A stretch of DNA of 64,000 nt from Ostreococcus lucimarinus (GCA_000092065.1 CP000592.1); one strand, 5' to 3'. Positions 1 through 64,000 are shown, numbered from the stretch's first letter. Program-made: numbers and translations. The notes: a model not told the origin generated them from the letters alone.

Positions 1-206
1 AACCGCCGGCGGTGGCGCGCGACGCGAAAGACGCGTTGGAAAGTCTTGAACCGGCGTCGAACGAGGACGTCGAAGCGATCACCGAGAATATCGCTGCGAC
101 GAAAATTGCAGACGATTCCGCGACGATTCCGAAGCCGCATACCGTCGCCGGCGGACGCGGCGGCGGCAAGAAGAAGAATAAGAAAAAAAGTGGAGGTCGC
201 AAGTGA
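1..206 (+). CDS. 3' end of a gene that begins upstream of the window; the reading frame is open from base 3 and the C-terminus is a Lys-rich tail (...GGRGGGKKKNKKKSGGRK*)
   Basis: The frame is open from the window edge to a stop at 204-206 and the first ATG-like codon is GTG. Composition is coding-like. No domain was recognised. Confidence 0.25.
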   Translation, partial: PPAVARDAKDALESLEPASNEDVEAITENIAATKIADDSATIPKPHTVAGGRGGGKKKNKKKSGGRK

Positions 207-369
207 CTCGTGCGCTAATCTTGCTCCGTTGGAATACTACAAACCGTGTCGATGTAAGGCGGCCGTTTGCGCGTCAGAGGGCGTGATGGTGCGACGCGCC
301 CTGCGAACTAATCTCTACCCGCTAATTCCATTCGTCTGTGCCTCTCGCGTGCTTCGAGGACTCTCGAAT

Positions 370-1392
370 TTATTTACGTTGTCGCAAAACGTCAAAGTAA
401 GGATGGCTCTGCGCCTCCTTCGCCGTGATGCGCTCTTGGTGATCGTAGCGCAACAGCTTATCGAGGAAATCGATCGCGTCCGTGCTCACCAGGTGTTGGT
501 TTTCCGCCGTGACGTACTTGTTCCACGGCTTGCGCGAGTGTCGCCCGATGAGCGTCTCAAAGTTCGGGTCGAGTTCGATGCGGTACTTGTTCAAGTACGC
601 GTATAACTCGTCCGTTCCGAGCACCTTGGCGATGCGCACCAACTGATCGTAGTTGTCGTGACCGGCGAAGAATGGTTCTTTTCGGAAAATCATCCCCGCG
701 AACATGCACCCGAGACTCCACATGTCCAACGAATAGTCATAGTCTTGCAAGTCGACCAACAACTCTGGACCTTTAAAGTACCTCGACGCCACGCGAACGT
801 TGTACTCCTTCCCGGGATGATAAAACTCCGCCAGCCCCCAATCGATCAAACGCAGCTCTCGCTTAGAGTGATCAATCATCACGTTGTGCGGCTTGACGTC
901 TCGATGCATGATGCCCTGCGAGTGACAAAAATCCAACGCCTTGAGCAATTCGTTGATGTAATACCGAATATCGTAATCCGTCAGCGTCGGATACAACGCT
1001 TTAAAATCTGTATTATTCACGTATTCAAACACCAAACTCGGCGTTTTCGTCGACGGTTCTCGCACGACGTCCAACAGTTTGATCACGTTGACGCCGCCCG
1101 CCAGATTTTGCAAAATTTTAATCTCCCGCTTGATCTTCTTCTTCTTCACCGGTTTCAAAATCTTGATCACGCACTTCTCCCCGCTCTCCGTCCGTCGTCC
1201 CTCGAACACCTCGCTGTATTTCCCGCGCCCCACCTTTCGCACGACCTCGTACTCGTCCTGTTCGCCCCACTGCACGCTCAGCGCCTCGTAGTCCCAGTAC
1301 TCGCGCGCCTTTTCATCATTCGCCTCGGCGTACACGCGCGCCCGCGACGCCACCGCGTCGCGCCGGATCGCCTTACCGATCCTCGACGACAT
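370..1392 (-). CDS. Casein kinase II catalytic subunit alpha (CK2 alpha)
   Basis: The 340-aa ORF carries CK2-alpha hallmarks: [11 protein letters not shown] glycine loop, the basic cluster [24 protein letters not shown] catalytic loop, [10 protein letters not shown], and [23 protein letters not shown]. Confidence 0.92.
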
Positions 1393-1625
1393 CGTCCGTC
1401 GCCTCGCGCGCGCCTCGCCGCGCCGCGCGTCTTCTGCGCGCGCGACGCGTCAGAGATCGTCGATCGCCGCGTAGGTTTGGAATCGGCGTCTGGAGCGCGA
1501 TTCGCGCCGCGCTCGACCTCGCGCGTCGCGCGCGACCGCCGCGGCGTCGCGACGCGATATCGACGCGCCTCCGCGACGCCTCCGCGACGCGCTGTCGACG
1601 CGCGCGACGGACGACGCGTCGATGA

Positions 1626-3242
1626 GTGCGGCGATCGACGCGCGCGGCGTCGACAGACGACGACGCGCGAGGCGCGTCTCGCGGCGCGGCGCGCATGGCG
1701 GACGCGGCGACGCGCGCGGGCGCGTCGGCGAGCGCGTCGGCGAGCGCGAGCGCGCGCGACGCGCGAGCGCGCGACGGCGGCGCGCTGCGATGCGAGTTTC
1801 GAGTGATGCGACTGCGCGCGCCGGCGTACGAACACGCGGGCGCGCGCGAGGGACGCGCGATCGACGACGGAGACGACGGTGACGACGCGCGCGCGACGCG
1901 CGGCGCGCGAGCGAGCGGCGCGGACGCGGACGCGGACGCGGGACGGAACGACGACGACGACGCGCGGCGACGACGCGAACGCGAGACGACGAGCGGCGAG
2001 CTGACGCTGCCGCAATCGTTCGGCGCCGTCGCGCTGGGCGAACGGTTTAGCTCGTTCGTGACGTTTGGGAATTTTTCAGAGCCGACGAGCGGGGCGAGCG
2101 GGACGGCGCGGGAGATCGGGATCAAGGTGGAGCTGCAGACGGAGACGCGGCGAACGACGCTGCGAGACGGGACGAAGACGCCGATTGAGACGCTGCGACC
2201 GGGGGAGAAGGTGGATTTGATCGTCACGAAGGATTTGAAAGAGCTCGGCGCGCACACGCTGGTGTGCTCGGCGACGTATTACGACGCCGCGGGGGAGCGG
2301 AAGTATTCGCCGCAGTATTTCAAGTTCAACGTGGCGAATCCGCTGAGCGTGCGAACGAAGGTTCGCGCGGCGCCGCGCGGGCGCGCGTTTCTCGAGGTGT
2401 GCATCGAAAATACGACGAGGTATGCGTTGTTGCTCGATAGCGCGCGCTTCGATACGGTGGATGGGATCTTGGCGAAGGACATGACGCCAGAATTCGGCGG
2501 CGCCGCGGCGACGCTCCACGGCGTCGACGACTCCCCGGACGCCGGTTTACCTTCGCTCGGTAAGCGCGCGGTGTATCGCCTCGATCCATCGACCGGGGCT
2601 GCGCACTATCTTTTCGAAATCACGCGCGCGAACGCGAGCGAGGAACCGCTGACGCCGCAGACACAGCTCGGAAAACTCGAGCTCCGCTGGCGCGGCGCCA
2701 TGGGCGATCCCGGCCGGTTGCAGACGCAAGTCATCACCGCCGGCAGCGCGGGATCGACCGCTCCCTCCCCGGTCGCGGCGAAGATGCGTCAGTCGATCAT
2801 CGTCCACCCACGACCGCCCGACGCCGAGGACGTGAGCACGGTGTACGCGGAAACGCCGTTCATCCTGCGCGCCGCCGTCGAGGCCCTCGCGCCCATCAAA
2901 GCCGACGCCTGCGTCGTCCGCGTCAAAGATGTCGTCTCCGGCGTCTACATCGACGGTCCGCGCGCGGTGCGCGTCGGCGCTTTATCCCCTGGACAAACCG
3001 TCAACGTCGACATTCCGTGCGTCGCGCTCGGCTTGGGCGTCCAAACGTGCCCGTCCCTCGTCCTCTGCGACGCCGTCGACGACGCCGCGCGCGCGGCGCC
3101 CGCGCCGTTGGAAGTCTTCTCCGTCATCCCGCCCCCGTCCGTCGTCCTCGACGCGCTCAAACGCGTCGAAACCATCGACGTCGCGTCGCCGCCCGTCGAC
3201 GTCGCGCCGTCGCTCGACGCACCGATCGACTCGCTTTTGTAA
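1626..3242 (+). CDS. TRAPPC13: TRAPPC13-like protein (DUF974 family), carrying an Asp/Gly/Arg-rich low-complexity insertion
   Basis: GELTLPQSFGAVALGERFSSF, HTLVCSATYYDAAGERKYSPQYFKFNVANPLSVRTK and GRLQTQ align with conserved blocks of metazoan TRAPPC13. The exact start is uncertain; other in-frame Met codons sit near 1695. Confidence 0.6.
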   Translation: MRRSTRAASTDDDARGASRGAARMADAATRAGASASASASASARDARARDGGALRCEFRVMRLRAPAYEHAGAREGRAIDDGDDGDDARATRGARASGADADADAGRNDDDDARRRRERETTSGELTLPQSFGAVALGERFSSFVTFGNFSEPTSGASGTAREIGIKVELQTETRRTTLRDGTKTPIETLRPGEKVDLIVTKDLKELGAHTLVCSATYYDAAGERKYSPQYFKFNVANPLSVRTKVRAAPRGRAFLEVCIENTTRYALLLDSARFDTVDGILAKDMTPEFGGAAATLHGVDDSPDAGLPSLGKRAVYRLDPSTGAAHYLFEITRANASEEPLTPQTQLGKLELRWRGAMGDPGRLQTQVITAGSAGSTAPSPVAAKMRQSIIVHPRPPDAEDVSTVYAETPFILRAAVEALAPIKADACVVRVKDVVSGVYIDGPRAVRVGALSPGQTVNVDIPCVALGLGVQTCPSLVLCDAVDDAARAAPAPLEVFSVIPPPSVVLDALKRVETIDVASPPVDVAPSLDAPIDSLL

Positions 3243-3288
3243 AATACGCCGCCGCCTCGCCGCCGCCGCACACATCGTCGCGCCGCGC

Positions 3289-4197
3289 ATGCTCTGCGCG
3301 CGTTCGCCCGCGAGCGTCCCCCGCGTCGTCTCCCGCGCCTTCTCCGCGCCCCGTCGCGCGTCGACGCGCGACGCGCGACGCTCCAGCGCGCGTTTCCTCG
3401 CGCGCGCGTCCGCCGTTCCCCCGGCGCGCGAACGCGTCGCGTCGCTCGAATCTCGCGCGACGACGCGCGCGATGGCGCCGCGCGCGCCCGCGAGATCGCG
3501 ATCGCGATCGTCCGCGCGCGCGAGGGCGTCGAGCGGCGGCGCGGACGACGCGGCGGCGCGGTACGGGTTGGCGAACGCGGAGCGCGGCGTCGCGCTGCGG
3601 TGGCTCCCGACGTTTTTGACGCTCCTGCGCGTCGCCGCGGTGCCGCTGCTCGCGGCGGTGTATTACAGCGATCTGGCGAACGCGGCGCCGATCGCGGGGA
3701 CGATGTTCATCGGCGCCGCGATCACGGATTGGTTGGACGGATACCTGGCGAGACGGTTGAAGGCGAGCAGCGCGTTCGGCGCGTTTTTGGATCCGGTGGC
3801 CGATAAGCTCATGGTCGCCGCGTCCCTGTGCCTGCTGTGCACGCACGCGCCGCGAGGCGTCGCGGCGTGGGCGGTGGCGGTGCCGTCGATCGTCATCATC
3901 GGACGCGAGATCACCATGAGCGCGCTGCGAGAGTGGTGCGCGGCGAAGGGCGGCGAGGCGCACGCCGCCGTCAAGGTGAATAATCTCGGTAAATACAAGA
4001 CGGCGACGCAAATGGTGGCGCTGAGCGTGTTATTACTCGTCAGAGACGGGTCGGACTTCTTCGCGAACGGGGCGCACGATGCTTTGTTGGTGCGAGGGGG
4101 CGTGTGGTGCCTCTGGATCTCCGCCGCGTTGGCTTTGATTTCGTTGTGGGTCTACATGAGCGGCGTCATCGGAATCATGCTCAAATCCGATGATTAA
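3289..4197 (+). CDS. CDP-diacylglycerol--glycerol-3-phosphate 3-phosphatidyltransferase (PGP synthase, CDP-alcohol phosphatidyltransferase family), with an Arg/Ser/Ala-rich N-terminal presequence suggesting organelle targeting
   Basis: The CDP-OH phosphatidyltransferase motif D-G-x2-A-R-x8-G-x3-D-x3-D is present in ITDWLDGYLARRLKASSAFGAFLDPVADK, with multiple TM helices. The ORF extends upstream in-frame to 2929 and overlaps the TRAPPC13 3' end, so the start was placed at the first ATG after that gene (3289). Confidence 0.7.
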   Translation: MLCARSPASVPRVVSRAFSAPRRASTRDARRSSARFLARASAVPPARERVASLESRATTRAMAPRAPARSRSRSSARARASSGGADDAAARYGLANAERGVALRWLPTFLTLLRVAAVPLLAAVYYSDLANAAPIAGTMFIGAAITDWLDGYLARRLKASSAFGAFLDPVADKLMVAASLCLLCTHAPRGVAAWAVAVPSIVIIGREITMSALREWCAAKGGEAHAAVKVNNLGKYKTATQMVALSVLLLVRDGSDFFANGAHDALLVRGGVWCLWISAALALISLWVYMSGVIGIMLKSDD

Positions 4198-4313
4198 TCG
4201 TTCGTCGGTCTGTGTGTTATGTATGCTCTATGCTATGGTAGCGCGTGTGAATATGTTTTGCTCTTGTGATGATGCATGTTGTCTTGCGTTACGCGCTCTC
4301 GACGCGTCGCGCA

Positions 4314-6329
4314 TCACCCTTGTTCCATTTTCTGCGAGAGAATCTTGAAGCGTTCTTCGGCGGCGACTCTTTCGCGCAACTCTTTCGCGCCTTGACGATC
4401 GGGGTGGAAGCGCAACAACGCTTTCCTGTACGCGCTACGTAGTTGCTTCGCGTTCGCGTGCGCGCCACCTTCGACCGCGACGCCGAAACACTCGAGAGTC
4501 TCCGCCAAATTTAACGAAGCCACCTTCGTCTCCCATTCTCGTCTAAATTCTTCCCTAATTGAGTCGGTGCTTTGCTCTTCTTCGTGTCGACTCTCCCGCG
4601 CTTCCCGAAACGTCGCGACTCTACTTTCAGCGGCTTTGATCAAATCTTCAGCCGCCTTTGCTTTTTGCTCTTCTCGCCGCCGGCGTTGCGCTTGCGATTG
4701 CTCCTCTTGCTCCGCAGCCTTGATAAGCGCTTGTGCGTCGATTTCCTCCCGCCGCCGCGCAAGAATCGCGCCAACGGCATCGCTGACGATCCATTTCTTA
4801 CTCACGAGCATGTTGAACACTTCTTGTAGCAAAACAGGCTCCCCCAAGCCGCGCGAGTGCGCCGCGTCGTCTTCCAACACCGCCCCGAGAGCGTTGCAGA
4901 GCAGATTGGCGCGCTCGGAACCGTTTTCAGCCAGCTTGAACGCGGTTTGCGCGCTCTTTAACGCTACTCCATGCGCAATCGCAATGGCCGATATCAATTC
5001 CGCGTTTGAATCGTCCAAGAACTCTGTTTCCTCTTCTCTCGCAGACGTCGGCGCCGCCGCCGCCTGCGACTGCGTGCCCCGGGCGAACGACACTAAATCG
5101 TCGATGGATGAGTTCGACCCCGTTGCGAGCGGCGATTTCGGAAGCTTTTCTAGCGGCGACTTGCCCTTGTCTGCGCGCATACTCGACATGGTCGGCTCTT
5201 TTCGCGAGTGCGTGTACGTGTACGGAGGCGGTGTCGGCGGCGCACCGTCGAAGTCTGGTTCGGAGCACGGTTTCAGCGTTCCCGGACACAGCATCAAATC
5301 TACCCACATGTCAGATCCTTCCTCGGCGAAAATAACGCGAGCCGAATTTCTCCCACAGTAGTACTCCCCACGAACTAATCGACACGGCACGCCCGCGCTC
5401 GCCGCTAAAGTTTTGAACAAAATCGCTCGATGGCGTTCGACTCCCTTGGATAAATGCCCGACATGCAGACAACATCCCGACTGACTGCTCGCGTTCAACA
5501 GCTGCTCGCGATCCTCCGCCGTCGCGAGCACAAGGGTTGGATCGTCGATGGTCTTCACGGACCCGCCCAAACGATCGCTCACCAATCTGGCCAGCGCAGC
5601 GCACCGGGCCCGTACGTTCGGCACCTGCGAGCACGTCTCCCGCGCCAACTCGTCGAGCGCGTTCAAAAACATATCCGTGCGCCTGTCCACGACGAAAACT
5701 TCCTCCGTCGCCGTGACCGGTGGCCTCTTGAGCAGATCTCCGAGCGCGGGCAATTGTCCATCCACTGAACTCTCGAACGCGTCGCCCCAGACGTCGTAAA
5801 ACCCGTCGCACGTCTCATCCAAGACTTCGTCCGCGTCGAGCGCTTGCGAGATCCAAAACTTTGACGCCAAGCTTTGCCCCTTACCCCGTCCTTTTCCCGC
5901 GGCATCCGCGGCATCAAATTCCAGCTCCACCGCCAGCACATCCGCGCTCGTCTCTTTCGTGCTCGCCTCGAGCGCGAACTGCATTTCGCGCGCGTCGAAG
6001 CCATCCGTTCGCGCGCGCGCCGAAGCCGTCGCGCGCGCAGCCGTCCCGCCCGCGTCCAGCGCGTCCACTTGGTACATCGCCGACGCCGCCTCGTCCGTCG
6101 ACATCGGCGGCGCCGCGCGCATCGCGTTGACGGTAAACGGCGCGCCCGCGCCATCGCCGCGCTCTTTTCGTCGTTTCAGTCGCGCTGCGTCGCGACGTTT
6201 GCGATTGATTACGTCAGTCCTCTGGTGGTTAAAAGTTGACCGAACGCGCGTCGTCGCGTCGTCGCGCGCGTCGAGCGCGCGTCGAGCGCGTCGAGCGCTC
6301 CGAGACGTACACTTTATCGATTTGAGCAT
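4314..6329 (-). CDS. Protein with an EDR1/CTR1 N-terminal-type domain and a C-terminal DnaJ (J) domain; no kinase domain
   Basis: The central block FWISQALDADEVLDETCDGFYDVWG ... GHLSKGVERHRAILFKTLAASAGVPCRLVRGEYYCGRNSARVIFAEEGSDMWVDLMLCPGTLKP matches the EDR1 domain found N-terminal to plant CTR1/EDR1 kinases. The C-terminus LRSAYRKALLRFHPDRQGAKELRERVAAEERFKIL is a J-domain with the HPD motif. Confidence 0.6.
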   Translation of the reverse strand: MLKSIKCTSRSARRARRALDARDDATTRVRSTFNHQRTDVINRKRRDAARLKRRKERGDGAGAPFTVNAMRAAPPMSTDEAASAMYQVDALDAGGTAARATASARARTDGFDAREMQFALEASTKETSADVLAVELEFDAADAAGKGRGKGQSLASKFWISQALDADEVLDETCDGFYDVWGDAFESSVDGQLPALGDLLKRPPVTATEEVFVVDRRTDMFLNALDELARETCSQVPNVRARCAALARLVSDRLGGSVKTIDDPTLVLATAEDREQLLNASSQSGCCLHVGHLSKGVERHRAILFKTLAASAGVPCRLVRGEYYCGRNSARVIFAEEGSDMWVDLMLCPGTLKPCSEPDFDGAPPTPPPYTYTHSRKEPTMSSMRADKGKSPLEKLPKSPLATGSNSSIDDLVSFARGTQSQAAAAPTSAREEETEFLDDSNAELISAIAIAHGVALKSAQTAFKLAENGSERANLLCNALGAVLEDDAAHSRGLGEPVLLQEVFNMLVSKKWIVSDAVGAILARRREEIDAQALIKAAEQEEQSQAQRRRREEQKAKAAEDLIKAAESRVATFREARESRHEEEQSTDSIREEFRREWETKVASLNLAETLECFGVAVEGGAHANAKQLRSAYRKALLRFHPDRQGAKELRERVAAEERFKILSQKMEQG

Positions 6330-6464
6330 GCCGCGCGACGCGCGAGACGCGCGCGCGTGTGCGGGAGTCGGGAGAACGCGTCGGGACCGGAGCGGGACGC
6401 GCGAGCGCGTTTTACGCGTTACATGCGTCGCGCGCGCGACGTCGAAATTTGCGGGCGCTAGTTG

Positions 6465-6479
6465 CTAGATTAAAGACGA

Positions 6480-6518
<39 letters not shown>

Positions 6519-7184
6519 GGGCGCCGGCGTCGGCGCGCCGCCCGCGCTCGCCGACGACTTGGCCACGCACAACCACCCCAGAAACACGTACATCAACATC
6601 ACCGGATACACCGCCAGCGCCCTTCTCGACGCCGGCATCGCCGCGCTCACGAACGGCACGCTCGCTTTACTGCTCCACGTCACCGCCGCCGCGACGACGA
6701 TGAATCTGTACACCTTATTCTCGCTCGCCAGGCACAGCGCGCTCGCCAGGCACAGCGGCACCACGCAGTACCCCAACAGCGCCACGCTCTGCAAGAATAT
6801 GATCTTCCCGCCCAGCAACAGCACGTTCGCCGTCAGCGCCACCGCGCCGAGCCCGACCGTCGCGAAGACGACGCTGAACGTCTCGCTCGCGTTCGCCGCG
6901 CCGCCGCTCAGCGTCGCGCTCAGCGTCAGCACGAACGCCAGCGGTCCCCACAGGTCCCACTCTCGCAGCCGCGTCGCGCCGTTCGCCCCCCAGTTCATCG
7001 GCAGCAGCACCGCCGCGCAGTTTCGCCGCACCACGGCGCAATCGCGCCTGACGGTGGCCCAAATCGTTTCATCCAGCGTCCCGAACGCGAGATCGCTCGT
7101 CTCGCTCGCGCCCACGCGCGCGCGCTCGATCTCGTGCTCGCGCGACGCGAACAGCGGCACCGCGTCGCCGAGCGCGCCGTTCAT
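6465..7184 (-). CDS. YIPF6: Yip1-domain protein (YIPF6-like), ending in a (Thr-Pro)n tail
   Basis: LREWDLWGPL..., LLGGKIIFLQSVALLGYCVVPL and RRALAVYPVMLMYVFLGWL match YIPF6 conserved blocks, with 5 TM segments. The C-terminal PTPTPTPTPTP is encoded by a hexanucleotide repeat. Confidence 0.7.
6483..6540. repeat. (GGCGTC)n hexanucleotide microsatellite lying inside the 3' coding end of the Yip1 gene, where it encodes (TP)n
   Basis: Direct tandem repeat gcgtcggcgtcggcgtcggcgtcggcgtcggcg visible in the sequence. Confidence 0.7.
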
Positions 7185-7327
7185 CGCGCGGCGCGAGTCC
7201 GCGCGCGCGCGATGCGCGGTCGCGATGTGACGCGACGGCCGATGATGCCCTAACGCGCGTCACATCGCGACCGCGCCTCGCGCGCGCGTCCGCGGCGCGT
7301 CGCGGCGACGCGATTCGACGCGCGCGA

Positions 7328-9028
7328 ATGTTCGCGACCGCGCGCGCGCCCGGCGCGGCGGCCGGCGCGGCGACGCGCGCGACGCGACGGGGAAATCAAC
7401 GCGAGGGCGCGACGACGCGCGCGGCGACGACGACGACGCGACGCGCGATGCGCGTGCGCGCGCGCGCGGCGTGCAAACTGACCACGTCCGTCATCGCGCC
7501 GAACCTGGAGCTCGCGCTGCGGGACGTGGACGACGCCGTGAGGAAGGGCGCGGACGTCGTGGAGCTCAGGGTGGATTTCTTGCGCGACGACGCGGCGCGC
7601 GGGACGCTGGGCGACGCGATCGAAGCGCTGATTAAAGCGTCGCCGGTGCCGGTGATCGTGACGAATCGACCGACTTGGGAGGGAGGGCAAGATGATGGGG
7701 ACGAGAGCGCGCGGTTGGAGGCGCTTTGGAGGGCGCACGAGTGCGGGGCGGCGTACGTGGATTGCGAGGCGCTCGCGGCGGAGCGATTCTTCGCGGCGAA
7801 ACCGGCGACGGCGACGCTGAGGAATGGGAAGACTAAGATCATTTTGAGCTCGCATAATTACGATGAGACGCCGAACGATGAGATTTTGGCGGAGATTCAC
7901 GCGAAGTGCGTGCGCTTGGGGGCGGATATCGTCAAGATGGCGTCGGTGTGTAACGCGGTGGAGGACGTGGCGCGATTGGAGAAGCTCTTGCGCACGAAGG
8001 GAAGGGAGATCGAGACGATCGTTTTGGGCATGAGCGAGCACGGACAAGTGTCTCGATTGCTCGCGGCGAAGTTTGGAAGCTTTTTGACGTTCGGGGCGAT
8101 TCGAAGAGGGGAAGAGAGCGCACCGGGGCAGCCGTTGCTCGAAGAGCTGCGAGATTTGTATCGCGTGCCGACGCAGACGGCGGCGACAAAGGTGATGGGC
8201 GTGATCGGGAACCCGATCGGACACAGTAAGTCACCGGCGTTACACAATCCTTGTCTCGCCGCCGCGGGCGTGGATGCGTGCTACGTCCCGTTACTCGTCA
8301 AGGATATCAAAACCTTTCTCGCGTCGCCGCTCTTCGGGTCGAAGGACTTTGTGGGGTTTAGCGTGACGATTCCGCATAAGGAAGACGCCTTGGAGTGCTG
8401 CGCCGAGGTCGACCCCGTGGCGAAGCAAATCGGCGCGGTGAACACGTTGGTTCGTCAACCGGATGGATCGTTAAAGGGTTACAACACCGATTATGTCGCC
8501 GCGATCGAGGCTATCGAAAACGCGATGGAGAAGAAAACGGGCGTCGCCGCCGCGAAGTCCTTGGCTGGGAAAACAGTCGTCGTCATCGGCGCCGGCGGTG
8601 CGGGCAAGGCTTTGGCGTTCGGCGCTAAGTTTAAGGGCGCCAACGTCGTCATCGCCAATCGCAGCGTCGAGCGCGCACAGGCGCTCGCTGACGCGTGCGG
8701 CGGCGTCGCGGTGTCGCTCGAAGATTTAGCGAGCGGTAGCGTCGTCGGCGACGTCTTGGCCAATAGCACCTCGGTCGGGATGCAACCGAACGTTGAAGAC
8801 ACGCCGACGCCAGCGTCTGTACTCGGAGGGTTTTCCGTCGTCTTCGACGCGGTGTACACCCCGCTCGAGACGCGGCTCTTGCGCGAAGCCAAGGCGAGTG
8901 GGTGCGAAATCGCGAGCGGGCTGGACATGTTCGTCGGGCAAGCGGCGAGGCAGTTCGAGCTCTTCACCGGGAAAGAGGCCGAGGTTGAGCTCATGCGCGA
9001 CGCCGTGTTGTCGAGCATAAAAAGGTAA
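7328..9028 (+). CDS. Bifunctional 3-dehydroquinate dehydratase / shikimate dehydrogenase (plant-type DHQ-SDH) with a plastid-like transit peptide
   Basis: The N-terminal half is a type I DHQase (VVELRVDFL, AAYVDCE, KIILSSHNYDETP, KMASV). The C-terminal half is a shikimate dehydrogenase (GVIGNPIGHSKSPALHN, GAVNTL, NTDYVAAIEA, VVVIGAGGAGKALAFGA, ANRSVERAQALA). The N-terminus is Ala/Arg/Thr-rich. Confidence 0.88.
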   Translation: MFATARAPGAAAGAATRATRRGNQREGATTRAATTTTRRAMRVRARAACKLTTSVIAPNLELALRDVDDAVRKGADVVELRVDFLRDDAARGTLGDAIEALIKASPVPVIVTNRPTWEGGQDDGDESARLEALWRAHECGAAYVDCEALAAERFFAAKPATATLRNGKTKIILSSHNYDETPNDEILAEIHAKCVRLGADIVKMASVCNAVEDVARLEKLLRTKGREIETIVLGMSEHGQVSRLLAAKFGSFLTFGAIRRGEESAPGQPLLEELRDLYRVPTQTAATKVMGVIGNPIGHSKSPALHNPCLAAAGVDACYVPLLVKDIKTFLASPLFGSKDFVGFSVTIPHKEDALECCAEVDPVAKQIGAVNTLVRQPDGSLKGYNTDYVAAIEAIENAMEKKTGVAAAKSLAGKTVVVIGAGGAGKALAFGAKFKGANVVIANRSVERAQALADACGGVAVSLEDLASGSVVGDVLANSTSVGMQPNVEDTPTPASVLGGFSVVFDAVYTPLETRLLREAKASGCEIASGLDMFVGQAARQFELFTGKEAEVELMRDAVLSSIKR

Positions 9029-9107
9029 GCGTGTAGCGGCGTTGTTGGATACAAAATGCGATAATAATATTCTTACAACGAGACATTGTACAGCGCGCTC
9101 GTTCGTC

Positions 9108-9929
9108 TTACGCCGCGAGTTCGAGCGCTTCGAGCGCCTTGGCCGCGAGCGCAGCCTTTTGCGCCTCTTTCGCCGCGTGCTCCTCTTCGCGTCGACGCAA
9201 GCGCGCCGCCGCCTTCGCCGCTTCCTTCTCCTGTTTTTTCTGCTTGCTCTCCGCCCGCTTCGCGCTCTTCGGACCGAGCTTGCCCGGCGACGTCGACCGC
9301 GCCGAGACGCGTCGTCCATCGTCCCCGACCGCCCTCGGCGCCGACGCCGGCGACGCCGACGCCTCCCCGTCGTGTTTCGGCGGTTTCTTCTTCGCCGCCG
9401 CCGTCGCCGCCGGCTCTTTCCCTCGCCCGCTCGCCGTCGGTCGCGCGTAGCTCCTCGAGCCTCCGTTCGACACGAACCCCCCTCGACCAAACTTTCGATT
9501 CCCCAGCACCAGCCTTCGCGCGCGCCCCCGCATCAGCGCCTCCTCCAGCGCATCGCTCCCATCGCTCCCGTCGCTCCCGTCTCGCCCGTCCTCGTCGCCG
9601 TCGTCCCATCCCTCGCCCTCGCGTCCCCTCGTCGCCCACCGCGCGCGCCGCAGCAGGCACAGCGACTCCTCCTGCATCCCCCCGTCCTCGAGCGCGCGTC
9701 CGTCCAGCGCGCGTCGCACCAGCACGCGCTCGCACGACGCCTGGCACAGCGGGCACCGCGTCCGCGCCCCCGCGCGCGTGAACTCGGCCCACTTGGTCAC
9801 GCAGGACGCGCAGAACGCGTGCAGGCACGCCACGACGAGCGCGACGTCGCGCGCGTCCGGGCGCGCGAGGCAGACGGCGCACGTCGGCGACGCGCGCGCG
9901 TCGTCGTCGTCCGGCGCGACGCGCGACAT
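9108..9929 (-). CDS. RING-finger (C3HC4) protein with Lys/Glu-rich C-terminal coiled-coil
   Basis: CAVCLARPDARDVALVVACLHAFCASCVTKWAEFTRAGARTRCPLCQ is a RING signature. The ORF extends upstream to 10664 as antisense of the EamA gene, so the start was set at the Met immediately before the RING (ATG 9929-9927). Confidence 0.5.
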   Translation of the reverse strand: MSRVAPDDDDARASPTCAVCLARPDARDVALVVACLHAFCASCVTKWAEFTRAGARTRCPLCQASCERVLVRRALDGRALEDGGMQEESLCLLRRARWATRGREGEGWDDGDEDGRDGSDGSDGSDALEEALMRGRARRLVLGNRKFGRGGFVSNGGSRSYARPTASGRGKEPAATAAAKKKPPKHDGEASASPASAPRAVGDDGRRVSARSTSPGKLGPKSAKRAESKQKKQEKEAAKAAARLRRREEEHAAKEAQKAALAAKALEALELAA

Positions 9930-10151
9930 GGCGCGCGCGACGTCGCGCGGCGCGACGGCGAGTGCGGCGCGCGTCAACGGATAAGCCGCGCGACGCGACG
10001 CGACAGCGCGACGCGCGACGCGCGCGAACGGCGCGACGACATGCGAGCGACGCGCGCGGGGATTTATCTCTAGCTCTTCGCGGCGCGCGCGCGGCGCGAG
10101 GGCGCGCGCGAGGGCGCGCGCGGGACGGCGGCGGCGGCGGGACGGGACGGG
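9930..10151. promoter_or_regulatory. Putative bidirectional promoter region between the divergent RING (-) and EamA (+) genes
   Basis: A 222-bp head-to-head intergenic gap. Similar short divergent gaps occur at 1393-1625, 7185-7327, 55104-55201 and 58982-59433. Confidence 0.3.
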
Positions 10152-11165
10152 ATGGCGACGGAAAAAGACGCCGAACGCGGCGACGGGACGCTCGCGAGGC
10201 GGTCGAGCCTGAGCGAGAGCTTCAGCGAGCACGATCGAGGGCAGATCGTGAATCACGCGGCGCTGTGGACGGCGCAGTTGATTTGGGCGCTCATGCACGT
10301 GCTGAGCCACGACGCGCTCGAGCACGTCGAGCCGACGGCGTTCTGCGCGCTCAGGCTCGCGCTGGCGCTGCCGTTTCTGGCGATATCGGCGAGGAAGGAG
10401 GGCGGGAGTCTGCCGTGGCGCGCGGTCGCGACGTGGGTGGTGCCGATGGGGGCGATGATCGGCGCGGCGTATCTGTTGGTCTTCGTGGCGAACGCGCGCT
10501 CGGGACCGACGCTCGTGGCGTGCGTGCAGCCGATCATGCCGGTGTCGGTGGCGGTGATGAGTTATGTGATAGGATTGGAGCGCATGACGCGCGTGAAGGC
10601 GCTGGGCGTGATCGTCGTTTTCGCGGGAACGGTCACCGCGCTGCGCGCGTACGAAATTTTTCAAACGGGCGGGATGAATTTTTTGGACATCTTTCTCTTG
10701 CTGTCGCAGACGAATTCGTACGCCGTCTACGTCGTGATGCTCGGCGTGGCGACGAAAACGTACCCGTATCCATTGCTGTTCTTATTCCTCGCCACCGCCG
10801 TGGCCGAGTTCGTCGTCTTGCTCATCGCGATTCCGGCGTTCGCCCGACTCGACGTCTCCCGCGTTCCCGCGTCCGCCTGGGGCGCCGTCGTCTTCGCGGG
10901 ATGGGGCTCGTCCGTCTTCGCCCACTCCCTGAATTCTTGGGCCGTCGCTCGCGTCAAGGGCGTCTTGCCCACCGTCTACTCCGGCGTCCAAGTCATCTTC
11001 ACCATCGTTCTCAGTCGCGTGTTCCTTCGCGAGCGTCTGCCGTGGGATCGAGGCGTCGGCATCGCCGTCACCATCCTCGGCGTCTGTTTAGTCGCGCGCG
11101 CCAAGTACGCCGAGACGCCCGACGCGACGCGTCGCGACGCGCCCTCGCGCTCGTGCGGCGCATAG
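10152..11165 (+). CDS. EamA/DMT-superfamily membrane transporter
   Basis: About 10 predicted TM helices arranged as a duplicated EamA-like unit. It sits head-to-head with the RING gene across a gap of about 220 bp. Confidence 0.55.
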   Translation: MATEKDAERGDGTLARRSSLSESFSEHDRGQIVNHAALWTAQLIWALMHVLSHDALEHVEPTAFCALRLALALPFLAISARKEGGSLPWRAVATWVVPMGAMIGAAYLLVFVANARSGPTLVACVQPIMPVSVAVMSYVIGLERMTRVKALGVIVVFAGTVTALRAYEIFQTGGMNFLDIFLLLSQTNSYAVYVVMLGVATKTYPYPLLFLFLATAVAEFVVLLIAIPAFARLDVSRVPASAWGAVVFAGWGSSVFAHSLNSWAVARVKGVLPTVYSGVQVIFTIVLSRVFLRERLPWDRGVGIAVTILGVCLVARAKYAETPDATRRDAPSRSCGA

Positions 11166-11364
11166 TTTTCGTAGCGCCTAGCCTTCATTTAATTCGCGCC
11201 TAGCCTTCATTTAATTCGCGTCTCGTCGGCCAGTCGGCGCTCGCGCTCGAACCAAACCCTCACAACTCCCCTCAGGGTTTTAGTTTTAGCCGCACGTCTC
11301 GTCCGCACATCGCGACGCGTCGGCCTCGCCGCGAACGGTTCCCTCGCGCGGACCTCGACTCGTC

Positions 11365-13026
11365 ATGTCGCACGCCGCGCACCTCCGCCGCGCGCTCTCG
11401 CGCGCGCTCTCGCGCGCGAGCGCCGCGCGCGCGCCGCTCGGCCCGGTCGCGAACCCTGGAGCGACACCCGATCGCGCCGCCGCGCTGAAGCGCGACGCGC
11501 TCCGCGCCTACGCCACGGGCCCGGCGCGACACGAGAAACAAATCTCCGACGATCTGCTCGCGAAGCTCGGCGGGCTGTCCACGCAGGCGCTGATCGATGG
11601 ATTGTGGGTCATGGGATGGCCGACGAGCCACGTGATGGGCGCGCGACCGCTCACGGAGGGACAAAAGAAACTGGTCGGACGCGCGGTGACGCTTCGATTC
11701 GTGCCGCAGCGACCGGATATCGCGGCGAGTAAACCGGCGGGGATGGAATCGCCGGAATACGAGGCGTTTGAACAGACCGGGCCGAACGAGTGCGTGGTCA
11801 TGGAGAGCGTCGGGCCGTGGGAGAGCGTCGGCGGCGATATCAAGTTTTTACGATTGGCGCAGCTTAAATGCGCGGGATTAGTGACCGATGGAAGCGTGAG
11901 AGACACCGCGGTGTTGCGGGAGTACGGATTTCCGGTGTTTTCGATTTCGACGACGCCGAGACAAGGACCGCACGTGCACCAGCCGTGGGAGGCGAACGGC
12001 GTCATCACGTGCGGCGGCATCGTCGTGCGACCGGGCGACGCGATCATCGGCGATCAAGACGGCGTTGTCGTTATTCCAGCGTCTCACGCGCAGGAAGTGT
12101 ACGATATCGCGCACTCTCGAGAGATTGTCGAGGATATCGTGAAGACGGAGCTCGCGACAAATCCGGGTCCGCCGGGCAAATTTTATCCGTTTGTGAGCGG
12201 CAAGATCAAGAAGGACTCGCCGTTGTGCAAGTTGCTCGCGAGCAAGGGCTACGACTCGAGCAAGTTTGCGCACACCGCCGCGAACCCGGGCGCTCGCGCC
12301 GGTCTCGGTGGTATTCCGAAGAGCCGCAATACGCTCGGCGCGCGCAGATCGATGAGCCAACAAGTTCGTCACAAGTCGTACATGCGAACCGACGCCGAGT
12401 TCAACGAAGTGCTCGATCAGTTTGCCAAGCACAAGGCGTGTGCTGTCCTCCGCACGGGAGTCGAAGGTGCGGCGTACAACGCCATGGACGCCGCCGTCCA
12501 AGGCGGCTTCAAGCTCGTTGAATTCACCCTCACCACCCCAGGCTGCCTCGACGCGGTTTCCCGATTTGCCTCCCGCACCGACGTCTTGACCGGCTGCGGT
12601 ACTATTCTCAACATCGACGACGCCAAGAGAGCTTTGGACGCTGGGTCGAAATTTATCGTTGCTCCGATTTTGATTCCGGAAGTTGTCGAGTGGTGCGCGG
12701 CGAACAAAATCGTCTGCATCCCGGGCTGCCAAACCCCGAGCGAGTTGTACCGCGCGTACAGCCTCGGCGCCCCCGTGCAAAAGCTCTTCCCGGGTGTCGC
12801 CGGTGGCCCTAACTGGGTTCGCGCCGTCGCCTCGGCGCTTCCGATGCTTCGAATCAACCCGACGTCGGGCGTCGAAATCGACACCGCCGCCGACTACTTG
12901 CGTGCGGGCGCCGCCTCTCTCGGTTTCGTCGCCCCGGCGTTCGATCAAAACGCCATCAAGGCGGGTGATTGGGACGCCATCTCCAAGCGTGCGACTGAAA
13001 TTATTGCCGCCGTGAAGGCCGCGTAA
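11365..13026 (+). CDS. Two-domain fusion: an N-terminal RraA-like (4-hydroxy-4-methyl-2-oxoglutarate aldolase / oxaloacetate decarboxylase fold) domain and a C-terminal KDPG/KHG aldolase (Eda-like) domain
   Basis: The N-terminal half (GRAVTLRF..., LVTDGSVRDTAVLREYGFPVFSISTTP, IIGDQDGVVVIPA) matches the RraA/MenG fold. The C-terminal half (VLRTGVEGA..., LVEFTLTTPGCLDAVSRF, GCGTILN, IVAPILIPEVVEWC, IPGCQTPSE, KLFP) matches the Eda TIM-barrel aldolase. The product is 553 aa with an Ala/Arg-rich N-terminus. Confidence 0.7.
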   Translation: MSHAAHLRRALSRALSRASAARAPLGPVANPGATPDRAAALKRDALRAYATGPARHEKQISDDLLAKLGGLSTQALIDGLWVMGWPTSHVMGARPLTEGQKKLVGRAVTLRFVPQRPDIAASKPAGMESPEYEAFEQTGPNECVVMESVGPWESVGGDIKFLRLAQLKCAGLVTDGSVRDTAVLREYGFPVFSISTTPRQGPHVHQPWEANGVITCGGIVVRPGDAIIGDQDGVVVIPASHAQEVYDIAHSREIVEDIVKTELATNPGPPGKFYPFVSGKIKKDSPLCKLLASKGYDSSKFAHTAANPGARAGLGGIPKSRNTLGARRSMSQQVRHKSYMRTDAEFNEVLDQFAKHKACAVLRTGVEGAAYNAMDAAVQGGFKLVEFTLTTPGCLDAVSRFASRTDVLTGCGTILNIDDAKRALDAGSKFIVAPILIPEVVEWCAANKIVCIPGCQTPSELYRAYSLGAPVQKLFPGVAGGPNWVRAVASALPMLRINPTSGVEIDTAADYLRAGAASLGFVAPAFDQNAIKAGDWDAISKRATEIIAAVKAA

Positions 13027-13115
13027 ACGATTTTATTCGTACAAATCCGTCCACGTTGAAATATAAAAACATCTCAAGAATGACAACGCTTCTAAATAAT
13101 GGAATCGCGCGACTT

Positions 13116-15023
13116 TTACTTCCTACTCGAACACGAAAAAACCGTCGGTCGATAGTTCGGGACATACATGGTTGAATACACGTACTCGCTCATCGCTTCC
13201 TCGCCCTGCGCGACGATGTGACGAATGTCTTCCGGCACTCGACCCTCGCGCGCGGCGGCTTCGATGACCTTGATCGCAACGTACGCCGAGATATCGCGGA
13301 TGCGATCGATACGCGGAAAGATAGTGCCTTCTGTGTATTGTTCGGGCGTGAGCATAGCTGGGATAGCCATCGCGGCGGCTTGAAGCATCGCGTCGGAGAT
13401 GACAGACGATTTCGACAGCAACGCACCGAGACCAAGTCCGGGAAAGACGTAAAAGTTATTGCCCTGATTCGCCTTCATCACTCTGCCATTAATCTCGACA
13501 TCGCTGAACGGCGAACCAGATGAAAAGATAGCCCTTCCGTCAGTCGCGTTCGCGGCGTCCTCCGCCGTACATTCGGCACGAGACGTCGGATTTGAGAGCG
13601 GCATGATAATCGGGCGCTCGTTTATTTTACCCATTTCCTCAAGCACCTCCTTCGAAAATAGCCCCTTCACCGTGGAAACGCCGAGTAAAACCGTGGGTTT
13701 CGCCTTTTTAATCACGTCCATGAGCGACGCGCCCTCGGGCATGTCGTTTCGGTTGCGTGCGAAACCTTTCAGCGGCTCCTGTCCGGGATCGTCCAACGCG
13801 CGTTCGGCGGTGACCAGCCCGTTGGCGTCGATGATGTAAAATCTCTTGTATGCTTCCTCGGCCGTCAATCCATTCGCAACCATAGCTTGGTGTAGGAATG
13901 ATGCTATACCACATCCCGCGCTTCCAGCGCCGCACATGACGAAGGTTTGTTTGACAATATCCTTGCGATGACCATGAAGACACTTCATCGCTCCGTACAC
14001 GCCGGCTAGGACGACGGCCGCGGTGCCTTGGATATCATCGTTGAAGCACAGAACTTCATCGCGATAGTGCTGCAAAATTTTGTTCGCGTGCTTCGTTTGA
14101 AAGTCTTCGAACTGAATCAACGCGTTTGGCCACCGGTTTCGCACGCCGCGAATAAACTCCTCCACAAACGCGTAATACTCCTCACCTTCCAGTCGCTTGT
14201 GCGGCGACCCGAGATAATAGGGATCGTTCAAAAGATCTGGATTGTTCGTGCCAACGTCGAGGACGACTGGCAAAACATGCTGCGGATCAAAACCACCCCC
14301 GGCGACGTACAGGTCCAATTTCCCTTGCGAAATTCCCATACCATTCATGCCGAGATCGCCCAAACCCAAAATCCTCGACCCGTCGGTGACCACTATGACG
14401 GAGACGTTCCGTTTCCAGTTGAACATCATCGAGTTAAAATCGCCCCTATCCTCGCGCGAAAAGTACATCCCTCTCGCCCGGCGCAATAACTTTGAATATT
14501 CAAGGCACGCGTCTCCGACCGTCGGCGTGTAAATCACCGGCGCTAATTCCTCGATGTGATCGTGCACCAGGCGATAAAACAACGTCTCGTTACGATCCTT
14601 CAAATCTTGAAGGTGACTCCACCGATCCAGCGGACGCTTCAGCGCTTTATTTTGCGCCCATATCTTCACCGCTTGCTGTCCGATCGTGAAGAACCGCGGC
14701 GGCACGAGCCCGCGAATGCCCAATCGTTCGCGTTCGCTCGCGCTGAACCCGGTGCCTTTATTGTATATGGGATTGTGGAGCACCTCGATGCCGCGCGACG
14801 TGTCGGGATGCATCACCACCACGTCGTCCACCGCGCGCCTGTGACTGTTCGTCCCGATGGGTTCGATCATGCTCGACGCTCGCGAGCGCTCGTCGTCGTC
14901 GAGCAGCGCGCCGACGGCGTTCGACGACGCGGTGGTCGTTGCCGCGTCGCGCGCGAAAATCGACGCGGTGCCGCGCGCGGTGGACGCGAGCGCGCGCGAG
15001 CGCGCGACGGACGCGGAGAGCAT
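13116..15023 (-). CDS. NAD(P)-dependent malic enzyme, preceded by a transit-peptide-like N-terminus
   Basis: Strong matches along the whole length: VVTDGSRILGLGDLG, FEDF, FNDDIQGTAAVVLAG, VMCGAGSAGCGIA, PIIMPLSNPTSRAEC, NNFYVFPGLGLG. The ORF continues upstream to 15326; the start was set at Met 102 (ATG 15023-15021), where the transit-peptide-like sequence begins. Confidence 0.9.
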   Translation of the reverse strand: MLSASVARSRALASTARGTASIFARDAATTTASSNAVGALLDDDERSRASSMIEPIGTNSHRRAVDDVVVMHPDTSRGIEVLHNPIYNKGTGFSASERERLGIRGLVPPRFFTIGQQAVKIWAQNKALKRPLDRWSHLQDLKDRNETLFYRLVHDHIEELAPVIYTPTVGDACLEYSKLLRRARGMYFSREDRGDFNSMMFNWKRNVSVIVVTDGSRILGLGDLGMNGMGISQGKLDLYVAGGGFDPQHVLPVVLDVGTNNPDLLNDPYYLGSPHKRLEGEEYYAFVEEFIRGVRNRWPNALIQFEDFQTKHANKILQHYRDEVLCFNDDIQGTAAVVLAGVYGAMKCLHGHRKDIVKQTFVMCGAGSAGCGIASFLHQAMVANGLTAEEAYKRFYIIDANGLVTAERALDDPGQEPLKGFARNRNDMPEGASLMDVIKKAKPTVLLGVSTVKGLFSKEVLEEMGKINERPIIMPLSNPTSRAECTAEDAANATDGRAIFSSGSPFSDVEINGRVMKANQGNNFYVFPGLGLGALLSKSSVISDAMLQAAAMAIPAMLTPEQYTEGTIFPRIDRIRDISAYVAIKVIEAAAREGRVPEDIRHIVAQGEEAMSEYVYSTMYVPNYRPTVFSCSSRK

Positions 15024-15190
15024 CGCACGTCGCGTCGGTCGCGTCGACTGGATCCGCGCGGGAGCGCGGCGTCGACGTGTGGCGTCGCGATTTGGGTTTA
15101 TCTGCTTTCCCGGCGACGGGGACGGGACGGGACGGGACGCGACGAACGCGACGGAATGTAGACTATCGATTGAAACGATTATGGCTAAGG

Positions 15191-17674
15191 CTATTGCTTC
15201 AATCGAGCCTTGATTTCGTCGGTGTCGCCGTACCAGTGCTCGAAGACGCCGATGGCGTGATGGATGACGTCGAGACGGCGGCGAAGGTCGGCGGCGCGCG
15301 CGGCGGCGCGATCGAGCGGGGGACATCGGGCGTCGGCTCGCGCCTCAGCGCGGCCGCGCCTACGGAAGACGAAGGCGACGCTCATGCGTGGTGGATCTGG
15401 GCTGTCGATTTCACACGCGCTGCCCCAGTGGATGATGTTTCCTGACCATGCGAGGAGGGCGCCGGCGTCGACGGGGGCGAGGGGCTTGGCGGCGCCGCGA
15501 GGCACCTCGGGGGCGGATTTTGAAACGTCACTTCGCCCACCATCTTCGTCGTCTTTCTTCGACACGACGTACATGCACCCACTTGTTTCCGTGACGCGGT
15601 TCAACGGGAGCCAAAGGCTGAGGACTTGCGTTTTACCATCTTCGTCGACGGCGTCCGAGAGGGAGTAGTCGCGATGCGGAACGCCAAAGTTGTTACCGAT
15701 GTAACGCTTCCCAGATGCGTCTTTTTCGAGCTTGAACGCGGCAACGGATGGTTCTAACACGCACTCACCGCCAAGTAGGACCTCCGCGTGCGCGAATAGC
15801 AAGTCGATGACACGCCAGGCAACGTCGGAAACGAATATGCACGCCGGCGGCCACTTGGCGTCGACGAGCGCCTCGATGCCGCTGCGGAGCGCGTTGGTAT
15901 CCTTAATCGGCACGATAACATCGCCCCACACGTAGCCGTTCTCTTGTAGCGACGCCACGTGCTCTTGCGTTGCGCTAGCGTCGATTTCACTCACGGTCGC
16001 ATCGCTGTTGCTTGACACCGCGCAGCCGTGCGTGCTTAAAATGGCGTTCCAGTAGGTTGCGTCGAAAACGTTCGTCGAAATTGCCTTTCCCGGAGCTGCA
16101 TCTTCGCCCTCGTCTCCGAACGCGTCCCATGCCGAGTTCTTGTCATCGATCGCTGGTAAATTTCGTACGTCCTCGTCCTCGTCGTTGGCGGCGTAATCGA
16201 GCACAGTAAAGTGCCCGTGTGTATCGACATCAGCGATGCGATAAGGAAATCGAGCGGCGTCGGCGCCAAGCTTTTCTCGCAGTCGCGCGTGCCAGTGCTC
16301 GGGATGAAAACTTTCAACATTCTTCGACGGGTCGAACCAAGTGCATACGATATCGCGTTCTCTCACATCGCTCGTTGCGCTCGTCCTCGTACGCTTTTCT
16401 GGCCGACTTTCCACGTCCTCAAAAGTGACGTCGGCGGGATCTCGCAGCAAGTGCGCATTGTCGCCCAGCGCCTCCAAAGCGGATCCATTCATGCCCGATA
16501 ACGCCAAAACACCGGTATCGGCGTTGATAAGCGTTCGTACACGCAGTACGATCGTCTCATCGTCGCCTTGTGGCCAAGATCCTACGATGGCGTCGTACTT
16601 GGCGCCGCTCGCGCGTTCGAGAAAATCTAAAAAGTCTTCGCTCCAAACTCTAATCTCCCCGCGAGCGCCTGCATCGCTCGCGTGCACCTTTTTATCACAT
16701 CGCGTGCACTCCAAACCAAAATATTTCACCATCAAGTCCACGACCGTGCCATCTTGTTCGACGACGTCGACGCGCGTCTCCGGTGAGTACGTGCGCATGA
16801 ACGACGCCACGGCGGCGCCTCCGGCGCATCCCAGCGCCAACACCCTTCGCACTGGACCGTCCCCCGGCGATGCCATCGCCACCGCGACGTACGTCGCATC
16901 TCTCCACGAATCTAACGCCAATCCGAGCGGTTCGTTCGGGTCCTTTTCCGCCTCGACTGCACCGTCGCTCCCTCTCCACGGGCCGCGCACGAGCGCTCTC
17001 GTGCATTCGCCCCCGGACCCATCCTCCACCGCCATATCGATCACACTCAGCGCCTCAAGCCCACTGTCTTCCGCTCTTTCCACGTGCTCAATGACTTCTA
17101 CGCTCCACGTCAACTTCCCAGTGCGCGCGTCGACCCCCAACGGCGTCACCAACGTCAACGTCTCGATCAACAACGCAAACGTCCAACGCTCCTCCGCGTC
17201 CAATTCATCCTGTGCTCTCAACGTCGGCGTCGTCGCGCTCGCCATCCCGCTCGACGAATCCACGAAAATCGGTTGTCCGGTGCTCTCGTCGAGCTCCACC
17301 TGATACCCCTCGTTCTCGAGCAATCCATTCGCGACGCCGCCGAGTTCGCTCAAAACCAACAGCGCGCCGTCGCTCGCCGCGAGCGCGTCCGCGTCCGCGC
17401 TCTCCACCGGTGCCCCCGTCGCGCTGTCGCGCTCGACCGCTTGCACGGACCTCAACAAAGGCACGACGCACCCCGACGCGCACAGCGCGAGCGCCCAAGC
17501 GGCGCCGTGACCCTCGTCGCCGATGCGCAGCTCGAGCAGTGATTCCGCGGCGGCGGCGCGTTCGCGCGACGATGGCGACGACAAACGGGCGACAAACGAG
17601 CGCAGACTCGCGGTAGAGTCGACCGACGGCGATGCGCGCGCGGTGTCGCGCGCGTCGTCGCGCGGGCGAGGCAT
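15191..17674 (-). CDS. Large multidomain protein with a central class-I methyltransferase / spermine-synthase-like segment and a C-terminal PhyH-like 2OG-Fe(II) dioxygenase-like segment
   Basis: VLALGCAGGAAVASFMRTYSPETRVDVVEQDGTVVDLMVKYFG resembles a SAM-binding/spermidine-synthase fold. The C-terminal FGVPHRDYS...IIHWGS resembles PhyH. Overall the homology is weak. Confidence 0.4.
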   Translation of the reverse strand: MPRPRDDARDTARASPSVDSTASLRSFVARLSSPSSRERAAAAESLLELRIGDEGHGAAWALALCASGCVVPLLRSVQAVERDSATGAPVESADADALAASDGALLVLSELGGVANGLLENEGYQVELDESTGQPIFVDSSSGMASATTPTLRAQDELDAEERWTFALLIETLTLVTPLGVDARTGKLTWSVEVIEHVERAEDSGLEALSVIDMAVEDGSGGECTRALVRGPWRGSDGAVEAEKDPNEPLGLALDSWRDATYVAVAMASPGDGPVRRVLALGCAGGAAVASFMRTYSPETRVDVVEQDGTVVDLMVKYFGLECTRCDKKVHASDAGARGEIRVWSEDFLDFLERASGAKYDAIVGSWPQGDDETIVLRVRTLINADTGVLALSGMNGSALEALGDNAHLLRDPADVTFEDVESRPEKRTRTSATSDVRERDIVCTWFDPSKNVESFHPEHWHARLREKLGADAARFPYRIADVDTHGHFTVLDYAANDEDEDVRNLPAIDDKNSAWDAFGDEGEDAAPGKAISTNVFDATYWNAILSTHGCAVSSNSDATVSEIDASATQEHVASLQENGYVWGDVIVPIKDTNALRSGIEALVDAKWPPACIFVSDVAWRVIDLLFAHAEVLLGGECVLEPSVAAFKLEKDASGKRYIGNNFGVPHRDYSLSDAVDEDGKTQVLSLWLPLNRVTETSGCMYVVSKKDDEDGGRSDVSKSAPEVPRGAAKPLAPVDAGALLAWSGNIIHWGSACEIDSPDPPRMSVAFVFRRRGRAEARADARCPPLDRAAARAADLRRRLDVIHHAIGVFEHWYGDTDEIKARLKQ

Positions 17675-17722
17675 GGCGCGGGCGGCACGCGGCGGATAAT
17701 GACGGTTTGTGTTCCAGCGGCG

Positions 17723-19120
17723 CTACTGCGAGCGGTCGAGGACGAGCGCGAGAGATGAATCGTCGGGAACGAGCGCTTCGAAGTGGCCGGGAAAGTGCTT
17801 GACGCACAGCGCAGGGATGGTATCACCGCCGTGGCGGCAGCGGCGGCGCGCGATGGCGGCGGTAACGAGGGAGAGGGTGAAAGTTTCGCGCGCGCGGCGG
17901 CAACGCCACTCGACGGTTTTACCGTCGCGACGAAATCGACCGTCCGCGAGGTATCTCGCGGGTGCGAAAGCGCGGTGTCTTTCGTCGCGACGCGGTGCGG
18001 CGAGGAAGAAAGGTGACTTGGCCGTCGCTGGGACGCGTTCGTCCGTCGTCTCCACGCACACGATGGCTACGTCGTTGAGACTCGCGATGGCGCATAGCTC
18101 GGCGTCGGTGCCCCAAAAGCGAGTCCAGATTTTCGTCGCCGTGTACGGTGCGGCGTCCTTACGCATCGTGCGAATGTACTCTTTGAAGCGCTCGTCGTCG
18201 CTCGCTCGCTTAAATTTGCCAACGCGCAGGTAGCGTCGCCCCTCGTCGCCGTTCATCAGTAGGTTGTATAGCGCACGTATTTCTGTCCTCCCGCGCATCT
18301 CGTTCCGCCGTTTCTCTAATTCGTCGCACATTCGCGCTCGAATGTCGCGCCAATCCGATCCAGCGCGTTTAACATCCCAAAGTTTATGCCTCGCGAGCGC
18401 CTTGACGCCGTGAGCGATGGACCGAAAACAACAATTTCCGTCCTCGACAACGCCTTGCACGCGCAAGCCCAACGCGCGCGTCTGCGAACTCCAATGACTG
18501 TTCTCTTTGCGTGCTTTTCCCACCGCACGCGCCTCGCCGACGAAGATGACATCGCTCGCGCTCGCGCTTGCGCTCACGCTCGAGCTCGAGCTCGAGCTCG
18601 ACGTCCGCCGCGTCGTTTCGCTCTCGACGTCCTCCACGCGCACTCGCCAACCGCGCGGTCGCAACTGCGCTGGCATCGTCTCCGCCGTCGCGACGCGTTC
18701 TAGGACCGCCCCCGCGAGCGCTGATCCACGCTCTAAAAGCTTTCGAGCGTACTTTGTTCCCATGGAACGACCCTCGCGCGCCGCGGACGTCTCGCGCCGC
18801 CGCGCCGCGGACGCGCGTCGATACGCCGCGAGCAATGTCATCGACGCCAGCGCGAACGCGCGCGTCGAACGAAACCCTAAACGGCCGTACGAAACACATA
18901 AAGCGATGAACTCGGCGTAGACGCGCGAGTTCTGCGAAATCGACAGCTCGAGCGCGCGAAAGAGCGCGCGAGAAGCGCGAGTGATGTCGGCGGCGGACGC
19001 GCGTTTGCCGTCGATTTTTCGCGCCGCGCGCGCCGCGGCGACGGCGAAACGCCTGGACGCGGCGTCGCGTAGCTTTCGTTTGGCACCGCGCGTCGCGAGC
19101 GCGACGCGCATGGCGCGCAC
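17723..19120 (-). CDS. OTU-domain cysteine protease (putative deubiquitinase)
   Basis: The OTU catalytic Cys motif VVEDGNCCFRSIAHGV and the downstream motif HFEALVP are present. A poly-Ser linker precedes the OTU domain. Confidence 0.6.
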   Translation of the reverse strand: MRAMRVALATRGAKRKLRDAASRRFAVAAARAARKIDGKRASAADITRASRALFRALELSISQNSRVYAEFIALCVSYGRLGFRSTRAFALASMTLLAAYRRASAARRRETSAAREGRSMGTKYARKLLERGSALAGAVLERVATAETMPAQLRPRGWRVRVEDVESETTRRTSSSSSSSSVSASASASDVIFVGEARAVGKARKENSHWSSQTRALGLRVQGVVEDGNCCFRSIAHGVKALARHKLWDVKRAGSDWRDIRARMCDELEKRRNEMRGRTEIRALYNLLMNGDEGRRYLRVGKFKRASDDERFKEYIRTMRKDAAPYTATKIWTRFWGTDAELCAIASLNDVAIVCVETTDERVPATAKSPFFLAAPRRDERHRAFAPARYLADGRFRRDGKTVEWRCRRARETFTLSLVTAAIARRRCRHGGDTIPALCVKHFPGHFEALVPDDSSLALVLDRSQ

Positions 19121-19215
19121 GCGCGGATATGGCGCGCGGCTCGGCGACGGTTAGCTGAAGATTTCTAGCGCCGGGACGCGCGCGCGAGCTCTAATGTTCT
19201 ATTACGATCGCTAAG

Positions 19216-21309
19216 TCACGGCTTACAGGCGGTGATTTGCGCGTATAAGTCGTGTGATTTCGTGTCACACGCGCACGTCATGTCGGTCGCGAACAAAAGA
19301 CGCAGAGCGACGAGGTTCTTGGTGGAGATGACGCGCGAAGCGACGACGTCGGCGACGAGCGAGGCGACGACGGCGTCGCTCGCTGCGTGAGGTTCAAATT
19401 TTTCCGTCACGAAGTCAGCCGCGGTACGGGCTTCTTGGAAAAATCGATCGGCGATTCCGGCGAAGACTGTGACGTCGGAGACAGCCTCGTCGGCGTCGGT
19501 GAGCTCACCTCGAAAGTGACTCAGATTGGCCTCGATGGACGCTTTGTAGTCGTCGTAGTGCGCGGGCGGCGGAAGTTCGACGGTTTGAAACGTGCTGAAT
19601 CGCTGCCAAAAGCGCAGATCTTCGCCACTAAACGCAGTAACACACGGTCGTAGCTTGCCACTGTCGAGGAGTGCGGCGAAGGTGAACCGAAGCGCCGAAT
19701 ACATCGAGAGCTTTTGTTGCTCGGCCAAGAAGCAAAGTTGCGTCTGGATCGTCTGCGTTGACGGTGTCATCGCCTTGCGCCTCAGCGTGACGACACGAAG
19801 CCGCTGCAAATAGTGCATGTAGTAGTACACCATCGCGAGCTCGTGGGGCAAGTACAAGTCGAGCGAAAACCCGAGCTCGAGATGCCTGAGTTCGACGTAG
19901 CACGTCAAGTGTTCCGCCCAGGCAATGCAAGGCGCCTGAAGCGATCGCAAAGTCTCGACTTTAGCCCGATCCTCGTCGCTCGTCGCTAACGCGTCGTCTT
20001 GTGCCGCGTCCAGGGCGTCCGCAGCGATTTGCAGATGACTGAACTCACCGAGCGACCGCCTGAGTACGCGCCTGAAGCGCGCCCGGTTGACGCAAAACGA
20101 TCGAACCACAACCGTCAACGGCTGCACGCACTCGTCGATGAAAGCGTCAACCGCGTCCTTGGGGTGCGCGAACGACGTTTCGAGCGTCTTCGTCGTTACA
20201 CCAGCGAACGTCCAAACGGAATGAAGTCCAACGTGACCGAAGTGCCATCCGCACAGCTCTTTCTCGTGCATCAACTCGGCGGCTGCGAGTCCGAGCGCGA
20301 TGGCTCCCGGTCGACGAGTCTGGAGTCGTTCTAAACACTCCAGGACCTCTTCAATCGTCGGCGCTTCCTTACGAGCACGAAATTTGAACACCTCGGCGGC
20401 GACGAGCACGTCGTCGATCTCTCTTTCGAAATATTCAAACGCTCGTCGAGTGCTCAAAAAGTGCACCTCCCTCGGCGGCGCGCCACCCAACATGTGCAAA
20501 CTCAACCCTTTCGAAAAGCTTCCCGCGTTGGGATCCCAATCCAGCGCGTCTTCATCGTCGACGACGTCTTCGCTATAATAATTTCGCATCTCTTTCAAAC
20601 GCGCCTTGGCCGCGTTCGCGTGTTGTCGCGCCTCGTTTCTCGCATCCGTCCCCGCCCCGATGGCTCCCGTCAACGTCTTCATCATCAAGTGATGTGCCCT
20701 CCTAAATTCTAACCGCGCGACGACGGCTTCGACGTCGCGATCACCCCCACTATCCTCCATCTTCATCAGCGCGCTCGCGAGCTCGATCAAAACCTCGTCG
20801 TCCGCCTCCGCCGTCGCCCACGCTTCGCGCCCGGCGACTTCTCCAAAGTCCCCGAGCACCGCGAAATCCTCTTCCTCGTACACGTCTCCCGTTTTCACCG
20901 CGTGCTGCGCCATCGACGCGCTCGCCAGCGTCGCGCGCGTGAACGCTCGCAGCGCCGGCGTGGCGTCGTCCAAGTGTCCCGTTCGATGTCCCGCGCAGTG
21001 CGCGTTCGTCCACACCGTCGTCGCCGCCGCGTAGCCCTTTCGAAACGTCCCTTCCGCGCACAGCATCGCGTCCAGCTCGCGCACCAGATCGCGGCCGGTG
21101 ATGTCTTTCGGTGCGCGTCCGCTGGCGAGGAGCTGGGCGAGCGTGAGGCGAGAACCGTCCCGCACGGCGCCGGCATCCATCTTCAGGTCGCCGATGTCGA
21201 GCGCGCTCATGGCGTCGAATAGGGAGAAATTGGCGTCGTGCACGAGCTCTCCCGAGGTGAGAACGTTCGATAGCTCATTTATGATGGGATCGAGCGGGAT
21301 CCAGGACAT
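19216..21309 (-). CDS. NAA35: N-alpha-acetyltransferase 35, NatC auxiliary subunit (Mak10 family)
   Basis: The N-terminus MSWIPLDPIINELSNVLTSGELVHDANFSLFDAMSALDIGDLKMDAG matches the Mak10 signature (GELLHD..F.LF.AMSAIE.MDPKMD). The start was set at Met 41 of the ORF (ATG 21309-21307). Confidence 0.75.
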   Translation of the reverse strand: MSWIPLDPIINELSNVLTSGELVHDANFSLFDAMSALDIGDLKMDAGAVRDGSRLTLAQLLASGRAPKDITGRDLVRELDAMLCAEGTFRKGYAAATTVWTNAHCAGHRTGHLDDATPALRAFTRATLASASMAQHAVKTGDVYEEEDFAVLGDFGEVAGREAWATAEADDEVLIELASALMKMEDSGGDRDVEAVVARLEFRRAHHLMMKTLTGAIGAGTDARNEARQHANAAKARLKEMRNYYSEDVVDDEDALDWDPNAGSFSKGLSLHMLGGAPPREVHFLSTRRAFEYFEREIDDVLVAAEVFKFRARKEAPTIEEVLECLERLQTRRPGAIALGLAAAELMHEKELCGWHFGHVGLHSVWTFAGVTTKTLETSFAHPKDAVDAFIDECVQPLTVVVRSFCVNRARFRRVLRRSLGEFSHLQIAADALDAAQDDALATSDEDRAKVETLRSLQAPCIAWAEHLTCYVELRHLELGFSLDLYLPHELAMVYYYMHYLQRLRVVTLRRKAMTPSTQTIQTQLCFLAEQQKLSMYSALRFTFAALLDSGKLRPCVTAFSGEDLRFWQRFSTFQTVELPPPAHYDDYKASIEANLSHFRGELTDADEAVSDVTVFAGIADRFFQEARTAADFVTEKFEPHAASDAVVASLVADVVASRVISTKNLVALRLLFATDMTCACDTKSHDLYAQITACKP

Positions 21310-21594
21310 CGCTTCGCGCGGATGGCGCCGAGAGGCGCGAGGTGAGGTCGACGCGAATCGCGGCGAAGACGGCGAGCGCGCGAGAGAGAGAGCGATGGGC
21401 GAGCGACGCGTGAGACGAATGCGCGTCAATGATAACTACAACATACGTGTTCTCTCTACCGGCCGCGGACGCGATCGACGACGAACGGGATGGGGTTCGA
21501 AACAGACAAACTCCCTTCTCGTTCGCGCGCGTCGCGCCTCGCGGCGCTTCTCTTCTCCTTCGCGACCAGACTAACAAACCAACTCAGTAATCGC

Positions 21595-22047
21595 TTACTT
21601 GAGCGGGATGAACTTGGAACCGGCGGCGAGACCAGCGCGACCGTGCGACACCGGTCTGTACGTGATCGCGTACTCACCGAGGTACGTCCCAATCATCTCC
21701 GGCTTGATTTCAACCGTGTTGAACACCTTGCCGTTGTACACGCCGACGACGGAGCCAACCATCTCCGGGATGATGGGCATGTTTCTCAAGTGCGTGCGCA
21801 CGGTTTCCGGCTTCTCCATACCCGTCACCGCCGCCTTCGCCTTACGAAGCTTCGCGACGAGCGTCTTGTGCTTGCGCACCAAACCGTTACGCTTGAATCG
21901 ACGACGAATGCGCGCGTTGAAGAGCGTCACGAGCTTGTCGTTTTTCAATTCAAGCAACCCCTCGAGATCGATCCCGCGGTACGAAAACTTCTTGTACGGG
22001 TTCTTCTTACGCGGAACCCCGACGAGGGCGTCTTCTTCAGCCGTGGA
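21595..22047 (-). CDS. RPS15: 40S ribosomal protein S15 (uS19), main coding exon; the initiator ATG is not in this exon
   Basis: [97 protein letters not shown] is near-identical to eukaryotic S15. The 5'-most in-frame codon is GTG, and an acceptor cgcgcag| at 22048 lies 28 nt after CTGACG, so a 5' exon is expected upstream (see findings). Confidence 0.85.
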
Positions 22048-22718
22048 CTGCGCGCGTCGCACACGTTCGCGCTCTCGTCAGTCTCTCTCGTCGCGTCGTC
22101 GTTAGGGCTTTGGCCCATCGCCCCCCCCTCGCGCGTCCCTCGCGCGCCCCCCCCCCACGCCGCCGCCGCCCGCGCCGTCGCTCGAGCGCGCCGTCTCAAA
22201 ACATCCCCCACGTCCTCGCGCGCGCGTCCGCGCCCCTCTCCGCGCGCGCGCGTCGTCCCGTCGCGATCGCGCGTCGCCCCGCGATCGGCGAAACCCCACG
22301 ACGGGCGTCACCGTCGTCGCCGTCGGCTCGCGCGTTCGCGCGCGCGCGCGCCCCGTCGTCCCGCGTCCCGCGCGCGTCGAAATCGTTCGCGTCGTCCGCG
22401 CCGTCGAGCGTCGCGACGCACCATGTTCGCGTCCGCGTCGCGTCGTGGAAAGACGGCGCGGCGCTCGCGGCGCGCGCGCGCGCGCGCGTTGGTTTTACGA
22501 TCGACCCACGCGTTCGCGATGATGGGCTTCGATCGCGCTTCAACGCGCATCCGGCGCGTCGTGCGTGCGCGCGAAGGTCTGGTGGCGTGCGTCGCGGGTC
22601 GATCGATCGCGCGCGTCGCGATCGAACCTCGCCGCGAGGTTCGATCGAGTCGCGCGACCGGCGCGTCGTCGATCGAGCGGTGCGAACCGACCGGACGACG
22701 TCACACCGACGCGCGACG

Positions 22719-24032
22719 ATGGCGACGACGGCGCGCGCGGCGACGACGCGCGCGGCGACGACGCGCGCGACGACGAAGACGACGACGCGCGCGACGACGA
22801 CGACGCGACGCGCGCGCGCGACGAACGAGGGCGAGACGCGCGCGGCGACGGGCGACGACGAAGACGACGCTCGAGCGCGAGAGCGCGAGAGCGCGAGGCG
22901 ACGGGACGACGCGTTCTCGTCGTTCGAGCGCGCGCTGGCGGACGCGGCGTCGTTCGGGTCGTCGAGCTCGTCGGGACGGGGGTGGACGCGCGTGGACGAC
23001 GCGTGGGCGCTGGCGCCGCGCGCGGGCGTCGAGGCCAAGGCGGTGGTGCACTTTTGCGGCGGCGCGTTCGTGGGAGCGTCGCCGCAGGTGACGTACGGGG
23101 AGTTTTGCGAGCGATTGGTGGAGCGGGGAGAGGTGGTGGTGATCGCGACGCCCGTGCAGCTGGGGTTGGATCACCTGCGCGTCGCGGACGAGGCGTGGCA
23201 AAAGTACGAGCGCGCGTCGAGGGCGCTGAGGAAGACGATGGACGGGTTCGACGATCTGCCGGTGTACGGCGTCGGACACTCGTTGGGGGCGTTGGTGACC
23301 GTGCTCATCGGGTCGAGATACGAAACGAAGCGACGGGGGAACGTGTTGATGTCGTTTAATAACAAGCCGGCGACGGATGCGATTCCGCTCTTCGCCGAGC
23401 TCTTCGCCCCGGGATTGCAAGGACTTTCGCCCATTCTCGACGCCGCGCAAAAGTCGCCGCTGCGCGCGTTGCAGCGAAACGCCGACGCGCAGCTTCGTGA
23501 GCTCGCGCCGCCTTTGGTCAAGGAGCTTTTACCCATCCTGGACACTCTCGAGCCGGTGATTTTGGAAGTCGCCGACGGGCGCGCCGAGTTCACGCCGACG
23601 CCCGAGGAATCGGCGAAATTGGTGAGGAAGTACTACGCCGTGCGCAAGAATTTGTTGATCAAGTTTACCGACGACACCATCGACGAGACCAGCGCGCTCG
23701 CCGCCACGCTCGCGGGCGCGGTGGCGGCGGAGGATATCGATCTCACCGTGCGCACGCGAAAAGGCGACCACGTCTTCCCGCTCTGGCGCGACACCGGCAT
23801 CGACGTTCCGGACGAAGTCTACGAGGCCGCGGAGCAAGGCGGCGAAATTCTCGCCGCGTTCGGGGACGCGTTCGGGATCAAAGCCGATAGCTCGCCGCTC
23901 GGTGTACTCCGAGAGGGCTTCGACCGCGCGCGCACGCAAGCCAAGGAGGCGCGCTCGGCGCCGGGCGTCGACGAAAACCGCATCCTCATGAACGCCCTCG
24001 TCGACGACGTCGTGAATTGGATGGCGATTTAG
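22719..24032 (+). CDS. DUF1350-family protein (alpha/beta-hydrolase-like; a plant/cyanobacterial plastid-type family) with a Thr/Ala/Arg-rich N-terminus
   Basis: VVHFCGGAFVGASPQVTYGEFCERLVERGEVVVIATPVQLGLDHLRVADE and PVYGVGHSLGA resemble DUF1350 conserved blocks. The start is uncertain because the ORF is open back to 22110. Confidence 0.5.
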   Translation: MATTARAATTRAATTRATTKTTTRATTTTRRARATNEGETRAATGDDEDDARARERESARRRDDAFSSFERALADAASFGSSSSSGRGWTRVDDAWALAPRAGVEAKAVVHFCGGAFVGASPQVTYGEFCERLVERGEVVVIATPVQLGLDHLRVADEAWQKYERASRALRKTMDGFDDLPVYGVGHSLGALVTVLIGSRYETKRRGNVLMSFNNKPATDAIPLFAELFAPGLQGLSPILDAAQKSPLRALQRNADAQLRELAPPLVKELLPILDTLEPVILEVADGRAEFTPTPEESAKLVRKYYAVRKNLLIKFTDDTIDETSALAATLAGAVAAEDIDLTVRTRKGDHVFPLWRDTGIDVPDEVYEAAEQGGEILAAFGDAFGIKADSSPLGVLREGFDRARTQAKEARSAPGVDENRILMNALVDDVVNWMAI

Positions 24033-24123
24033 TATTCCACGTGCTTTTTAACACCTCTGAGGCGATAGCTTTGCATGATTTCTTCCTCCGGCCCGCGTCT
24101 CGCCGTCACTTTGCGCCTCTCGC

Positions 24124-25092
24124 ATGCCGCCGACGCTTCGCGCGCCGCTACCCACCTCAACGCGCGCGCCCGTCGCCTCGACCTCCGCTCGAGCGCGCTC
24201 GCGCGCGCGCGTCAACGCGCTCGACGTCGGTGCGTTCGCGTTGAGCGGTGGCATCGCCGCGTGCGCGAGCCACTCGCTTTCGGTGCCCTTGGATGTCATC
24301 AAAACCAGACTGCAGTGCGAAAAATTCGACGACGCCACCGTTCTGGGCGTCGGCGCGGCGATCGTGCGGCGCGAGGGCGTCGGTGCGCTCACCGCGGGGT
24401 GGGAGAGCACGTTCTTCGGGTACGGCGCGCAGGGAGCGCTGAAATACGGTGGATTTGAGTTTCTCAAGCGGTGCGCGAGCGCGAGCGCCGGCGGCGACCA
24501 GAGCGCGCTGGGATTGCTCGCGCTCGTCGCGTGCGCCGCGAGCGCCGAAGTCGTTGGAAGCGCCGTGTTGACGCCGTTGGAACAAATCAGGATCAAGACG
24601 GTGAGCGATTCGCGGTACGCGGGGGATTCGTTCGCGGCGGCGGCGAGGCGGTTCGCGAGCGAGCCAAACGGCGGGCTCTCGTCGGTGGCGTCAAATTTAC
24701 CCGTCGTGTACGCCAAGATGCTTCCGTACACCGCGGTGCAGTTGGTATCGTACGACGTGTTCAATCGAACGTTGGCGTCGATGTCGCTCGATTCGGCGAC
24801 GACGCGACCGGCGGCGGCGTTGGCCGCGGGCGTCTTGGCGTCGTTGGCGTCGCAACCGGGCGACACGTTACTCTCAGCGACGAACGCCGGTCGGTGCGTC
24901 ATCGTCGGCGACGACGAAGACACCACCGCGTCTCCGCGCCCGCGTCGCTCGCCGCTCGACGTCGCGATCGAGCTCGGGCCGGTCGGTCTGATGACGGGTT
25001 GGCGCGCGAGAATAGCGCACGTGACTCTCATCGTCTTCGCCCAGCTCCTCGTCTACGACGCCGTGAAAGACGTCTTAGCCTCGCCGCGATAG
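24124..25092 (+). CDS. Mitochondrial carrier family (SLC25) protein
   Basis: Three tandem carrier repeats with PLDVIKTRLQ / PLEQIRIKTV-type signatures and six TM helices. Confidence 0.75.
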   Translation: MPPTLRAPLPTSTRAPVASTSARARSRARVNALDVGAFALSGGIAACASHSLSVPLDVIKTRLQCEKFDDATVLGVGAAIVRREGVGALTAGWESTFFGYGAQGALKYGGFEFLKRCASASAGGDQSALGLLALVACAASAEVVGSAVLTPLEQIRIKTVSDSRYAGDSFAAAARRFASEPNGGLSSVASNLPVVYAKMLPYTAVQLVSYDVFNRTLASMSLDSATTRPAAALAAGVLASLASQPGDTLLSATNAGRCVIVGDDEDTTASPRPRRSPLDVAIELGPVGLMTGWRARIAHVTLIVFAQLLVYDAVKDVLASPR

Positions 25093-25192
25093 CGATAGCG
25101 TCGTTCATAGAATCTAGAATCCCATCGCATCGTCTCGCGCGACGCGCGTTCGCGAGTCTTCGTCGTTTCCTTCACAACGCGCCGCGCGCTCG

Positions 25193-26293
25193 ATGTCGTC
25201 GAGGCTCCTTCTCTGCGCCGTCTTATTCGCCTTCGTCCCTCGATCGCGCGCCGTCGACGTCGTTCGCGCGAACGATCGCGCGCCGTCGAATCCGATATTC
25301 CCCAACGGCCTGGACGTCTTCGGCAGGGACGCGCGGTGCCGCGCGTGTCACGCCCTGGTGAACGCGCTCAATGAAAATCTCATCCCATCCATCGCCGCCG
25401 AGCGCGCGAAACCGGCGTCTCGAGCGACGTACGGCGCGCTGGACGCCCTCATCGAGGCCGCGCTGGCGCCGGCGTGCCGATTGAGCGCGACCTGGCGCGA
25501 CGCGACGACGAGGAAGGCGTGCGAGAGGCTGATGGAGACGCGAGAGGACGACGTCGCGGCGGCGTATCATCGATGGATCAAACGCGGCGGCGGATCGGCG
25601 CGGGACGGCGGTGGGACGCGCGGAGACGGGTCGAGGGTGACGGTGGCGGAGGCGAGATCGGGGGCGTACGATCCGGTGGGATGGAATTGGAATTACGAGG
25701 TGTGCGGACGCGCGACGGGCGCGTGCAGGGAACAGTTGGCGATGCACGAACTCGCGGAGTTTGACGACGACGGCGCGGGCGACGGAGAGGCGAGGAAGTA
25801 TCGATCGGAGCAGAGACCGGCGGACGGGGAGACGGTGGATGGGATGCTGAAGGTGACGGCGGGAACGTTTCACGAGGCGGTGGTGCGCCGAGACGCGGAC
25901 GTCGTGGCGTACGTGGGATTTCCAAAGTTGGACAAGTGGGGGCACTTTTACGCGGCGGCCGCGTTGGGGAGCGTGCGCGAGATGTTCGCGTCGAACGAGA
26001 CCGCGCGCGAGGGGTTTGAGATCGCGTTCGTGGATGGCACGCACAACGACGTGCCGCCGCCGTACGGGAGCGACGCGCAGGCGCCGACGGTGGCGATGTT
26101 CGCGGCGGGGAATAAAAATTGGCCTCGGTACATGACGGACATGAACGACGGGAAGTTGACCGCGTTTGAAGTCTTACAATTCATCATGCGCACGTCGGCG
26201 AAGCCGTCGACGGTGCAACACGCGCATTGGCTCACGCAGTCGCTTTCGCAAAACGCGCTTCATCGTAGAATTTGGGACGACGACGAGTTGTGA
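25193..26293 (+). CDS. Secreted/ER-type protein with a signal peptide and Cys-rich N-domain; the C-terminal part looks thioredoxin-like. Function unknown
   Basis: The N-terminal MSSRLLLCAVLFAFVPRSRA is a signal peptide, followed by paired Cys residues (CRAC, C...C). No confident family assignment. Confidence 0.4.
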   Translation: MSSRLLLCAVLFAFVPRSRAVDVVRANDRAPSNPIFPNGLDVFGRDARCRACHALVNALNENLIPSIAAERAKPASRATYGALDALIEAALAPACRLSATWRDATTRKACERLMETREDDVAAAYHRWIKRGGGSARDGGGTRGDGSRVTVAEARSGAYDPVGWNWNYEVCGRATGACREQLAMHELAEFDDDGAGDGEARKYRSEQRPADGETVDGMLKVTAGTFHEAVVRRDADVVAYVGFPKLDKWGHFYAAAALGSVREMFASNETAREGFEIAFVDGTHNDVPPPYGSDAQAPTVAMFAAGNKNWPRYMTDMNDGKLTAFEVLQFIMRTSAKPSTVQHAHWLTQSLSQNALHRRIWDDDEL

Positions 26294-26390
26294 TGAAACC
26301 GGTGAAGTAAAATAACAAGACGCGCGCGCGCGATCGACGAGCGCCGTCGCAACGAAGATGACGTATGAAACAGCTCGCGCGTTCGACGCG

Positions 26391-27119
26391 CTAAATCACA
26401 ACCTGCAGCCCTGACTTTTTATCCGTTCGCAGCGACCGCGCGCTCTCGCTATCGATGGACCTCCGTTCCCAACTCTCGTGCACTTCCTCGAAATACTGCA
26501 GCCACTCCTTCCCCGTGAGCACCGTCTCCGGGTGCGGTTCGTCTCGTCCCATCAGCGCGTGCGTCACCGGCCTCGAGTTCAGGCTTCCCGTGTGCACCAA
26601 ATCCGTCATCAATCCCAACTGAATCATCGCGCTCATCGCGTCCGTGTTCACCCACGACTTCACGATGGCTCCGTTCTCAAACTCCATCACGCACGTCCCC
26701 GTCCATCGCGCCGTGCGTTCATTCAGGCTCGCCGTGAAACTCAGCTGCGCGACGCACTTATCGCCCTCCTCGATCACGTTATCCACCGCTATGACGTAAT
26801 CCGGCAGCGCCTCGCGATTCCCTCGCACGTGCTGCATGTACGCCTCGACCCCTGGCTCGGGCGTCGGGTTCGACGGATCGATCAGCACGTGGTCGTCGCT
26901 GACGTACCGCTCGGCGCTCGCGTTCGCGGACGCCAGGTCGGCGTTGTTCCACACCTCGCGGTAGAGACGGCGGACGATCGATTTGTTGGAGCGCGGCGGC
27001 GCGCGCGGCGACGACGACGGCGCGGGCGGGCGCGGCGCGACGCGCGCGCGCGGCGCGCGAAGCGCCAGGGCGGTCGCGACGCTCGCGAGGACGGCGACGA
27101 GGGGGGGCGGGACGGGCAT
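26391..27119 (-). CDS. SnoaL-like (NTF2-fold, ester-cyclase-like) domain protein with an N-terminal presequence
   Basis: RRLYREVWNNADLASANASAERYVSDDHV...VDNVIEEGDKCVAQLSFTASL...GTCVMEFENGAIVKSW follows the SnoaL_2/NTF2-like pattern. Similarity is weak. Confidence 0.4.
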   Translation of the reverse strand: MPVPPPLVAVLASVATALALRAPRARVAPRPPAPSSSPRAPPRSNKSIVRRLYREVWNNADLASANASAERYVSDDHVLIDPSNPTPEPGVEAYMQHVRGNREALPDYVIAVDNVIEEGDKCVAQLSFTASLNERTARWTGTCVMEFENGAIVKSWVNTDAMSAMIQLGLMTDLVHTGSLNSRPVTHALMGRDEPHPETVLTGKEWLQYFEEVHESWERRSIDSESARSLRTDKKSGLQVVI

Positions 27120-27312
27120 CGCGCGCGCGACGGCGCGCGGCGGAGTGGGGAGGAAGCCCGGGCGAGGCGAGGCGAGCGCGAGCGCGAGGCGAAGGCGCGA
27201 GGGATGGACGGAAGACGTGGAGATTAAAATAAATGCGATGGGAGCGCCGGCGAGCGATCGACGCGTCGGGGTGAGGTAAAGGTATGAATAAATGGCCGCG
27301 CGCGAGGCGCGC

Positions 27313-28788
27313 TCACCCGACGGTTCGGAGGGAAGGCACGTACGCCTCGTGGCCGACGCGGGCGAGGTGGGAGAAGTGCGCGCGCAGCGCGGACCAAAAC
27401 GTGGGGTAGATTTGATAGTGTAATCCGTGCTTATCCGCGGCAGCCTTGATGATCGGCGCGAGCGCGGGGTAGTGCACGTGACACACGCCCGGGAAGAGGT
27501 GGTGGACGACTTGATAGTTTAAGCCGCCGGAGAAGTGGGTCCAAAACTTGCTGCCGTGCGCGAAATCAGCCGAAGTCATGAGTTGCGCCTCGCCCCAGCC
27601 CTTGTTGAGCTGGTTCTTTTCGTTGAGGCGGAAGAAGTGGACGTCGCCGACGACGTGGGCGACTTGGAACATGAACGCCAGCAACCAACCGGTGACGAAC
27701 TCGGTGACGGTCCAGAGCGCCAAGAGCTGACCGATCGAGCGATGGGAGTACTTGGCGGGCAAGTAGAGGTAGTAAAACGCCCACGCGAGCTTGCTTCCCC
27801 AAAACGCCACGGCTTCACCGCGAGTAAACTTCATCACCTTCACCCAACCGATTCGGCCGGAGAAGAAGGCGTTGAAGTCGTCCACGAAGCACGATTTGAA
27901 CGACAACAAGCCGTACATCAACGCCAAGTAGACGTGTTGAACTCTGTGGTACGGCTCGTGAGGCTGATGCTCGTTCACCCGTCGCACGTCCTTTTCCGAG
28001 CATCGAATGTCGGGATCGATGCCTTCGACGTTGGTGTACGCGTGATGTCCGGCGACGTGCTGCTGCTTCCACATGAAGCTCGACGCGCCGACGGCGTCCA
28101 AGGTCAACTGCATCGCGTGCAACCAAGTGCGATTGTTTCCGTACGCCCCGTGATTGGCGTCGTGCTGGATCGACACTCCTACTTCCGCCTTGCACGTGCC
28201 GTGCAGCACCGCGAGCGCCAACGCCGCGGCGAAGGACGCCGACGGCGCGAAAAACGACCCGTAGTGTCCGACGACGACGCCCGTCAAAATCACCAACGTC
28301 TTCGCGTACATCTCCCAGTGCACGCGCGGATCGAGCTTATTATCCTTAAAATACTTCGCCGCCCCCGCCTTACAATCCGCGTAAAACTCTCCCTCCCTCA
28401 GATCGTCCTTCAAGTACTCCACCACGTCCTCGTCCTCGCGTTCCCCCGCGTCCCTCCGCAGCGCGCCGATCCTATACTTCTCCAGCGTCGCCCTCGCGCG
28501 CTCGGGATGATACGAGTCGAACAGCGCCGTGCACTCGCCCCCCGCCTTGACGTATATCATGTTCCCTCCCGGGTGTCTCGGCACGAACCTCGTCACGTCG
28601 TACACGCCGCCTCGCACGATCACCCAGCAGTCGTCCGCGCGCGCGTGCCTCGCCACCTCCGCCGCCGTGTACGTCGCCTCGCGCGCGTCATCGCGCGCGA
28701 CGCGCGTCGTCGCGCGTCGTCGTCGCGTCGTCGCGCCCTTTCCCGCGCGCCGCGCGTCGTCGTCGACGATCTCCGCGACCGTCGTCAT
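27313..28788 (-). CDS. Front-end fatty-acid desaturase with a fused N-terminal cytochrome b5 domain (Delta4/Delta5-type His boxes)
   Basis: The cyt-b5 HPGG motif is present (RHPGGNMIY). The three His boxes are HDANHGA, QHVAGHHAYTN and QVVHHLFP, the third being the Q-x2-HH box typical of front-end desaturases. Multiple TM segments. Confidence 0.8.
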   Translation of the reverse strand: MTTVAEIVDDDARRAGKGATTRRRRATTRVARDDAREATYTAAEVARHARADDCWVIVRGGVYDVTRFVPRHPGGNMIYVKAGGECTALFDSYHPERARATLEKYRIGALRRDAGEREDEDVVEYLKDDLREGEFYADCKAGAAKYFKDNKLDPRVHWEMYAKTLVILTGVVVGHYGSFFAPSASFAAALALAVLHGTCKAEVGVSIQHDANHGAYGNNRTWLHAMQLTLDAVGASSFMWKQQHVAGHHAYTNVEGIDPDIRCSEKDVRRVNEHQPHEPYHRVQHVYLALMYGLLSFKSCFVDDFNAFFSGRIGWVKVMKFTRGEAVAFWGSKLAWAFYYLYLPAKYSHRSIGQLLALWTVTEFVTGWLLAFMFQVAHVVGDVHFFRLNEKNQLNKGWGEAQLMTSADFAHGSKFWTHFSGGLNYQVVHHLFPGVCHVHYPALAPIIKAAADKHGLHYQIYPTFWSALRAHFSHLARVGHEAYVPSLRTVG

Positions 28789-29416
28789 CGCGTCGCGTCG
28801 CGCCCTCGTTCGCCGCGCGGCGTCGTCGACGCGCGACGCCGGCGGTCGCGGGCGCGCGGTGAGCGCGACGGCGCGCGACGCGGCGCGCGAGTCGAGCGCG
28901 CGCGGCGAGCGCGCGGCGTCGTGTGGCGACGCGCGCGCGCGCCGACGTCACCGGGCGGGGCGGTCGGTCGCGTATGGGGATCAGTGACGGGGTCTGTATA
29001 CATCGAGTGACCATCATTTCTTCTACAGTACGGTAATGTTGGTCGTACACTGTGTGGTATTTGTGGTATGTAAACGCGCGTGTCGCACGCGTGTCGGACG
29101 CGTGTCGGACGAATCGCGCGGGAAACGGCGACGGCGCCGCAGACGACGGCGCGCGCTCGACGCGCGCGCGAGGGAGGCGCGAACCGCGAGGAACCGCGAG
29201 AGAGACCGCGATCGACGCGACGCGATCGACGCGCGCGCGCGAGCGCCGCGGAGGAGGACGCGCGCGCGCGAATCGTGGACGCCGGAAGACGCCGATCGCG
29301 ACGACGCGCGAAGACGCATCGCGACGCGACGCGCGCGCGAGACGGCGAGAGCGCGACGCGAGCGACGCGGGCGAACGGTACGCGACTTCGAGGGGGGTCG
29401 CGGCGACGCGCGCGCG

Positions 29417-30253
29417 ATGGGAGGGTCGGGGAGGACGCGACGACCGTCGACGCGGGTGTTGGAGGCGACGGCGGCGCGAGACGACGACGCGGCGAGTCGG
29501 AGTCGACGCGCGATCGCGTCGACGTCGGCGGGGAAGAGGGTGAAGTCGCCGGGAAGCGCGGGAAGGGGGACGGCGGCGCGTCGGGAGAGCGAGGCGCACG
29601 CCAAGGCGGCATTGGCGGCGGTGATGGGCGCGCCGCGAGACGTTTACGTGAACCTGCCGACGTACAGTGAGAGCGCGAGCGCGCATCACGACGATGAGAT
29701 GGCGTTACCGGTGTCGATTTTCGACGATCCGTTGCTGGAGGAGATGCCGTTTTACGTCGAAACGTCGAAGCGGAAGTTGGAGATTGGGTCCATGTCTCCG
29801 GTGGCGGCGAATCGCAAACGATTGAGCATTGACGTTCCTGAACCGTTTGACGACGTGTGCGAGAGCTCTCCGCTCGGTATTCCTCGCCAACGCCGTCGTT
29901 TGAGCGCTAACGGCCGTCGAACGACGCTTCACGAGTTGTTATCGCCCAGACGCACGCTCAACATGGGCGTGAGCGAGGAGTCCAAGCGCGTGCACGATCT
30001 CAAGCCCACAGATTTGGACAGCGCGCGCGAAACCCCGCAAGTCGTCGCTCAGAAAGCGGTTTCACGCTCGCAGTCCCTGAGCTCGATGGCGCGCGACGCC
30101 GACGGAAGAGTATCGCCCACCGGCGCCTTCAAAGCGGCGCTTCGATCGCCCGAAATCGTCGGCCCGCGCGACACGCTCTCGAGACAACTCAGTCGAGGCC
30201 TGTCGTGCGAAAAGTTATTTAACACCTCCGCGTCGCCCGCTCGCGTCGCGTGA
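29417..30253 (+). CDS. Hypothetical Ser/Arg/Pro-rich protein, probably disordered
   Basis: Long ORF with coding-like composition and S/T-P motifs but no recognisable domain. The ORF is open back to 29036 and the start was chosen arbitrarily at an internal Met. Confidence 0.3.
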   Translation: MGGSGRTRRPSTRVLEATAARDDDAASRSRRAIASTSAGKRVKSPGSAGRGTAARRESEAHAKAALAAVMGAPRDVYVNLPTYSESASAHHDDEMALPVSIFDDPLLEEMPFYVETSKRKLEIGSMSPVAANRKRLSIDVPEPFDDVCESSPLGIPRQRRRLSANGRRTTLHELLSPRRTLNMGVSEESKRVHDLKPTDLDSARETPQVVAQKAVSRSQSLSSMARDADGRVSPTGAFKAALRSPEIVGPRDTLSRQLSRGLSCEKLFNTSASPARVA

Positions 30254-30405
30254 GATCCCATCCCGTTGTAAAGTATCATCTTAAACCCGATTGGTGTCGC
30301 CCGAAGTCTCGCGCTCGTCCCGCCGGCGCGTCCCGCCGCCGTCCGCACACGCCGCCTCGGTCCCCGACCGAGTCGTTCAACGCGTCCGCGTCGCCCGCGC
30401 TCGAC

Positions 30406-31320
30406 ATGTCGCTTCGCCGCGCGAGCGCGCACGCCGCGCGCGCGCTCGCGCGGCGCGCGCGCGCCGTCGCGCCGCTCGCGCGCGACGCCAGCTCGACGTC
30501 AAAACCTCTCGAATTCGATCGCCTTCGCGCGGCGTTCGCGACGACGGCGGACGCCGCGCCGCGCGTCAGCGCGACGGTGGACATCGAATCCGCCAACGCG
30601 CCCGAGGCGCCGACGCGCGCGGAGCTCGAGCGAAGGCCGAGGTTGAGCCTGGTCGACGCCGCGCGCTGGGTCAAGGCGAACGCGAAGGCCAAGTTCGCGG
30701 AGAGCGTGGAATTCGCGGTGCACCTCGGCGTGGACCCGAAACGGAGCGATATGATCGTCAGAGGCGCGGTGCGATTGCCGCACGGGACGGGAAAGACGGT
30801 GCGCGTGGCGGTGTTCGCGGAGGGGGAGGACGCGGAGGCGGCGCGAGACGCGGGGGCGACGACGATTGGCGGCGCGGCGTTGGTGGATGAAATTAAAGAG
30901 GGCGGATCGGGGACGATTCAGTTCGATAAGGCGATCGCGACGCCGGGGATGATGTCGAAGTTGAAGGAGATCGCGCGGATCTTAGGCCCGCGAGGGTTGA
31001 TGCCGAATCCGAAATTGGGGACGGTGACGACGGACGTCGCCGAGGCGGTGCGCGAACACCTCGGCGGGCGCGTGGAGTTTAGAGCGGAGAAAAACGCCAT
31101 CGTGCACGTCATGGTTGGAAAAGTGAACTTCGAGGAGGAACATTTGGTGGAAAACGTTGCCACCGTGTTTCGTGAGCTCTTGGCGCTGAGACCTAAAGGG
31201 AAAGGTGCGCCGAACGCGAGCAAGTACGTGCGAAAGGCGTACCTGAGCAGCACCATGGGCAAAGGATCGGCGCGTTTGGAAGTGAGCGATCTCGTGGACG
31301 CCGCGAGCGCGCTGAAGTAG
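30406..31320 (+). CDS. Organellar (bacterial-type) ribosomal protein L1 / uL1 with an N-terminal transit peptide
   Basis: AKFAESVEFAVHLGVDPKRSDMIVRGAVRLPHGTGKTVRVAVFAEGE...IATPGMMSKLKEIARILGPRGLMPNPKLGTVT closely matches bacterial/plastid L1. Confidence 0.8.
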   Translation: MSLRRASAHAARALARRARAVAPLARDASSTSKPLEFDRLRAAFATTADAAPRVSATVDIESANAPEAPTRAELERRPRLSLVDAARWVKANAKAKFAESVEFAVHLGVDPKRSDMIVRGAVRLPHGTGKTVRVAVFAEGEDAEAARDAGATTIGGAALVDEIKEGGSGTIQFDKAIATPGMMSKLKEIARILGPRGLMPNPKLGTVTTDVAEAVREHLGGRVEFRAEKNAIVHVMVGKVNFEEEHLVENVATVFRELLALRPKGKGAPNASKYVRKAYLSSTMGKGSARLEVSDLVDAASALK

Positions 31321-31586
31321 TCACGATACAATCCAAGTAGACGAGACGTAGCACGTTTAACATTAGAAAGGAATTGCATCATCTGGTTTGAATTTTCATC
31401 ACAACGCCGCGCTCGCGCGCTCCTGTTTCTCTTCGTTGTCACTACACGTTCCTTTCCCAGGTCTTCGTTTAACTGTTACTTCGCCTATACGCGCGCACGC
31501 TCGACGGCACTCACCGCCGCTCTACCACTCTATTTTGTTTAAATCGTCTCACTCGCCGAACATCCAAGCCTCGTCGCGCCCGCCGC

Positions 31587-32102
<516 letters not shown>

Positions 32103-32431
32103 TCACGTCGTTCTTTCGTCGAACGCGCGCGCGTCTTCGCGTTCCGCGTCTCTTTTCCCGCGTCTCGTCTGCGCGCGCGCCCCGCTCCTGGATCTTCACC
32201 ATCGCCCGCGCGTGATCTTCCACCGCCCACGTCCCGCGCGCGCCTGTCCCGCGCCGTCCGACGCGCGCGACCGATGTGACGGATATCCACGCATCATCCG
32301 AGCGCCCGCGCGACGCCCGCGCGACGTCGCGCGCGCGCGCGGCGTCCCGATTCCGTCTGAACATCCATCTTGTCGCGAACGATCTCACGTCGCGTGCGTC
32401 CGCGTCGTGCGTCGCGCGCGACTCGACGTAC

Positions 32432-32497
32432 CATCAGAATCCGCATCTCCTTCTTGGAGAACAGGCGCTGGAAGAGTTTGGCGAACGTGATGCCCAT
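32432..32497 (-). CDS. ARF1: ADP-ribosylation factor 1, exon 1 (MGITFAKLFQRLFSKKEMRILM), followed by a GTACGT donor
   Basis: ATG at 32497-32495. The exon ends ...CTGATG|GTACGT, giving a 365-nt intron (32067-32431). Joined to exon 2 it yields a 181-aa ARF with the myristoylation site Gly2. Confidence 0.85.
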
Positions 32498-32718
32498 GTT
32501 TGCTCTGCGTGCGCGCCGTCGCGGTGTGCGGCGTCGCGCGCGGAATGCGTCGATGTGGCGCGTTGTTTTCACACGCCACCAGCATCGGGACATCGAGACG
32601 ACGCCGGCGCGCGTTCGCGAATCCGCGAATCCGCGGGAGGCGCGCGCGAGTTCTACGATGGCGCTAAGATGTGTTGACAACTTAAGGCTCCTAATACGAA
32701 AGGGCACGTCGACGGCGC

Positions 32719-33720
32719 TCACGCGCCGTCGACGGCGTCGTCGCCGAGGGCGGCCTCGGGCGGCTTGGTCTTGCCGGAGACTTCCTGCGCTAAAATCGAA
32801 GCCAAGTACTTGCCGTGCTCTTCGATGGCGGTTTGTAAGCGACGCTGCGCGATGAGCTGGTCGTGGAGCTGCTTTTGCATCTCGAGCTGTTTCAGCAAAG
32901 CGTGGCCGACGTGAGGCATGTCTTCGATGAGTTCCGCGCTGACGACGGCGGCGGCGGCCTCGTCCGACAACGTCGCGGCGGGCTTGAGCGCTTGGGCTAA
33001 AATTGCGTCCAAGGCATGGATTTTACCCTCCGATCCCAGCGTTTTGGCCTTCATCGCGGAGGTGCTATTCAAGAGCTCGGACAACTGCGCCGTCGTCACC
33101 GGCGTCGACGGCGGATCGCTCGATAAACCACTACCCATCGGCGCCGCGCTCGCGACGTCCAAACCCATCAAATCTGCCTCGCTCGCCCGCTGTTTCATCT
33201 CCGCCTGCTGTTGCACGCGCGCGCGTTTTATCATCGCGCGTCTCTCGCGATCAGCCTCGGCGTCGAGCTCGGCGCCTCGCGACCCGCCGGCGCCCTCCTG
33301 TAACCTATACTTTTGCAAGTGCGACTTGATGTGTTGAATAGTCATCCCGCTCATGGCCATGATATGCATGATGCCTTTCGGCGTCGCCAGCTCCAACCCC
33401 CCCAACTGATTCACGGCGTTGATAAACTCTCTGTGCAACTCCGGCGTCCATCGCAAGCGCGCGCCGCCTCGACCGTTCCTCCCCCGCGTCGCGTTTCCCT
33501 CCTTCCCTCGTCCCGCGTTCGCCTTCGCGCGCTTCTCCTGCCCCGACGTCGACGCCCGCGCGTCCCCGCTCGCCCTCGCTCGCTTCCTCCCCCCCCCCCG
33601 GCCGTCGTTCGCCCGCGTCCCGTCCCTCGCGTCGTCGTCGTCCTCCGCCGCGTCCTCGCCGAGCGCGTCCTCGTCCTCGACCCTCCCGCTCGTCGCGCCG
33701 CGCACGATGACGTCGTCCAA
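32719..33720 (-). CDS. MYB-CC (GARP/G2-like, PHR1-like) transcription factor
   Basis: The GARP DNA-binding domain [21 protein letters not shown]...[29 protein letters not shown] (SHLQKYR motif) is present, together with a downstream LHEQL-type coiled coil ([29 protein letters not shown]). This family is restricted to Viridiplantae. Confidence 0.75.
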
Positions 33721-33786
33721 CCAATCCTACGATCGCGATTCGCGTCTCGCGCGTCAGTCGTTCGTCGCCCGCTCTCGATCGCGCGC

Positions 33787-33811
33787 CGTCGTCGTCGTCG
33801 TCGTCGTCGTC
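33787..33811. repeat. (GTC)n trinucleotide repeat in the Myb/BRCT intergenic or 5' region
   Basis: A run of about 8 GTC units (tcgtcgtcgtcgtcgtcgtcgtc) visible in the sequence. Confidence 0.6.
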
Positions 33812-34234
33812 GCCTCGACCTCGGTCGCGTCGTCGGTCCATCGCGTCGCGTCGCGCTTTCGTCGTCGCGCGCGCGCGTCGTCGGGCGCGTCGTCGCGCGC
33901 ACCAGCGTGTCGTCGACCGCGCCGTCGAGCGCGCCGTCGCCGGCGCCGGCGAGGCCCTCGAACAGGGGCCAGAACCGTTCGTCCGCCATGTGCGGAATAT
34001 TCGTCGCCGGGCGCGCGCCGCGATCGATCGCGATTCGCGTTCGCGAACCTCGAGTCGAGGGTCGCGAACGACGCGCGACCCTCGTCGCGAGCGTCGATCG
34101 CGATCGATCGCGATCGATCGCGCGGCGCGCGATCGGGGCGACGTGATCTATGTGTGACTGTTTGTGCGTATGCGGTCGGTCGGACCCGGCGACGGCGAAC
34201 GCCGGCGCGCGTCCTCGCGCCATCGCGCGACGCG

Positions 34235-37200
34235 ATGGAGCGCGCGATCGCGGCGTCGCGCGAGGACGCGCGCGCGCACGCGCTGGCGGCGTCCAGGGGC
34301 GACGCGCGCGCGGCCGTGCGCGCGTGCGTGAGCGCGACGGAGCGATTGGCGATCGGCGCGCGCGCGGGACGCGCGGCGCGAGGGCGACGGCGACGGCGCG
34401 ACGGCGACGGGGGAGGGCGCGCGCGCGGCGACCGGGATGGGGCGCGCGAGGGCGCGGACGCGAGGGGCGACGCGTCGGCGTCGGCGTCGAGGTCGAGCGA
34501 CGAAGATGACGACGACGACGACGACGACGAAGACGACGACGACGACGACGAGCGCGAACGAATCCTCGCGGACGTGTGCGCGTGGGTGAAGCGCGCGCGC
34601 GCGGAGATCGGGTTGGACGCGTTTCGGTTCGAAAGCGCGGCGGGCGCGCGCGAGGCGGCGGCGGAGGCGCTTTCGGAGGATGATTTGGACGACGCGTTGG
34701 CGCAGGTGGAGTACGCGTCCGACGGGTGGGAGACGGCGCCGGACGATCGAAGTCAACGCGCGTCCGCGGGCGGGTCGCGCGCGAAACAGTCGTGCGCGGT
34801 GGTGAGTGATGTGTTCAGTCAACTCGCGGGCGGCAGAGGCGGCGGAGGCGACGAGGATGAGGAAGTCGACGCGGGCGCGAGGGCGGACGAAGACGGCCGA
34901 GTCACGGATGGGGAGGAAGATTTCGCGGGCGGGACGCAAGCGTTTGAAGATTTCGACGACGACGACGAACCGGTCGTTGGAACGCAAGCGCTGGAAGATA
35001 TCGAGGCCGATTTCATCGGTGGCACGCAAGTCGTGGAATCACCGATGAAGCGCGCGTCGCCGACTGGGCTGAAACTCTCGGCGTCGCCGCTGACGCTTCC
35101 AAGGACGAAGAAGTCGAGCGAGCGAGCGAGCGAGGCACCGTCGATCCCGGCGGCACCGACGTCGCTGTGGGCGGTGGCGTCGAACACGCCGCCCGAAGAG
35201 CGGGCGCGCCGCGAGAGGGTAGGACACACGCGCGGATTAGTGGACAGAGCCTCGGTGCCGCGCGCGAACGCCGACACGCAACCGACGATGGGCGTCGAGG
35301 ACGCAGACGAGGGCGACGACGACGACGCGCGCGAAAACGATGGAACCACCCTGCTTTCGACTTTCAACGATTCAAAGCGCGTCGATTGCACGCCCATCGA
35401 TGCGATGACTGAGCAGCCGAGTAAGCCCCCGACGCTGAAGCGACCCGGGGCGATGCGGGCGCCGACGCACGAGCACTCGTCCATGGTGACGGCGTCGGCG
35501 CGACCACTGGGCTCGATCGGCTCCGAACACGGCGAAGTCATGGGCGTCGCGCGCACGGCGATCGAGGCCGTCAAGCGCGCGCGTGCGAAAATGAATGAAC
35601 CTCTCGGGTTGGATATGTCGATGCCGCAGTGCGACGACGATTCGCAGCTCGTCGACGACGACGCGGACGACGTCGTCGAGGCGACACCAATGGCGGCCGA
35701 GGGAGAGGACGACGCTTTGGTCGGAGACGGGCCGGAATCGGCACCGAGCTCACCAGACATCGGCATGCTCTATTCACAGCGACCGATGAACGACGACGAC
35801 GAGGACGTCGCCGACGTCGCGTCGCCGCAGCGACCGCACACCCAACACTCGCAGTCGCCGTTCAAGAGACAGTTGATCCATTCGCTCGCCCCGCCCATGT
35901 CACAGCCCGAGGTGGAGTCGCCTCGCAGTAGAATCATGCTTTCGCAGCACCAATGGCGTCAGCCGAGGCGTCGAGCCCCACCGCCACCTAGATTTGACGA
36001 AGAAACTCCGTCAAAGCGGTATAAAATCATCGACGACGACTTGTCGCAGTCGATGACGCAAGGGACGCAAGACGAACCCGCGAGTCAGGGTGAATTCGTG
36101 GATTGCAGTCAGCGAGAAAACGAAGGTGGTCTGATTCGACCGAGGATATCGAGTTTACCCGCGCCGACGGTTGTCAACCGAACCACCGCGGCGAGCGGCT
36201 GTCGCATCGTCGCGCCTTCTCCTTCCGAGAAGACGCCGTCCAAGGACGAAATAGAACGGCCATTGCCGCCGCTCGGGTGTCCAAAGTGTCGTCACGCCGT
36301 GAAAGGGTGCGGGCGATGCCGGACGATACGCGAAAACGCAAAGAATGGTATTTGGCCGAGCGGGCGCGGAAGATCAAAAAAGTCTTCGGTGGATTCCGCG
36401 AGCGCGGCGTCAGCGTCGAAATCAAGCGCTCGACGCGCGACGCACTCGGCGTCAAAAACACCTGCGTCCAAAACGCCGATGTCCAAAACGCCGATGTCCA
36501 AGCGTACGAAGACCGCGGCTGGGAAGGAAAACAAGCCAAACAAGCGCTCGTCGGCGAAGATGTTCGCGTCGCTTCATTTCCTCTTGTCCGGCCTCGGCAA
36601 AGTTGGCACCGCGACGAAGGATATCATCAAAGCGCACGGAGGCACGGTATTGAGCGAACCTTCTTCGGACATATCGGTGAACTCGGTCATCGTCGTCACA
36701 CCTACGATGGGACGAACGATGAAATGCCTCTACGGCATCGCCGCGGGCGCGCGATTCGCCACGCCGGCTTGGGTCGAGGCGTGCGCGGACGAAGGTCGAA
36801 TGATTCAAATCGACGAGCCCCTCGATGCCGAAGGAAATCCTAGAGAACATCATCGCGCGTGCTTGGGTAAGCTCTTCCGCGACGTGAAGGCCGCCATCAC
36901 GGGCAACGAAGGGTTCGTTAAAGACTTCACCTCGCTCCTGTCGCACGCCGGCGCGACGCTCGAGCGCAACCCGCAAACAGACGATCGATTCGATTACCTC
37001 ATAACTCAGAGCGGTGAAAACCCCCACTCGGCTTGGATTCGAGCGTCGAAGCGACTGGGCGTACCGTGCGTGCGTCACGAGTGGCTCGTTGACTCTATTC
37101 TAGCCGGCGAGTTGCTGGACGTCGCGGCGTACGCCACGCTCGCCTCGCCGCCGAACGCGCGCGCGTCGATTCCCCCCCACTCTTCCTTATCCGACGCCTC

Positions 37201-37243
37201 GCGAGAGCGCGCGAATCTTCGAAGAAAATCAACCAGATACTAG
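34235..37243 (+). CDS. MDC1/PTIP-like DNA-damage mediator candidate: acidic N-terminal region, a cluster of TQ(xF) motifs, a Lys/Ser/Thr-rich linker and C-terminal tandem BRCT domains
   Basis: Three TQ motifs occur within 60 aa (GGTQAFEDF, VGTQALEDI, GGTQVVESP). The poly-Asp/Glu tract (34501-34556) is encoded by (GAC)n. The C-terminus has two BRCT folds (FASLHFLLSGL...WVEACADEGRMIQI and KAAITGNEGF...VRHEWLVDSILAGELLD). The start was set at MERAIAAS because the ORF is open back to 33419 across the divergent Myb gene. Confidence 0.6.
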   Translation: MERAIAASREDARAHALAASRGDARAAVRACVSATERLAIGARAGRAARGRRRRRDGDGGGRARGDRDGAREGADARGDASASASRSSDEDDDDDDDDEDDDDDDERERILADVCAWVKRARAEIGLDAFRFESAAGAREAAAEALSEDDLDDALAQVEYASDGWETAPDDRSQRASAGGSRAKQSCAVVSDVFSQLAGGRGGGGDEDEEVDAGARADEDGRVTDGEEDFAGGTQAFEDFDDDDEPVVGTQALEDIEADFIGGTQVVESPMKRASPTGLKLSASPLTLPRTKKSSERASEAPSIPAAPTSLWAVASNTPPEERARRERVGHTRGLVDRASVPRANADTQPTMGVEDADEGDDDDARENDGTTLLSTFNDSKRVDCTPIDAMTEQPSKPPTLKRPGAMRAPTHEHSSMVTASARPLGSIGSEHGEVMGVARTAIEAVKRARAKMNEPLGLDMSMPQCDDDSQLVDDDADDVVEATPMAAEGEDDALVGDGPESAPSSPDIGMLYSQRPMNDDDEDVADVASPQRPHTQHSQSPFKRQLIHSLAPPMSQPEVESPRSRIMLSQHQWRQPRRRAPPPPRFDEETPSKRYKIIDDDLSQSMTQGTQDEPASQGEFVDCSQRENEGGLIRPRISSLPAPTVVNRTTAASGCRIVAPSPSEKTPSKDEIERPLPPLGCPKCRHAVKGCGRCRTIRENAKNGIWPSGRGRSKKSSVDSASAASASKSSARRATHSASKTPASKTPMSKTPMSKRTKTAAGKENKPNKRSSAKMFASLHFLLSGLGKVGTATKDIIKAHGGTVLSEPSSDISVNSVIVVTPTMGRTMKCLYGIAAGARFATPAWVEACADEGRMIQIDEPLDAEGNPREHHRACLGKLFRDVKAAITGNEGFVKDFTSLLSHAGATLERNPQTDDRFDYLITQSGENPHSAWIRASKRLGVPCVRHEWLVDSILAGELLDVAAYATLASPPNARASIPPHSSLSDASRERANLRRKSTRY

Positions 37244-37496
37244 CATTGTAGCACCGCGCACCGTCGCCATTCACCGTCGTCTCGACCGCCGCGCGTCCCG
37301 GTCGGCTCGCGCGTCCCCGCGTCCCAATCGCCGCGCCGCGCCGCACACCCCGCCGCGTTCTGGACGCGCCGACGCCCGTCGCCGGTCGCGGCGTGCGCTG
37401 TAGACACTCCCACACGCGCGCTCGCGCGATCCGGGCCGCGGCGCGCGCCAACGCGCGTCGATACCGCGCGCAGACGAAAACCAACCGCTTCGGGAC

Positions 37497-38420
37497 ATGT
37501 TTCAAAATTCGAAACTTCCCGCGTACGCGCACGTCTACACGCGCTTCAGCATGAACTTAAACCAGCCCCTGGACTTCGCCGCGAAACTGGCGACGTGCGT
37601 CGTGCTGTGGGAGATCCCGCGCGCGCTGTCGAGCGCGATGGTGCGTAAGACGTACGGCGCGACGACGAGGGAAGAGGAGAAACGCTTCGTCGCGGCGGCG
37701 CCGGCGTACGTAATGTCGACGCTGCACGCGCTCGTCGTCGCCACCGCGGGGCTGAAAATCGGGTACATCACGGTGATGTTGCCGAACGCGAACGATCGGT
37801 ACTACTTGCACGCGAAAACCGCGTTCAAGCTGGCGGATTTGAAATTTATCGAGCGGTGGAATTGGGCATTCTGCGGGTACATGTTCGGCGACTTGTTGCA
37901 CGTCTTAAAGGAGTACCCGCGGCTCGGCAAGATGGACATGGTGGTGCATCACGCGTGTTTCATCGCGTGTTCGCTGCTCGCCGGCCACTCGCAGACGATG
38001 ATGCTACCGTTTTCGTGGTTGCTGTTGGGCGAGTACTCCACGCCGATTTTGTGCGCGCGTTGGTTGATTCAACAGTTGACGTACGAGTTGAAGAGCGACG
38101 TCGTCGTGCGATGGGCGCGCGCGTGTGGATACACGGGCGACGCCGTGAGCTCAGTGACGAATGCTGGGAAACAACTGGAATTTGGCTGCAGCGTCGGGTT
38201 CATGATCGTCTTCTTTCTCGTTCGCATCGTGGCGTACACCGGAGGATTCGCGAGCATGCTCGCGGCGTGGCGAGGCGGCGTCCTCGACCCGATCCCGAAA
38301 TCCGTCACCAACACCCTATTCGTCCTCGTCGCGTGCGGGGCGGGATTAAATTATTACTGGTTTTCGATCATGGTTCGCAAAGCCCTGCGCGGGCCGCCGA
38401 AACCGAAGAAAGATGAATAG
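37497..38420 (+). CDS. TLC-domain (TRAM/LAG1/CLN8-like, TLCD/TMEM56-type) membrane protein, paralog 1
   Basis: HHACFIACSLLAG and LLLGEYSTPILCARW match the TLC His-His and E-x-STP-x5-RW motifs, with 6 TM segments. The C-terminus is KALRGPPKPKKDE. Confidence 0.6.
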   Translation: MFQNSKLPAYAHVYTRFSMNLNQPLDFAAKLATCVVLWEIPRALSSAMVRKTYGATTREEEKRFVAAAPAYVMSTLHALVVATAGLKIGYITVMLPNANDRYYLHAKTAFKLADLKFIERWNWAFCGYMFGDLLHVLKEYPRLGKMDMVVHHACFIACSLLAGHSQTMMLPFSWLLLGEYSTPILCARWLIQQLTYELKSDVVVRWARACGYTGDAVSSVTNAGKQLEFGCSVGFMIVFFLVRIVAYTGGFASMLAAWRGGVLDPIPKSVTNTLFVLVACGAGLNYYWFSIMVRKALRGPPKPKKDE

Positions 38421-38916
38421 CGGACAAGTGGCGCAAACCATCCGCCGCGTCGACGCGCGCCCGTCTCGGTCGCATCACTCTTAGCACGATTTCATAGTAC
38501 ATACATCATCACAACAAAACAAGTAACATTCACGACGAATCCACGACGACACGCACCACATCGCGCGACCGTCTCGCGGTCACATCACCGAAAGCGCGAC
38601 GGCGCCCCCCGCGCCCGGCCGATTGAAGCCACTGTCCCCTTCCACGTAAATCCATCCTCGCTTCCATCCGACGCAGCACAAAACGATGAGCGCGAACCCG
38701 ACGCAGCCGAACACCGCGCCGAGGGTCTCGCTCGTCGTCGTCGCCGTCGTCGCCATGTCCGTCGCCGTGTGCCGAGTCAACTCGACTTTAAATTTCAAAT
38801 ATCTTCGACGCTTCATAATCCCGCGCGCGCGCGCGCGCCGCGCGAGCGCGCGCCGCGCGAGCATGTTCCGACGATCGCCCGCGCCGCGTCGCGCGCGCTA
38901 CGCCGGGCCACGCGCG

Positions 38917-39795
38917 ATGAATCCCGCGGAGAATCCGATGGATTTTTTGAAAAAGTTGCTCGTCGCGGTGCTCGTGTGGGAACTCGTGCGGTTCGTCATC
39001 GCGCGCATCGCGCTCGTCGTGCTGCCGAAGCGCGATGATGAAGACGAAGAGACCGCGCGGGTGCGGTTCGAAGCGCCGAAGCAGTACACGGGCGCGGTGC
39101 ACGCGCTGGTGGTGAGCGCGCTGGCGGCGAAGCTGTTGCGCGCAGTCGTCGCGCTGGACGAAGCGGCGGATATGTATTACATTCGCGGTGCGGGGATCGG
39201 GATGGATGATGGGACGAGAGACTTGTTGGAACTCACGAATTGGTTGTTCTTGGGGTACTTGGTGCAAGACACGACGCACATCGTGCGGAATTTTCCGAGG
39301 ATGGGCAAAGCGGACATGTTGGCGCACCACTGCGTGTTCATGGTGGCGTCTATTTTGTCCGGTGCATCGCAGACTATGATGCTGCCGTTCTGCTGGTTGT
39401 TGCTCGGTGAAGCGTCGACACCGCTGCTGACGCTTCGCTGGACGATTCAAAGCGCGGCGTATTCGCTCGAGAGCGAAAAGGTGGTCAAGGTGGCCAAGGC
39501 GTTTGGATTCAAGGGCGAACGCGTGAGCTCGCCTAAAAACGCTGGAAAGCAGTTGGAGTTTTTCGCCGGTCTCATGCTCGTTTTCACGTTTTTCCTCGCG
39601 CGAGTGGTGACGTATAGCTTAGGTTACACCCACATGCTTTGGGTGCGACACAAGGGCATCATCGACGCGGTGCCAGCGAGCGTCGCGCTGCCGCTCAACG
39701 TCCTCGTCGGCGCCGGCGCCGGTTTAAACGCGCATTGGTTCGGCATCATGATCCGCAAGGCTATCAAAGGGCCGCCCAAGCCGAAAGAGGCGTAG
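38917..39795 (+). CDS. TLC-domain membrane protein, paralog 2 (tandem duplicate of 37497-38420)
   Basis: Collinear with paralog 1 (HHCVFMVASILSG, LLLGEASTPLLTLRW) and with the same C-terminal motif KAIKGPPKPKEA. The start was set at MNPAENPMDF by analogy with paralog 1; the ORF is open from 38686. Confidence 0.6.
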   Translation: MNPAENPMDFLKKLLVAVLVWELVRFVIARIALVVLPKRDDEDEETARVRFEAPKQYTGAVHALVVSALAAKLLRAVVALDEAADMYYIRGAGIGMDDGTRDLLELTNWLFLGYLVQDTTHIVRNFPRMGKADMLAHHCVFMVASILSGASQTMMLPFCWLLLGEASTPLLTLRWTIQSAAYSLESEKVVKVAKAFGFKGERVSSPKNAGKQLEFFAGLMLVFTFFLARVVTYSLGYTHMLWVRHKGIIDAVPASVALPLNVLVGAGAGLNAHWFGIMIRKAIKGPPKPKEA

Positions 39796-40051
39796 CATTC
39801 AAGATATACGAGATACACGAAGCGTAACGCTCGCGCGCGCGACTCAAACTTTTGCGGTAATGTACACTCTAACCGCGCCCCAACGCCGAACGTCACATCC
39901 CGTCGCATGTCAACCGCGTTCCCACCGCGCACGCCCGGTGGTGCGCTGACGTATTGTCTCGCCCTAGGACTCGGTTACGCCGCGTTCACGTCCACGCGCG
40001 AGCGCATGCGGCGCGAATAACGTAAAAAGTGTCCCCAAGTGTCAGCACGCG

Positions 40052-40939
40052 ATGGGCGGCGCGAAATCCGCCACGGTGACGATTTCGCCGGGCGTTGAGA
40101 TGCCGACGGTGGCGTTTGGGACGTTTAAGCTTCGCGGCGACGCGTGCCGCGACGCCGTGCGGGAGGCGCTGATGGTGGGCTTTCGCGCCGTCGACACGGC
40201 GAGTTGTTACCGCAACGAAGACGCCGTCGCGGACGCGTTGAAGAGCGCGCCGAGAAACGTTTGTGACGAAACGTGGATTACGACGAAATTAGCGCCGGAT
40301 GAGATGACGAGCGAAGAGGCGACAAATCGCGCGATCGATGGGATGGTGGCGCGGTTGGGACGGGCGCCGGATTTGTTGCTCGTCCACTGGCCTGGACGAT
40401 CGAAGGCGGCGCCCGAGAGCGACGCGCACGGTGAAGCGCGCAAAAGGACGTGGCGATGCATGGAAAACGCGTTAAGAAATCACAAGTGCCGCGCGATCGG
40501 GACTTCAAACTACGAGATCGCGCACATGCGCGAATTGCTGTCGTATTGCGACGTTCCGCCGGCGGTGAATCAAATCGAGATCCATCCGGCGTACCCGAAC
40601 ACCGAAGTCCGCGCGTACTGCGCGTCTCTCGTGCCTCGCGTGCACACGGTTGGATACTCACCGCTCGGTGTCGGTGAGTTGCTCGATCATCCAAGCGTGC
40701 GGGCGTTTGCCGACGCCATCGGTCTCGCCCCGGCGCCTGCGCTGATTCGATGGACGCTCTCAAACGATTGCTCCGTCGTCGTCAAATCCAGCTCGCGCGC
40801 GCACACCGAGGAAAACCTCACCGCCCTCTCCTCCACGCACACCGACGACGATACCATCGCACATCACGCCGCCATCCTCGAGCGCGCGTTCTCGAGTCAT
40901 CACAAAAAGTTTTGTTGGGATCCGCGCGTCGTGCGCTGA
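40052..40939 (+). CDS. Aldo-keto reductase family oxidoreductase
   Basis: MPTVAFGTFKLRGDACRDAVREALMVGFRAVDTASCYRNEDAVADAL..., LLLVHWP and IGTSNYEI fit the AKR TIM-barrel pattern with its catalytic Asp/Tyr/Lys/His context. Confidence 0.75.
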   Translation: MGGAKSATVTISPGVEMPTVAFGTFKLRGDACRDAVREALMVGFRAVDTASCYRNEDAVADALKSAPRNVCDETWITTKLAPDEMTSEEATNRAIDGMVARLGRAPDLLLVHWPGRSKAAPESDAHGEARKRTWRCMENALRNHKCRAIGTSNYEIAHMRELLSYCDVPPAVNQIEIHPAYPNTEVRAYCASLVPRVHTVGYSPLGVGELLDHPSVRAFADAIGLAPAPALIRWTLSNDCSVVVKSSSRAHTEENLTALSSTHTDDDTIAHHAAILERAFSSHHKKFCWDPRVVR

Positions 40940-41012
40940 TCGACGACGGCGTCGTCGTTCGCCTCGGCGCGAGACGACGCGCCCGCACTCTCCGACGCGC
41001 GCGCGCTCGAAC

Positions 41013-41735
41013 ATGCCTCCCAAAGATCCAAGCAAAAACAATTACGCCATTCTCTACGGCAAGTCCGCCGCTGGCGCGCAGTGCAAAGCGGGATCGAAGT
41101 GCTCAAACGAGACGTCGCCCGGGAAAATCATCCTCGGGCAACTGCGCTGGGACTCGAAGAGCGACAGATTCTCCGCGTCGTATCATCTCGGGTGCGTGAG
41201 CGAACAATCCGCCTTAAACTACCTCGAAAAATGGCGTCTGGAGCACCCGGGAGAAGAAGACGCGGGCGCGGTGGATGACTTTCCGGGTTTGAAAGAGTTG
41301 AAGGACGAGCACGTCGACGACGTCAAGGCGTGTCTGGAAAATTTGCTTCTCGGCGACGGCGTCGACGCGGAACAACGCGAGTGGTTGGAGACGGTGAGCG
41401 GCGGCGACGTCGCCGCGGCGAAGAAAAAGGCACCGGCCAAGAAAAAACCGGCGCCGAAGAAGAAACCGGCGCCGAAGAAGAAAACTACCAAGGCGAAAGA
41501 GCCCGCGAAGAAGCGCAAGGCGCCGGCCAAGAAATCGGCGCCGGCCAAGAAGAAACCCGCGGCCAAGAAGAAGAAGAAAGTCGAGGAAGAAGAAGCTGAA
41601 GACGACGAAGCCGAGGAAGAAGAAGAGATCGAGGAAGAAGAAGCCGAAGCCGAGGACGCCGAGGACGCCGAGGAAGAAGAAGATGAAGACGAAGAAGACG
41701 AAGAAGAGGCTGAAATCGCCTCGCCGCCGGCGTAA
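41013..41735 (+). CDS. DNA-binding protein with an N-terminal PARP-type zinc-finger-like domain, a linker-histone-like (AKKKP)n basic region and an acidic Glu/Asp tail
   Basis: NYAILYGKSAAGAQCKAGSKCSNETSPGKIILGQLRWDSKSDRFSASYHLGCV resembles zf-PARP (Y.I.YAKS..A.C..C...I..G.LR.......W.H..C). It is followed by KKAPAKKKPAPKKKPAPKKK... and then EEEAEDDEAEEEEE.... Confidence 0.5.
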   Translation: MPPKDPSKNNYAILYGKSAAGAQCKAGSKCSNETSPGKIILGQLRWDSKSDRFSASYHLGCVSEQSALNYLEKWRLEHPGEEDAGAVDDFPGLKELKDEHVDDVKACLENLLLGDGVDAEQREWLETVSGGDVAAAKKKAPAKKKPAPKKKPAPKKKTTKAKEPAKKRKAPAKKSAPAKKKPAAKKKKKVEEEEAEDDEAEEEEEIEEEEAEAEDAEDAEEEEDEDEEDEEEAEIASPPA

Positions 41736-42031
41736 TTCGCCTCGTTAGCTCCGCGCTCGCGCGCCGCGCGACTCCCCGCCGCTCTCGCCATCTTTACGCC
41801 GGCGATTCACTTCATCGGGCACCACGTTTGATTTCATTTTTGTGAGATGCGCACGCGCGCGCGCGAGCGCTTCGCCGACCGAAGCGACGTAGGGTTCACG
41901 CGCGCTGTTCAAACCCTCGCTCTTCGATCGGATCGCGCGCGTCACACCGCGCCGCGCGCCCGTCTCGCGCGTGAACCGCCCGCACGCTCGAGAGCGCGCA
42001 CGCACGAACGCGCCGCGCGAACGCACGCGCG

Positions 42032-42904
42032 ATGTCCGCCGACGCCGACGCCGAACAGTCGCTCGATGACTTTGACCCCACGCTGAAGAAGAAGAAGACG
42101 AAGAAGAAGGTCGCGCTCGATCTCGATCTCGACGGCGACGGCGACGGCGACGCGGGCGACGTCGCGGACGGCGTCGATAAATTGACCCTGGACGCGGACG
42201 ATGGAGAGTTCGGGAAGAAGAAGAAGAAGAAGAAGGACAAGACGGCGGACGAGGGCGAGGACTTGGACGCGGAGTTCGGGACGAAGAAGAAGAAGAAGAG
42301 CTCGAAAAAGAAGACGGTGGAGCTGGAGGACGGAGAAGAGGCAGACGTGTACGCTGGTGAGGGACGAGATGGGACGAACACGGGGAGCGGAACGTCGTGG
42401 GATGGTACGACGCGGGATTACCATTACGACGAAATGTTGGGACGCGTGTTTGGCATTTTGAGGGAAAAGAATCCGCAGTTGAGCGAAAAATCGAAGACGA
42501 TCATCAAGCCGCCGCAGGTGCTGAGAGAAGGGACAAAAAAGACGGTATTTGCGAACTTGATGGAGATTTGTAACGCGATGCATCGACCGAGTGAACACGT
42601 GACGCAGTACTTGTTGGCCGAGCTGGGGACGAGCGGAACGTTGGACGGACAACAGCGTTTGGTGCTCAAGGGAAGGTTTTTGCCCAAGGTTTTCGAGGGC
42701 GTGTTGCGGCATTACTTCATCGATTACGTCATTTGCAATATGTGCAAATCTTCGGATACGCAGTTGGTGAAGGAGCAGTCGTCCCGTTTGTCGTATTGCC
42801 GATGCCAAGCGTGCGGTGCGTCGCGTTCAGTAGGATCGATCGCCAGCGGCTTCCGCGCCGTCGGAAAGGGCGAACGACGCAAAGCGAGAAACGCCACGGG
42901 CTAG
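42032..42904 (+). CDS. EIF2S2: Translation initiation factor eIF2 beta subunit
   Basis: Three N-terminal lysine boxes (KKKKTKKK, GKKKKKKKDK, TKKKKKSSKKK) are present, with the conserved core YDEMLGRVFGILREKNPQL...KKTVFANLMEICNAMHRPSEHVTQYLLAELGTSG and a C4 zinc finger CNMC...CRCQAC. Confidence 0.88.
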   Translation: MSADADAEQSLDDFDPTLKKKKTKKKVALDLDLDGDGDGDAGDVADGVDKLTLDADDGEFGKKKKKKKDKTADEGEDLDAEFGTKKKKKSSKKKTVELEDGEEADVYAGEGRDGTNTGSGTSWDGTTRDYHYDEMLGRVFGILREKNPQLSEKSKTIIKPPQVLREGTKKTVFANLMEICNAMHRPSEHVTQYLLAELGTSGTLDGQQRLVLKGRFLPKVFEGVLRHYFIDYVICNMCKSSDTQLVKEQSSRLSYCRCQACGASRSVGSIASGFRAVGKGERRKARNATG

Positions 42905-42970
42905 TGATGATGTTGAACATTGTTTCCTTTTTCTCAATACAAATCTAACGAACAGAATCTAAAACGTTTT

Positions 42971-45900
42971 CTATTCGACGTCCTCCTTTAAGTCGCACCC
43001 AGCTTGGCTCTTCTCCGAGTCCGGGTTCATCGCGCACTTCCACTGAGCGTCGTCGCTGAGCGTGTCCATGTAAGTTTGCGGTACAATGCGCCACTTTTGG
43101 CACGAGTCGCATTGAATCCAAGACGTCTTTGGTTTTGGCTTCGGCGGCGATTTGGCATTTTGCGATCGTGGCGCCGAGGACCCTTTGCGTACGATCGGCG
43201 CCGCACCCCAGCGGACTGTTTGCATCGCGACTTGTAAAATTTCCTTGTTGCCGTCGTCGTAAACGACCTCGTGCTCGCCAGATTCTGGTCTGAAACCCTC
43301 GACGGTGCCGTAATAGAAGCACTCGTCGCCGGGCCAGAAGACTTCGATTTCACGCTTGACACACTTTGTGCCCAAGACTTCTCCGATGGATTTGAGAAGC
43401 TTGCTCACTGAGTCGCCGAATTTGAAGTCGGCGTCGAGAGCGCGGACGGATTGACGCCACTTCTTCGCCGTACCCTTGCCGCTGAGACGCTCGAACTCTG
43501 TGGCGGGAATTGTGAGCTCGTCGACGATGCACCGCTCTCGCTCACGACGCATGACGCAGTATCGCACCATTTCTTCGCCGCGCTTGCCTCCCGGAAGTAA
43601 AACGCCTCGCATACCGCCGCAGCCGATGGGAATCGGCTTCAGAGCAAATATGAGGCCGCCTTCGGCATCCGGCACCTTGACCGATTCGGGGCCGCCGAAT
43701 GGTTCCCACATCTTCGGTAACCATCTTATGGTGGCCAAGGGAAGATGAATCTTCTCTAATTCCTCCTTGCCAAAGTACTGAATTTCGTGCGAACCAGAGA
43801 CGTCGTCAAAGCTCACAATCTTCGCGGGGAAAAATTGCATGGCGGTCCCGTGCGGGAGAATGTCCACATTGTTACCGATCGCGCCGCGACCAATAGCAAG
43901 TCCGCGCTCTGCAAGATAATGAATGATGGGATTACCCTTCATCTCGCCGGCACCGTTGTATTTCACCTCTTCTTGCCAGTGACCCTTGCGCTTGGCGAGT
44001 TTCATGAATTCTTCCATCGTCATCTCGCTCGTCGATTTCTTCTTGGCATCTGTGTGCAGCACGACAAGATGACCACCAGTCAAGACACCTTCGAGTCCAC
44101 CACACACGATGGGCACAGCGCTTCCTCGAACGACGCACGGCGCCTCGAGTTCGAGCTTGAACTCAGCCGCCGCCATCTCTGCCATCTTTGCCGCGCTGTG
44201 CTTGGACCGCGGCTTCTTCTTTGATACTGTAAACTCTTCATCTTCGTCATCTTCGTCACCTTCGGAGTCATATTCGGATTCGGATTCTATTTCGTCTTCG
44301 GAATCAAAGTCATCGTCATCGTCATCATCATCCTCGTCCACCTCGGCGAACTTTTTCTTCGCCTTGTTCGCGGCAGCACGTTTGACGATCTTACCTCCCT
44401 TCTTCGGGGTCTCATCCTTGCCTTTCTTTCCCTTGGCTTTAGTCTTCGCCTTGGCCTTCGCCTTGGCCTTCGCCTTGGCCTTTGCGGCATCTTCCTTCGC
44501 TTTGGCTTCCTTTTCCGCGGCGTCCTTTTCGGCTTGCTTCGCTTGTTCGAGCCTCGCTTCGACCAATTCCATCGCCGCGAGCTCGTCAGGATCCGGACCA
44601 GCTTGCAAGTAAAGTTTACTATCCTCGGGTAATTTCGTCGTGATCGACAACTTGGGGATGTAAGGCTCGTTGAATTTGAGTAACTCGTCGCATGCTATTC
44701 CGACTTGCGCCGAAATCTGCTCGAGCGTCATCTTTTCGCTGAGAACGAAGACACGATAGCCGTTGGACACCATTTCGGACGATACGACGGCCGCCGCACG
44801 ACCGCGTTTGCCACTCTCCTTCTCCGACTTTTCGCTCGGCTTTCGACCGGCTTTTTCCTTGGAGGGCTCAAGGCGAGTAGGAAGACCGTCGGGCCATCGA
44901 GTTTGTTGCAGGCAGAAGTACACCCACTCGCGGTTACCGTCGTTGTACAGGATTTCGTGCTCGCCCGAATCAGACTTGTAATCGATAACTTCGCCGGGGT
45001 AGTACTGCTCAATTTCTGGGAACCACATCTCGAGGCAACGGCCGATGACACTTTCGCGGTACACCATGCCTTCATCGCGCAAGAACTTTCCAATTGGCGG
45101 ACCTCGCTTGCTGTCGTCCGTGATCTCGCGAGCTGGAATGTCGACGCCGAGTCGAATGGATTGACGCCATTTGCGAGTGGAACCGCGACCTCCCAATCTC
45201 TCGAATTCAACCGCCGGTACGACGTGCTTCTTGCCTTCAGAATCCATAAACTCGACGCTTTCATCGCCGCGTTTAACACCCGGGCGCAAGAAACCATCAA
45301 GATCACCGCATTGAACTTTAACCTCTTGCTCGTTGAGGACAAACTGCGAAGACGTGGCCCGAGATTGTTTCGGGGCTTCTTGCGACAGCTCGCCCTTTGG
45401 CTTCGGTGGCACCTTGGCCTTGGCGGATAATCGAAGCGACGCAAGCTCAACGTTTTCGGGAAATTTGTGATGAAGTTCAAGATCCAAAGCACCGTCGCGT
45501 TCAAGTGAAATAACGCCGAGCGTGAAACCTAAATCCTCACCCAAATCCGACGTCCAGCGCGTCCGCATATCCGTCAATAACTGCGACCCGGCGTGGCCGC
45601 GCGCGATTCTCACCTTGAGCATCATCGCAGGACAATGTTCACCGGTCTTTGTCGCGCCGACCAAGTCCAAACCGCGGAGAATAGCGTTCTTAATGGCATC
45701 AAGCGAACTCTTGGAGATTTTGCCGCCATGCACTGCAGGGATGGGCGGGGGTGCGCCTCGACGTGCCGGAGCGCGATCGCCCGTCGTAAGATCGGCGGCG
45801 AGGAACGAGTCGGAGGGCATACCGTCGCCACGACGCGCAGTTCGTGCGTTACGTTCAGCCGCACGAATGCGTTCTTCTTCGTCAACTTTTGCCGCCTTCT

Positions 45901-48900
45901 TGGCTTGGTCTTCTGCTTGCTTACGCGAAGCCGCGATCTTCTTTTCCAAAAGCGGGCGGACGCGTTTGAACATCTCCGTGACAATTTCGTCGCGTTCAGA
46001 CGGCAAGAGATCCTTTTGACGCAATCCTTTGAGACCGCGGCCGAGAACACTGACCTCGCCTTCGTTGAGCATCTGAGAGGCACCGGGTAAGCCCATCGCA
46101 ACCGCAGCTAAGGCTGCTTCGCGATCTTCTTGAACGCGCTTGATTCGCTCGTCTTCCGTCATCTCATCGAGAGTCTTGCGCGGCGGCGGCGCGAGCCAAA
46201 GTCGCGTACCCTCGAGTAAGTACGTACCCTTACCGTAGAACGCACCCGGCACCCAACCCGTGTTCCAGTCGATGATATCTTTCCAGTCGACGTTGTGCAT
46301 TTCAGACACGGCCGCGACGTTTTCTCCATTTCTGGTGTAGTAACACAACACGCCGCGCATCTCCAACAACTCACCCGGTTGCGGTTCGATCAATTCATCG
46401 GATGCCTTCGATTTCTTCTTTTTCTTACCACCCTTCTTCGGTCCTTCGTTGCGAAGCAAGAACTGAACGAGATCGGTGAACGTTGCGTGCGCCAACGGTT
46501 TGGTGCGCGTGCCGTTCTCCACCGGAAGCTCGAGCTCGGCATCGCGGTCCTCAATCCAGTGATCGGTAATGGCGACTTTCTTGCCGATTGACCAGCCCTC
46601 AGCAGTTTTACCGTACTCTTCTGCGATATGCGTCGAAGCCCACTTGGAGCACTCCTTGTCGCAGTGAATGAAGCACGCTTGCGCCGGGTGGTTTTGGCCC
46701 AAGTCTTGAAATCGCTTGCACTTGCCGATGATTTCTGCGGTGTTCGGCAAGTGATCTTCGCAGAAAGCTCTCGGACATGCTTCGCAACGGAAAAGGATAC
46801 CACCTACTGCCGCCGCCTTGCGGCCGCATTCGTGGCACGAGTGATGCGGGCAAGACCACCGATGGTATCGCGTGATATCCTTGATTGTGATCCCTATGCA
46901 GTCTGGGTGCACCGAGACCGGACACAAGTCGCAACACACGATTTCACCTCCATCCCAGCACGACTGACACACTGAACTATGACCGTAATCTCTCCCCGCG
47001 ATTTGAGATCGCGGCTTCTTCGACTCCGGGCCAGTTTTTACCTTGGTTCGAGCTTCGCGCGCGTGCACAGACGGTTCGCCATCCTCCATGTTGTAATTGT
47101 TCGCCTTGAGCACAGTGTGCCCGTCGATTTCAATCGTCGTCTTCGTTCGAGAACGCTTACCCATCATAACGTTGGCGTTGAACTCTGCAGCGATGTCTTT
47201 GACTGATTTGTACTTGTTAGCCTTGGCTTCGCTCACAGCGTCGGCGCTCACGCCCATGTCGTTGGCGATCGCCTCGGGAAGCATGAAGGTGGAGATGGGC
47301 GCCGCTTCAGCCTTGCCTTCGATGTAGTCTTCGGCGGTCGTCACATCGGTTTGGAGGTCACCGAGCTTTTTACGTCGCTTTTCGCCCGCGGGTGTGCGGT
47401 CCATGAGAATGTCCAATTCCTCATCGGTTGGAGGATCGCCGCTCGCTTTACTGAAGACGGCGTCAACTCCAAATCGTAACATGGCGTACAAATCGTTCCT
47501 ATCGAGGTTATCCGATTGTTCTGCAGCCTTCGTGGAACCTCGTGAAACCATTTGATCCAAGAAAAGCTTCTTCTCCGCGCGCTGCGTCATGCGCTCTTCG
47601 ACAGTACCCGCAGTGACAAGTCGGTAAATGTGCACCATCTTCTTCTGACCGATGCGGTGCACGCGAGCCATCGCTTGAAGATCCACTTGAGGGTTCCAAT
47701 CGCTATCGAACAAGATGCACGTGTCCGCAGTCTGAAGGTTTACACCTAAACCACCGGCACGGGTGGAGAGCAAGAACGCAAACATGGGTGAATCTGGACG
47801 GTTGAAGGCGGCGATGTCGATGGAACGCTGCACGCGATTCGTCGACCCGTCCAAACGAGCGTAGGTGTACCCTCTCAAAGTCAAGAAATCTTGTAAGATG
47901 TCGAGCATGGAAGTAAACTGTGAGAACAACACCACTCTATGTCCGCCTTCTTTTAACTTTTGCAACATTCTGTCGAGCACGGCGAGTTTACCAGACGCCG
48001 AGATGAGATCCTCGATCGGCACGCCATCTTCGGGCACGTCAGTACCGGTGAACAAAAACGGATGATTGCAGCACTTTCGCAATTGCATCAACAACGAATT
48101 GAGCTTTTGGAAGTTATCCGCACCACCTTCGCCTTTGGTCGCCTTTTCGAGCGACTGCAAAGCCGTCGCTTCCCGAAGCAAGAGTCGTCGATACCAAAAC
48201 GTCTGTGCCTCGGACAACGGGCACATAATCTTCGTCTCTGTCTTTGGTGGAAGCGACACTTCAACCTCACCCTTGACGCGGCGTAAAATGAATGGACGCA
48301 TCAGAAAGTGTGCTTTTTCCAGTAAGTTTGAGTCAACCTTGTGTTCTGAGGTGTTCAAATTGAACGCCTTATCGAATGGTTCGCTTGACGTGAAGACGTC
48401 GGGATGCAAAAAGGAAAGAATGGCGTACAGCTCGTGCAAGTTGTTTTGGATAGGCGTACCAGTCAACAGAAGCGTGTGTTGACGTTTGATGCGCTTTAGC
48501 ACTTGATGCGCCGCCGTTTCTTCGTTCTTCACGCGATGACCTTCGTCAAGAATCAAGCAACGCCACATGACCTTTTGTGTCAACGTCACGTTGAACGCCG
48601 GGTTACACGCCATCTCGTACGTCGTCACGGCGACGTCGTAGGATTCGGTGTTCGGCACCACTTCTTTTCGCAAACGAACACGTTCATTTTCGTCGCCGGA
48701 ATGCAAGCGCACGACGCGGAACGACGGCGCCCATTTTTGCAACTCGTCCATCCATGACGAGAGCACGGAGAGCGGGCACACGACCAAGTGCGGTCCGTTG
48801 GCGTGACGCATCTCCTTTATGCACGCCAAGAACGAAATCGACTGTAACGTTTTACCTAAACCCATCTCATCCGCCAAGATGCACGAGCATCCTTGATCGT

Positions 48901-49606
48901 ACATTCCGACGTTCCATCGCAAACCTTCCAATTGATACTCGCGCAACACCGCCTTGATCATCGCGGGTTGGTTCTCCACGGGCATGAGCACTTTTTGCGG
49001 ACCTTTCTGCGACGCCTCGTACGCTTCGGCGCGATCGAGGATGGCGTTTTTCACCTGTGGCGTGATGAACGGGTCCAAGGCCTTCATCTGCGCCTGTAAG
49101 TACTTGGACCGACGCATGTGCGCGTCCTCAATCGCTTTGGAAATTTCTCGATTATTCTTCGCGCACTTGACCTCCTCATCCGTCGCCACCTTCGGCACTC
49201 TGGGCTTCTTTCGCACGTACTGTCTGCGGACCTTGGTCGGTTCAAACACGTACTGCGTTCGCCCCGCCTCTTCCTCTGTCCCATCCTCTCCCGCCCCGAG
49301 CTCCTTGTCGAACACGCTCGGCTCGCCCTCGGTCAACGAGTAATTATTCGACCTCAACACCGGCTCCCCATCGATCATGATCACCCGCGCTTTCGTCTTC
49401 CGTCCGCTCCTTCGCGCCCCCAACGCCTCCGCGAGCACATCCGGCGGTATCTCGTTCGCCCAATCCGCTTCCCGCTCTCGTTTCGTCGTCGTCTCGCCGC
49501 CTCGCGCCCCGACCGCCGTCCCCGGAAGTCCATCGCTCGTCCCCCCTCCCTCCGTCTTCACCGCCGCGTTCGCCCCCCCCCCGCGATCACTCTCCGCGCG
49601 CATCAT
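42971..49606 (-). CDS. Intronless 2211-aa SNF2-family chromatin remodeler (CHD/ISWI-like ATPase core) carrying a PHD-type finger, a Lys/Ala H1-like segment, an acidic tract, three Tudor/Agenet-like repeats and a C-terminal zf-CW domain
   Basis: The ATPase core shows LREYQLEGLRWNV...ILADEMGLGKTLQSISFL, DEGHRVKNE, CCNHPFLF and DSDWNPQVDLQAMARVHRIGQKK. A Cys/His finger follows (CQSCWDGGEIVCCDLCPVSVHPDC...W.CP.H.C..C). Three repeats fit the pattern W/FP..........Y.G.V....SGEHE..Y.DGN.E.... The C-terminus WIQCDSCQKWRIVP...WKC is a zf-CW. Confidence 0.8.
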   Translation of the reverse strand: MMRAESDRGGGANAAVKTEGGGTSDGLPGTAVGARGGETTTKREREADWANEIPPDVLAEALGARRSGRKTKARVIMIDGEPVLRSNNYSLTEGEPSVFDKELGAGEDGTEEEAGRTQYVFEPTKVRRQYVRKKPRVPKVATDEEVKCAKNNREISKAIEDAHMRRSKYLQAQMKALDPFITPQVKNAILDRAEAYEASQKGPQKVLMPVENQPAMIKAVLREYQLEGLRWNVGMYDQGCSCILADEMGLGKTLQSISFLACIKEMRHANGPHLVVCPLSVLSSWMDELQKWAPSFRVVRLHSGDENERVRLRKEVVPNTESYDVAVTTYEMACNPAFNVTLTQKVMWRCLILDEGHRVKNEETAAHQVLKRIKRQHTLLLTGTPIQNNLHELYAILSFLHPDVFTSSEPFDKAFNLNTSEHKVDSNLLEKAHFLMRPFILRRVKGEVEVSLPPKTETKIMCPLSEAQTFWYRRLLLREATALQSLEKATKGEGGADNFQKLNSLLMQLRKCCNHPFLFTGTDVPEDGVPIEDLISASGKLAVLDRMLQKLKEGGHRVVLFSQFTSMLDILQDFLTLRGYTYARLDGSTNRVQRSIDIAAFNRPDSPMFAFLLSTRAGGLGVNLQTADTCILFDSDWNPQVDLQAMARVHRIGQKKMVHIYRLVTAGTVEERMTQRAEKKLFLDQMVSRGSTKAAEQSDNLDRNDLYAMLRFGVDAVFSKASGDPPTDEELDILMDRTPAGEKRRKKLGDLQTDVTTAEDYIEGKAEAAPISTFMLPEAIANDMGVSADAVSEAKANKYKSVKDIAAEFNANVMMGKRSRTKTTIEIDGHTVLKANNYNMEDGEPSVHAREARTKVKTGPESKKPRSQIAGRDYGHSSVCQSCWDGGEIVCCDLCPVSVHPDCIGITIKDITRYHRWSCPHHSCHECGRKAAAVGGILFRCEACPRAFCEDHLPNTAEIIGKCKRFQDLGQNHPAQACFIHCDKECSKWASTHIAEEYGKTAEGWSIGKKVAITDHWIEDRDAELELPVENGTRTKPLAHATFTDLVQFLLRNEGPKKGGKKKKKSKASDELIEPQPGELLEMRGVLCYYTRNGENVAAVSEMHNVDWKDIIDWNTGWVPGAFYGKGTYLLEGTRLWLAPPPRKTLDEMTEDERIKRVQEDREAALAAVAMGLPGASQMLNEGEVSVLGRGLKGLRQKDLLPSERDEIVTEMFKRVRPLLEKKIAASRKQAEDQAKKAAKVDEEERIRAAERNARTARRGDGMPSDSFLAADLTTGDRAPARRGAPPPIPAVHGGKISKSSLDAIKNAILRGLDLVGATKTGEHCPAMMLKVRIARGHAGSQLLTDMRTRWTSDLGEDLGFTLGVISLERDGALDLELHHKFPENVELASLRLSAKAKVPPKPKGELSQEAPKQSRATSSQFVLNEQEVKVQCGDLDGFLRPGVKRGDESVEFMDSEGKKHVVPAVEFERLGGRGSTRKWRQSIRLGVDIPAREITDDSKRGPPIGKFLRDEGMVYRESVIGRCLEMWFPEIEQYYPGEVIDYKSDSGEHEILYNDGNREWVYFCLQQTRWPDGLPTRLEPSKEKAGRKPSEKSEKESGKRGRAAAVVSSEMVSNGYRVFVLSEKMTLEQISAQVGIACDELLKFNEPYIPKLSITTKLPEDSKLYLQAGPDPDELAAMELVEARLEQAKQAEKDAAEKEAKAKEDAAKAKAKAKAKAKAKTKAKGKKGKDETPKKGGKIVKRAAANKAKKKFAEVDEDDDDDDDDFDSEDEIESESEYDSEGDEDDEDEEFTVSKKKPRSKHSAAKMAEMAAAEFKLELEAPCVVRGSAVPIVCGGLEGVLTGGHLVVLHTDAKKKSTSEMTMEEFMKLAKRKGHWQEEVKYNGAGEMKGNPIIHYLAERGLAIGRGAIGNNVDILPHGTAMQFFPAKIVSFDDVSGSHEIQYFGKEELEKIHLPLATIRWLPKMWEPFGGPESVKVPDAEGGLIFALKPIPIGCGGMRGVLLPGGKRGEEMVRYCVMRRERERCIVDELTIPATEFERLSGKGTAKKWRQSVRALDADFKFGDSVSKLLKSIGEVLGTKCVKREIEVFWPGDECFYYGTVEGFRPESGEHEVVYDDGNKEILQVAMQTVRWGAAPIVRKGSSAPRSQNAKSPPKPKPKTSWIQCDSCQKWRIVPQTYMDTLSDDAQWKCAMNPDSEKSQAGCDLKEDVE

Positions 49607-50110
49607 CCTCCCGCGCTTCCGAGACGTCCCGATTCGCGCTCACGCGCGAATTCGCGCGCAAGATGCGTCGAACGCGCGCGTCGCGAGATCAACCCTCGCG
49701 CGCGGTCGCGGCGTCGGACCGGTCGGTCGTCGCGTCGCGTCGACGCGTCGCGGCGGCGCGTCGCGTCGAGGCGCGCGCGCGTCGAGGCGCGCGCGCGCGC
49801 GGATTCCGAGCCGTTCGTCGAGCGTCGGCGCGGCGGCGCGGCGTCGTCGACGTGTGCCGCGACGATCGCGCGGCGACGGGGCGCGCGCCGCGCGCGCGAT
49901 GCCGCGGTGATTTTGATCGAATTCGTATGTGGTTTTATACGACTTTGTGGAAACGTTGTCTCTGAGTTATACATGACTGAATGTGCATACACGTATGTCC
50001 GAAATACGACGGCACGATAAAACCAACCTTCGCAACACCCTTCACTCGACGGCTTCACTCGACGACGCCGAGCGACGCCGAGGGACGCGCGAACGCGGAC
50101 GAACGCGGAC

Positions 50111-52255
50111 ATGACGACCGACGCGCGCGGTGAACGCGCGGCGCTGCTCGGACGCGACGTCTCGTCGACGCCGCGCGCGAACGCGGACGCGGCGGTGTTG
50201 GACGTCGAGCGCGGCGACGACGGCGCGGGACGCCGCGACGGACGCGCGCGCGGCGGGCGACGGGTGGCGGTCGTCGTCGCGGCGGCGCTCGCGGCGACGG
50301 CGGTGACGATCGGGGCGGTGCGAGGGACGGCGGGCGCGGGAGGGGCGGCGGCGCTCGGATCGAAGCCGACGGCGTCGGCGAAGGCTCTGAGAAACGCGCG
50401 GATCGCCGCGGCGGCGAAGGCGGCGGAGGAAGCGGAGGCGGAGAGACAAAGACTGCTGAATGAGGCGCATCCGGGACGGGAGCAGCGCATGGAACACCGG
50501 GCGGCGCGACGCGCGGCGGTGGAGAAGGCGGCGAAGCGGAACGAAGTCGTCGACGTCGAACGCTCGGCGGTCGCGGAGGAAGAAGGCGGCGACGCGGACA
50601 ACGCCACGCTCGTCGTCGACGGTACGTTCGTTGATGCGGACAACGCCACGCTCGTCGTCGGTGATGCGATCGCGGATAACTCCACGATCGCCGCCGGCGA
50701 AGAGACGAGCGAAGTCGCGGCTTTGGGTGCGCAGCACCACGCGCGCCCGGCGCATCACGTGAACTCTGCCAAGGCGCGGAACGAGAGAATAGCAGCCGCG
50801 GCCAAGCGAGCGCAGGAAGCGCTCGCTGCCAAGGAAGCGGAACTCAACAAGGAGCATCCGAAACGCGAGCAACGTGTGGCGCATAGAAAGCAGCAACGCG
50901 CGAAAGCGGCGATTTCAGCTGTTACCGATGTGGGAGGAACGGCGGCGACGGGCAGTACCGAATCCGCACTCCCGACGAACACTCCAAAGATTTACATCAT
51001 CTCCGACACCCAGCCGGGCGAAGAACTTGAAAACGCCAAGAGTGCGCAAGCGTACGTGGCCAACCTGTTCGAGACATACGCTGGTATGGACTCGAGTGAG
51101 GCCGCTAAGGTCGCTAGTATCGAAGAAGAGACGTTTCCGGCGCGCTGGCCGGATACGCTCGAGACAGCCAAGGTGGCGATGATGGGGATGACTGAAGGCG
51201 ACGACGTGCGCTTTCCCGTTAAGGACGTGCAAGCCACGCTGGCTGACAAAGATCAACACTGCGTCGGGGAAGCGTGTAAGCTGGGTCTGCAGAAGCACCT
51301 CGGCTCCATGTTATCGCACATGGCTGTCTGGAAAAAGGCGCTCGACTCTGGCGCCGACTCGTTTGTCGTTTGGGAGTCCACAGCCTTGGCGAAGCACGCC
51401 GTTAGCCCGCTCGATTACGCCGAGCTCGAGAGTGAGCTTCCGGAAAACACCGACATGGTGTTTCTCGAGCCTGATTACCTGAGCCCGGGGCAGTTCGTGA
51501 AGAAGATCAAGTCGAGCGCGACCGGCACGTGGGGAGAGCACACGCACGGCGCCGAGGAGTGCGTGAACCAATCTTCGTCGGTGTACTTGTACAAGCACAA
51601 CCATATGTGCGGCGGCGTCGGCACTAGCGCTCTGATGTTCACGAAACGGGGCGCGCAGAGACTTCGAGATTACGTCGCGACGAATGGAGCCGGGATGATC
51701 AGCACCTGGTTAAATTCCAAGTGCATCGCAAAGCACGCCGACGGTTTGAATTTCAACTGCTACATCGCGCAAACGAAGAAGCTCGATAAATCAATGCTCG
51801 GTGGTGTCGTCCCGACTTGGTATGACGATGAACGCGTCGTCAGCGAGTCCGTACCGCAACCCGACATCGATGAAATGGACTTCAACCCCAAAAAGTTCAA
51901 CCAGTTGGGTTGCGCGCGCGGCGGCCGCGCCTTTGCCGAAACCGCCGCCTGGTTGCCCATCAGCGCTGACCACACCGTTGATTCCGAGCGCGTCGTCAGC
52001 AACTGTATGATGGCGTCTATAGCCACGAGTATGGGTTACACCATCGATCCGTGCGCCGTGGACTTGCCCTTGCGCCAATCCGATTTAAACGCGCAGTCGG
52101 ACGCCCTCCAGCGGCGCGCGCGGGCTGCGAAAGCCGACGGCGCCTCCGTCGCCAGCCTCTCCTTGGCGCTCAGCGACGACGCCAAGGCGTACTTATTCGA
52201 AAGCGACAACGACGTTCCGTACGGTAACCTCGAAGACGTCGCTTCTTCCTTTTAA
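50111..52255 (+). CDS. Hypothetical type-II membrane (signal-anchor) protein with an internally duplicated coiled-coil stem and a large C-terminal globular domain; function unknown
   Basis: An N-terminal cytosolic tail precedes one TM segment (RRVAVVVAAALAATAVTIGAV). The stem contains two copies of a ~45-aa unit (ARIAAAAKAAEEAEAERQRLLNEAHPGREQR / ERIAAAAKRAQEALAAKEAELNKEHPKREQR) and a 39-nt tandem repeat encoding DADNATLVV. No domain was recognised. Confidence 0.4.
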   Translation: MTTDARGERAALLGRDVSSTPRANADAAVLDVERGDDGAGRRDGRARGGRRVAVVVAAALAATAVTIGAVRGTAGAGGAAALGSKPTASAKALRNARIAAAAKAAEEAEAERQRLLNEAHPGREQRMEHRAARRAAVEKAAKRNEVVDVERSAVAEEEGGDADNATLVVDGTFVDADNATLVVGDAIADNSTIAAGEETSEVAALGAQHHARPAHHVNSAKARNERIAAAAKRAQEALAAKEAELNKEHPKREQRVAHRKQQRAKAAISAVTDVGGTAATGSTESALPTNTPKIYIISDTQPGEELENAKSAQAYVANLFETYAGMDSSEAAKVASIEEETFPARWPDTLETAKVAMMGMTEGDDVRFPVKDVQATLADKDQHCVGEACKLGLQKHLGSMLSHMAVWKKALDSGADSFVVWESTALAKHAVSPLDYAELESELPENTDMVFLEPDYLSPGQFVKKIKSSATGTWGEHTHGAEECVNQSSSVYLYKHNHMCGGVGTSALMFTKRGAQRLRDYVATNGAGMISTWLNSKCIAKHADGLNFNCYIAQTKKLDKSMLGGVVPTWYDDERVVSESVPQPDIDEMDFNPKKFNQLGCARGGRAFAETAAWLPISADHTVDSERVVSNCMMASIATSMGYTIDPCAVDLPLRQSDLNAQSDALQRRARAAKADGASVASLSLALSDDAKAYLFESDNDVPYGNLEDVASSF

Positions 52256-52693
52256 CGCGTCCTTTTAACGCCATCCTTGTAACGCGCATGTTTGCACATT
52301 TTGCGAGTCTCGAAATTTCTCGATCTCTTCGTCCCCGAAGGCGCCACCCACGGCTCGGTAACTGTCGGCACCGTTCCGCACACGCTCGCGCTCGCGCTCG
52401 CGCGCACGGTGCGTCACTCGTCGCGCGCGCGCGCTCGACGATGAAACGCACATCGCTCGATCGATCGACCGCGTGCCGACGCGCGAAACCGCTCGACGAC
52501 GCGATCTCGAGCGCGCGAACGACGACGACGACGATCGCGAGAATTCTCGAGAATCGACGCGCGCGACGCGATGTCGCGCGCGGTGCGACCGCGCTCGAGA
52601 GGCGACGAAGGAGACTGACGAAAGCGCTCGATCGGCGGCGGTGCGTAGGATCTGAAGATCGACGCACGCGCGCGCGCGCGAGCACCCGAACGA

Positions 52694-53569
52694 TTGTTTG
52701 ATTTTCGCGCGACTCAGCGCATGGGCGGTTGGCACGGCGCGGAGACGCACGGCGGCGGCGGGTTTCGAGAGACGCGAGGGGAGACGCATCAACCCACGGC
52801 GATGCAAGTGGAGTATCGCGAACATCGAGAGACGCATCACCGCGAAGAAGGCTCGCGGGAACGGACGGCGCCGCGAGAACGAGAGCCGGCGGCTTTTCCC
52901 ACAAAGCCGCCGTACGTCGCGTTCGTCGGAAACTTTCCGTTTGAGGCGACGCAGGATGAGGTGTTGAAGGCGTGCGGGGCGACGCCAGAGGCAGTAAACG
53001 TCCGCGCGATGACGGATAGGAGTCAGACGAAAGTTCGAGGGTACTTTGTGGAGTTTCCAGACGCGGACAGTCTTCGCGAAGCGTTGAAGGCAGACGGCTT
53101 CGTCATGGGCGAACGCCCGTTGCGCGTCAACGTCGCGGATGAGCGGAAGTCGATGGACAGAGGACGAAGAAGTTCTACCGATCGCGGGCAACGTCGAAAC
53201 TCGCATCGCGAGGATCAGTGGACGTCTGTGGGCAACGCCGCGCCGGTGCCGAAAATCGTCGAGCCGGCCGCGGAGCGTCCCAAATTGGTGCTCAAACCGC
53301 GAAGCATCGAGAGGGACTCCGGAGAGCCTCCGATCGCCGTCGGTTCTGCGTCTATATTCGGTGGCGCTAAACCAGTGGACACGAGCAAAATTCTCGCCGA
53401 GGTTGAGAAGAAGATTGACGCCGAGTTGCACCGCGAACCGGCAAAGCTTCCGACGCCGAAGCACGAGAAAAAAGTGCACACTCCCGTGCTCAAGATTCAA
53501 GAAGAAGTCGTGACGCGCGTGGAGAACACTAACGTCTTCTCTCTTTTGTCCATCGAGGATGACGAATGA
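52694..53569 (+). CDS. eIF4H/eIF4B-like RRM-containing translation initiation factor
   Basis: MFDF..., KPPYVAFVGNFPFEATQDEV...VRGYFVEFPDADSLREALKADGFVMGERPLRVNVAD (an RRM), RPKLVLKPRSI and IFGGAKP align with eIF4H (EPPYTAYVGNLPF..., RPRLQLKPRTV, IFGGARP). Confidence 0.65.
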   Translation: MFDFRATQRMGGWHGAETHGGGGFRETRGETHQPTAMQVEYREHRETHHREEGSRERTAPREREPAAFPTKPPYVAFVGNFPFEATQDEVLKACGATPEAVNVRAMTDRSQTKVRGYFVEFPDADSLREALKADGFVMGERPLRVNVADERKSMDRGRRSSTDRGQRRNSHREDQWTSVGNAAPVPKIVEPAAERPKLVLKPRSIERDSGEPPIAVGSASIFGGAKPVDTSKILAEVEKKIDAELHREPAKLPTPKHEKKVHTPVLKIQEEVVTRVENTNVFSLLSIEDDE

Positions 53570-53642
53570 TGTAACGTATGTCGATTTTCCACGGATTTGT
53601 AACATTTCAACAAGGCAAACAACGCAGCTTCTGTCTATGGCA

Positions 53643-55103
53643 CTATGGCACAATGGCGTTACCAACTCGATCGTACGCCGGCTCTTCGATTTCTTTGCGC
53701 GAAAAGTACGATTGACGTGGCATACACCCTCGCGACTTCTTCAAAAATTCGACAACGTCTTTAGTTCTCGCTAGCTCTCGCAAATATGGTATCGCGTTGA
53801 GCAACTCGTTGTCGTTGGGGTTGTCAATGAAACTCGAAATAGGGAACGCGTTCTGCGGATGAAACGCGTATGAATAAGGTGAGTTATCCACGATGACCGT
53901 TTGCGATAGATCTCGGCCTAAAGACGTCAAATCTTTGACGTAGTTGCCCTGAAACGCGTAACAGTGTCGACGGAACAACCGCCAACGAACCGTCTTCTCG
54001 ACGTCCAGTAAATCCATCACTGGATTCGCGTACTTCGGTAAACTGGCCGTGAACACGACAATTTCCCAGTCTTTCGAAACTTCGCGCATGAACAAATCCA
54101 CCCACGGGCGCTTCAACACGTACACGTCGGTCATCTTGCCGTCGATTTCAACCGGCACGATGAAATCGCTTCTCATCACGGGCTTAAAGCTCGAATGCAC
54201 CAGCGTTTCGTCCAAGTCGAGCACTAAACACGGTTTATACTTGGTTGCCCCATCACGCAGATTGTAAATCTCCTTCGTCGCGTACTTGCCCCAGCGCGAC
54301 GCGTCGCACGCGCAGTCCGGCTCGCCGATGAACGGGTCGCCTTCGTGCAACACGAACCCATCTTCCAAGCACGCCCTCGGCTGCGCCACGCACGGCACGC
54401 ACGACACTGTCGTCGTCTGATGCACCACACTCGCCGCGCTCTCAGCGCACTCGAGCTCGCTCTCCGTCGTCGACTTTGGCGCGACGCAGCATCGCAGATA
54501 CGCCACGAGCGCCCCCCACGTCGTCGTCCGTCGACTCCCTCCCCCATCTCCCTCCATCTCCGCCGCATCGAGCGCCGATTTCACTTCCACCGCATCACCG
54601 CTCGCATCGTCGACGTCGTCCCTCATACCTCCCGTCCCTTTCTCGCTCGACGTCGCCTCGCCGTCCAGCATTCGCGCGATCTGCTCCGCGTCGCTCGCCC
54701 GCCCGCTCCGCCTCCCTCCCCGCCGCCCGAACGCCCCGCCCGCGCGATTTCCCGACGATTCCGAGCTCGACCGTCCGCCTCGTCGCGGGCTGAACGGCTC
54801 CCCTCGCCCCGGCGTCGCGTCATCCGACGACGAAGACGTTTCCGACTCATCATCGGGTGTTCGCGGAGACTTTCTCCCATCGCGCGTCTTCACCGCGTTC
54901 AGCGGCGTTCGCGGCGACGGCGCGGAGTCGTCGTCGTCGACCGCATCGCGCGCCTCCTCCGCGCCGTCCCGCGCGCGCAGGATCGGCTCGCGCGCGTCGT
55001 AACTCGAGTTGGACGCGTGTCTCCGATGGTGATGCGGCCGATGATCTTTCCGACGCCGCCGCTCGCGCGCGCCGGTCTCGCGCGTCGCGTCCGCGCCCGG
55101 CAT
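53643..55103 (-). CDS. CTD small phosphatase-like protein (FCP1-homology/NIF domain, SCP1 family), with a long disordered Ser/Arg/Asp-rich N-terminus
   Basis: The C-terminal domain CLVLDLDETLVHSSF (DxDx[TV] motif) ...WEIVVFTASLPKYANPVMDLLD...YVKDLTSLGRDLSQTVIVDNSPYSY matches the NIF/CTDSP fold. Confidence 0.7.
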   Translation of the reverse strand: MPGADATRETGARERRRRKDHRPHHHRRHASNSSYDAREPILRARDGAEEARDAVDDDDSAPSPRTPLNAVKTRDGRKSPRTPDDESETSSSSDDATPGRGEPFSPRRGGRSSSESSGNRAGGAFGRRGGRRSGRASDAEQIARMLDGEATSSEKGTGGMRDDVDDASGDAVEVKSALDAAEMEGDGGGSRRTTTWGALVAYLRCCVAPKSTTESELECAESAASVVHQTTTVSCVPCVAQPRACLEDGFVLHEGDPFIGEPDCACDASRWGKYATKEIYNLRDGATKYKPCLVLDLDETLVHSSFKPVMRSDFIVPVEIDGKMTDVYVLKRPWVDLFMREVSKDWEIVVFTASLPKYANPVMDLLDVEKTVRWRLFRRHCYAFQGNYVKDLTSLGRDLSQTVIVDNSPYSYAFHPQNAFPISSFIDNPNDNELLNAIPYLRELARTKDVVEFLKKSRGCMPRQSYFSRKEIEEPAYDRVGNAIVP

Positions 55104-55201
55104 CGCGCGACGCGGCGTCTCGCGCGTCGCGCGCGCGGCGTCGCGCCTCGAGCGCGCGCGCGGGTGATGTCGCGGCGCGATGTGCGACGTCGGGCGTCAT
55201 C

Positions 55202-56554
55202 ATGCGGCGCGTCGGCGCGATCGCGCCGGCGACGACGCGCGTCGCGCTGCGCGCGCTCAAGCGTCGGCGGTGTCTCGCGCCGCGTCGCGCGTCGACGCGC
55301 GCGCGCGGAGACGCGGTCTCGGACGCGCGCGAGGGCGACGATGATTCGGACGCGCGACGGTTACGAAACGGCGGCGGCGACGAAACGTTCCGCGAGCGCG
55401 TCGCGCGCGGACAGCTGTGGCTGGCGCCGCTGACGAAGGGAGGAAACGCGCCGTTCCGACGGTTGTGCGCGAGCGAATTCGGGGCGGAGGTCGTGGTGAG
55501 CGAGATGGCGTTCGCGCGATTTCTCGCGAAGGGGGCGAGGGTGGAACGCGCGCGGGTGCGGCGACACGAGGGCGACGCTGGCGATTGTTTCGGGGCGCAG
55601 ATCGCGACGAACGCCATTGAGGAGGGCGTGAACGCGGCGTTGATCGCGTCGGGGGAGTTTGGCGCGGATTTCGTGGACTTGAATTGCGGATGTCCGATTC
55701 ACGAGACGTGGAAGCGCGGGCTCGGCGCGGCGCTGTTGAAAAAGCCGGCGAAATTGGAGCGGTTGGTGGAGGGGATCGCGAGTCGGATCGACGTGCCGTT
55801 GACGGTGAAGATTCGACTTGGGATCGATTCGTCGTCGCAGGCGCGGAGAATCGCGGAGGGGTTGGAAAATGCGGGGGCGAGCGCCGTCGTCGTGCACGGT
55901 CGGACGAAGGAGCAGCGGTACACCAAGGCGGCGGATTACGACGTGATTCGAGACATCGTTCGGGAACGAAACATTCCAATCATAGGCAACGGCGACGTGT
56001 TGACGTGGTACGATGCGCGCGATCGAATGGAGCACTCTGGAGTGGCTGCGATGATGGTCGGTCGAGGGGCGTTGATCAAGCCGTGGATATTCAAAGAGTA
56101 TCGCGAGCGCAAGTGCTGGAATCCAACCGTGGAACAGCGCGTGGGGGTGTATTACACGCTGCGTAATTACATGCGGGAAGGCTTCGGGGACGACGAACTG
56201 GGTAAGCGACGGTTTGATGAGTTTTTTCCGTGGCATCTAGGCTTTTTTTGTCGATACCGCCCGCTGCCCGAAGACGTCTTCGGCGGCAGGCCGCTCGACG
56301 ATCCGCTCCTCCAATCGCGTCTCGGGTTCGCGGTCGACGGTGAGGTCGAAGACAACTTACCCATTATTGAGCGTCTGTTGCGATGCGAGAGCGAAGACGC
56401 GCATCTCGCCATTTCAGAAGTTTTGTGGAGCGCCGACTCAGTCGGAGACGCCATGGATAAATTGGAAACCATCGCAAAGGCGTCGCTCGAAGGTTGGCGC
56501 GCGCAAGTCGCCGCCGGCGATCGCGGTGCGCACACGGACACGATTCGCGGCTAG
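55202..56554 (+). CDS. tRNA-dihydrouridine synthase (Dus3-like catalytic domain), with an N-terminal presequence-like region
   Basis: LWLAPLTKGGNAPFRRLCASEFGAEVVVSEMAFA, VDLNCGCP (catalytic Cys) and IPIIGNGDV match the Dus TIM barrel and resemble the Dus3 core. No CCCH zinc fingers were seen. The ORF is open upstream to 54857, antisense to the phosphatase gene. Confidence 0.62.
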   Translation: MRRVGAIAPATTRVALRALKRRRCLAPRRASTRARGDAVSDAREGDDDSDARRLRNGGGDETFRERVARGQLWLAPLTKGGNAPFRRLCASEFGAEVVVSEMAFARFLAKGARVERARVRRHEGDAGDCFGAQIATNAIEEGVNAALIASGEFGADFVDLNCGCPIHETWKRGLGAALLKKPAKLERLVEGIASRIDVPLTVKIRLGIDSSSQARRIAEGLENAGASAVVVHGRTKEQRYTKAADYDVIRDIVRERNIPIIGNGDVLTWYDARDRMEHSGVAAMMVGRGALIKPWIFKEYRERKCWNPTVEQRVGVYYTLRNYMREGFGDDELGKRRFDEFFPWHLGFFCRYRPLPEDVFGGRPLDDPLLQSRLGFAVDGEVEDNLPIIERLLRCESEDAHLAISEVLWSADSVGDAMDKLETIAKASLEGWRAQVAAGDRGAHTDTIRG

Positions 56555-56614
56555 TCGGTTTCCTTTTTGTACTATTAAAACTATAAAGCTATATTCTGCT
56601 AATTCTGTGCTCAT

Positions 56615-58981
56615 CTAAGAAAGGTGCATCGTGATCTCGGGCGCCAACTTTCGAGAAAGCGCCGGCAACGCCTCCCGCCAACCCCCTTCGACGGCGAGTC
56701 GATCGACCATCGCTTGATCGAGCAGGGACTGCGTGTTCTCATCATGGCTGAACGGTTGGGACATAGAGCGCATGAACGTCCGCGCGACTTGCATGGCCAT
56801 GTCCGTGGACAAGTTCAGTACCTCTTCGCGCAAGTGCGTGGTGATCCATCCCGGCAGCTTTCCGCGCTTGTCCTGCGAGTTGTATCGTTTGTCCGCAAAA
56901 ACCATGAGACCGTAATCTTTTTTCGAGCGGATGACTCGCCCGACGCACTGCGCCGCTTGCCTCACCGCATCAAACGCTAAAAAGTCGCTCTCTTTGATTT
57001 GGAACGTCTCTCGCAAATACTCGAGTCGCGCGCGCAAGATGCGCGAGAGCGTGTACTGATACGGTACGCCGTACATGACGACGGCGCGGCCGTAGTGCCG
57101 ATCGAAATCGATCCCTTCCGCAACTTTTCCGCGCGCGACAGAGAGGAAAATCGCGCCCCGGCCGCAGTTACACGCGCGTCGGTAATTGTCGAGCGCCAAA
57201 GACGTCTCAACCACGTCGGTGGTTTCGATGAAGACGAGTTTGTGTTGCATGATTTCTCGCAAAATTCCCGTCTCGTGCCACTTGCTCACGATGTTTTCCA
57301 TGTAAGAATACGATACGAAAAAAGCGACAATGCCGTCGGGAACGGTTTGCGCGAGACCAATCAAGATTCGCCCGTAATTTTGAATCACGTTCGGATCGTC
57401 GCGCATGTCAAACTTCGTCGACACGGCTTGCTGATCCGCCCCACGAGTGATCACCATCGGACACAAGCAATCGCGCGTAAGCGTCATTGCTAAACTCCGT
57501 ACGCTCACAGGATTGAACCCAAGAAGTTTTGGGTACAAATCAATCGGACTCAACGTTCCAGACGTGATGAACACGGACTGGAAACGCTCAAACACGGGCT
57601 TGATGGCGAGCGACGCGTCCAAGCACGCGAGTTGCAACACTGGATCCGGAATGTTTGGATAACGCTCATCGTAAGGCTCGAGAATCAGCGCAAAGCCGTT
57701 TGAGTACGTCCCAACCAACGCGGCAAAGTTTGCCACCAAAGATAGCGCGTTGAATTCGTCCATGTCCACGACTTCGAGCGTCTTCAACAGGCTCGTCAAG
57801 CGGTCGTAGCAAAACTTCAACGTCTTCCCGTCTATTCCCGCGTTCGCGGCGCAGTGCTGCAAAAACGCCGTCGGTGTTTCTTGTTCCACCTGCGTCGATC
57901 GTAATCGCATATTGAGGTACTCAACGAATCGTTTCAACACCGCGACGAAGTGCTCGGCCCGTCGAATGTTCCCCGGCACGGCTTCGCGCAAAATATCATC
58001 CGGAATAATCGGGTTCATCAACACGTCTTCGCCACCGCCTCGCGCTAACACGCCTTGCTGCGCCAGCCCGTTCACCAAGCGCTCGTACTCTTGACGAAGC
58101 CGCCGCTCGTCGGTTTGTTTCGCCCTGTCTATGCGCGTGTTCAACGACGTAATCGACCGCCCCGCGTTTTCCAACGTCTGCTGGCGAAGATTCACACTCA
58201 ACGCCTCGATGCACACGTTATCGATGTTGTGCGCTTCGTCGAACACTACGATACACTCCTTTTCCAACGAACTCGACACCAAGCTTGCCACCTTCGGGTC
58301 GAGCATATACTGATAGTTGTACACCACGACGTTGGCGAACGAAATCATATTCCTCGCCAAAAAATACGGACACCACTTCTTCGTTCGCCCGAACGCGCGC
58401 AAATCGTGCAAGGTGTACACCCCCGGAGGCAACACCGCCTTCTCTCCCGCGCTCTCAAAATCCTCAAAAAATTCGCAACAGTTCCCTTCGCCCCCGTCCT
58501 CCACGTTTTCGTTTTCGCTCGCCCCTCGCGCCTCCCGTTCCAACCGTTTCTCTCGCACCCAGCTCGCCGTCAACCGTCGGCACTTCCCATCCACGCTCTC
58601 CCTCGACCCCTCGTCCACGACTCGCGGATTCACGCACATGTTCTTCCTCGACGACAGCCCGAGCGCCAGCATCGCCGCGACGTCCTCGCCCGCTCGCGCC
58701 GCTATGAATCGTTCCAACGTCCGGCACTCCGCCAGCACCTTCTCCATCTCCGGCACCGTGCGCGTGCAGTATATCAGTTTCCCACACTCCGGGTGCGCGA
58801 TCTGATAGCTCACGCACAGCGACAGCACGGTGATCGTCTTCCCCGTCCCCGTGGGCATCTCGATCGCGCCGTGCCCGCGCGCGTCGAGCGAGCGCTTGAA
58901 CTCGGTCATCATCGCCAGCTGCTCGGGGTATATCTGGGGATACGGGAAGAACACGCGCAGGCCCTCGAGGTTGAAGTCCAT
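56615..58981 (-). CDS. ERCC2: TFIIH/NER helicase XPD (ERCC2/RAD3)
   Basis: MDFNLEGLRVFFPYPQIYPEQLAMMTEFKRSLDARGHGAIEMPTGTGKTITVLSL is collinear with human XPD. The DEAH box (VVFDEAHNIDN), the Fe-S Cys cluster and the C-terminal helicase motifs are present. The 788-aa ORF is a single exon. Confidence 0.92.
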   Translation of the reverse strand: MDFNLEGLRVFFPYPQIYPEQLAMMTEFKRSLDARGHGAIEMPTGTGKTITVLSLCVSYQIAHPECGKLIYCTRTVPEMEKVLAECRTLERFIAARAGEDVAAMLALGLSSRKNMCVNPRVVDEGSRESVDGKCRRLTASWVREKRLEREARGASENENVEDGGEGNCCEFFEDFESAGEKAVLPPGVYTLHDLRAFGRTKKWCPYFLARNMISFANVVVYNYQYMLDPKVASLVSSSLEKECIVVFDEAHNIDNVCIEALSVNLRQQTLENAGRSITSLNTRIDRAKQTDERRLRQEYERLVNGLAQQGVLARGGGEDVLMNPIIPDDILREAVPGNIRRAEHFVAVLKRFVEYLNMRLRSTQVEQETPTAFLQHCAANAGIDGKTLKFCYDRLTSLLKTLEVVDMDEFNALSLVANFAALVGTYSNGFALILEPYDERYPNIPDPVLQLACLDASLAIKPVFERFQSVFITSGTLSPIDLYPKLLGFNPVSVRSLAMTLTRDCLCPMVITRGADQQAVSTKFDMRDDPNVIQNYGRILIGLAQTVPDGIVAFFVSYSYMENIVSKWHETGILREIMQHKLVFIETTDVVETSLALDNYRRACNCGRGAIFLSVARGKVAEGIDFDRHYGRAVVMYGVPYQYTLSRILRARLEYLRETFQIKESDFLAFDAVRQAAQCVGRVIRSKKDYGLMVFADKRYNSQDKRGKLPGWITTHLREEVLNLSTDMAMQVARTFMRSMSQPFSHDENTQSLLDQAMVDRLAVEGGWREALPALSRKLAPEITMHLS

Positions 58982-59433
58982 GACGGCGCGAGCGCGCGCG
59001 CGGGCGTCGAGGAATGACGCGGAATTCGCCCAGAAGCGAGAAGCGCCGGCGACACTTCGACACGCGCGACGCGCGCGATCGTCGACGCGCGGTCGCGTCG
59101 ACGCGCGACGACGCGCTCGGGACGCGCGACGATCGCGCGCGCGCGCGAACGCGCGACGCGAGCGAACGACGCGGCGGCGTGCGCGTTTGAGAGATGCGTT
59201 TGACTGCGCAACTGTCGGGACATTCGGTGTCGCGCGCGCGCGCGAAATGCGGCGCGCGTGATGCGCGCGAGCGCGCGAGCGCGCGGTGCGTCGGCGCGGG
59301 AAGCGGGAGCGCGCGTCTTGGACGCGGGCGAGGCGCTCGATCGACGTCGATGGTCGTCGAGGCGCGAGGGAAGGCGACGGGGCGCGAGGGCGACGCGCCT
59401 CGGACGCGCGAACGAGCGCGGAAGGGCTCGCGG

Positions 59434-60693
59434 ATGGTCATCGCGCGCGCCGCGGGCGAAGGCGTGAAGGTGGAGTCGGTGAAAAAACCGCGATTGCCCG
59501 CGCTGGACAGCGTGCGGTTCTTTTTGATCACGTACATCTCGGTCGGGCACTTTATCGCGTGCGCGACGAAGAACGCGCTCGCGCTCGCGGCGTTTTCGCA
59601 AGTCAACGTCGTCGTCGGAGCGTTTTTCGTGCTCAGTGGGTACGTCGCGGCGTACACGACGACGGAGCTGGGCAAGTACGAAGCGCAGACGGGGCGATTA
59701 CGCCCGACTCCAAAGTATTTCGTCAGTCGCGTGATGGGGTTTTATCCGCTGTACTTTGTCGTCAACTGCGTCTTCGCGCCGATGTTTTTTTATGCGGATT
59801 CGTTTTACAACGGGCCGTTGACGGCCGCTGTGCACGGTTTCATGACGTTTACTCTCACCCAAGCGTGGTTCCCCATGCACGCCGAGCTTTGGAACGCGCC
59901 GACGTGGTTTTTGAGCGCGTTCACGTTTGCCTTGGCGGCGATGCCGTTCGCGTTGCCGAGCGTGGCGCGCTTCAAGCGCGAGCACTTGCATTCGGTGTTC
60001 AAGGTGCTGATAATCGTGTCTCTCTTGGCGAAGATCGCGTACTCCTACGATCTCAACGCATGGGGCTTCATGGAAGGCATGATGTCCGCGAAGACGCACC
60101 CAAACTGGCTGTACTTTAACTCGGTGCGATTTTCACCCTTCAACGCTTTGATCGACGTCTTACTCGGCGCCGTCGCCGCGCGAACCGTCATGGTGGACAG
60201 CGCCGAGGGCGAGTCCGTGCCGAAGCAAAACAAACTTTTGGCGTGCTCGGCGACGCCGTTGGTGGCCATGGTGGCGTTTCTAGCCGCTCGCGCGCTCGGC
60301 GTCGTCGCAGTCAACGACGCGTTATCGAGGACAATTTTCACCGTTTTGTTCTCCGCGTTCGCCGTCAACGTACACCGAGAGACGGTGCGCGAGGGCGGTG
60401 AGGGGTCTTTGGTCTCGAAGATTCTTTCGCTAAAACCTTTGGTGTACCTCGGAACGATTTCGTTCCCGATTTACATCTTACACGGTCCCATCGGTCAGGT
60501 GTTTTACAAGCGCGTCGTGGCGACGAAACTCTTCGGCAAGGTTTTCACCCAGTACCCGCAATTTTTCCCAATCTACCTCCTCATCGTTCTCGTCGCCGCC
60601 ATGCTGACGCACGAGTTTTTCATTAAGAATAAAAAAGTGCAAGAGCTCAGTAAAGCGGTGAGCGACAAAGCCACGGCGGCGTTGACGGATTAA
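59434..60693 (+). CDS. Acyltransferase-3 family (OpgC/OatA-like) integral membrane protein
   Basis: About 10 TM helices beginning LDSVRFFLITYISVGHF, the typical acyl_transf_3 start. The ORF is open from 59194. Confidence 0.5.
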   Translation: MVIARAAGEGVKVESVKKPRLPALDSVRFFLITYISVGHFIACATKNALALAAFSQVNVVVGAFFVLSGYVAAYTTTELGKYEAQTGRLRPTPKYFVSRVMGFYPLYFVVNCVFAPMFFYADSFYNGPLTAAVHGFMTFTLTQAWFPMHAELWNAPTWFLSAFTFALAAMPFALPSVARFKREHLHSVFKVLIIVSLLAKIAYSYDLNAWGFMEGMMSAKTHPNWLYFNSVRFSPFNALIDVLLGAVAARTVMVDSAEGESVPKQNKLLACSATPLVAMVAFLAARALGVVAVNDALSRTIFTVLFSAFAVNVHRETVREGGEGSLVSKILSLKPLVYLGTISFPIYILHGPIGQVFYKRVVATKLFGKVFTQYPQFFPIYLLIVLVAAMLTHEFFIKNKKVQELSKAVSDKATAALTD

Positions 60694-60894
60694 CGGCGAA
60701 AATCGTGTAAAACAATTTATCGAGACGACTTTTGTCTTTCATAAAAACGCTATCACCTCTTTTTTATATGCCTAGAGTGTTTCTTATCGGTTTCAAGCGA
60801 ACGCGATCTAACGCGAACGCTCCCCCGGGTCTCACGACGCCCTCAAAGAGCGCGCTGACCAGCACCCACGTCAACTTCGTCGCGAGGACGAAAT

Positions 60895-61188
60895 TTATTC
60901 TTCCTCGTTGTCGTCCGCGATGTTGAAGTATCTCAACTCGTACACGTTGCGTTCCTTGTTGGACGCAATCACGCGCAACCAATCACGAACGTTGTGCTTC
61001 TTGAGGTACTTCTTCGTGAGGTACTTCATGTAGCGCTTGCTCATCGCGACTTCGCTCGTCACCGTCACCTTCGTCTTGTCGCTCGACACGCTCACCGCCT
61101 CGCCGAGCGCGCCCGCCTTACCACCAACCTTGATACGATCGGTGAGGAACGCGGTGAACGAACCAATCTCCATAATCTTGTCCTCGAC
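60895..61188 (-). CDS. RPL22: 60S ribosomal protein L22 (eL22), last exon
   Basis: [97 protein letters not shown] is near-identical to plant eL22. The acceptor aatag| is at 61189-61190. Confidence 0.88.
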
Positions 61189-61290
61189 CTATTCGCATCA
61201 AAGAATATCGCATCGTCAGTCATCGTCCCTCGTCGTCGTCTCGAGTCGCGCGTTCGCCGCTCGCCCTGTATTTTAGGGTTTCACACGCAC

Positions 61291-61337
61291 CGGCTTCGCG
61301 CAGTCGATGACAAAGGTGGAAACCTTCTTCTTCGTGT
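61291..61337 (-). CDS. RPL22: eL22 internal exon (…DTKKKVSTFVIDCAKP), bounded by a TAG acceptor and a GTGCGT donor
   Basis: KKKVSTFVIDCAKP matches the eL22 N-terminal block KKK.VSFTIDCSKP of plants. The donor GTGCGT sits at 61290-61285 and the intron 61189-61290 has a CTGACG branch motif about 27 nt before its acceptor. Confidence 0.7.
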
Positions 61338-61553
61338 CTACGCCCGCGAAAACATCCCACGCATCGTCAGTCGTCTCTCCAACTCGCTTCACTCGCGCGC
61401 ATCCGCGTTCCCACGACGCGCGGCGGCGACGACGATCCATCCCGCCGATCGACCCATCGCGCGTCGGTCGCGCCCGCGCGCCGTTTCTCGACGCCGCGCC
61501 GCGCCGTCGTCGCGTTCGACGCGCCGTCGTCGCGGCGAGAATATCGTTCGCAC

Positions 61554-61566
61554 CTTTCGGGGCCAT
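61554..61566 (-). CDS. RPL22: Putative 13-nt first coding exon of eL22 (ATGGCCCCGAAAG, Met-Ala-Pro-Lys-Asp, phase 1), followed by a GTGCGA donor
   Basis: Splicing 61554 to 61337 gives MAPKDTKKKVSTFVIDCAKPVEDKIM..., a canonical eL22 N-terminus. The proposed 216-nt intron (61338-61553) has a CTGACGATGCG branch motif 31 nt before its TAG acceptor. The same region stays in frame if unspliced, so this is inference. Confidence 0.45.
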
Positions 61567-61771
61567 GATGTCGTCGACGGGCGCTGTCGCGCGCTTCAAA
61601 GAGGCGTCGCGCGACGGCGCGGTCGCCGCGGTCGATGCGTCTGTCGTCCGTGTGTGACTCGAGACCGCACCGGACCAATCAACCACCGCGCGCGCCTCGG
61701 CGCCGCGCGCGTTCCCTCACACGACGACGCCGACGCGCGCGCGATGGACGCGGCGACGGACGCGGACGCGG

Positions 61772-62062
61772 GTGCGATCGATCGACGCGACGCGCGCGCG
61801 CGGGCGAACGCGCGAACGCGCGAACGAACGACTGACGGCTGACACGTCGTCGACGACAGAGCGCCCGCCGCCGAGCCAAGACGCGCAGGACGCGCGCGAT
61901 GAGGCCTCGGCGAAGGTGTACCTCGAAACTCACGTCACGAGCGTCCTGCACGACGCCCTGGTGGCGCTCAACGCCGCGCGCCCGGCGGACCCGCTCGCGT
62001 GGCTCGGCGAGTACCTCTTAAAAGAATCCGCCGCGCGAAAGGCGAAAGCCGACGCCGCGTGA
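61772..62062 (+). CDS. DPY30: DPY30-like small protein (Dpy-30/RIIa-type dimerisation motif; COMPASS subunit-like)
   Basis: C-terminal segment THVTSVLHDALVALNAARPADPLAWLGEYLLKESA matches the Dpy-30 motif (Y....V.P.L..GL..L...RP.DP...LA.YLL). The N-terminal half is disordered and the start is uncertain. Confidence 0.45.
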   Translation: MRSIDATRARGRTRERANERLTADTSSTTERPPPSQDAQDARDEASAKVYLETHVTSVLHDALVALNAARPADPLAWLGEYLLKESAARKAKADAA

Positions 62063-62272
62063 GCGCGCGTAGTGAGTGTAACGCACATCGCATCGAATTG
62101 AATGGCAAAATGGAAAAATGGAAACCTGTCCACGACGGGGCGTCCATACTACCGGGACGGGGCGTCCCGCATGCGCGGCGAAAAAAAGTGCGCTCGGACT
62201 CGCGAGCGCGCGCGAGCGTCGTCAGCGCGCGGACGTACCGCTTCGGCGCGATGTCAACGACAACCGTTCGCC

Positions 62273-62280
62273 CAAAAAAA
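62273..62280 (-). terminator. Oligo-T (T8) tract about 25 nt downstream of the tRNA-Arg 3' end, likely its RNA polymerase III terminator
   Basis: Plus-strand A8 (cccaaaaaaaag) equals T8 on the tRNA strand. A second T7 tract lies at 62181-62187. Confidence 0.45.
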
Positions 62281-62304
62281 AGATGCGTTTAGATGTCCAC
62301 TAGA

Positions 62305-62405
62305 TGTCCACGACGGGGCTCGAACCCGCGGCCTTTTGATGACTCGCGCGTCGCTCGCGCGCTTCGCGTAGAAGTCAAACTATCTTCCAACTGATATACG
62401 TGGAC
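62305..62405 (-). tRNA. tRNA-Arg (anticodon UCU) carrying a 28-nt intron at the canonical 37/38 position
   Basis: Hand-folded cloverleaf. Acceptor GTCCACG/CGTGGAC is a perfect 7 bp. D stem TATC/GATA with loop AGTTGGAA. Anticodon stem TTTGA/TCAAA with loop CT-TCT-A, then intron CGCGAAGCGCGCGAGCGACGCGCGAGTC, then A. Variable loop AGGCC. T stem GCGGG/CCCGT with loop TTCGAGC. Discriminator A. T8 and T7 tracts on the same strand lie at about 62273-62280 and 62181-62187. Confidence 0.6.
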
Positions 62406-62694
62406 CGACCTGGGGATTGAACCCGTATCAAACAGAACGTCGACCTAGGTAATTTTACCCAAAGCCGAGTCGCGATAACCGACGCGGGGCGTTTTCGGTT
62501 TATGTACGACGGCGTCGGCGCGCGTCGCGCGCGCGACGCGCGCGCGCGCTCGACACCCGTCGACGCGCGGTCGACGCGCGCGCGCGCGACCGAAGCGACG
62601 CGTCGCGCGCGAGACAGAAGCGACGACTCGCGCGCGCGGTCGATCTCGAAACCGTCGAAGCGCGTCGAATCGAATCGAATCGAACGAGACAACG

Positions 62695-63987
62695 ATGGGT
62701 GTTGACGCGTCCGACGACGCGACGTCGCGCGCGCGACGCGTCTCGACGACGTCGACGAGCGAGCGACGCGGGACGGTGATGATGTCCATCGCGGTGATGG
62801 CGGTGTCGAGCCTGATGACGCTCGGGATCAAACGAGGGGTCGAGGGACGGGGATCTTCCGCGTTCGCGACGCCGTTCAAAGCCGCGCTCGGGCAGCGGAT
62901 GAAGCACTCGACGTGGGACGAAAGTAATCAGCACGACGGTGGGAACGCCGCGGACGATGGATTTGTGTCGTACGAGCAACAGCGAGATTTCGAAGGACGC
63001 GAGTGGGCGTGGGAAAAGAGGATATCTTGCGATGGTCACGAGGCGTTGGATTTCGACGTCGACGCCGTCGAGGAGGGGCGCAAGGCGCTTTGGCGGAACG
63101 CGTCGTTTTCGTTCCAGTTTTGGCGCACGCCTCGCTCGCGACACTTTCAGCTGTACGAGCAAGAAAACATACGCAATGCATTTTGCAAGGCGGGACAGTA
63201 TCAGGTGAACATCGTGACGATGATGGACCACGCGGATTCGTGCGAGTTCGCGCGCGCGCACTACGACAAGGGCGCCGAACAGTTTCCCAAGGATGCAAGT
63301 CAACATCTCGGGCGGGGCGCGTTTTATTGCGCCACTCGATCGATTTCGAATTTCCCTTACAAACTCATGGCGGTATGCGGCGCTCGATCGATGATAGAGT
63401 TCAATCGCGTGGAGAACCTTGCCGCCGCCGTAAGGGGTGGCCAGTCCAACGCCGATTACAGCTTTCTGAACGCCTACTACGCCGACCCCGAGGATTTCGA
63501 AATCTCTTTGATTAATCATCGCATTTTCGACCCACAATTGAATCGCGCGTATCCTACGCAATTCCGTATGGGTTGTTACAAAGATGGCGCGGTCCGGCGT
63601 GCCAATAATTGTCAAGACGGAACGGCGTTTGAGCCGCGGCGCGTCATCTCAACGCGTCTGATGGGCGGCACGGTGGCTGCCGTTGTGAAGATTGGCTACG
63701 GTTATAGTCATTTGACCCGTCGCTGGGTTCCTCTTCAAGGTCAAGGCGAGCGTTGGTCGCTCGATGACGATGGACTGGTGGTGGAGAGAAGGAGAAAGAG
63801 GGCGAAAGGGTGCGTATGCCCGAGCGACGAGGAAGCCATGACGCAAATGGCGCACCACGATGCTTTCAAGCATTTTCTCGCTTTTGAGGAAAACGCTGAC
63901 CGAACCATAGGCACAACGAAAATGCACGAGTACGGCTCGTGTCATTGGGTAGACTTCGGACGAACGAAGAGGAAACTCGTGGATTGA
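62695..63987 (+). CDS. Hypothetical type-II membrane-anchored protein with a Cys-containing luminal domain, located in a lower-GC segment
   Basis: The 430-aa ORF has an N-terminal cytosolic tail and one TM segment (VMMSIAVMAVSSLMTLGI), then a 380-aa domain with no recognised motif. Local GC is about 53% versus about 70% in flanking sequence. Confidence 0.35.
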   Translation: MGVDASDDATSRARRVSTTSTSERRGTVMMSIAVMAVSSLMTLGIKRGVEGRGSSAFATPFKAALGQRMKHSTWDESNQHDGGNAADDGFVSYEQQRDFEGREWAWEKRISCDGHEALDFDVDAVEEGRKALWRNASFSFQFWRTPRSRHFQLYEQENIRNAFCKAGQYQVNIVTMMDHADSCEFARAHYDKGAEQFPKDASQHLGRGAFYCATRSISNFPYKLMAVCGARSMIEFNRVENLAAAVRGGQSNADYSFLNAYYADPEDFEISLINHRIFDPQLNRAYPTQFRMGCYKDGAVRRANNCQDGTAFEPRRVISTRLMGGTVAAVVKIGYGYSHLTRRWVPLQGQGERWSLDDDGLVVERRRKRAKGCVCPSDEEAMTQMAHHDAFKHFLAFEENADRTIGTTKMHEYGSCHWVDFGRTKRKLVD

Positions 63988-64000
63988 TTTTAGCCGTAGG

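Follow-up and report, generated by a model that had tools for sequence, protein, structure and literature searches.

An S/TQ-rich tandem-BRCT protein of Ostreococcus lucimarinus, candidate DNA-damage mediator from an uncharacterised green-lineage family

Introduction

In this article, I will discuss an open reading frame within a 64,000-nucleotide stretch of Ostreococcus lucimarinus DNA (GCA_000092065.1 CP000592.1; the window), which raises the question of whether a green alga encodes its own DNA-damage mediator and, if so, of which type. The original prediction, read from the DNA alone, was of a checkpoint mediator organised like MDC1 in a lineage where MDC1 is poorly defined. Plants do have a functional counterpart of MDC1, BCP4/XIP (At4g03130; PMC11014961, PMC9792525), with a paralogue, BCP3; the protein discussed here is of a different family. 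In a published survey whose species set included O. tauri and M. pusilla, BCP4 was not unambiguously identified in most chlorophytes (PMC11014961).

The protein encoded here, XP_001420694.1, represents in Ostreococcus a still uncharacterised BRCT family of the green lineage, and I consider the chances slightly better than even that it acts as a mediator or adaptor of the DNA damage response, of the Rad9/Crb2/53BP1 type. What survives of the original class assignment is the scaffold with a kinase-target TQ cluster and a C-terminal tandem BRCT of the phosphopeptide-binding type, whereas the MDC1-like organisation and the orthology to MDC1 do not.

The gene and its BRCT pair

Positions 34235 to 37243 of the plus strand, on which all the features below also lie, translate as a single unbroken reading frame of 1002 residues plus stop, a complete and intron-less coding sequence. 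Its product is identical to XP_001420694.1 (UniProt A4S5Z4) of O. lucimarinus CCE9901 by exact-sequence look-up, bearing out the gene model, coordinates and green-algal origin originally proposed; the database annotation is "predicted protein". The start methionine is shared with the orthologues in an alignment of 14 Mamiellales, the protein stops 36 residues past the BRCT pair, and the downstream gene begins at 37497. In the full-length AlphaFold2 model, N-terminal helices are followed by a long disordered region and then by the BRCT pair, a layout that, as modelled, is typical of mediators.

The tandem BRCT itself was correctly called: the first domain (residues 777-850, 36563..36784) passes the curated Pfam cut-off for BRCT, the second (residues 880-966, 36872..37132) passes those for both BRCT_2 and BRCT_3, and the pair is confidently modelled, with block-mean pLDDT values of about 78-96 across residues 674-975, mostly near 90, and about 90 or higher in the first domain. 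A Foldseek search with this model recovers all canonical tandem BRCTs, with E values of 1e-10 to 1e-12, and does not discriminate between families. The putative phosphoserine pocket is formed by S785-G786 (nt 36587-36592) and R827-T828-M829-K830 (nt 36713-36724), all invariant in the 14 Mamiellales orthologues, with E949 of the H948-E949-W950 motif in the second domain also conserved; the S/T and the T-x-K of the pocket are retained throughout the green-lineage family in a family-wide alignment. We take these residues to correspond to the phosphate-binding residues of BRCA1, MDC1 and 53BP1. This correspondence to known phosphate-binding BRCT residues also draws on published work (PMC11014961), and from its sequence the pair appears to be of the phosphopeptide-binding type with its phosphoserine pocket intact.

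Kinase-target clusters and accessory modules

The disordered region is where potential kinase targets accumulate. Three acidic motifs, GGTQAFED (T234, nt 34934), VGTQALED (T250, nt 34982) and GGTQVVES (T264, nt 35024), make up a TQ cluster at 34928..35035, in which the surrounding 56 residues include 19 D/E and only two K/R. Three TQ within 31 residues were matched by 21 of 20,000 shuffles of the protein and its four GTQ by none of 20,000, and the three motifs are invariant or nearly so among the 14 Mamiellales orthologues. The cluster had been described as one of TQxF motifs beside a poly-Asp tract. Three conserved, acidic TQ-x-hydrophobic motifs are indeed there, but only the first is strictly TQxF (the others being TQAL and TQVV), and at +3 the orthologues have F, Y, V, L, M or I, always a hydrophobic residue; similarly, a short DDDD (nt 34954-34968) lies within the cluster, but the long Asp/Glu tract is about 128 residues upstream. 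The triplet is a set of candidate ATM/ATR sites of the pT-x-x-hydrophobic type that FHA domains read.

A second and larger cluster, with 12 S/TQ in residues 514-626 (35774..36112), sits in the best-conserved disordered segment, whose near-invariant columns span 504-635 and include SSPDIGLLYSQRP, TQHSQSPFK and SQPEVESPRSRIMLSQHQWRQPRRRAPPPPRFDEETPSKR-RIIDDDLSQ-TQ-TQ. The usual definition of an S/TQ cluster is at least three sites per 100 residues, and this protein has two clusters, with three sites in 31 residues and 12 in 113. Overall, 18 of its 28 glutamines follow Ser or Thr where 4.2 would be expected, a fourfold enrichment equalled in none of 10,000 shuffles; across the Ostreococcus and Micromonas proteins S/TQ is at least fourfold enriched (0 of 2,000-10,000 shuffles). 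The same analysis of land-plant relatives gave neither S/TQ enrichment nor TQ clusters, which makes the kinase-target region a lineage-specific feature. The original prediction was to be refuted if the best homologues were unrelated BRCT proteins devoid of TQ clusters, and this is partly the situation: the land-plant relatives are without such clusters.

Several further modules flank these clusters. The first 167 residues (34235..34735) form a conserved helical module, with AlphaFold2 helices at 2-57 and 101-125 (pLDDT 63-75) and the motifs GDA-AAV-A-VSA(S/T)ERLAI, V(K)-AR-E-GLDAF-FE, LSEDDLDDAL and VEYSS-GWET, and it is collinear with the N-terminus of the land-plant family, although the hhalign match is modest (E 2.7e-4, probability 42%); it may serve in oligomerisation or partner binding. 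Within it lies the long Asp/Glu tract, encoded by (CGA)18 (residues 88-106, 34498..34551), which differs in length between orthologues and follows an SS pair that may be a CK2-type context. Closer to the BRCT pair, the CxxC-x6-CxxC knuckle GCPKCRHAVKGCGRCR (residues 681-696, 36275..36322) has four cysteines, C682, C685, C692 and C695, that are invariant in the 14 orthologues; it matches no Pfam family and is a probable zinc-binding module. Many chlorophyte relatives carry the same motif ahead of their BRCT pair (P0141, P0114, P0115, P0109, P0120, P0155, P0158 and others). It is also found in tandem in unrelated proteins.

The repeated TP(A/M)SK unit originally noticed is real: Tandem Repeats Finder reports a period of 15 nt in 3.7 copies (36447..36501), encoding KTPASKTPMSKTPMSK in the basic linker just N-terminal of the BRCT pair and supplying minimal proline-directed (CDK/MAPK-type) TP sites, part of a total of 19 SP/TP sites in the protein. 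Copy number varies, while K-T-P-x-S-K-T-P (K741 to P748) is nearly invariant. Finally, the protein ends in RRKSTRY-COOH (37220..37240), with its Ser three residues ahead of the C-terminal Tyr, the spacing seen in the H2A.X tail S-Q-E-Y/F-COOH. The form S-(T/C)-(R/K)-Y is found in 58/81 Ostreococcus-clade sequences and S-(Q/E)-E-hydrophobic in 98/153 land-plant relatives. In the full-length AlphaFold2 model the unphosphorylated tail is not docked on the BRCT pair; speculatively, the phosphorylated tail may be a ligand of a tandem BRCT.

A BRCT family of the green lineage

Relatives were searched for exhaustively with a profile of Mamiellales sequences only. It finds proteins with the CxxC knuckle, BRCT pair and a BAH domain, such as P0141 from the trebouxiophyte [Myrmecia] bisecta, BRCT + BAH proteins in Ceratopteris, Adiantum and Ginkgo, plus numerous angiosperm proteins labelled 'uncharacterised'. 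Nearly all of these outrank 53BP1-type and BRCA1/BARD1-type proteins, with the multi-BRCT protein P0108 alone intermixed. Against a family profile built from non-Mamiellales members only, the BRCT pair of XP_001420694.1 scores 108 bits (E 3e-35), the next outgroups, of 53BP1 type, scoring 61-74 bits. Among the members of the family are Micromonas and Bathycoccus-like proteins, a trebouxiophyte, ferns, Ginkgo and many angiosperms. Named members include Ceratopteris A0A8T2UTD8, Adiantum A0A9D4ZFM2, Ginkgo Gb_23942, Abrus XP_027342886.1 and [Myrmecia] bisecta KAK9823735.1.

Algal, fern and Ginkgo members end in a BAH domain, a likely histone-mark reader, which most resembles those of PBRM1, DNMT1, BAHCC1 and EBS; Pfam finds none in XP_001420694.1, and the Mamiellales version and the angiosperm members are without it.

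To which known BRCT proteins is this family closest? When the family profile is compared with solved structures, 53BP1 is the best of all, aligned over its full length (77 bits, E 1.3e-20), and Crb2 is second (60 bits, E 2e-15), followed by BARD1 (53), BRCA1 (50), PTIP (45), Mdb1 (40) and MDC1 (35 bits, E 1e-7, partial). The O. lucimarinus sequence alone or the Mamiellales-only profile gives BARD1 31, TopBP1 30.8, Crb2 30.2 and 53BP1 29 bits, which are indistinguishable, and the affinity to 53BP1/Crb2 therefore belongs to the wider family profile. Pfam BRCT_3, which passes its cut-off in XP_001420694.1, scores highest on Hsr-9/53BP1-type proteins, and with both the Mamiellales-only and the family profile the Tudor + BRCT proteins P0136 and P0170 outrank the genuine RING + BRCT protein P0161.

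These same scores bear on whether XP_001420694.1 could instead be a BRCA1/BARD1 derivative that has lost its RING and serves homologous recombination, not checkpoint mediation. BARD1 is the top solved structure when the single sequence is compared (E 5e-4) and, by a narrow margin, with the Mamiellales-only profile, BRCA1 heads the Foldseek list, and in plant BRCA1 and BARD1, too, a Cys-rich finger immediately precedes the BRCT pair (PMC11014961). However, the margin over Crb2, 53BP1 and TopBP1 is just 1-2 bits, the family profile places BARD1 and BRCA1 24-27 bits lower than 53BP1, their alignment starts only at about profile position 59-70 where 53BP1 and Crb2 align in full, and the ranking of P0161 points the same way. 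Furthermore, Pfam finds no RING, ankyrin or extended PHD match in XP_001420694.1, whose four-Cys knuckle is much shorter than an extended PHD finger, and I regard such a derivation as very improbable.

One might also argue that the protein is a phosphoprotein-binding scaffold outside the damage response altogether, serving for example replication, transcription or cell-cycle control, with S/TQ sites that reflect composition or other kinases. Tandem BRCT domains do occur in proteins outside damage signalling, the SP/TP sites are many, the land-plant relatives are without S/TQ enrichment, and the nearest BAH domains belong to chromatin regulators. Against this, the S/TQ content lies far above composition-preserving shuffles at conserved positions, and all of the nearest solved BRCT pairs come from damage-response proteins, which leaves a role elsewhere distinctly improbable.

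A proposed mechanism

For a Rad9/Crb2/53BP1-type mediator, I infer the phosphorylation, the identity of the ligand and the role in the damage response from the features above. The tandem BRCT would bind a pS-x-x-hydrophobic peptide, the predicted target being most likely a phosphorylated H2A.X-type C-terminal tail, and this would anchor the protein at damaged chromatin; tandem BRCT domains can also bind many phosphoproteins besides histone H2A.X. ATM/ATR-type kinases would then phosphorylate both S/TQ clusters of the disordered region, and effectors with FHA or BRCT domains could dock on the phosphorylated acidic GTQ-x-hydrophobic triplet. Cell-cycle kinases may exert control through the TP sites beside the BRCT pair, by analogy with Rad9-Dpb11 and Crb2-Cut5, and the helical module at the N-terminus and the CxxC-x6-CxxC knuckle would be further interaction modules. 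With its family closer to 53BP1/Crb2 than to MDC1, the protein is a plausible candidate for the DNA-damage mediator still missing from plants and algae.

A bolder proposal, which I offer tentatively and as doubtful, is that 53BP1/Crb2/Rad9 have a separate counterpart in the green lineage: an ancient family in which a 53BP1-class tandem BRCT is combined with a BAH domain replacing the Tudor, Ostreococcus retaining a stripped-down, S/TQ-rich version without BAH, and in which the S-x-x-hydrophobic-COOH tail would be a built-in mimic of phospho-H2A.X, autoinhibiting or oligomerising the BRCT pair. This tail takes the form SQEI/SEEI in angiosperms and STRY in Ostreococcus. Were this proposal true, the Ostreococcus version may be the main reader of phosphorylated H2A in that alga. 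Such a family may have been missed by Arabidopsis-centred work, there being no Brassicaceae member among the 120 best angiosperm matches.

Comparison with known systems

Within its own family, XP_001420694.1 shares the BRCT pair, the collinear N-terminal motifs and the Ser three before a hydrophobic C-terminal residue, and with chlorophyte members also the knuckle directly upstream of the BRCT pair; it is without the land-plant motifs RW(L/F)GGWT and PLCS-VPCS, and strong S/TQ enrichment is confined to Mamiellales. BRCA1 and BARD1 have the same BRCT fold and pocket and differ in their RING, ankyrin and extended PHD domains.

XP_001420694.1 could also be imagined as the chlorophyte orthologue or functional counterpart of MDC1 and BCP4/XIP, reading phospho-H2A.X and recruiting an RNF8-like FHA protein through phospho-TQxF. 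Common to all three are a tandem BRCT at the C-terminus, TQ-x-hydrophobic motifs in acidic context (repeats in the BCP4 sequences of the PMC11014961 source data) and conserved SQ-rich patches within disordered sequence. By eye, LYSQRP, TQHSQSP, DGWET and DLSQ-TQ-TQ resemble the SQSQ, DWD and DTQ motifs of BCP proteins, with no statistical alignment obtained. The R-T-M-K of the pocket follows the R-T-x-K pattern of MDC1 (R1933-T-V-K1936), while BCP4 has R-T-R-N; MDC1 structure 2azm gives the highest target-normalised TM-score (0.80) in the Foldseek comparison; and the ambiguity of BCP4 in most chlorophytes leaves a role that XP_001420694.1 could fill.

However, the TQ motifs are N-terminal in MDC1 and BCP4 and internal (residues 234-264) here, with a single strict TQxF, and the linker signature EKE-x-GF-x-L, seen by eye in the published sequences, is missing. 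SDT(D) motifs and PST repeats are features of vertebrate and mammalian MDC1. A regex scan of XP_001420694.1 finds no SDT(D), and Tandem Repeats Finder finds no PST repeats, the only coding tandem repeats being the (CGA)n tracts and the 15-nt TPxSK unit. An FHA domain was present in 119/119 metazoan MDC1 proteins surveyed (PMC11014961); none is found in XP_001420694.1 by Pfam even at E<=10, and the AlphaFold2 N-terminus contains only helices. Against a BCP4/MDC1 profile the BRCT pair reaches only 22.7 bits, compared with its 108 against the green-lineage family, and MDC1 is absent from the PDB matches of the Mamiellales profile at E<=0.01. Land plants carry both BCP3/4 and orthologues in the green-lineage family, and this coexistence marks the latter as a separate family; its land-plant signature motifs were likewise not found in the BCP source-data file (PMC11014961). 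I find orthology to MDC1 unsupported, and the broader idea of an MDC1/BCP4 orthologue or counterpart unlikely.

The closest parallel to the mediator I propose is with 53BP1, Crb2 (Rhp9) and Rad9. In these the Tudor precedes the BRCT pair, the relatives of XP_001420694.1 have a BAH after it, and XP_001420694.1 has neither: Pfam gives no match to a Tudor, a BAH or any other domain that reads chromatin marks, and AlphaFold2 leaves the region before the BRCT pair disordered. It has a helical N-terminal module and a CxxC-x6-CxxC knuckle of its own. What it has in common with 53BP1, Crb2 and Rad9 is an extended disordered N-terminal region that contains an S/TQ cluster, together with a C-terminal tandem BRCT bearing the S/T...R-T-x-K pocket, and its relatives further share with them a chromatin-reader-type domain in the same polypeptide.

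A green-lineage BRCT protein and its gene

The protein is most reasonably classed as the Ostreococcus representative of a so far uncharacterised green-lineage family; judged by sequence profiles, the BRCT pair of that family appears closest to those of 53BP1 and Crb2. Its gene is one open reading frame on translation (34235-37243, plus strand; 1002 codons and a stop, no introns), and an exact-sequence look-up identifies the product as XP_001420694.1 (UniProt A4S5Z4) of Ostreococcus lucimarinus CCE9901, for which the databases give no more than the labels "predicted protein" and "BRCT domain-containing protein". The frame stays open upstream as far as 33419; I rejected this extension 5' of Met1 as coding, since Met1 is where the orthologues begin too, and since the added stretch overlaps the opposite-strand MYB-CC transcription-factor gene (32719-33720, minus strand), which is PHR1-like and encodes a Myb DNA-binding domain and an LHEQLE coiled-coil. 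The G+C content of the window is ~55-70%, and long spurious open reading frames are therefore found on both strands over the BRCT gene; the two antisense frames of 293 and 315 aa (34148-35029 and 34819-35766, minus strand) are almost certainly non-coding and typical of this G+C-rich genome.

The MYB-CC and BRCT genes are divergently transcribed with start codons ~500 bp apart, and in the upstream region common to both, ~110-150 bp 5' of the BRCT-gene ATG, the palindrome-rich unit TCGATCGCGA is repeated in tandem (34085-34122; 2.9 copies, 100% match) and may be a promoter element. Directly downstream of the BRCT gene are two tandem paralogues for TLC-domain (TRAM/LAG1/CLN8) membrane proteins (37497-38420 and 38686-39795, plus strand; 44% identity over 287 residues). 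The ARF GTPase gene (31587-32497, minus strand) is apparently split by a ~365-nt intron with the donor GTGCGT, its first exon encoding MGITFAKLFQRLFSKKEMRILM from a Met codon that begins at 32497 on the minus strand, and its remainder following a CAG acceptor, from near 32066 on.

The BRCT pair and its conserved anatomy

The C-terminal tandem BRCT that had been proposed is scored by Pfam as BRCT at residues 777-850, BRCT_2 at 880-966, plus BRCT_3, all exceeding cut-offs, and an AlphaFold2 model of residues 674-975 has block-mean pLDDT of ~78-96 across the pair, mostly ~90. Foldseek against the PDB (E 1e-10 to 1e-12) retrieves BRCA1, 53BP1, BARD1, TopBP1 BRCT7/8, MCPH1, MDC1 and Crb2, which confirms the tandem BRCT fold, with canonical tandem BRCTs all scoring alike and the families not separated. 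In the full-length AlphaFold2 model, confidence is low overall and low beyond the BRCT pair and the helices at residues 2-57 and 101-125 (pLDDT 63-75); from there the chain is predicted to be disordered as far as the BRCT pair, with no beta-sandwich domain in the prediction.

Conservation was read from an alignment of 14 Mamiellales orthologues, mostly from marine metagenomes; among them are a single distant protein resembling that of Micromonas and a single cluster containing MMETSP transcripts. The alignment shows conservation of the N-terminal helical module (GDA-AAV-A-VSA(S/T)ERLAI; AR-E-GLDAF; LSEDDLDDAL; VEYSS-GWET), a long and well conserved segment rich in S/TQ and SP/TP (residues ~504-635), the linker K-T-P-x-S-K-T-P and the BRCT pair itself. 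Within the pair S785-G786, R827-T828-M829-K830 and H948-E949-W950 are invariant (M829 only nearly so), and they correspond to the phosphate-/carboxylate-binding residues of BRCA1 and 53BP1. They likewise match the MDC1 phosphate-/carboxylate-binding residues T1898/G1899, R1933, K1936 and E2063 (PMC11014961).

The alignment also contains a Cys knuckle, GC-KCR-x5-GC-xC (36275-36322, plus strand), invariant among the 14 orthologues as GC-KCR-x5-GCGRC with C682, C685, C692 and C695. Pfam assigned no family to the knuckle or to proteins with tandem knuckles, returning only a faint sub-threshold match to the ULTRAPETALA1 zinc finger. The same knuckle is present in eight tandem copies in P0106 (1635 aa; P handles denote proteins retrieved by the Mamiellales-only profile search), in four copies each in the protein kinase P0191 and the AAA ATPase P0212, and also in P0232. 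It resembles a mobile zinc-knuckle module that is as yet undescribed.

Relatives across the green lineage

Word-indexed searches with the full protein and with the BRCT region returned close Mamiellales relatives only, so that farther relatives came into reach only with an exhaustive profile search: HMMER, with a profile that was built from Mamiellales alone and ran from the knuckle through the whole BRCT pair, gave 588 matches at E<=1e-3 among 1.84 billion representatives. The best matches beyond Mamiellales form one coherent set, the sole exception in that range being P0108, a multi-BRCT protein whose 2.3e-23 comes from four BRCT matches summed. Algal members of the set (P0109, P0120, P0126, P0154, P0155, P0158 and P0141, the last from the trebouxiophyte [Myrmecia] bisecta) possess the same CxxC knuckle and BRCT pair together with a C-terminal BAH domain; the ferns Ceratopteris and Adiantum, and Ginkgo, contribute BRCT + BAH proteins; and angiosperms contribute a large set of ~1000-1100 aa with the BRCT pair at the C-terminus. 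Every named member is annotated "uncharacterised" or "BRCT domain-containing". In the reverse direction, a profile built from non-Mamiellales members only scores the O. lucimarinus BRCT pair at 108 bits and that of Micromonas at 145, and on full-length matches it gives 81-95 bits for Bathycoccus-like proteins, 61-74 for 53BP1-type outgroups and 50 for a RING + BRCT protein. The N-terminal motifs are collinear between Mamiellales and land plants, which hhalign supports only modestly (E 2.7e-4, probability 42%), and a full-length profile-profile comparison returned the BRCT pair alone. The BAH domains of the relatives are closest to those of PBRM1, DNMT1 (BAH1), BAHCC1, EBS/SHL and ORC1, several of which read methyl-lysine.

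Of 196 angiosperm matches, the best 120 showed neither Brassicaceae nor grasses. The family may be absent from Arabidopsis, and such an absence would account for its not being reported in Arabidopsis BRCT surveys. The literature searched describes neither a BRCT + BAH protein nor a 53BP1-like protein from plants or algae, and it yielded nothing relevant on H2A.X in Ostreococcus.

Affinity to 53BP1 and Crb2

When the family profile A4 (13 diverse members) was searched against all PDB sequences, 53BP1 ranked first with 77 bits (E 1.3e-20), its match covering the entire pair and with it the long insertion of the first BRCT, followed by S. pombe Crb2 (Rhp9) with 60 bits (E 2e-15) over the full length. 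BARD1 (53 bits) and BRCA1 (50 bits) matched from profile positions ~59 and ~70, Brc1 (44 bits) over most of the profile (positions 44-211), and PTIP (45 bits), Mdb1 (40 bits) and MDC1 (35 bits, E 1e-7) only partially. In the list retrieved with the Mamiellales profile, the 53BP1-type proteins P0136 (from a nematode) and P0170, of the Hsr-9 type with Tudor and BRCT pair, outrank P0161, the one RING + BRCT protein checked. Against PDB sequences, neither the single O. lucimarinus sequence nor the Mamiellales-only profile tells the families apart (BARD1 31, TopBP1 30.8, Crb2 30.2 and 53BP1 29 bits), so the 53BP1/Crb2 affinity is a property of the family that reaches the Ostreococcus protein through membership. 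I do not claim the O. lucimarinus sequence alone as 53BP1-like, since BRCT families score 29-31 bits alike.

Candidate kinase-target motifs

All the sequence elements named in the original prediction were confirmed. The three TQ motifs of the original prediction are present as GGT234QAFED, VGT250QALED and GGT264QVVES, are conserved across the 14 Mamiellales orthologues, and do lie in an acidic setting (19 acidic against 2 basic among the surrounding 56 residues). The poly-Asp tract said to adjoin them exists within the triplet as a short DDDD, whereas the long D/E tract, encoded by a (CGA)18 repeat (34498-34551, plus strand), is ~128 residues upstream and not adjacent; the TP(A/M)SK repeat is real (36447-36501, period 15, 3.7 copies). 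Three TQ in 31 residues arose in 21 of 20,000 composition-preserving shuffles and four GTQ in none of 20,000. The protein-wide S/TQ signal is more striking than this local cluster: Ser or Thr precedes 18 of the 28 Gln where 4.2 would be expected (0/10,000 shuffles), and a second cluster places 12 S/TQ between residues 514 and 626. Ostreococcus and Micromonas show this enrichment strongly, other chlorophytes less so and land plants not at all, and the kinase-target region is therefore lineage-specific.

Proposed mechanism and C-terminal tails

The layout is that of a checkpoint mediator, with a predicted phosphopeptide-reading BRCT pair ending a long disordered, putative kinase-substrate region. 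The pair would bind a pS-x-x-hydrophobic ligand, most plausibly the phosphorylated H2A C-terminal tail by analogy with 53BP1, Crb2, Rad9, MDC1 and BCP4, or it could instead bind a different phosphoprotein; no histone ending in SQE-hydrophobic was found within the window. The S/TQ clusters would next be phosphorylated by ATM/ATR, the triplet as pT-Q-x-hydrophobic would offer the type of motif read by FHA domains, and the conserved TP sites adjoining the BRCT pair may tie the protein to cell-cycle kinases.

Among 153 land-plant members of the family, 98 terminate in S-(Q/E)-E-hydrophobic-COOH (57 SEEI, 40 SQEI and 1 SEEF), an H2A.X-like C-terminus placed directly after the tandem BRCT; P0131, P0142, P0145 and P0163 are land-plant members with SEEI/SQEI-type ends. 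S-(T/C)-(R/K)-Y-COOH ends 58 of 81 Ostreococcus-clade sequences with the same Ser-to-end spacing, RRKSTRY-COOH (37220-37240, plus strand) being the typical form. These endings suggest that the tail may bind the BRCT pair of its own or another molecule, serving the pocket as a built-in ligand. In the full-length AlphaFold2 model the tail is not docked on the pocket, but it is modeled there unphosphorylated and the model is hence uninformative on this point.

Significance and comparison with MDC1 and BCP4

The usual description has plants and green algae without 53BP1 and, until recently, without MDC1, so that signaling from phosphorylated H2A.X to damage effectors in the green lineage is only partly known. 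A conserved uncharacterised family with a predicted 53BP1/Crb2-like phosphopeptide reader, many of whose members also carry a BAH chromatin reader, would be a concrete candidate for the missing mediator, and the question of whether plants and algae have a Rad9/53BP1-type mediator becomes directly testable. Ostreococcus is a good test bed because the protein there is of a simple form encoded by an intron-less gene, and gene targeting via homologous recombination works in O. tauri. Should the H2A.X-like tail prove functional, it would represent a form of self-regulation that is new among BRCT mediators. 53BP1 has been termed "animal-specific" (PMC9792525) and was not found in Arabidopsis (PMC11014961).

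The plant functional counterpart of MDC1 is BCP4 (XIP, At4g03130), which has TQ-x-hydrophobic repeats at its N-terminus and whose BRCT pair forms an R-T-R-N pocket (PMC11014961, PMC9792525). Against a profile of three BCP4 and one vertebrate MDC1 BRCT pairs, taken from the source data of PMC11014961, the O. lucimarinus pair scores only 22.7 bits, and the signature motifs of its land-plant relatives, RWLGGW and CSVVPCS, were not found in the BCP1/3/4 source file of that study; the profile scores and the motif content led me to reject BCP4 orthology. The same survey took in O. tauri and M. pusilla, and BCP1 and BCP4 could not be unambiguously identified in most chlorophytes (PMC11014961). Unlike MDC1, the Ostreococcus protein is without an FHA domain, SDTD repeats and PST repeats. 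The original prediction of an MDC1-like mediator holds for the class, a mediator-like scaffold, but not for the MDC1 likeness or orthology. In land plants, this BRCT family and the BCP3/4 family (BCP3 being the BCP4 paralogue) are both present.
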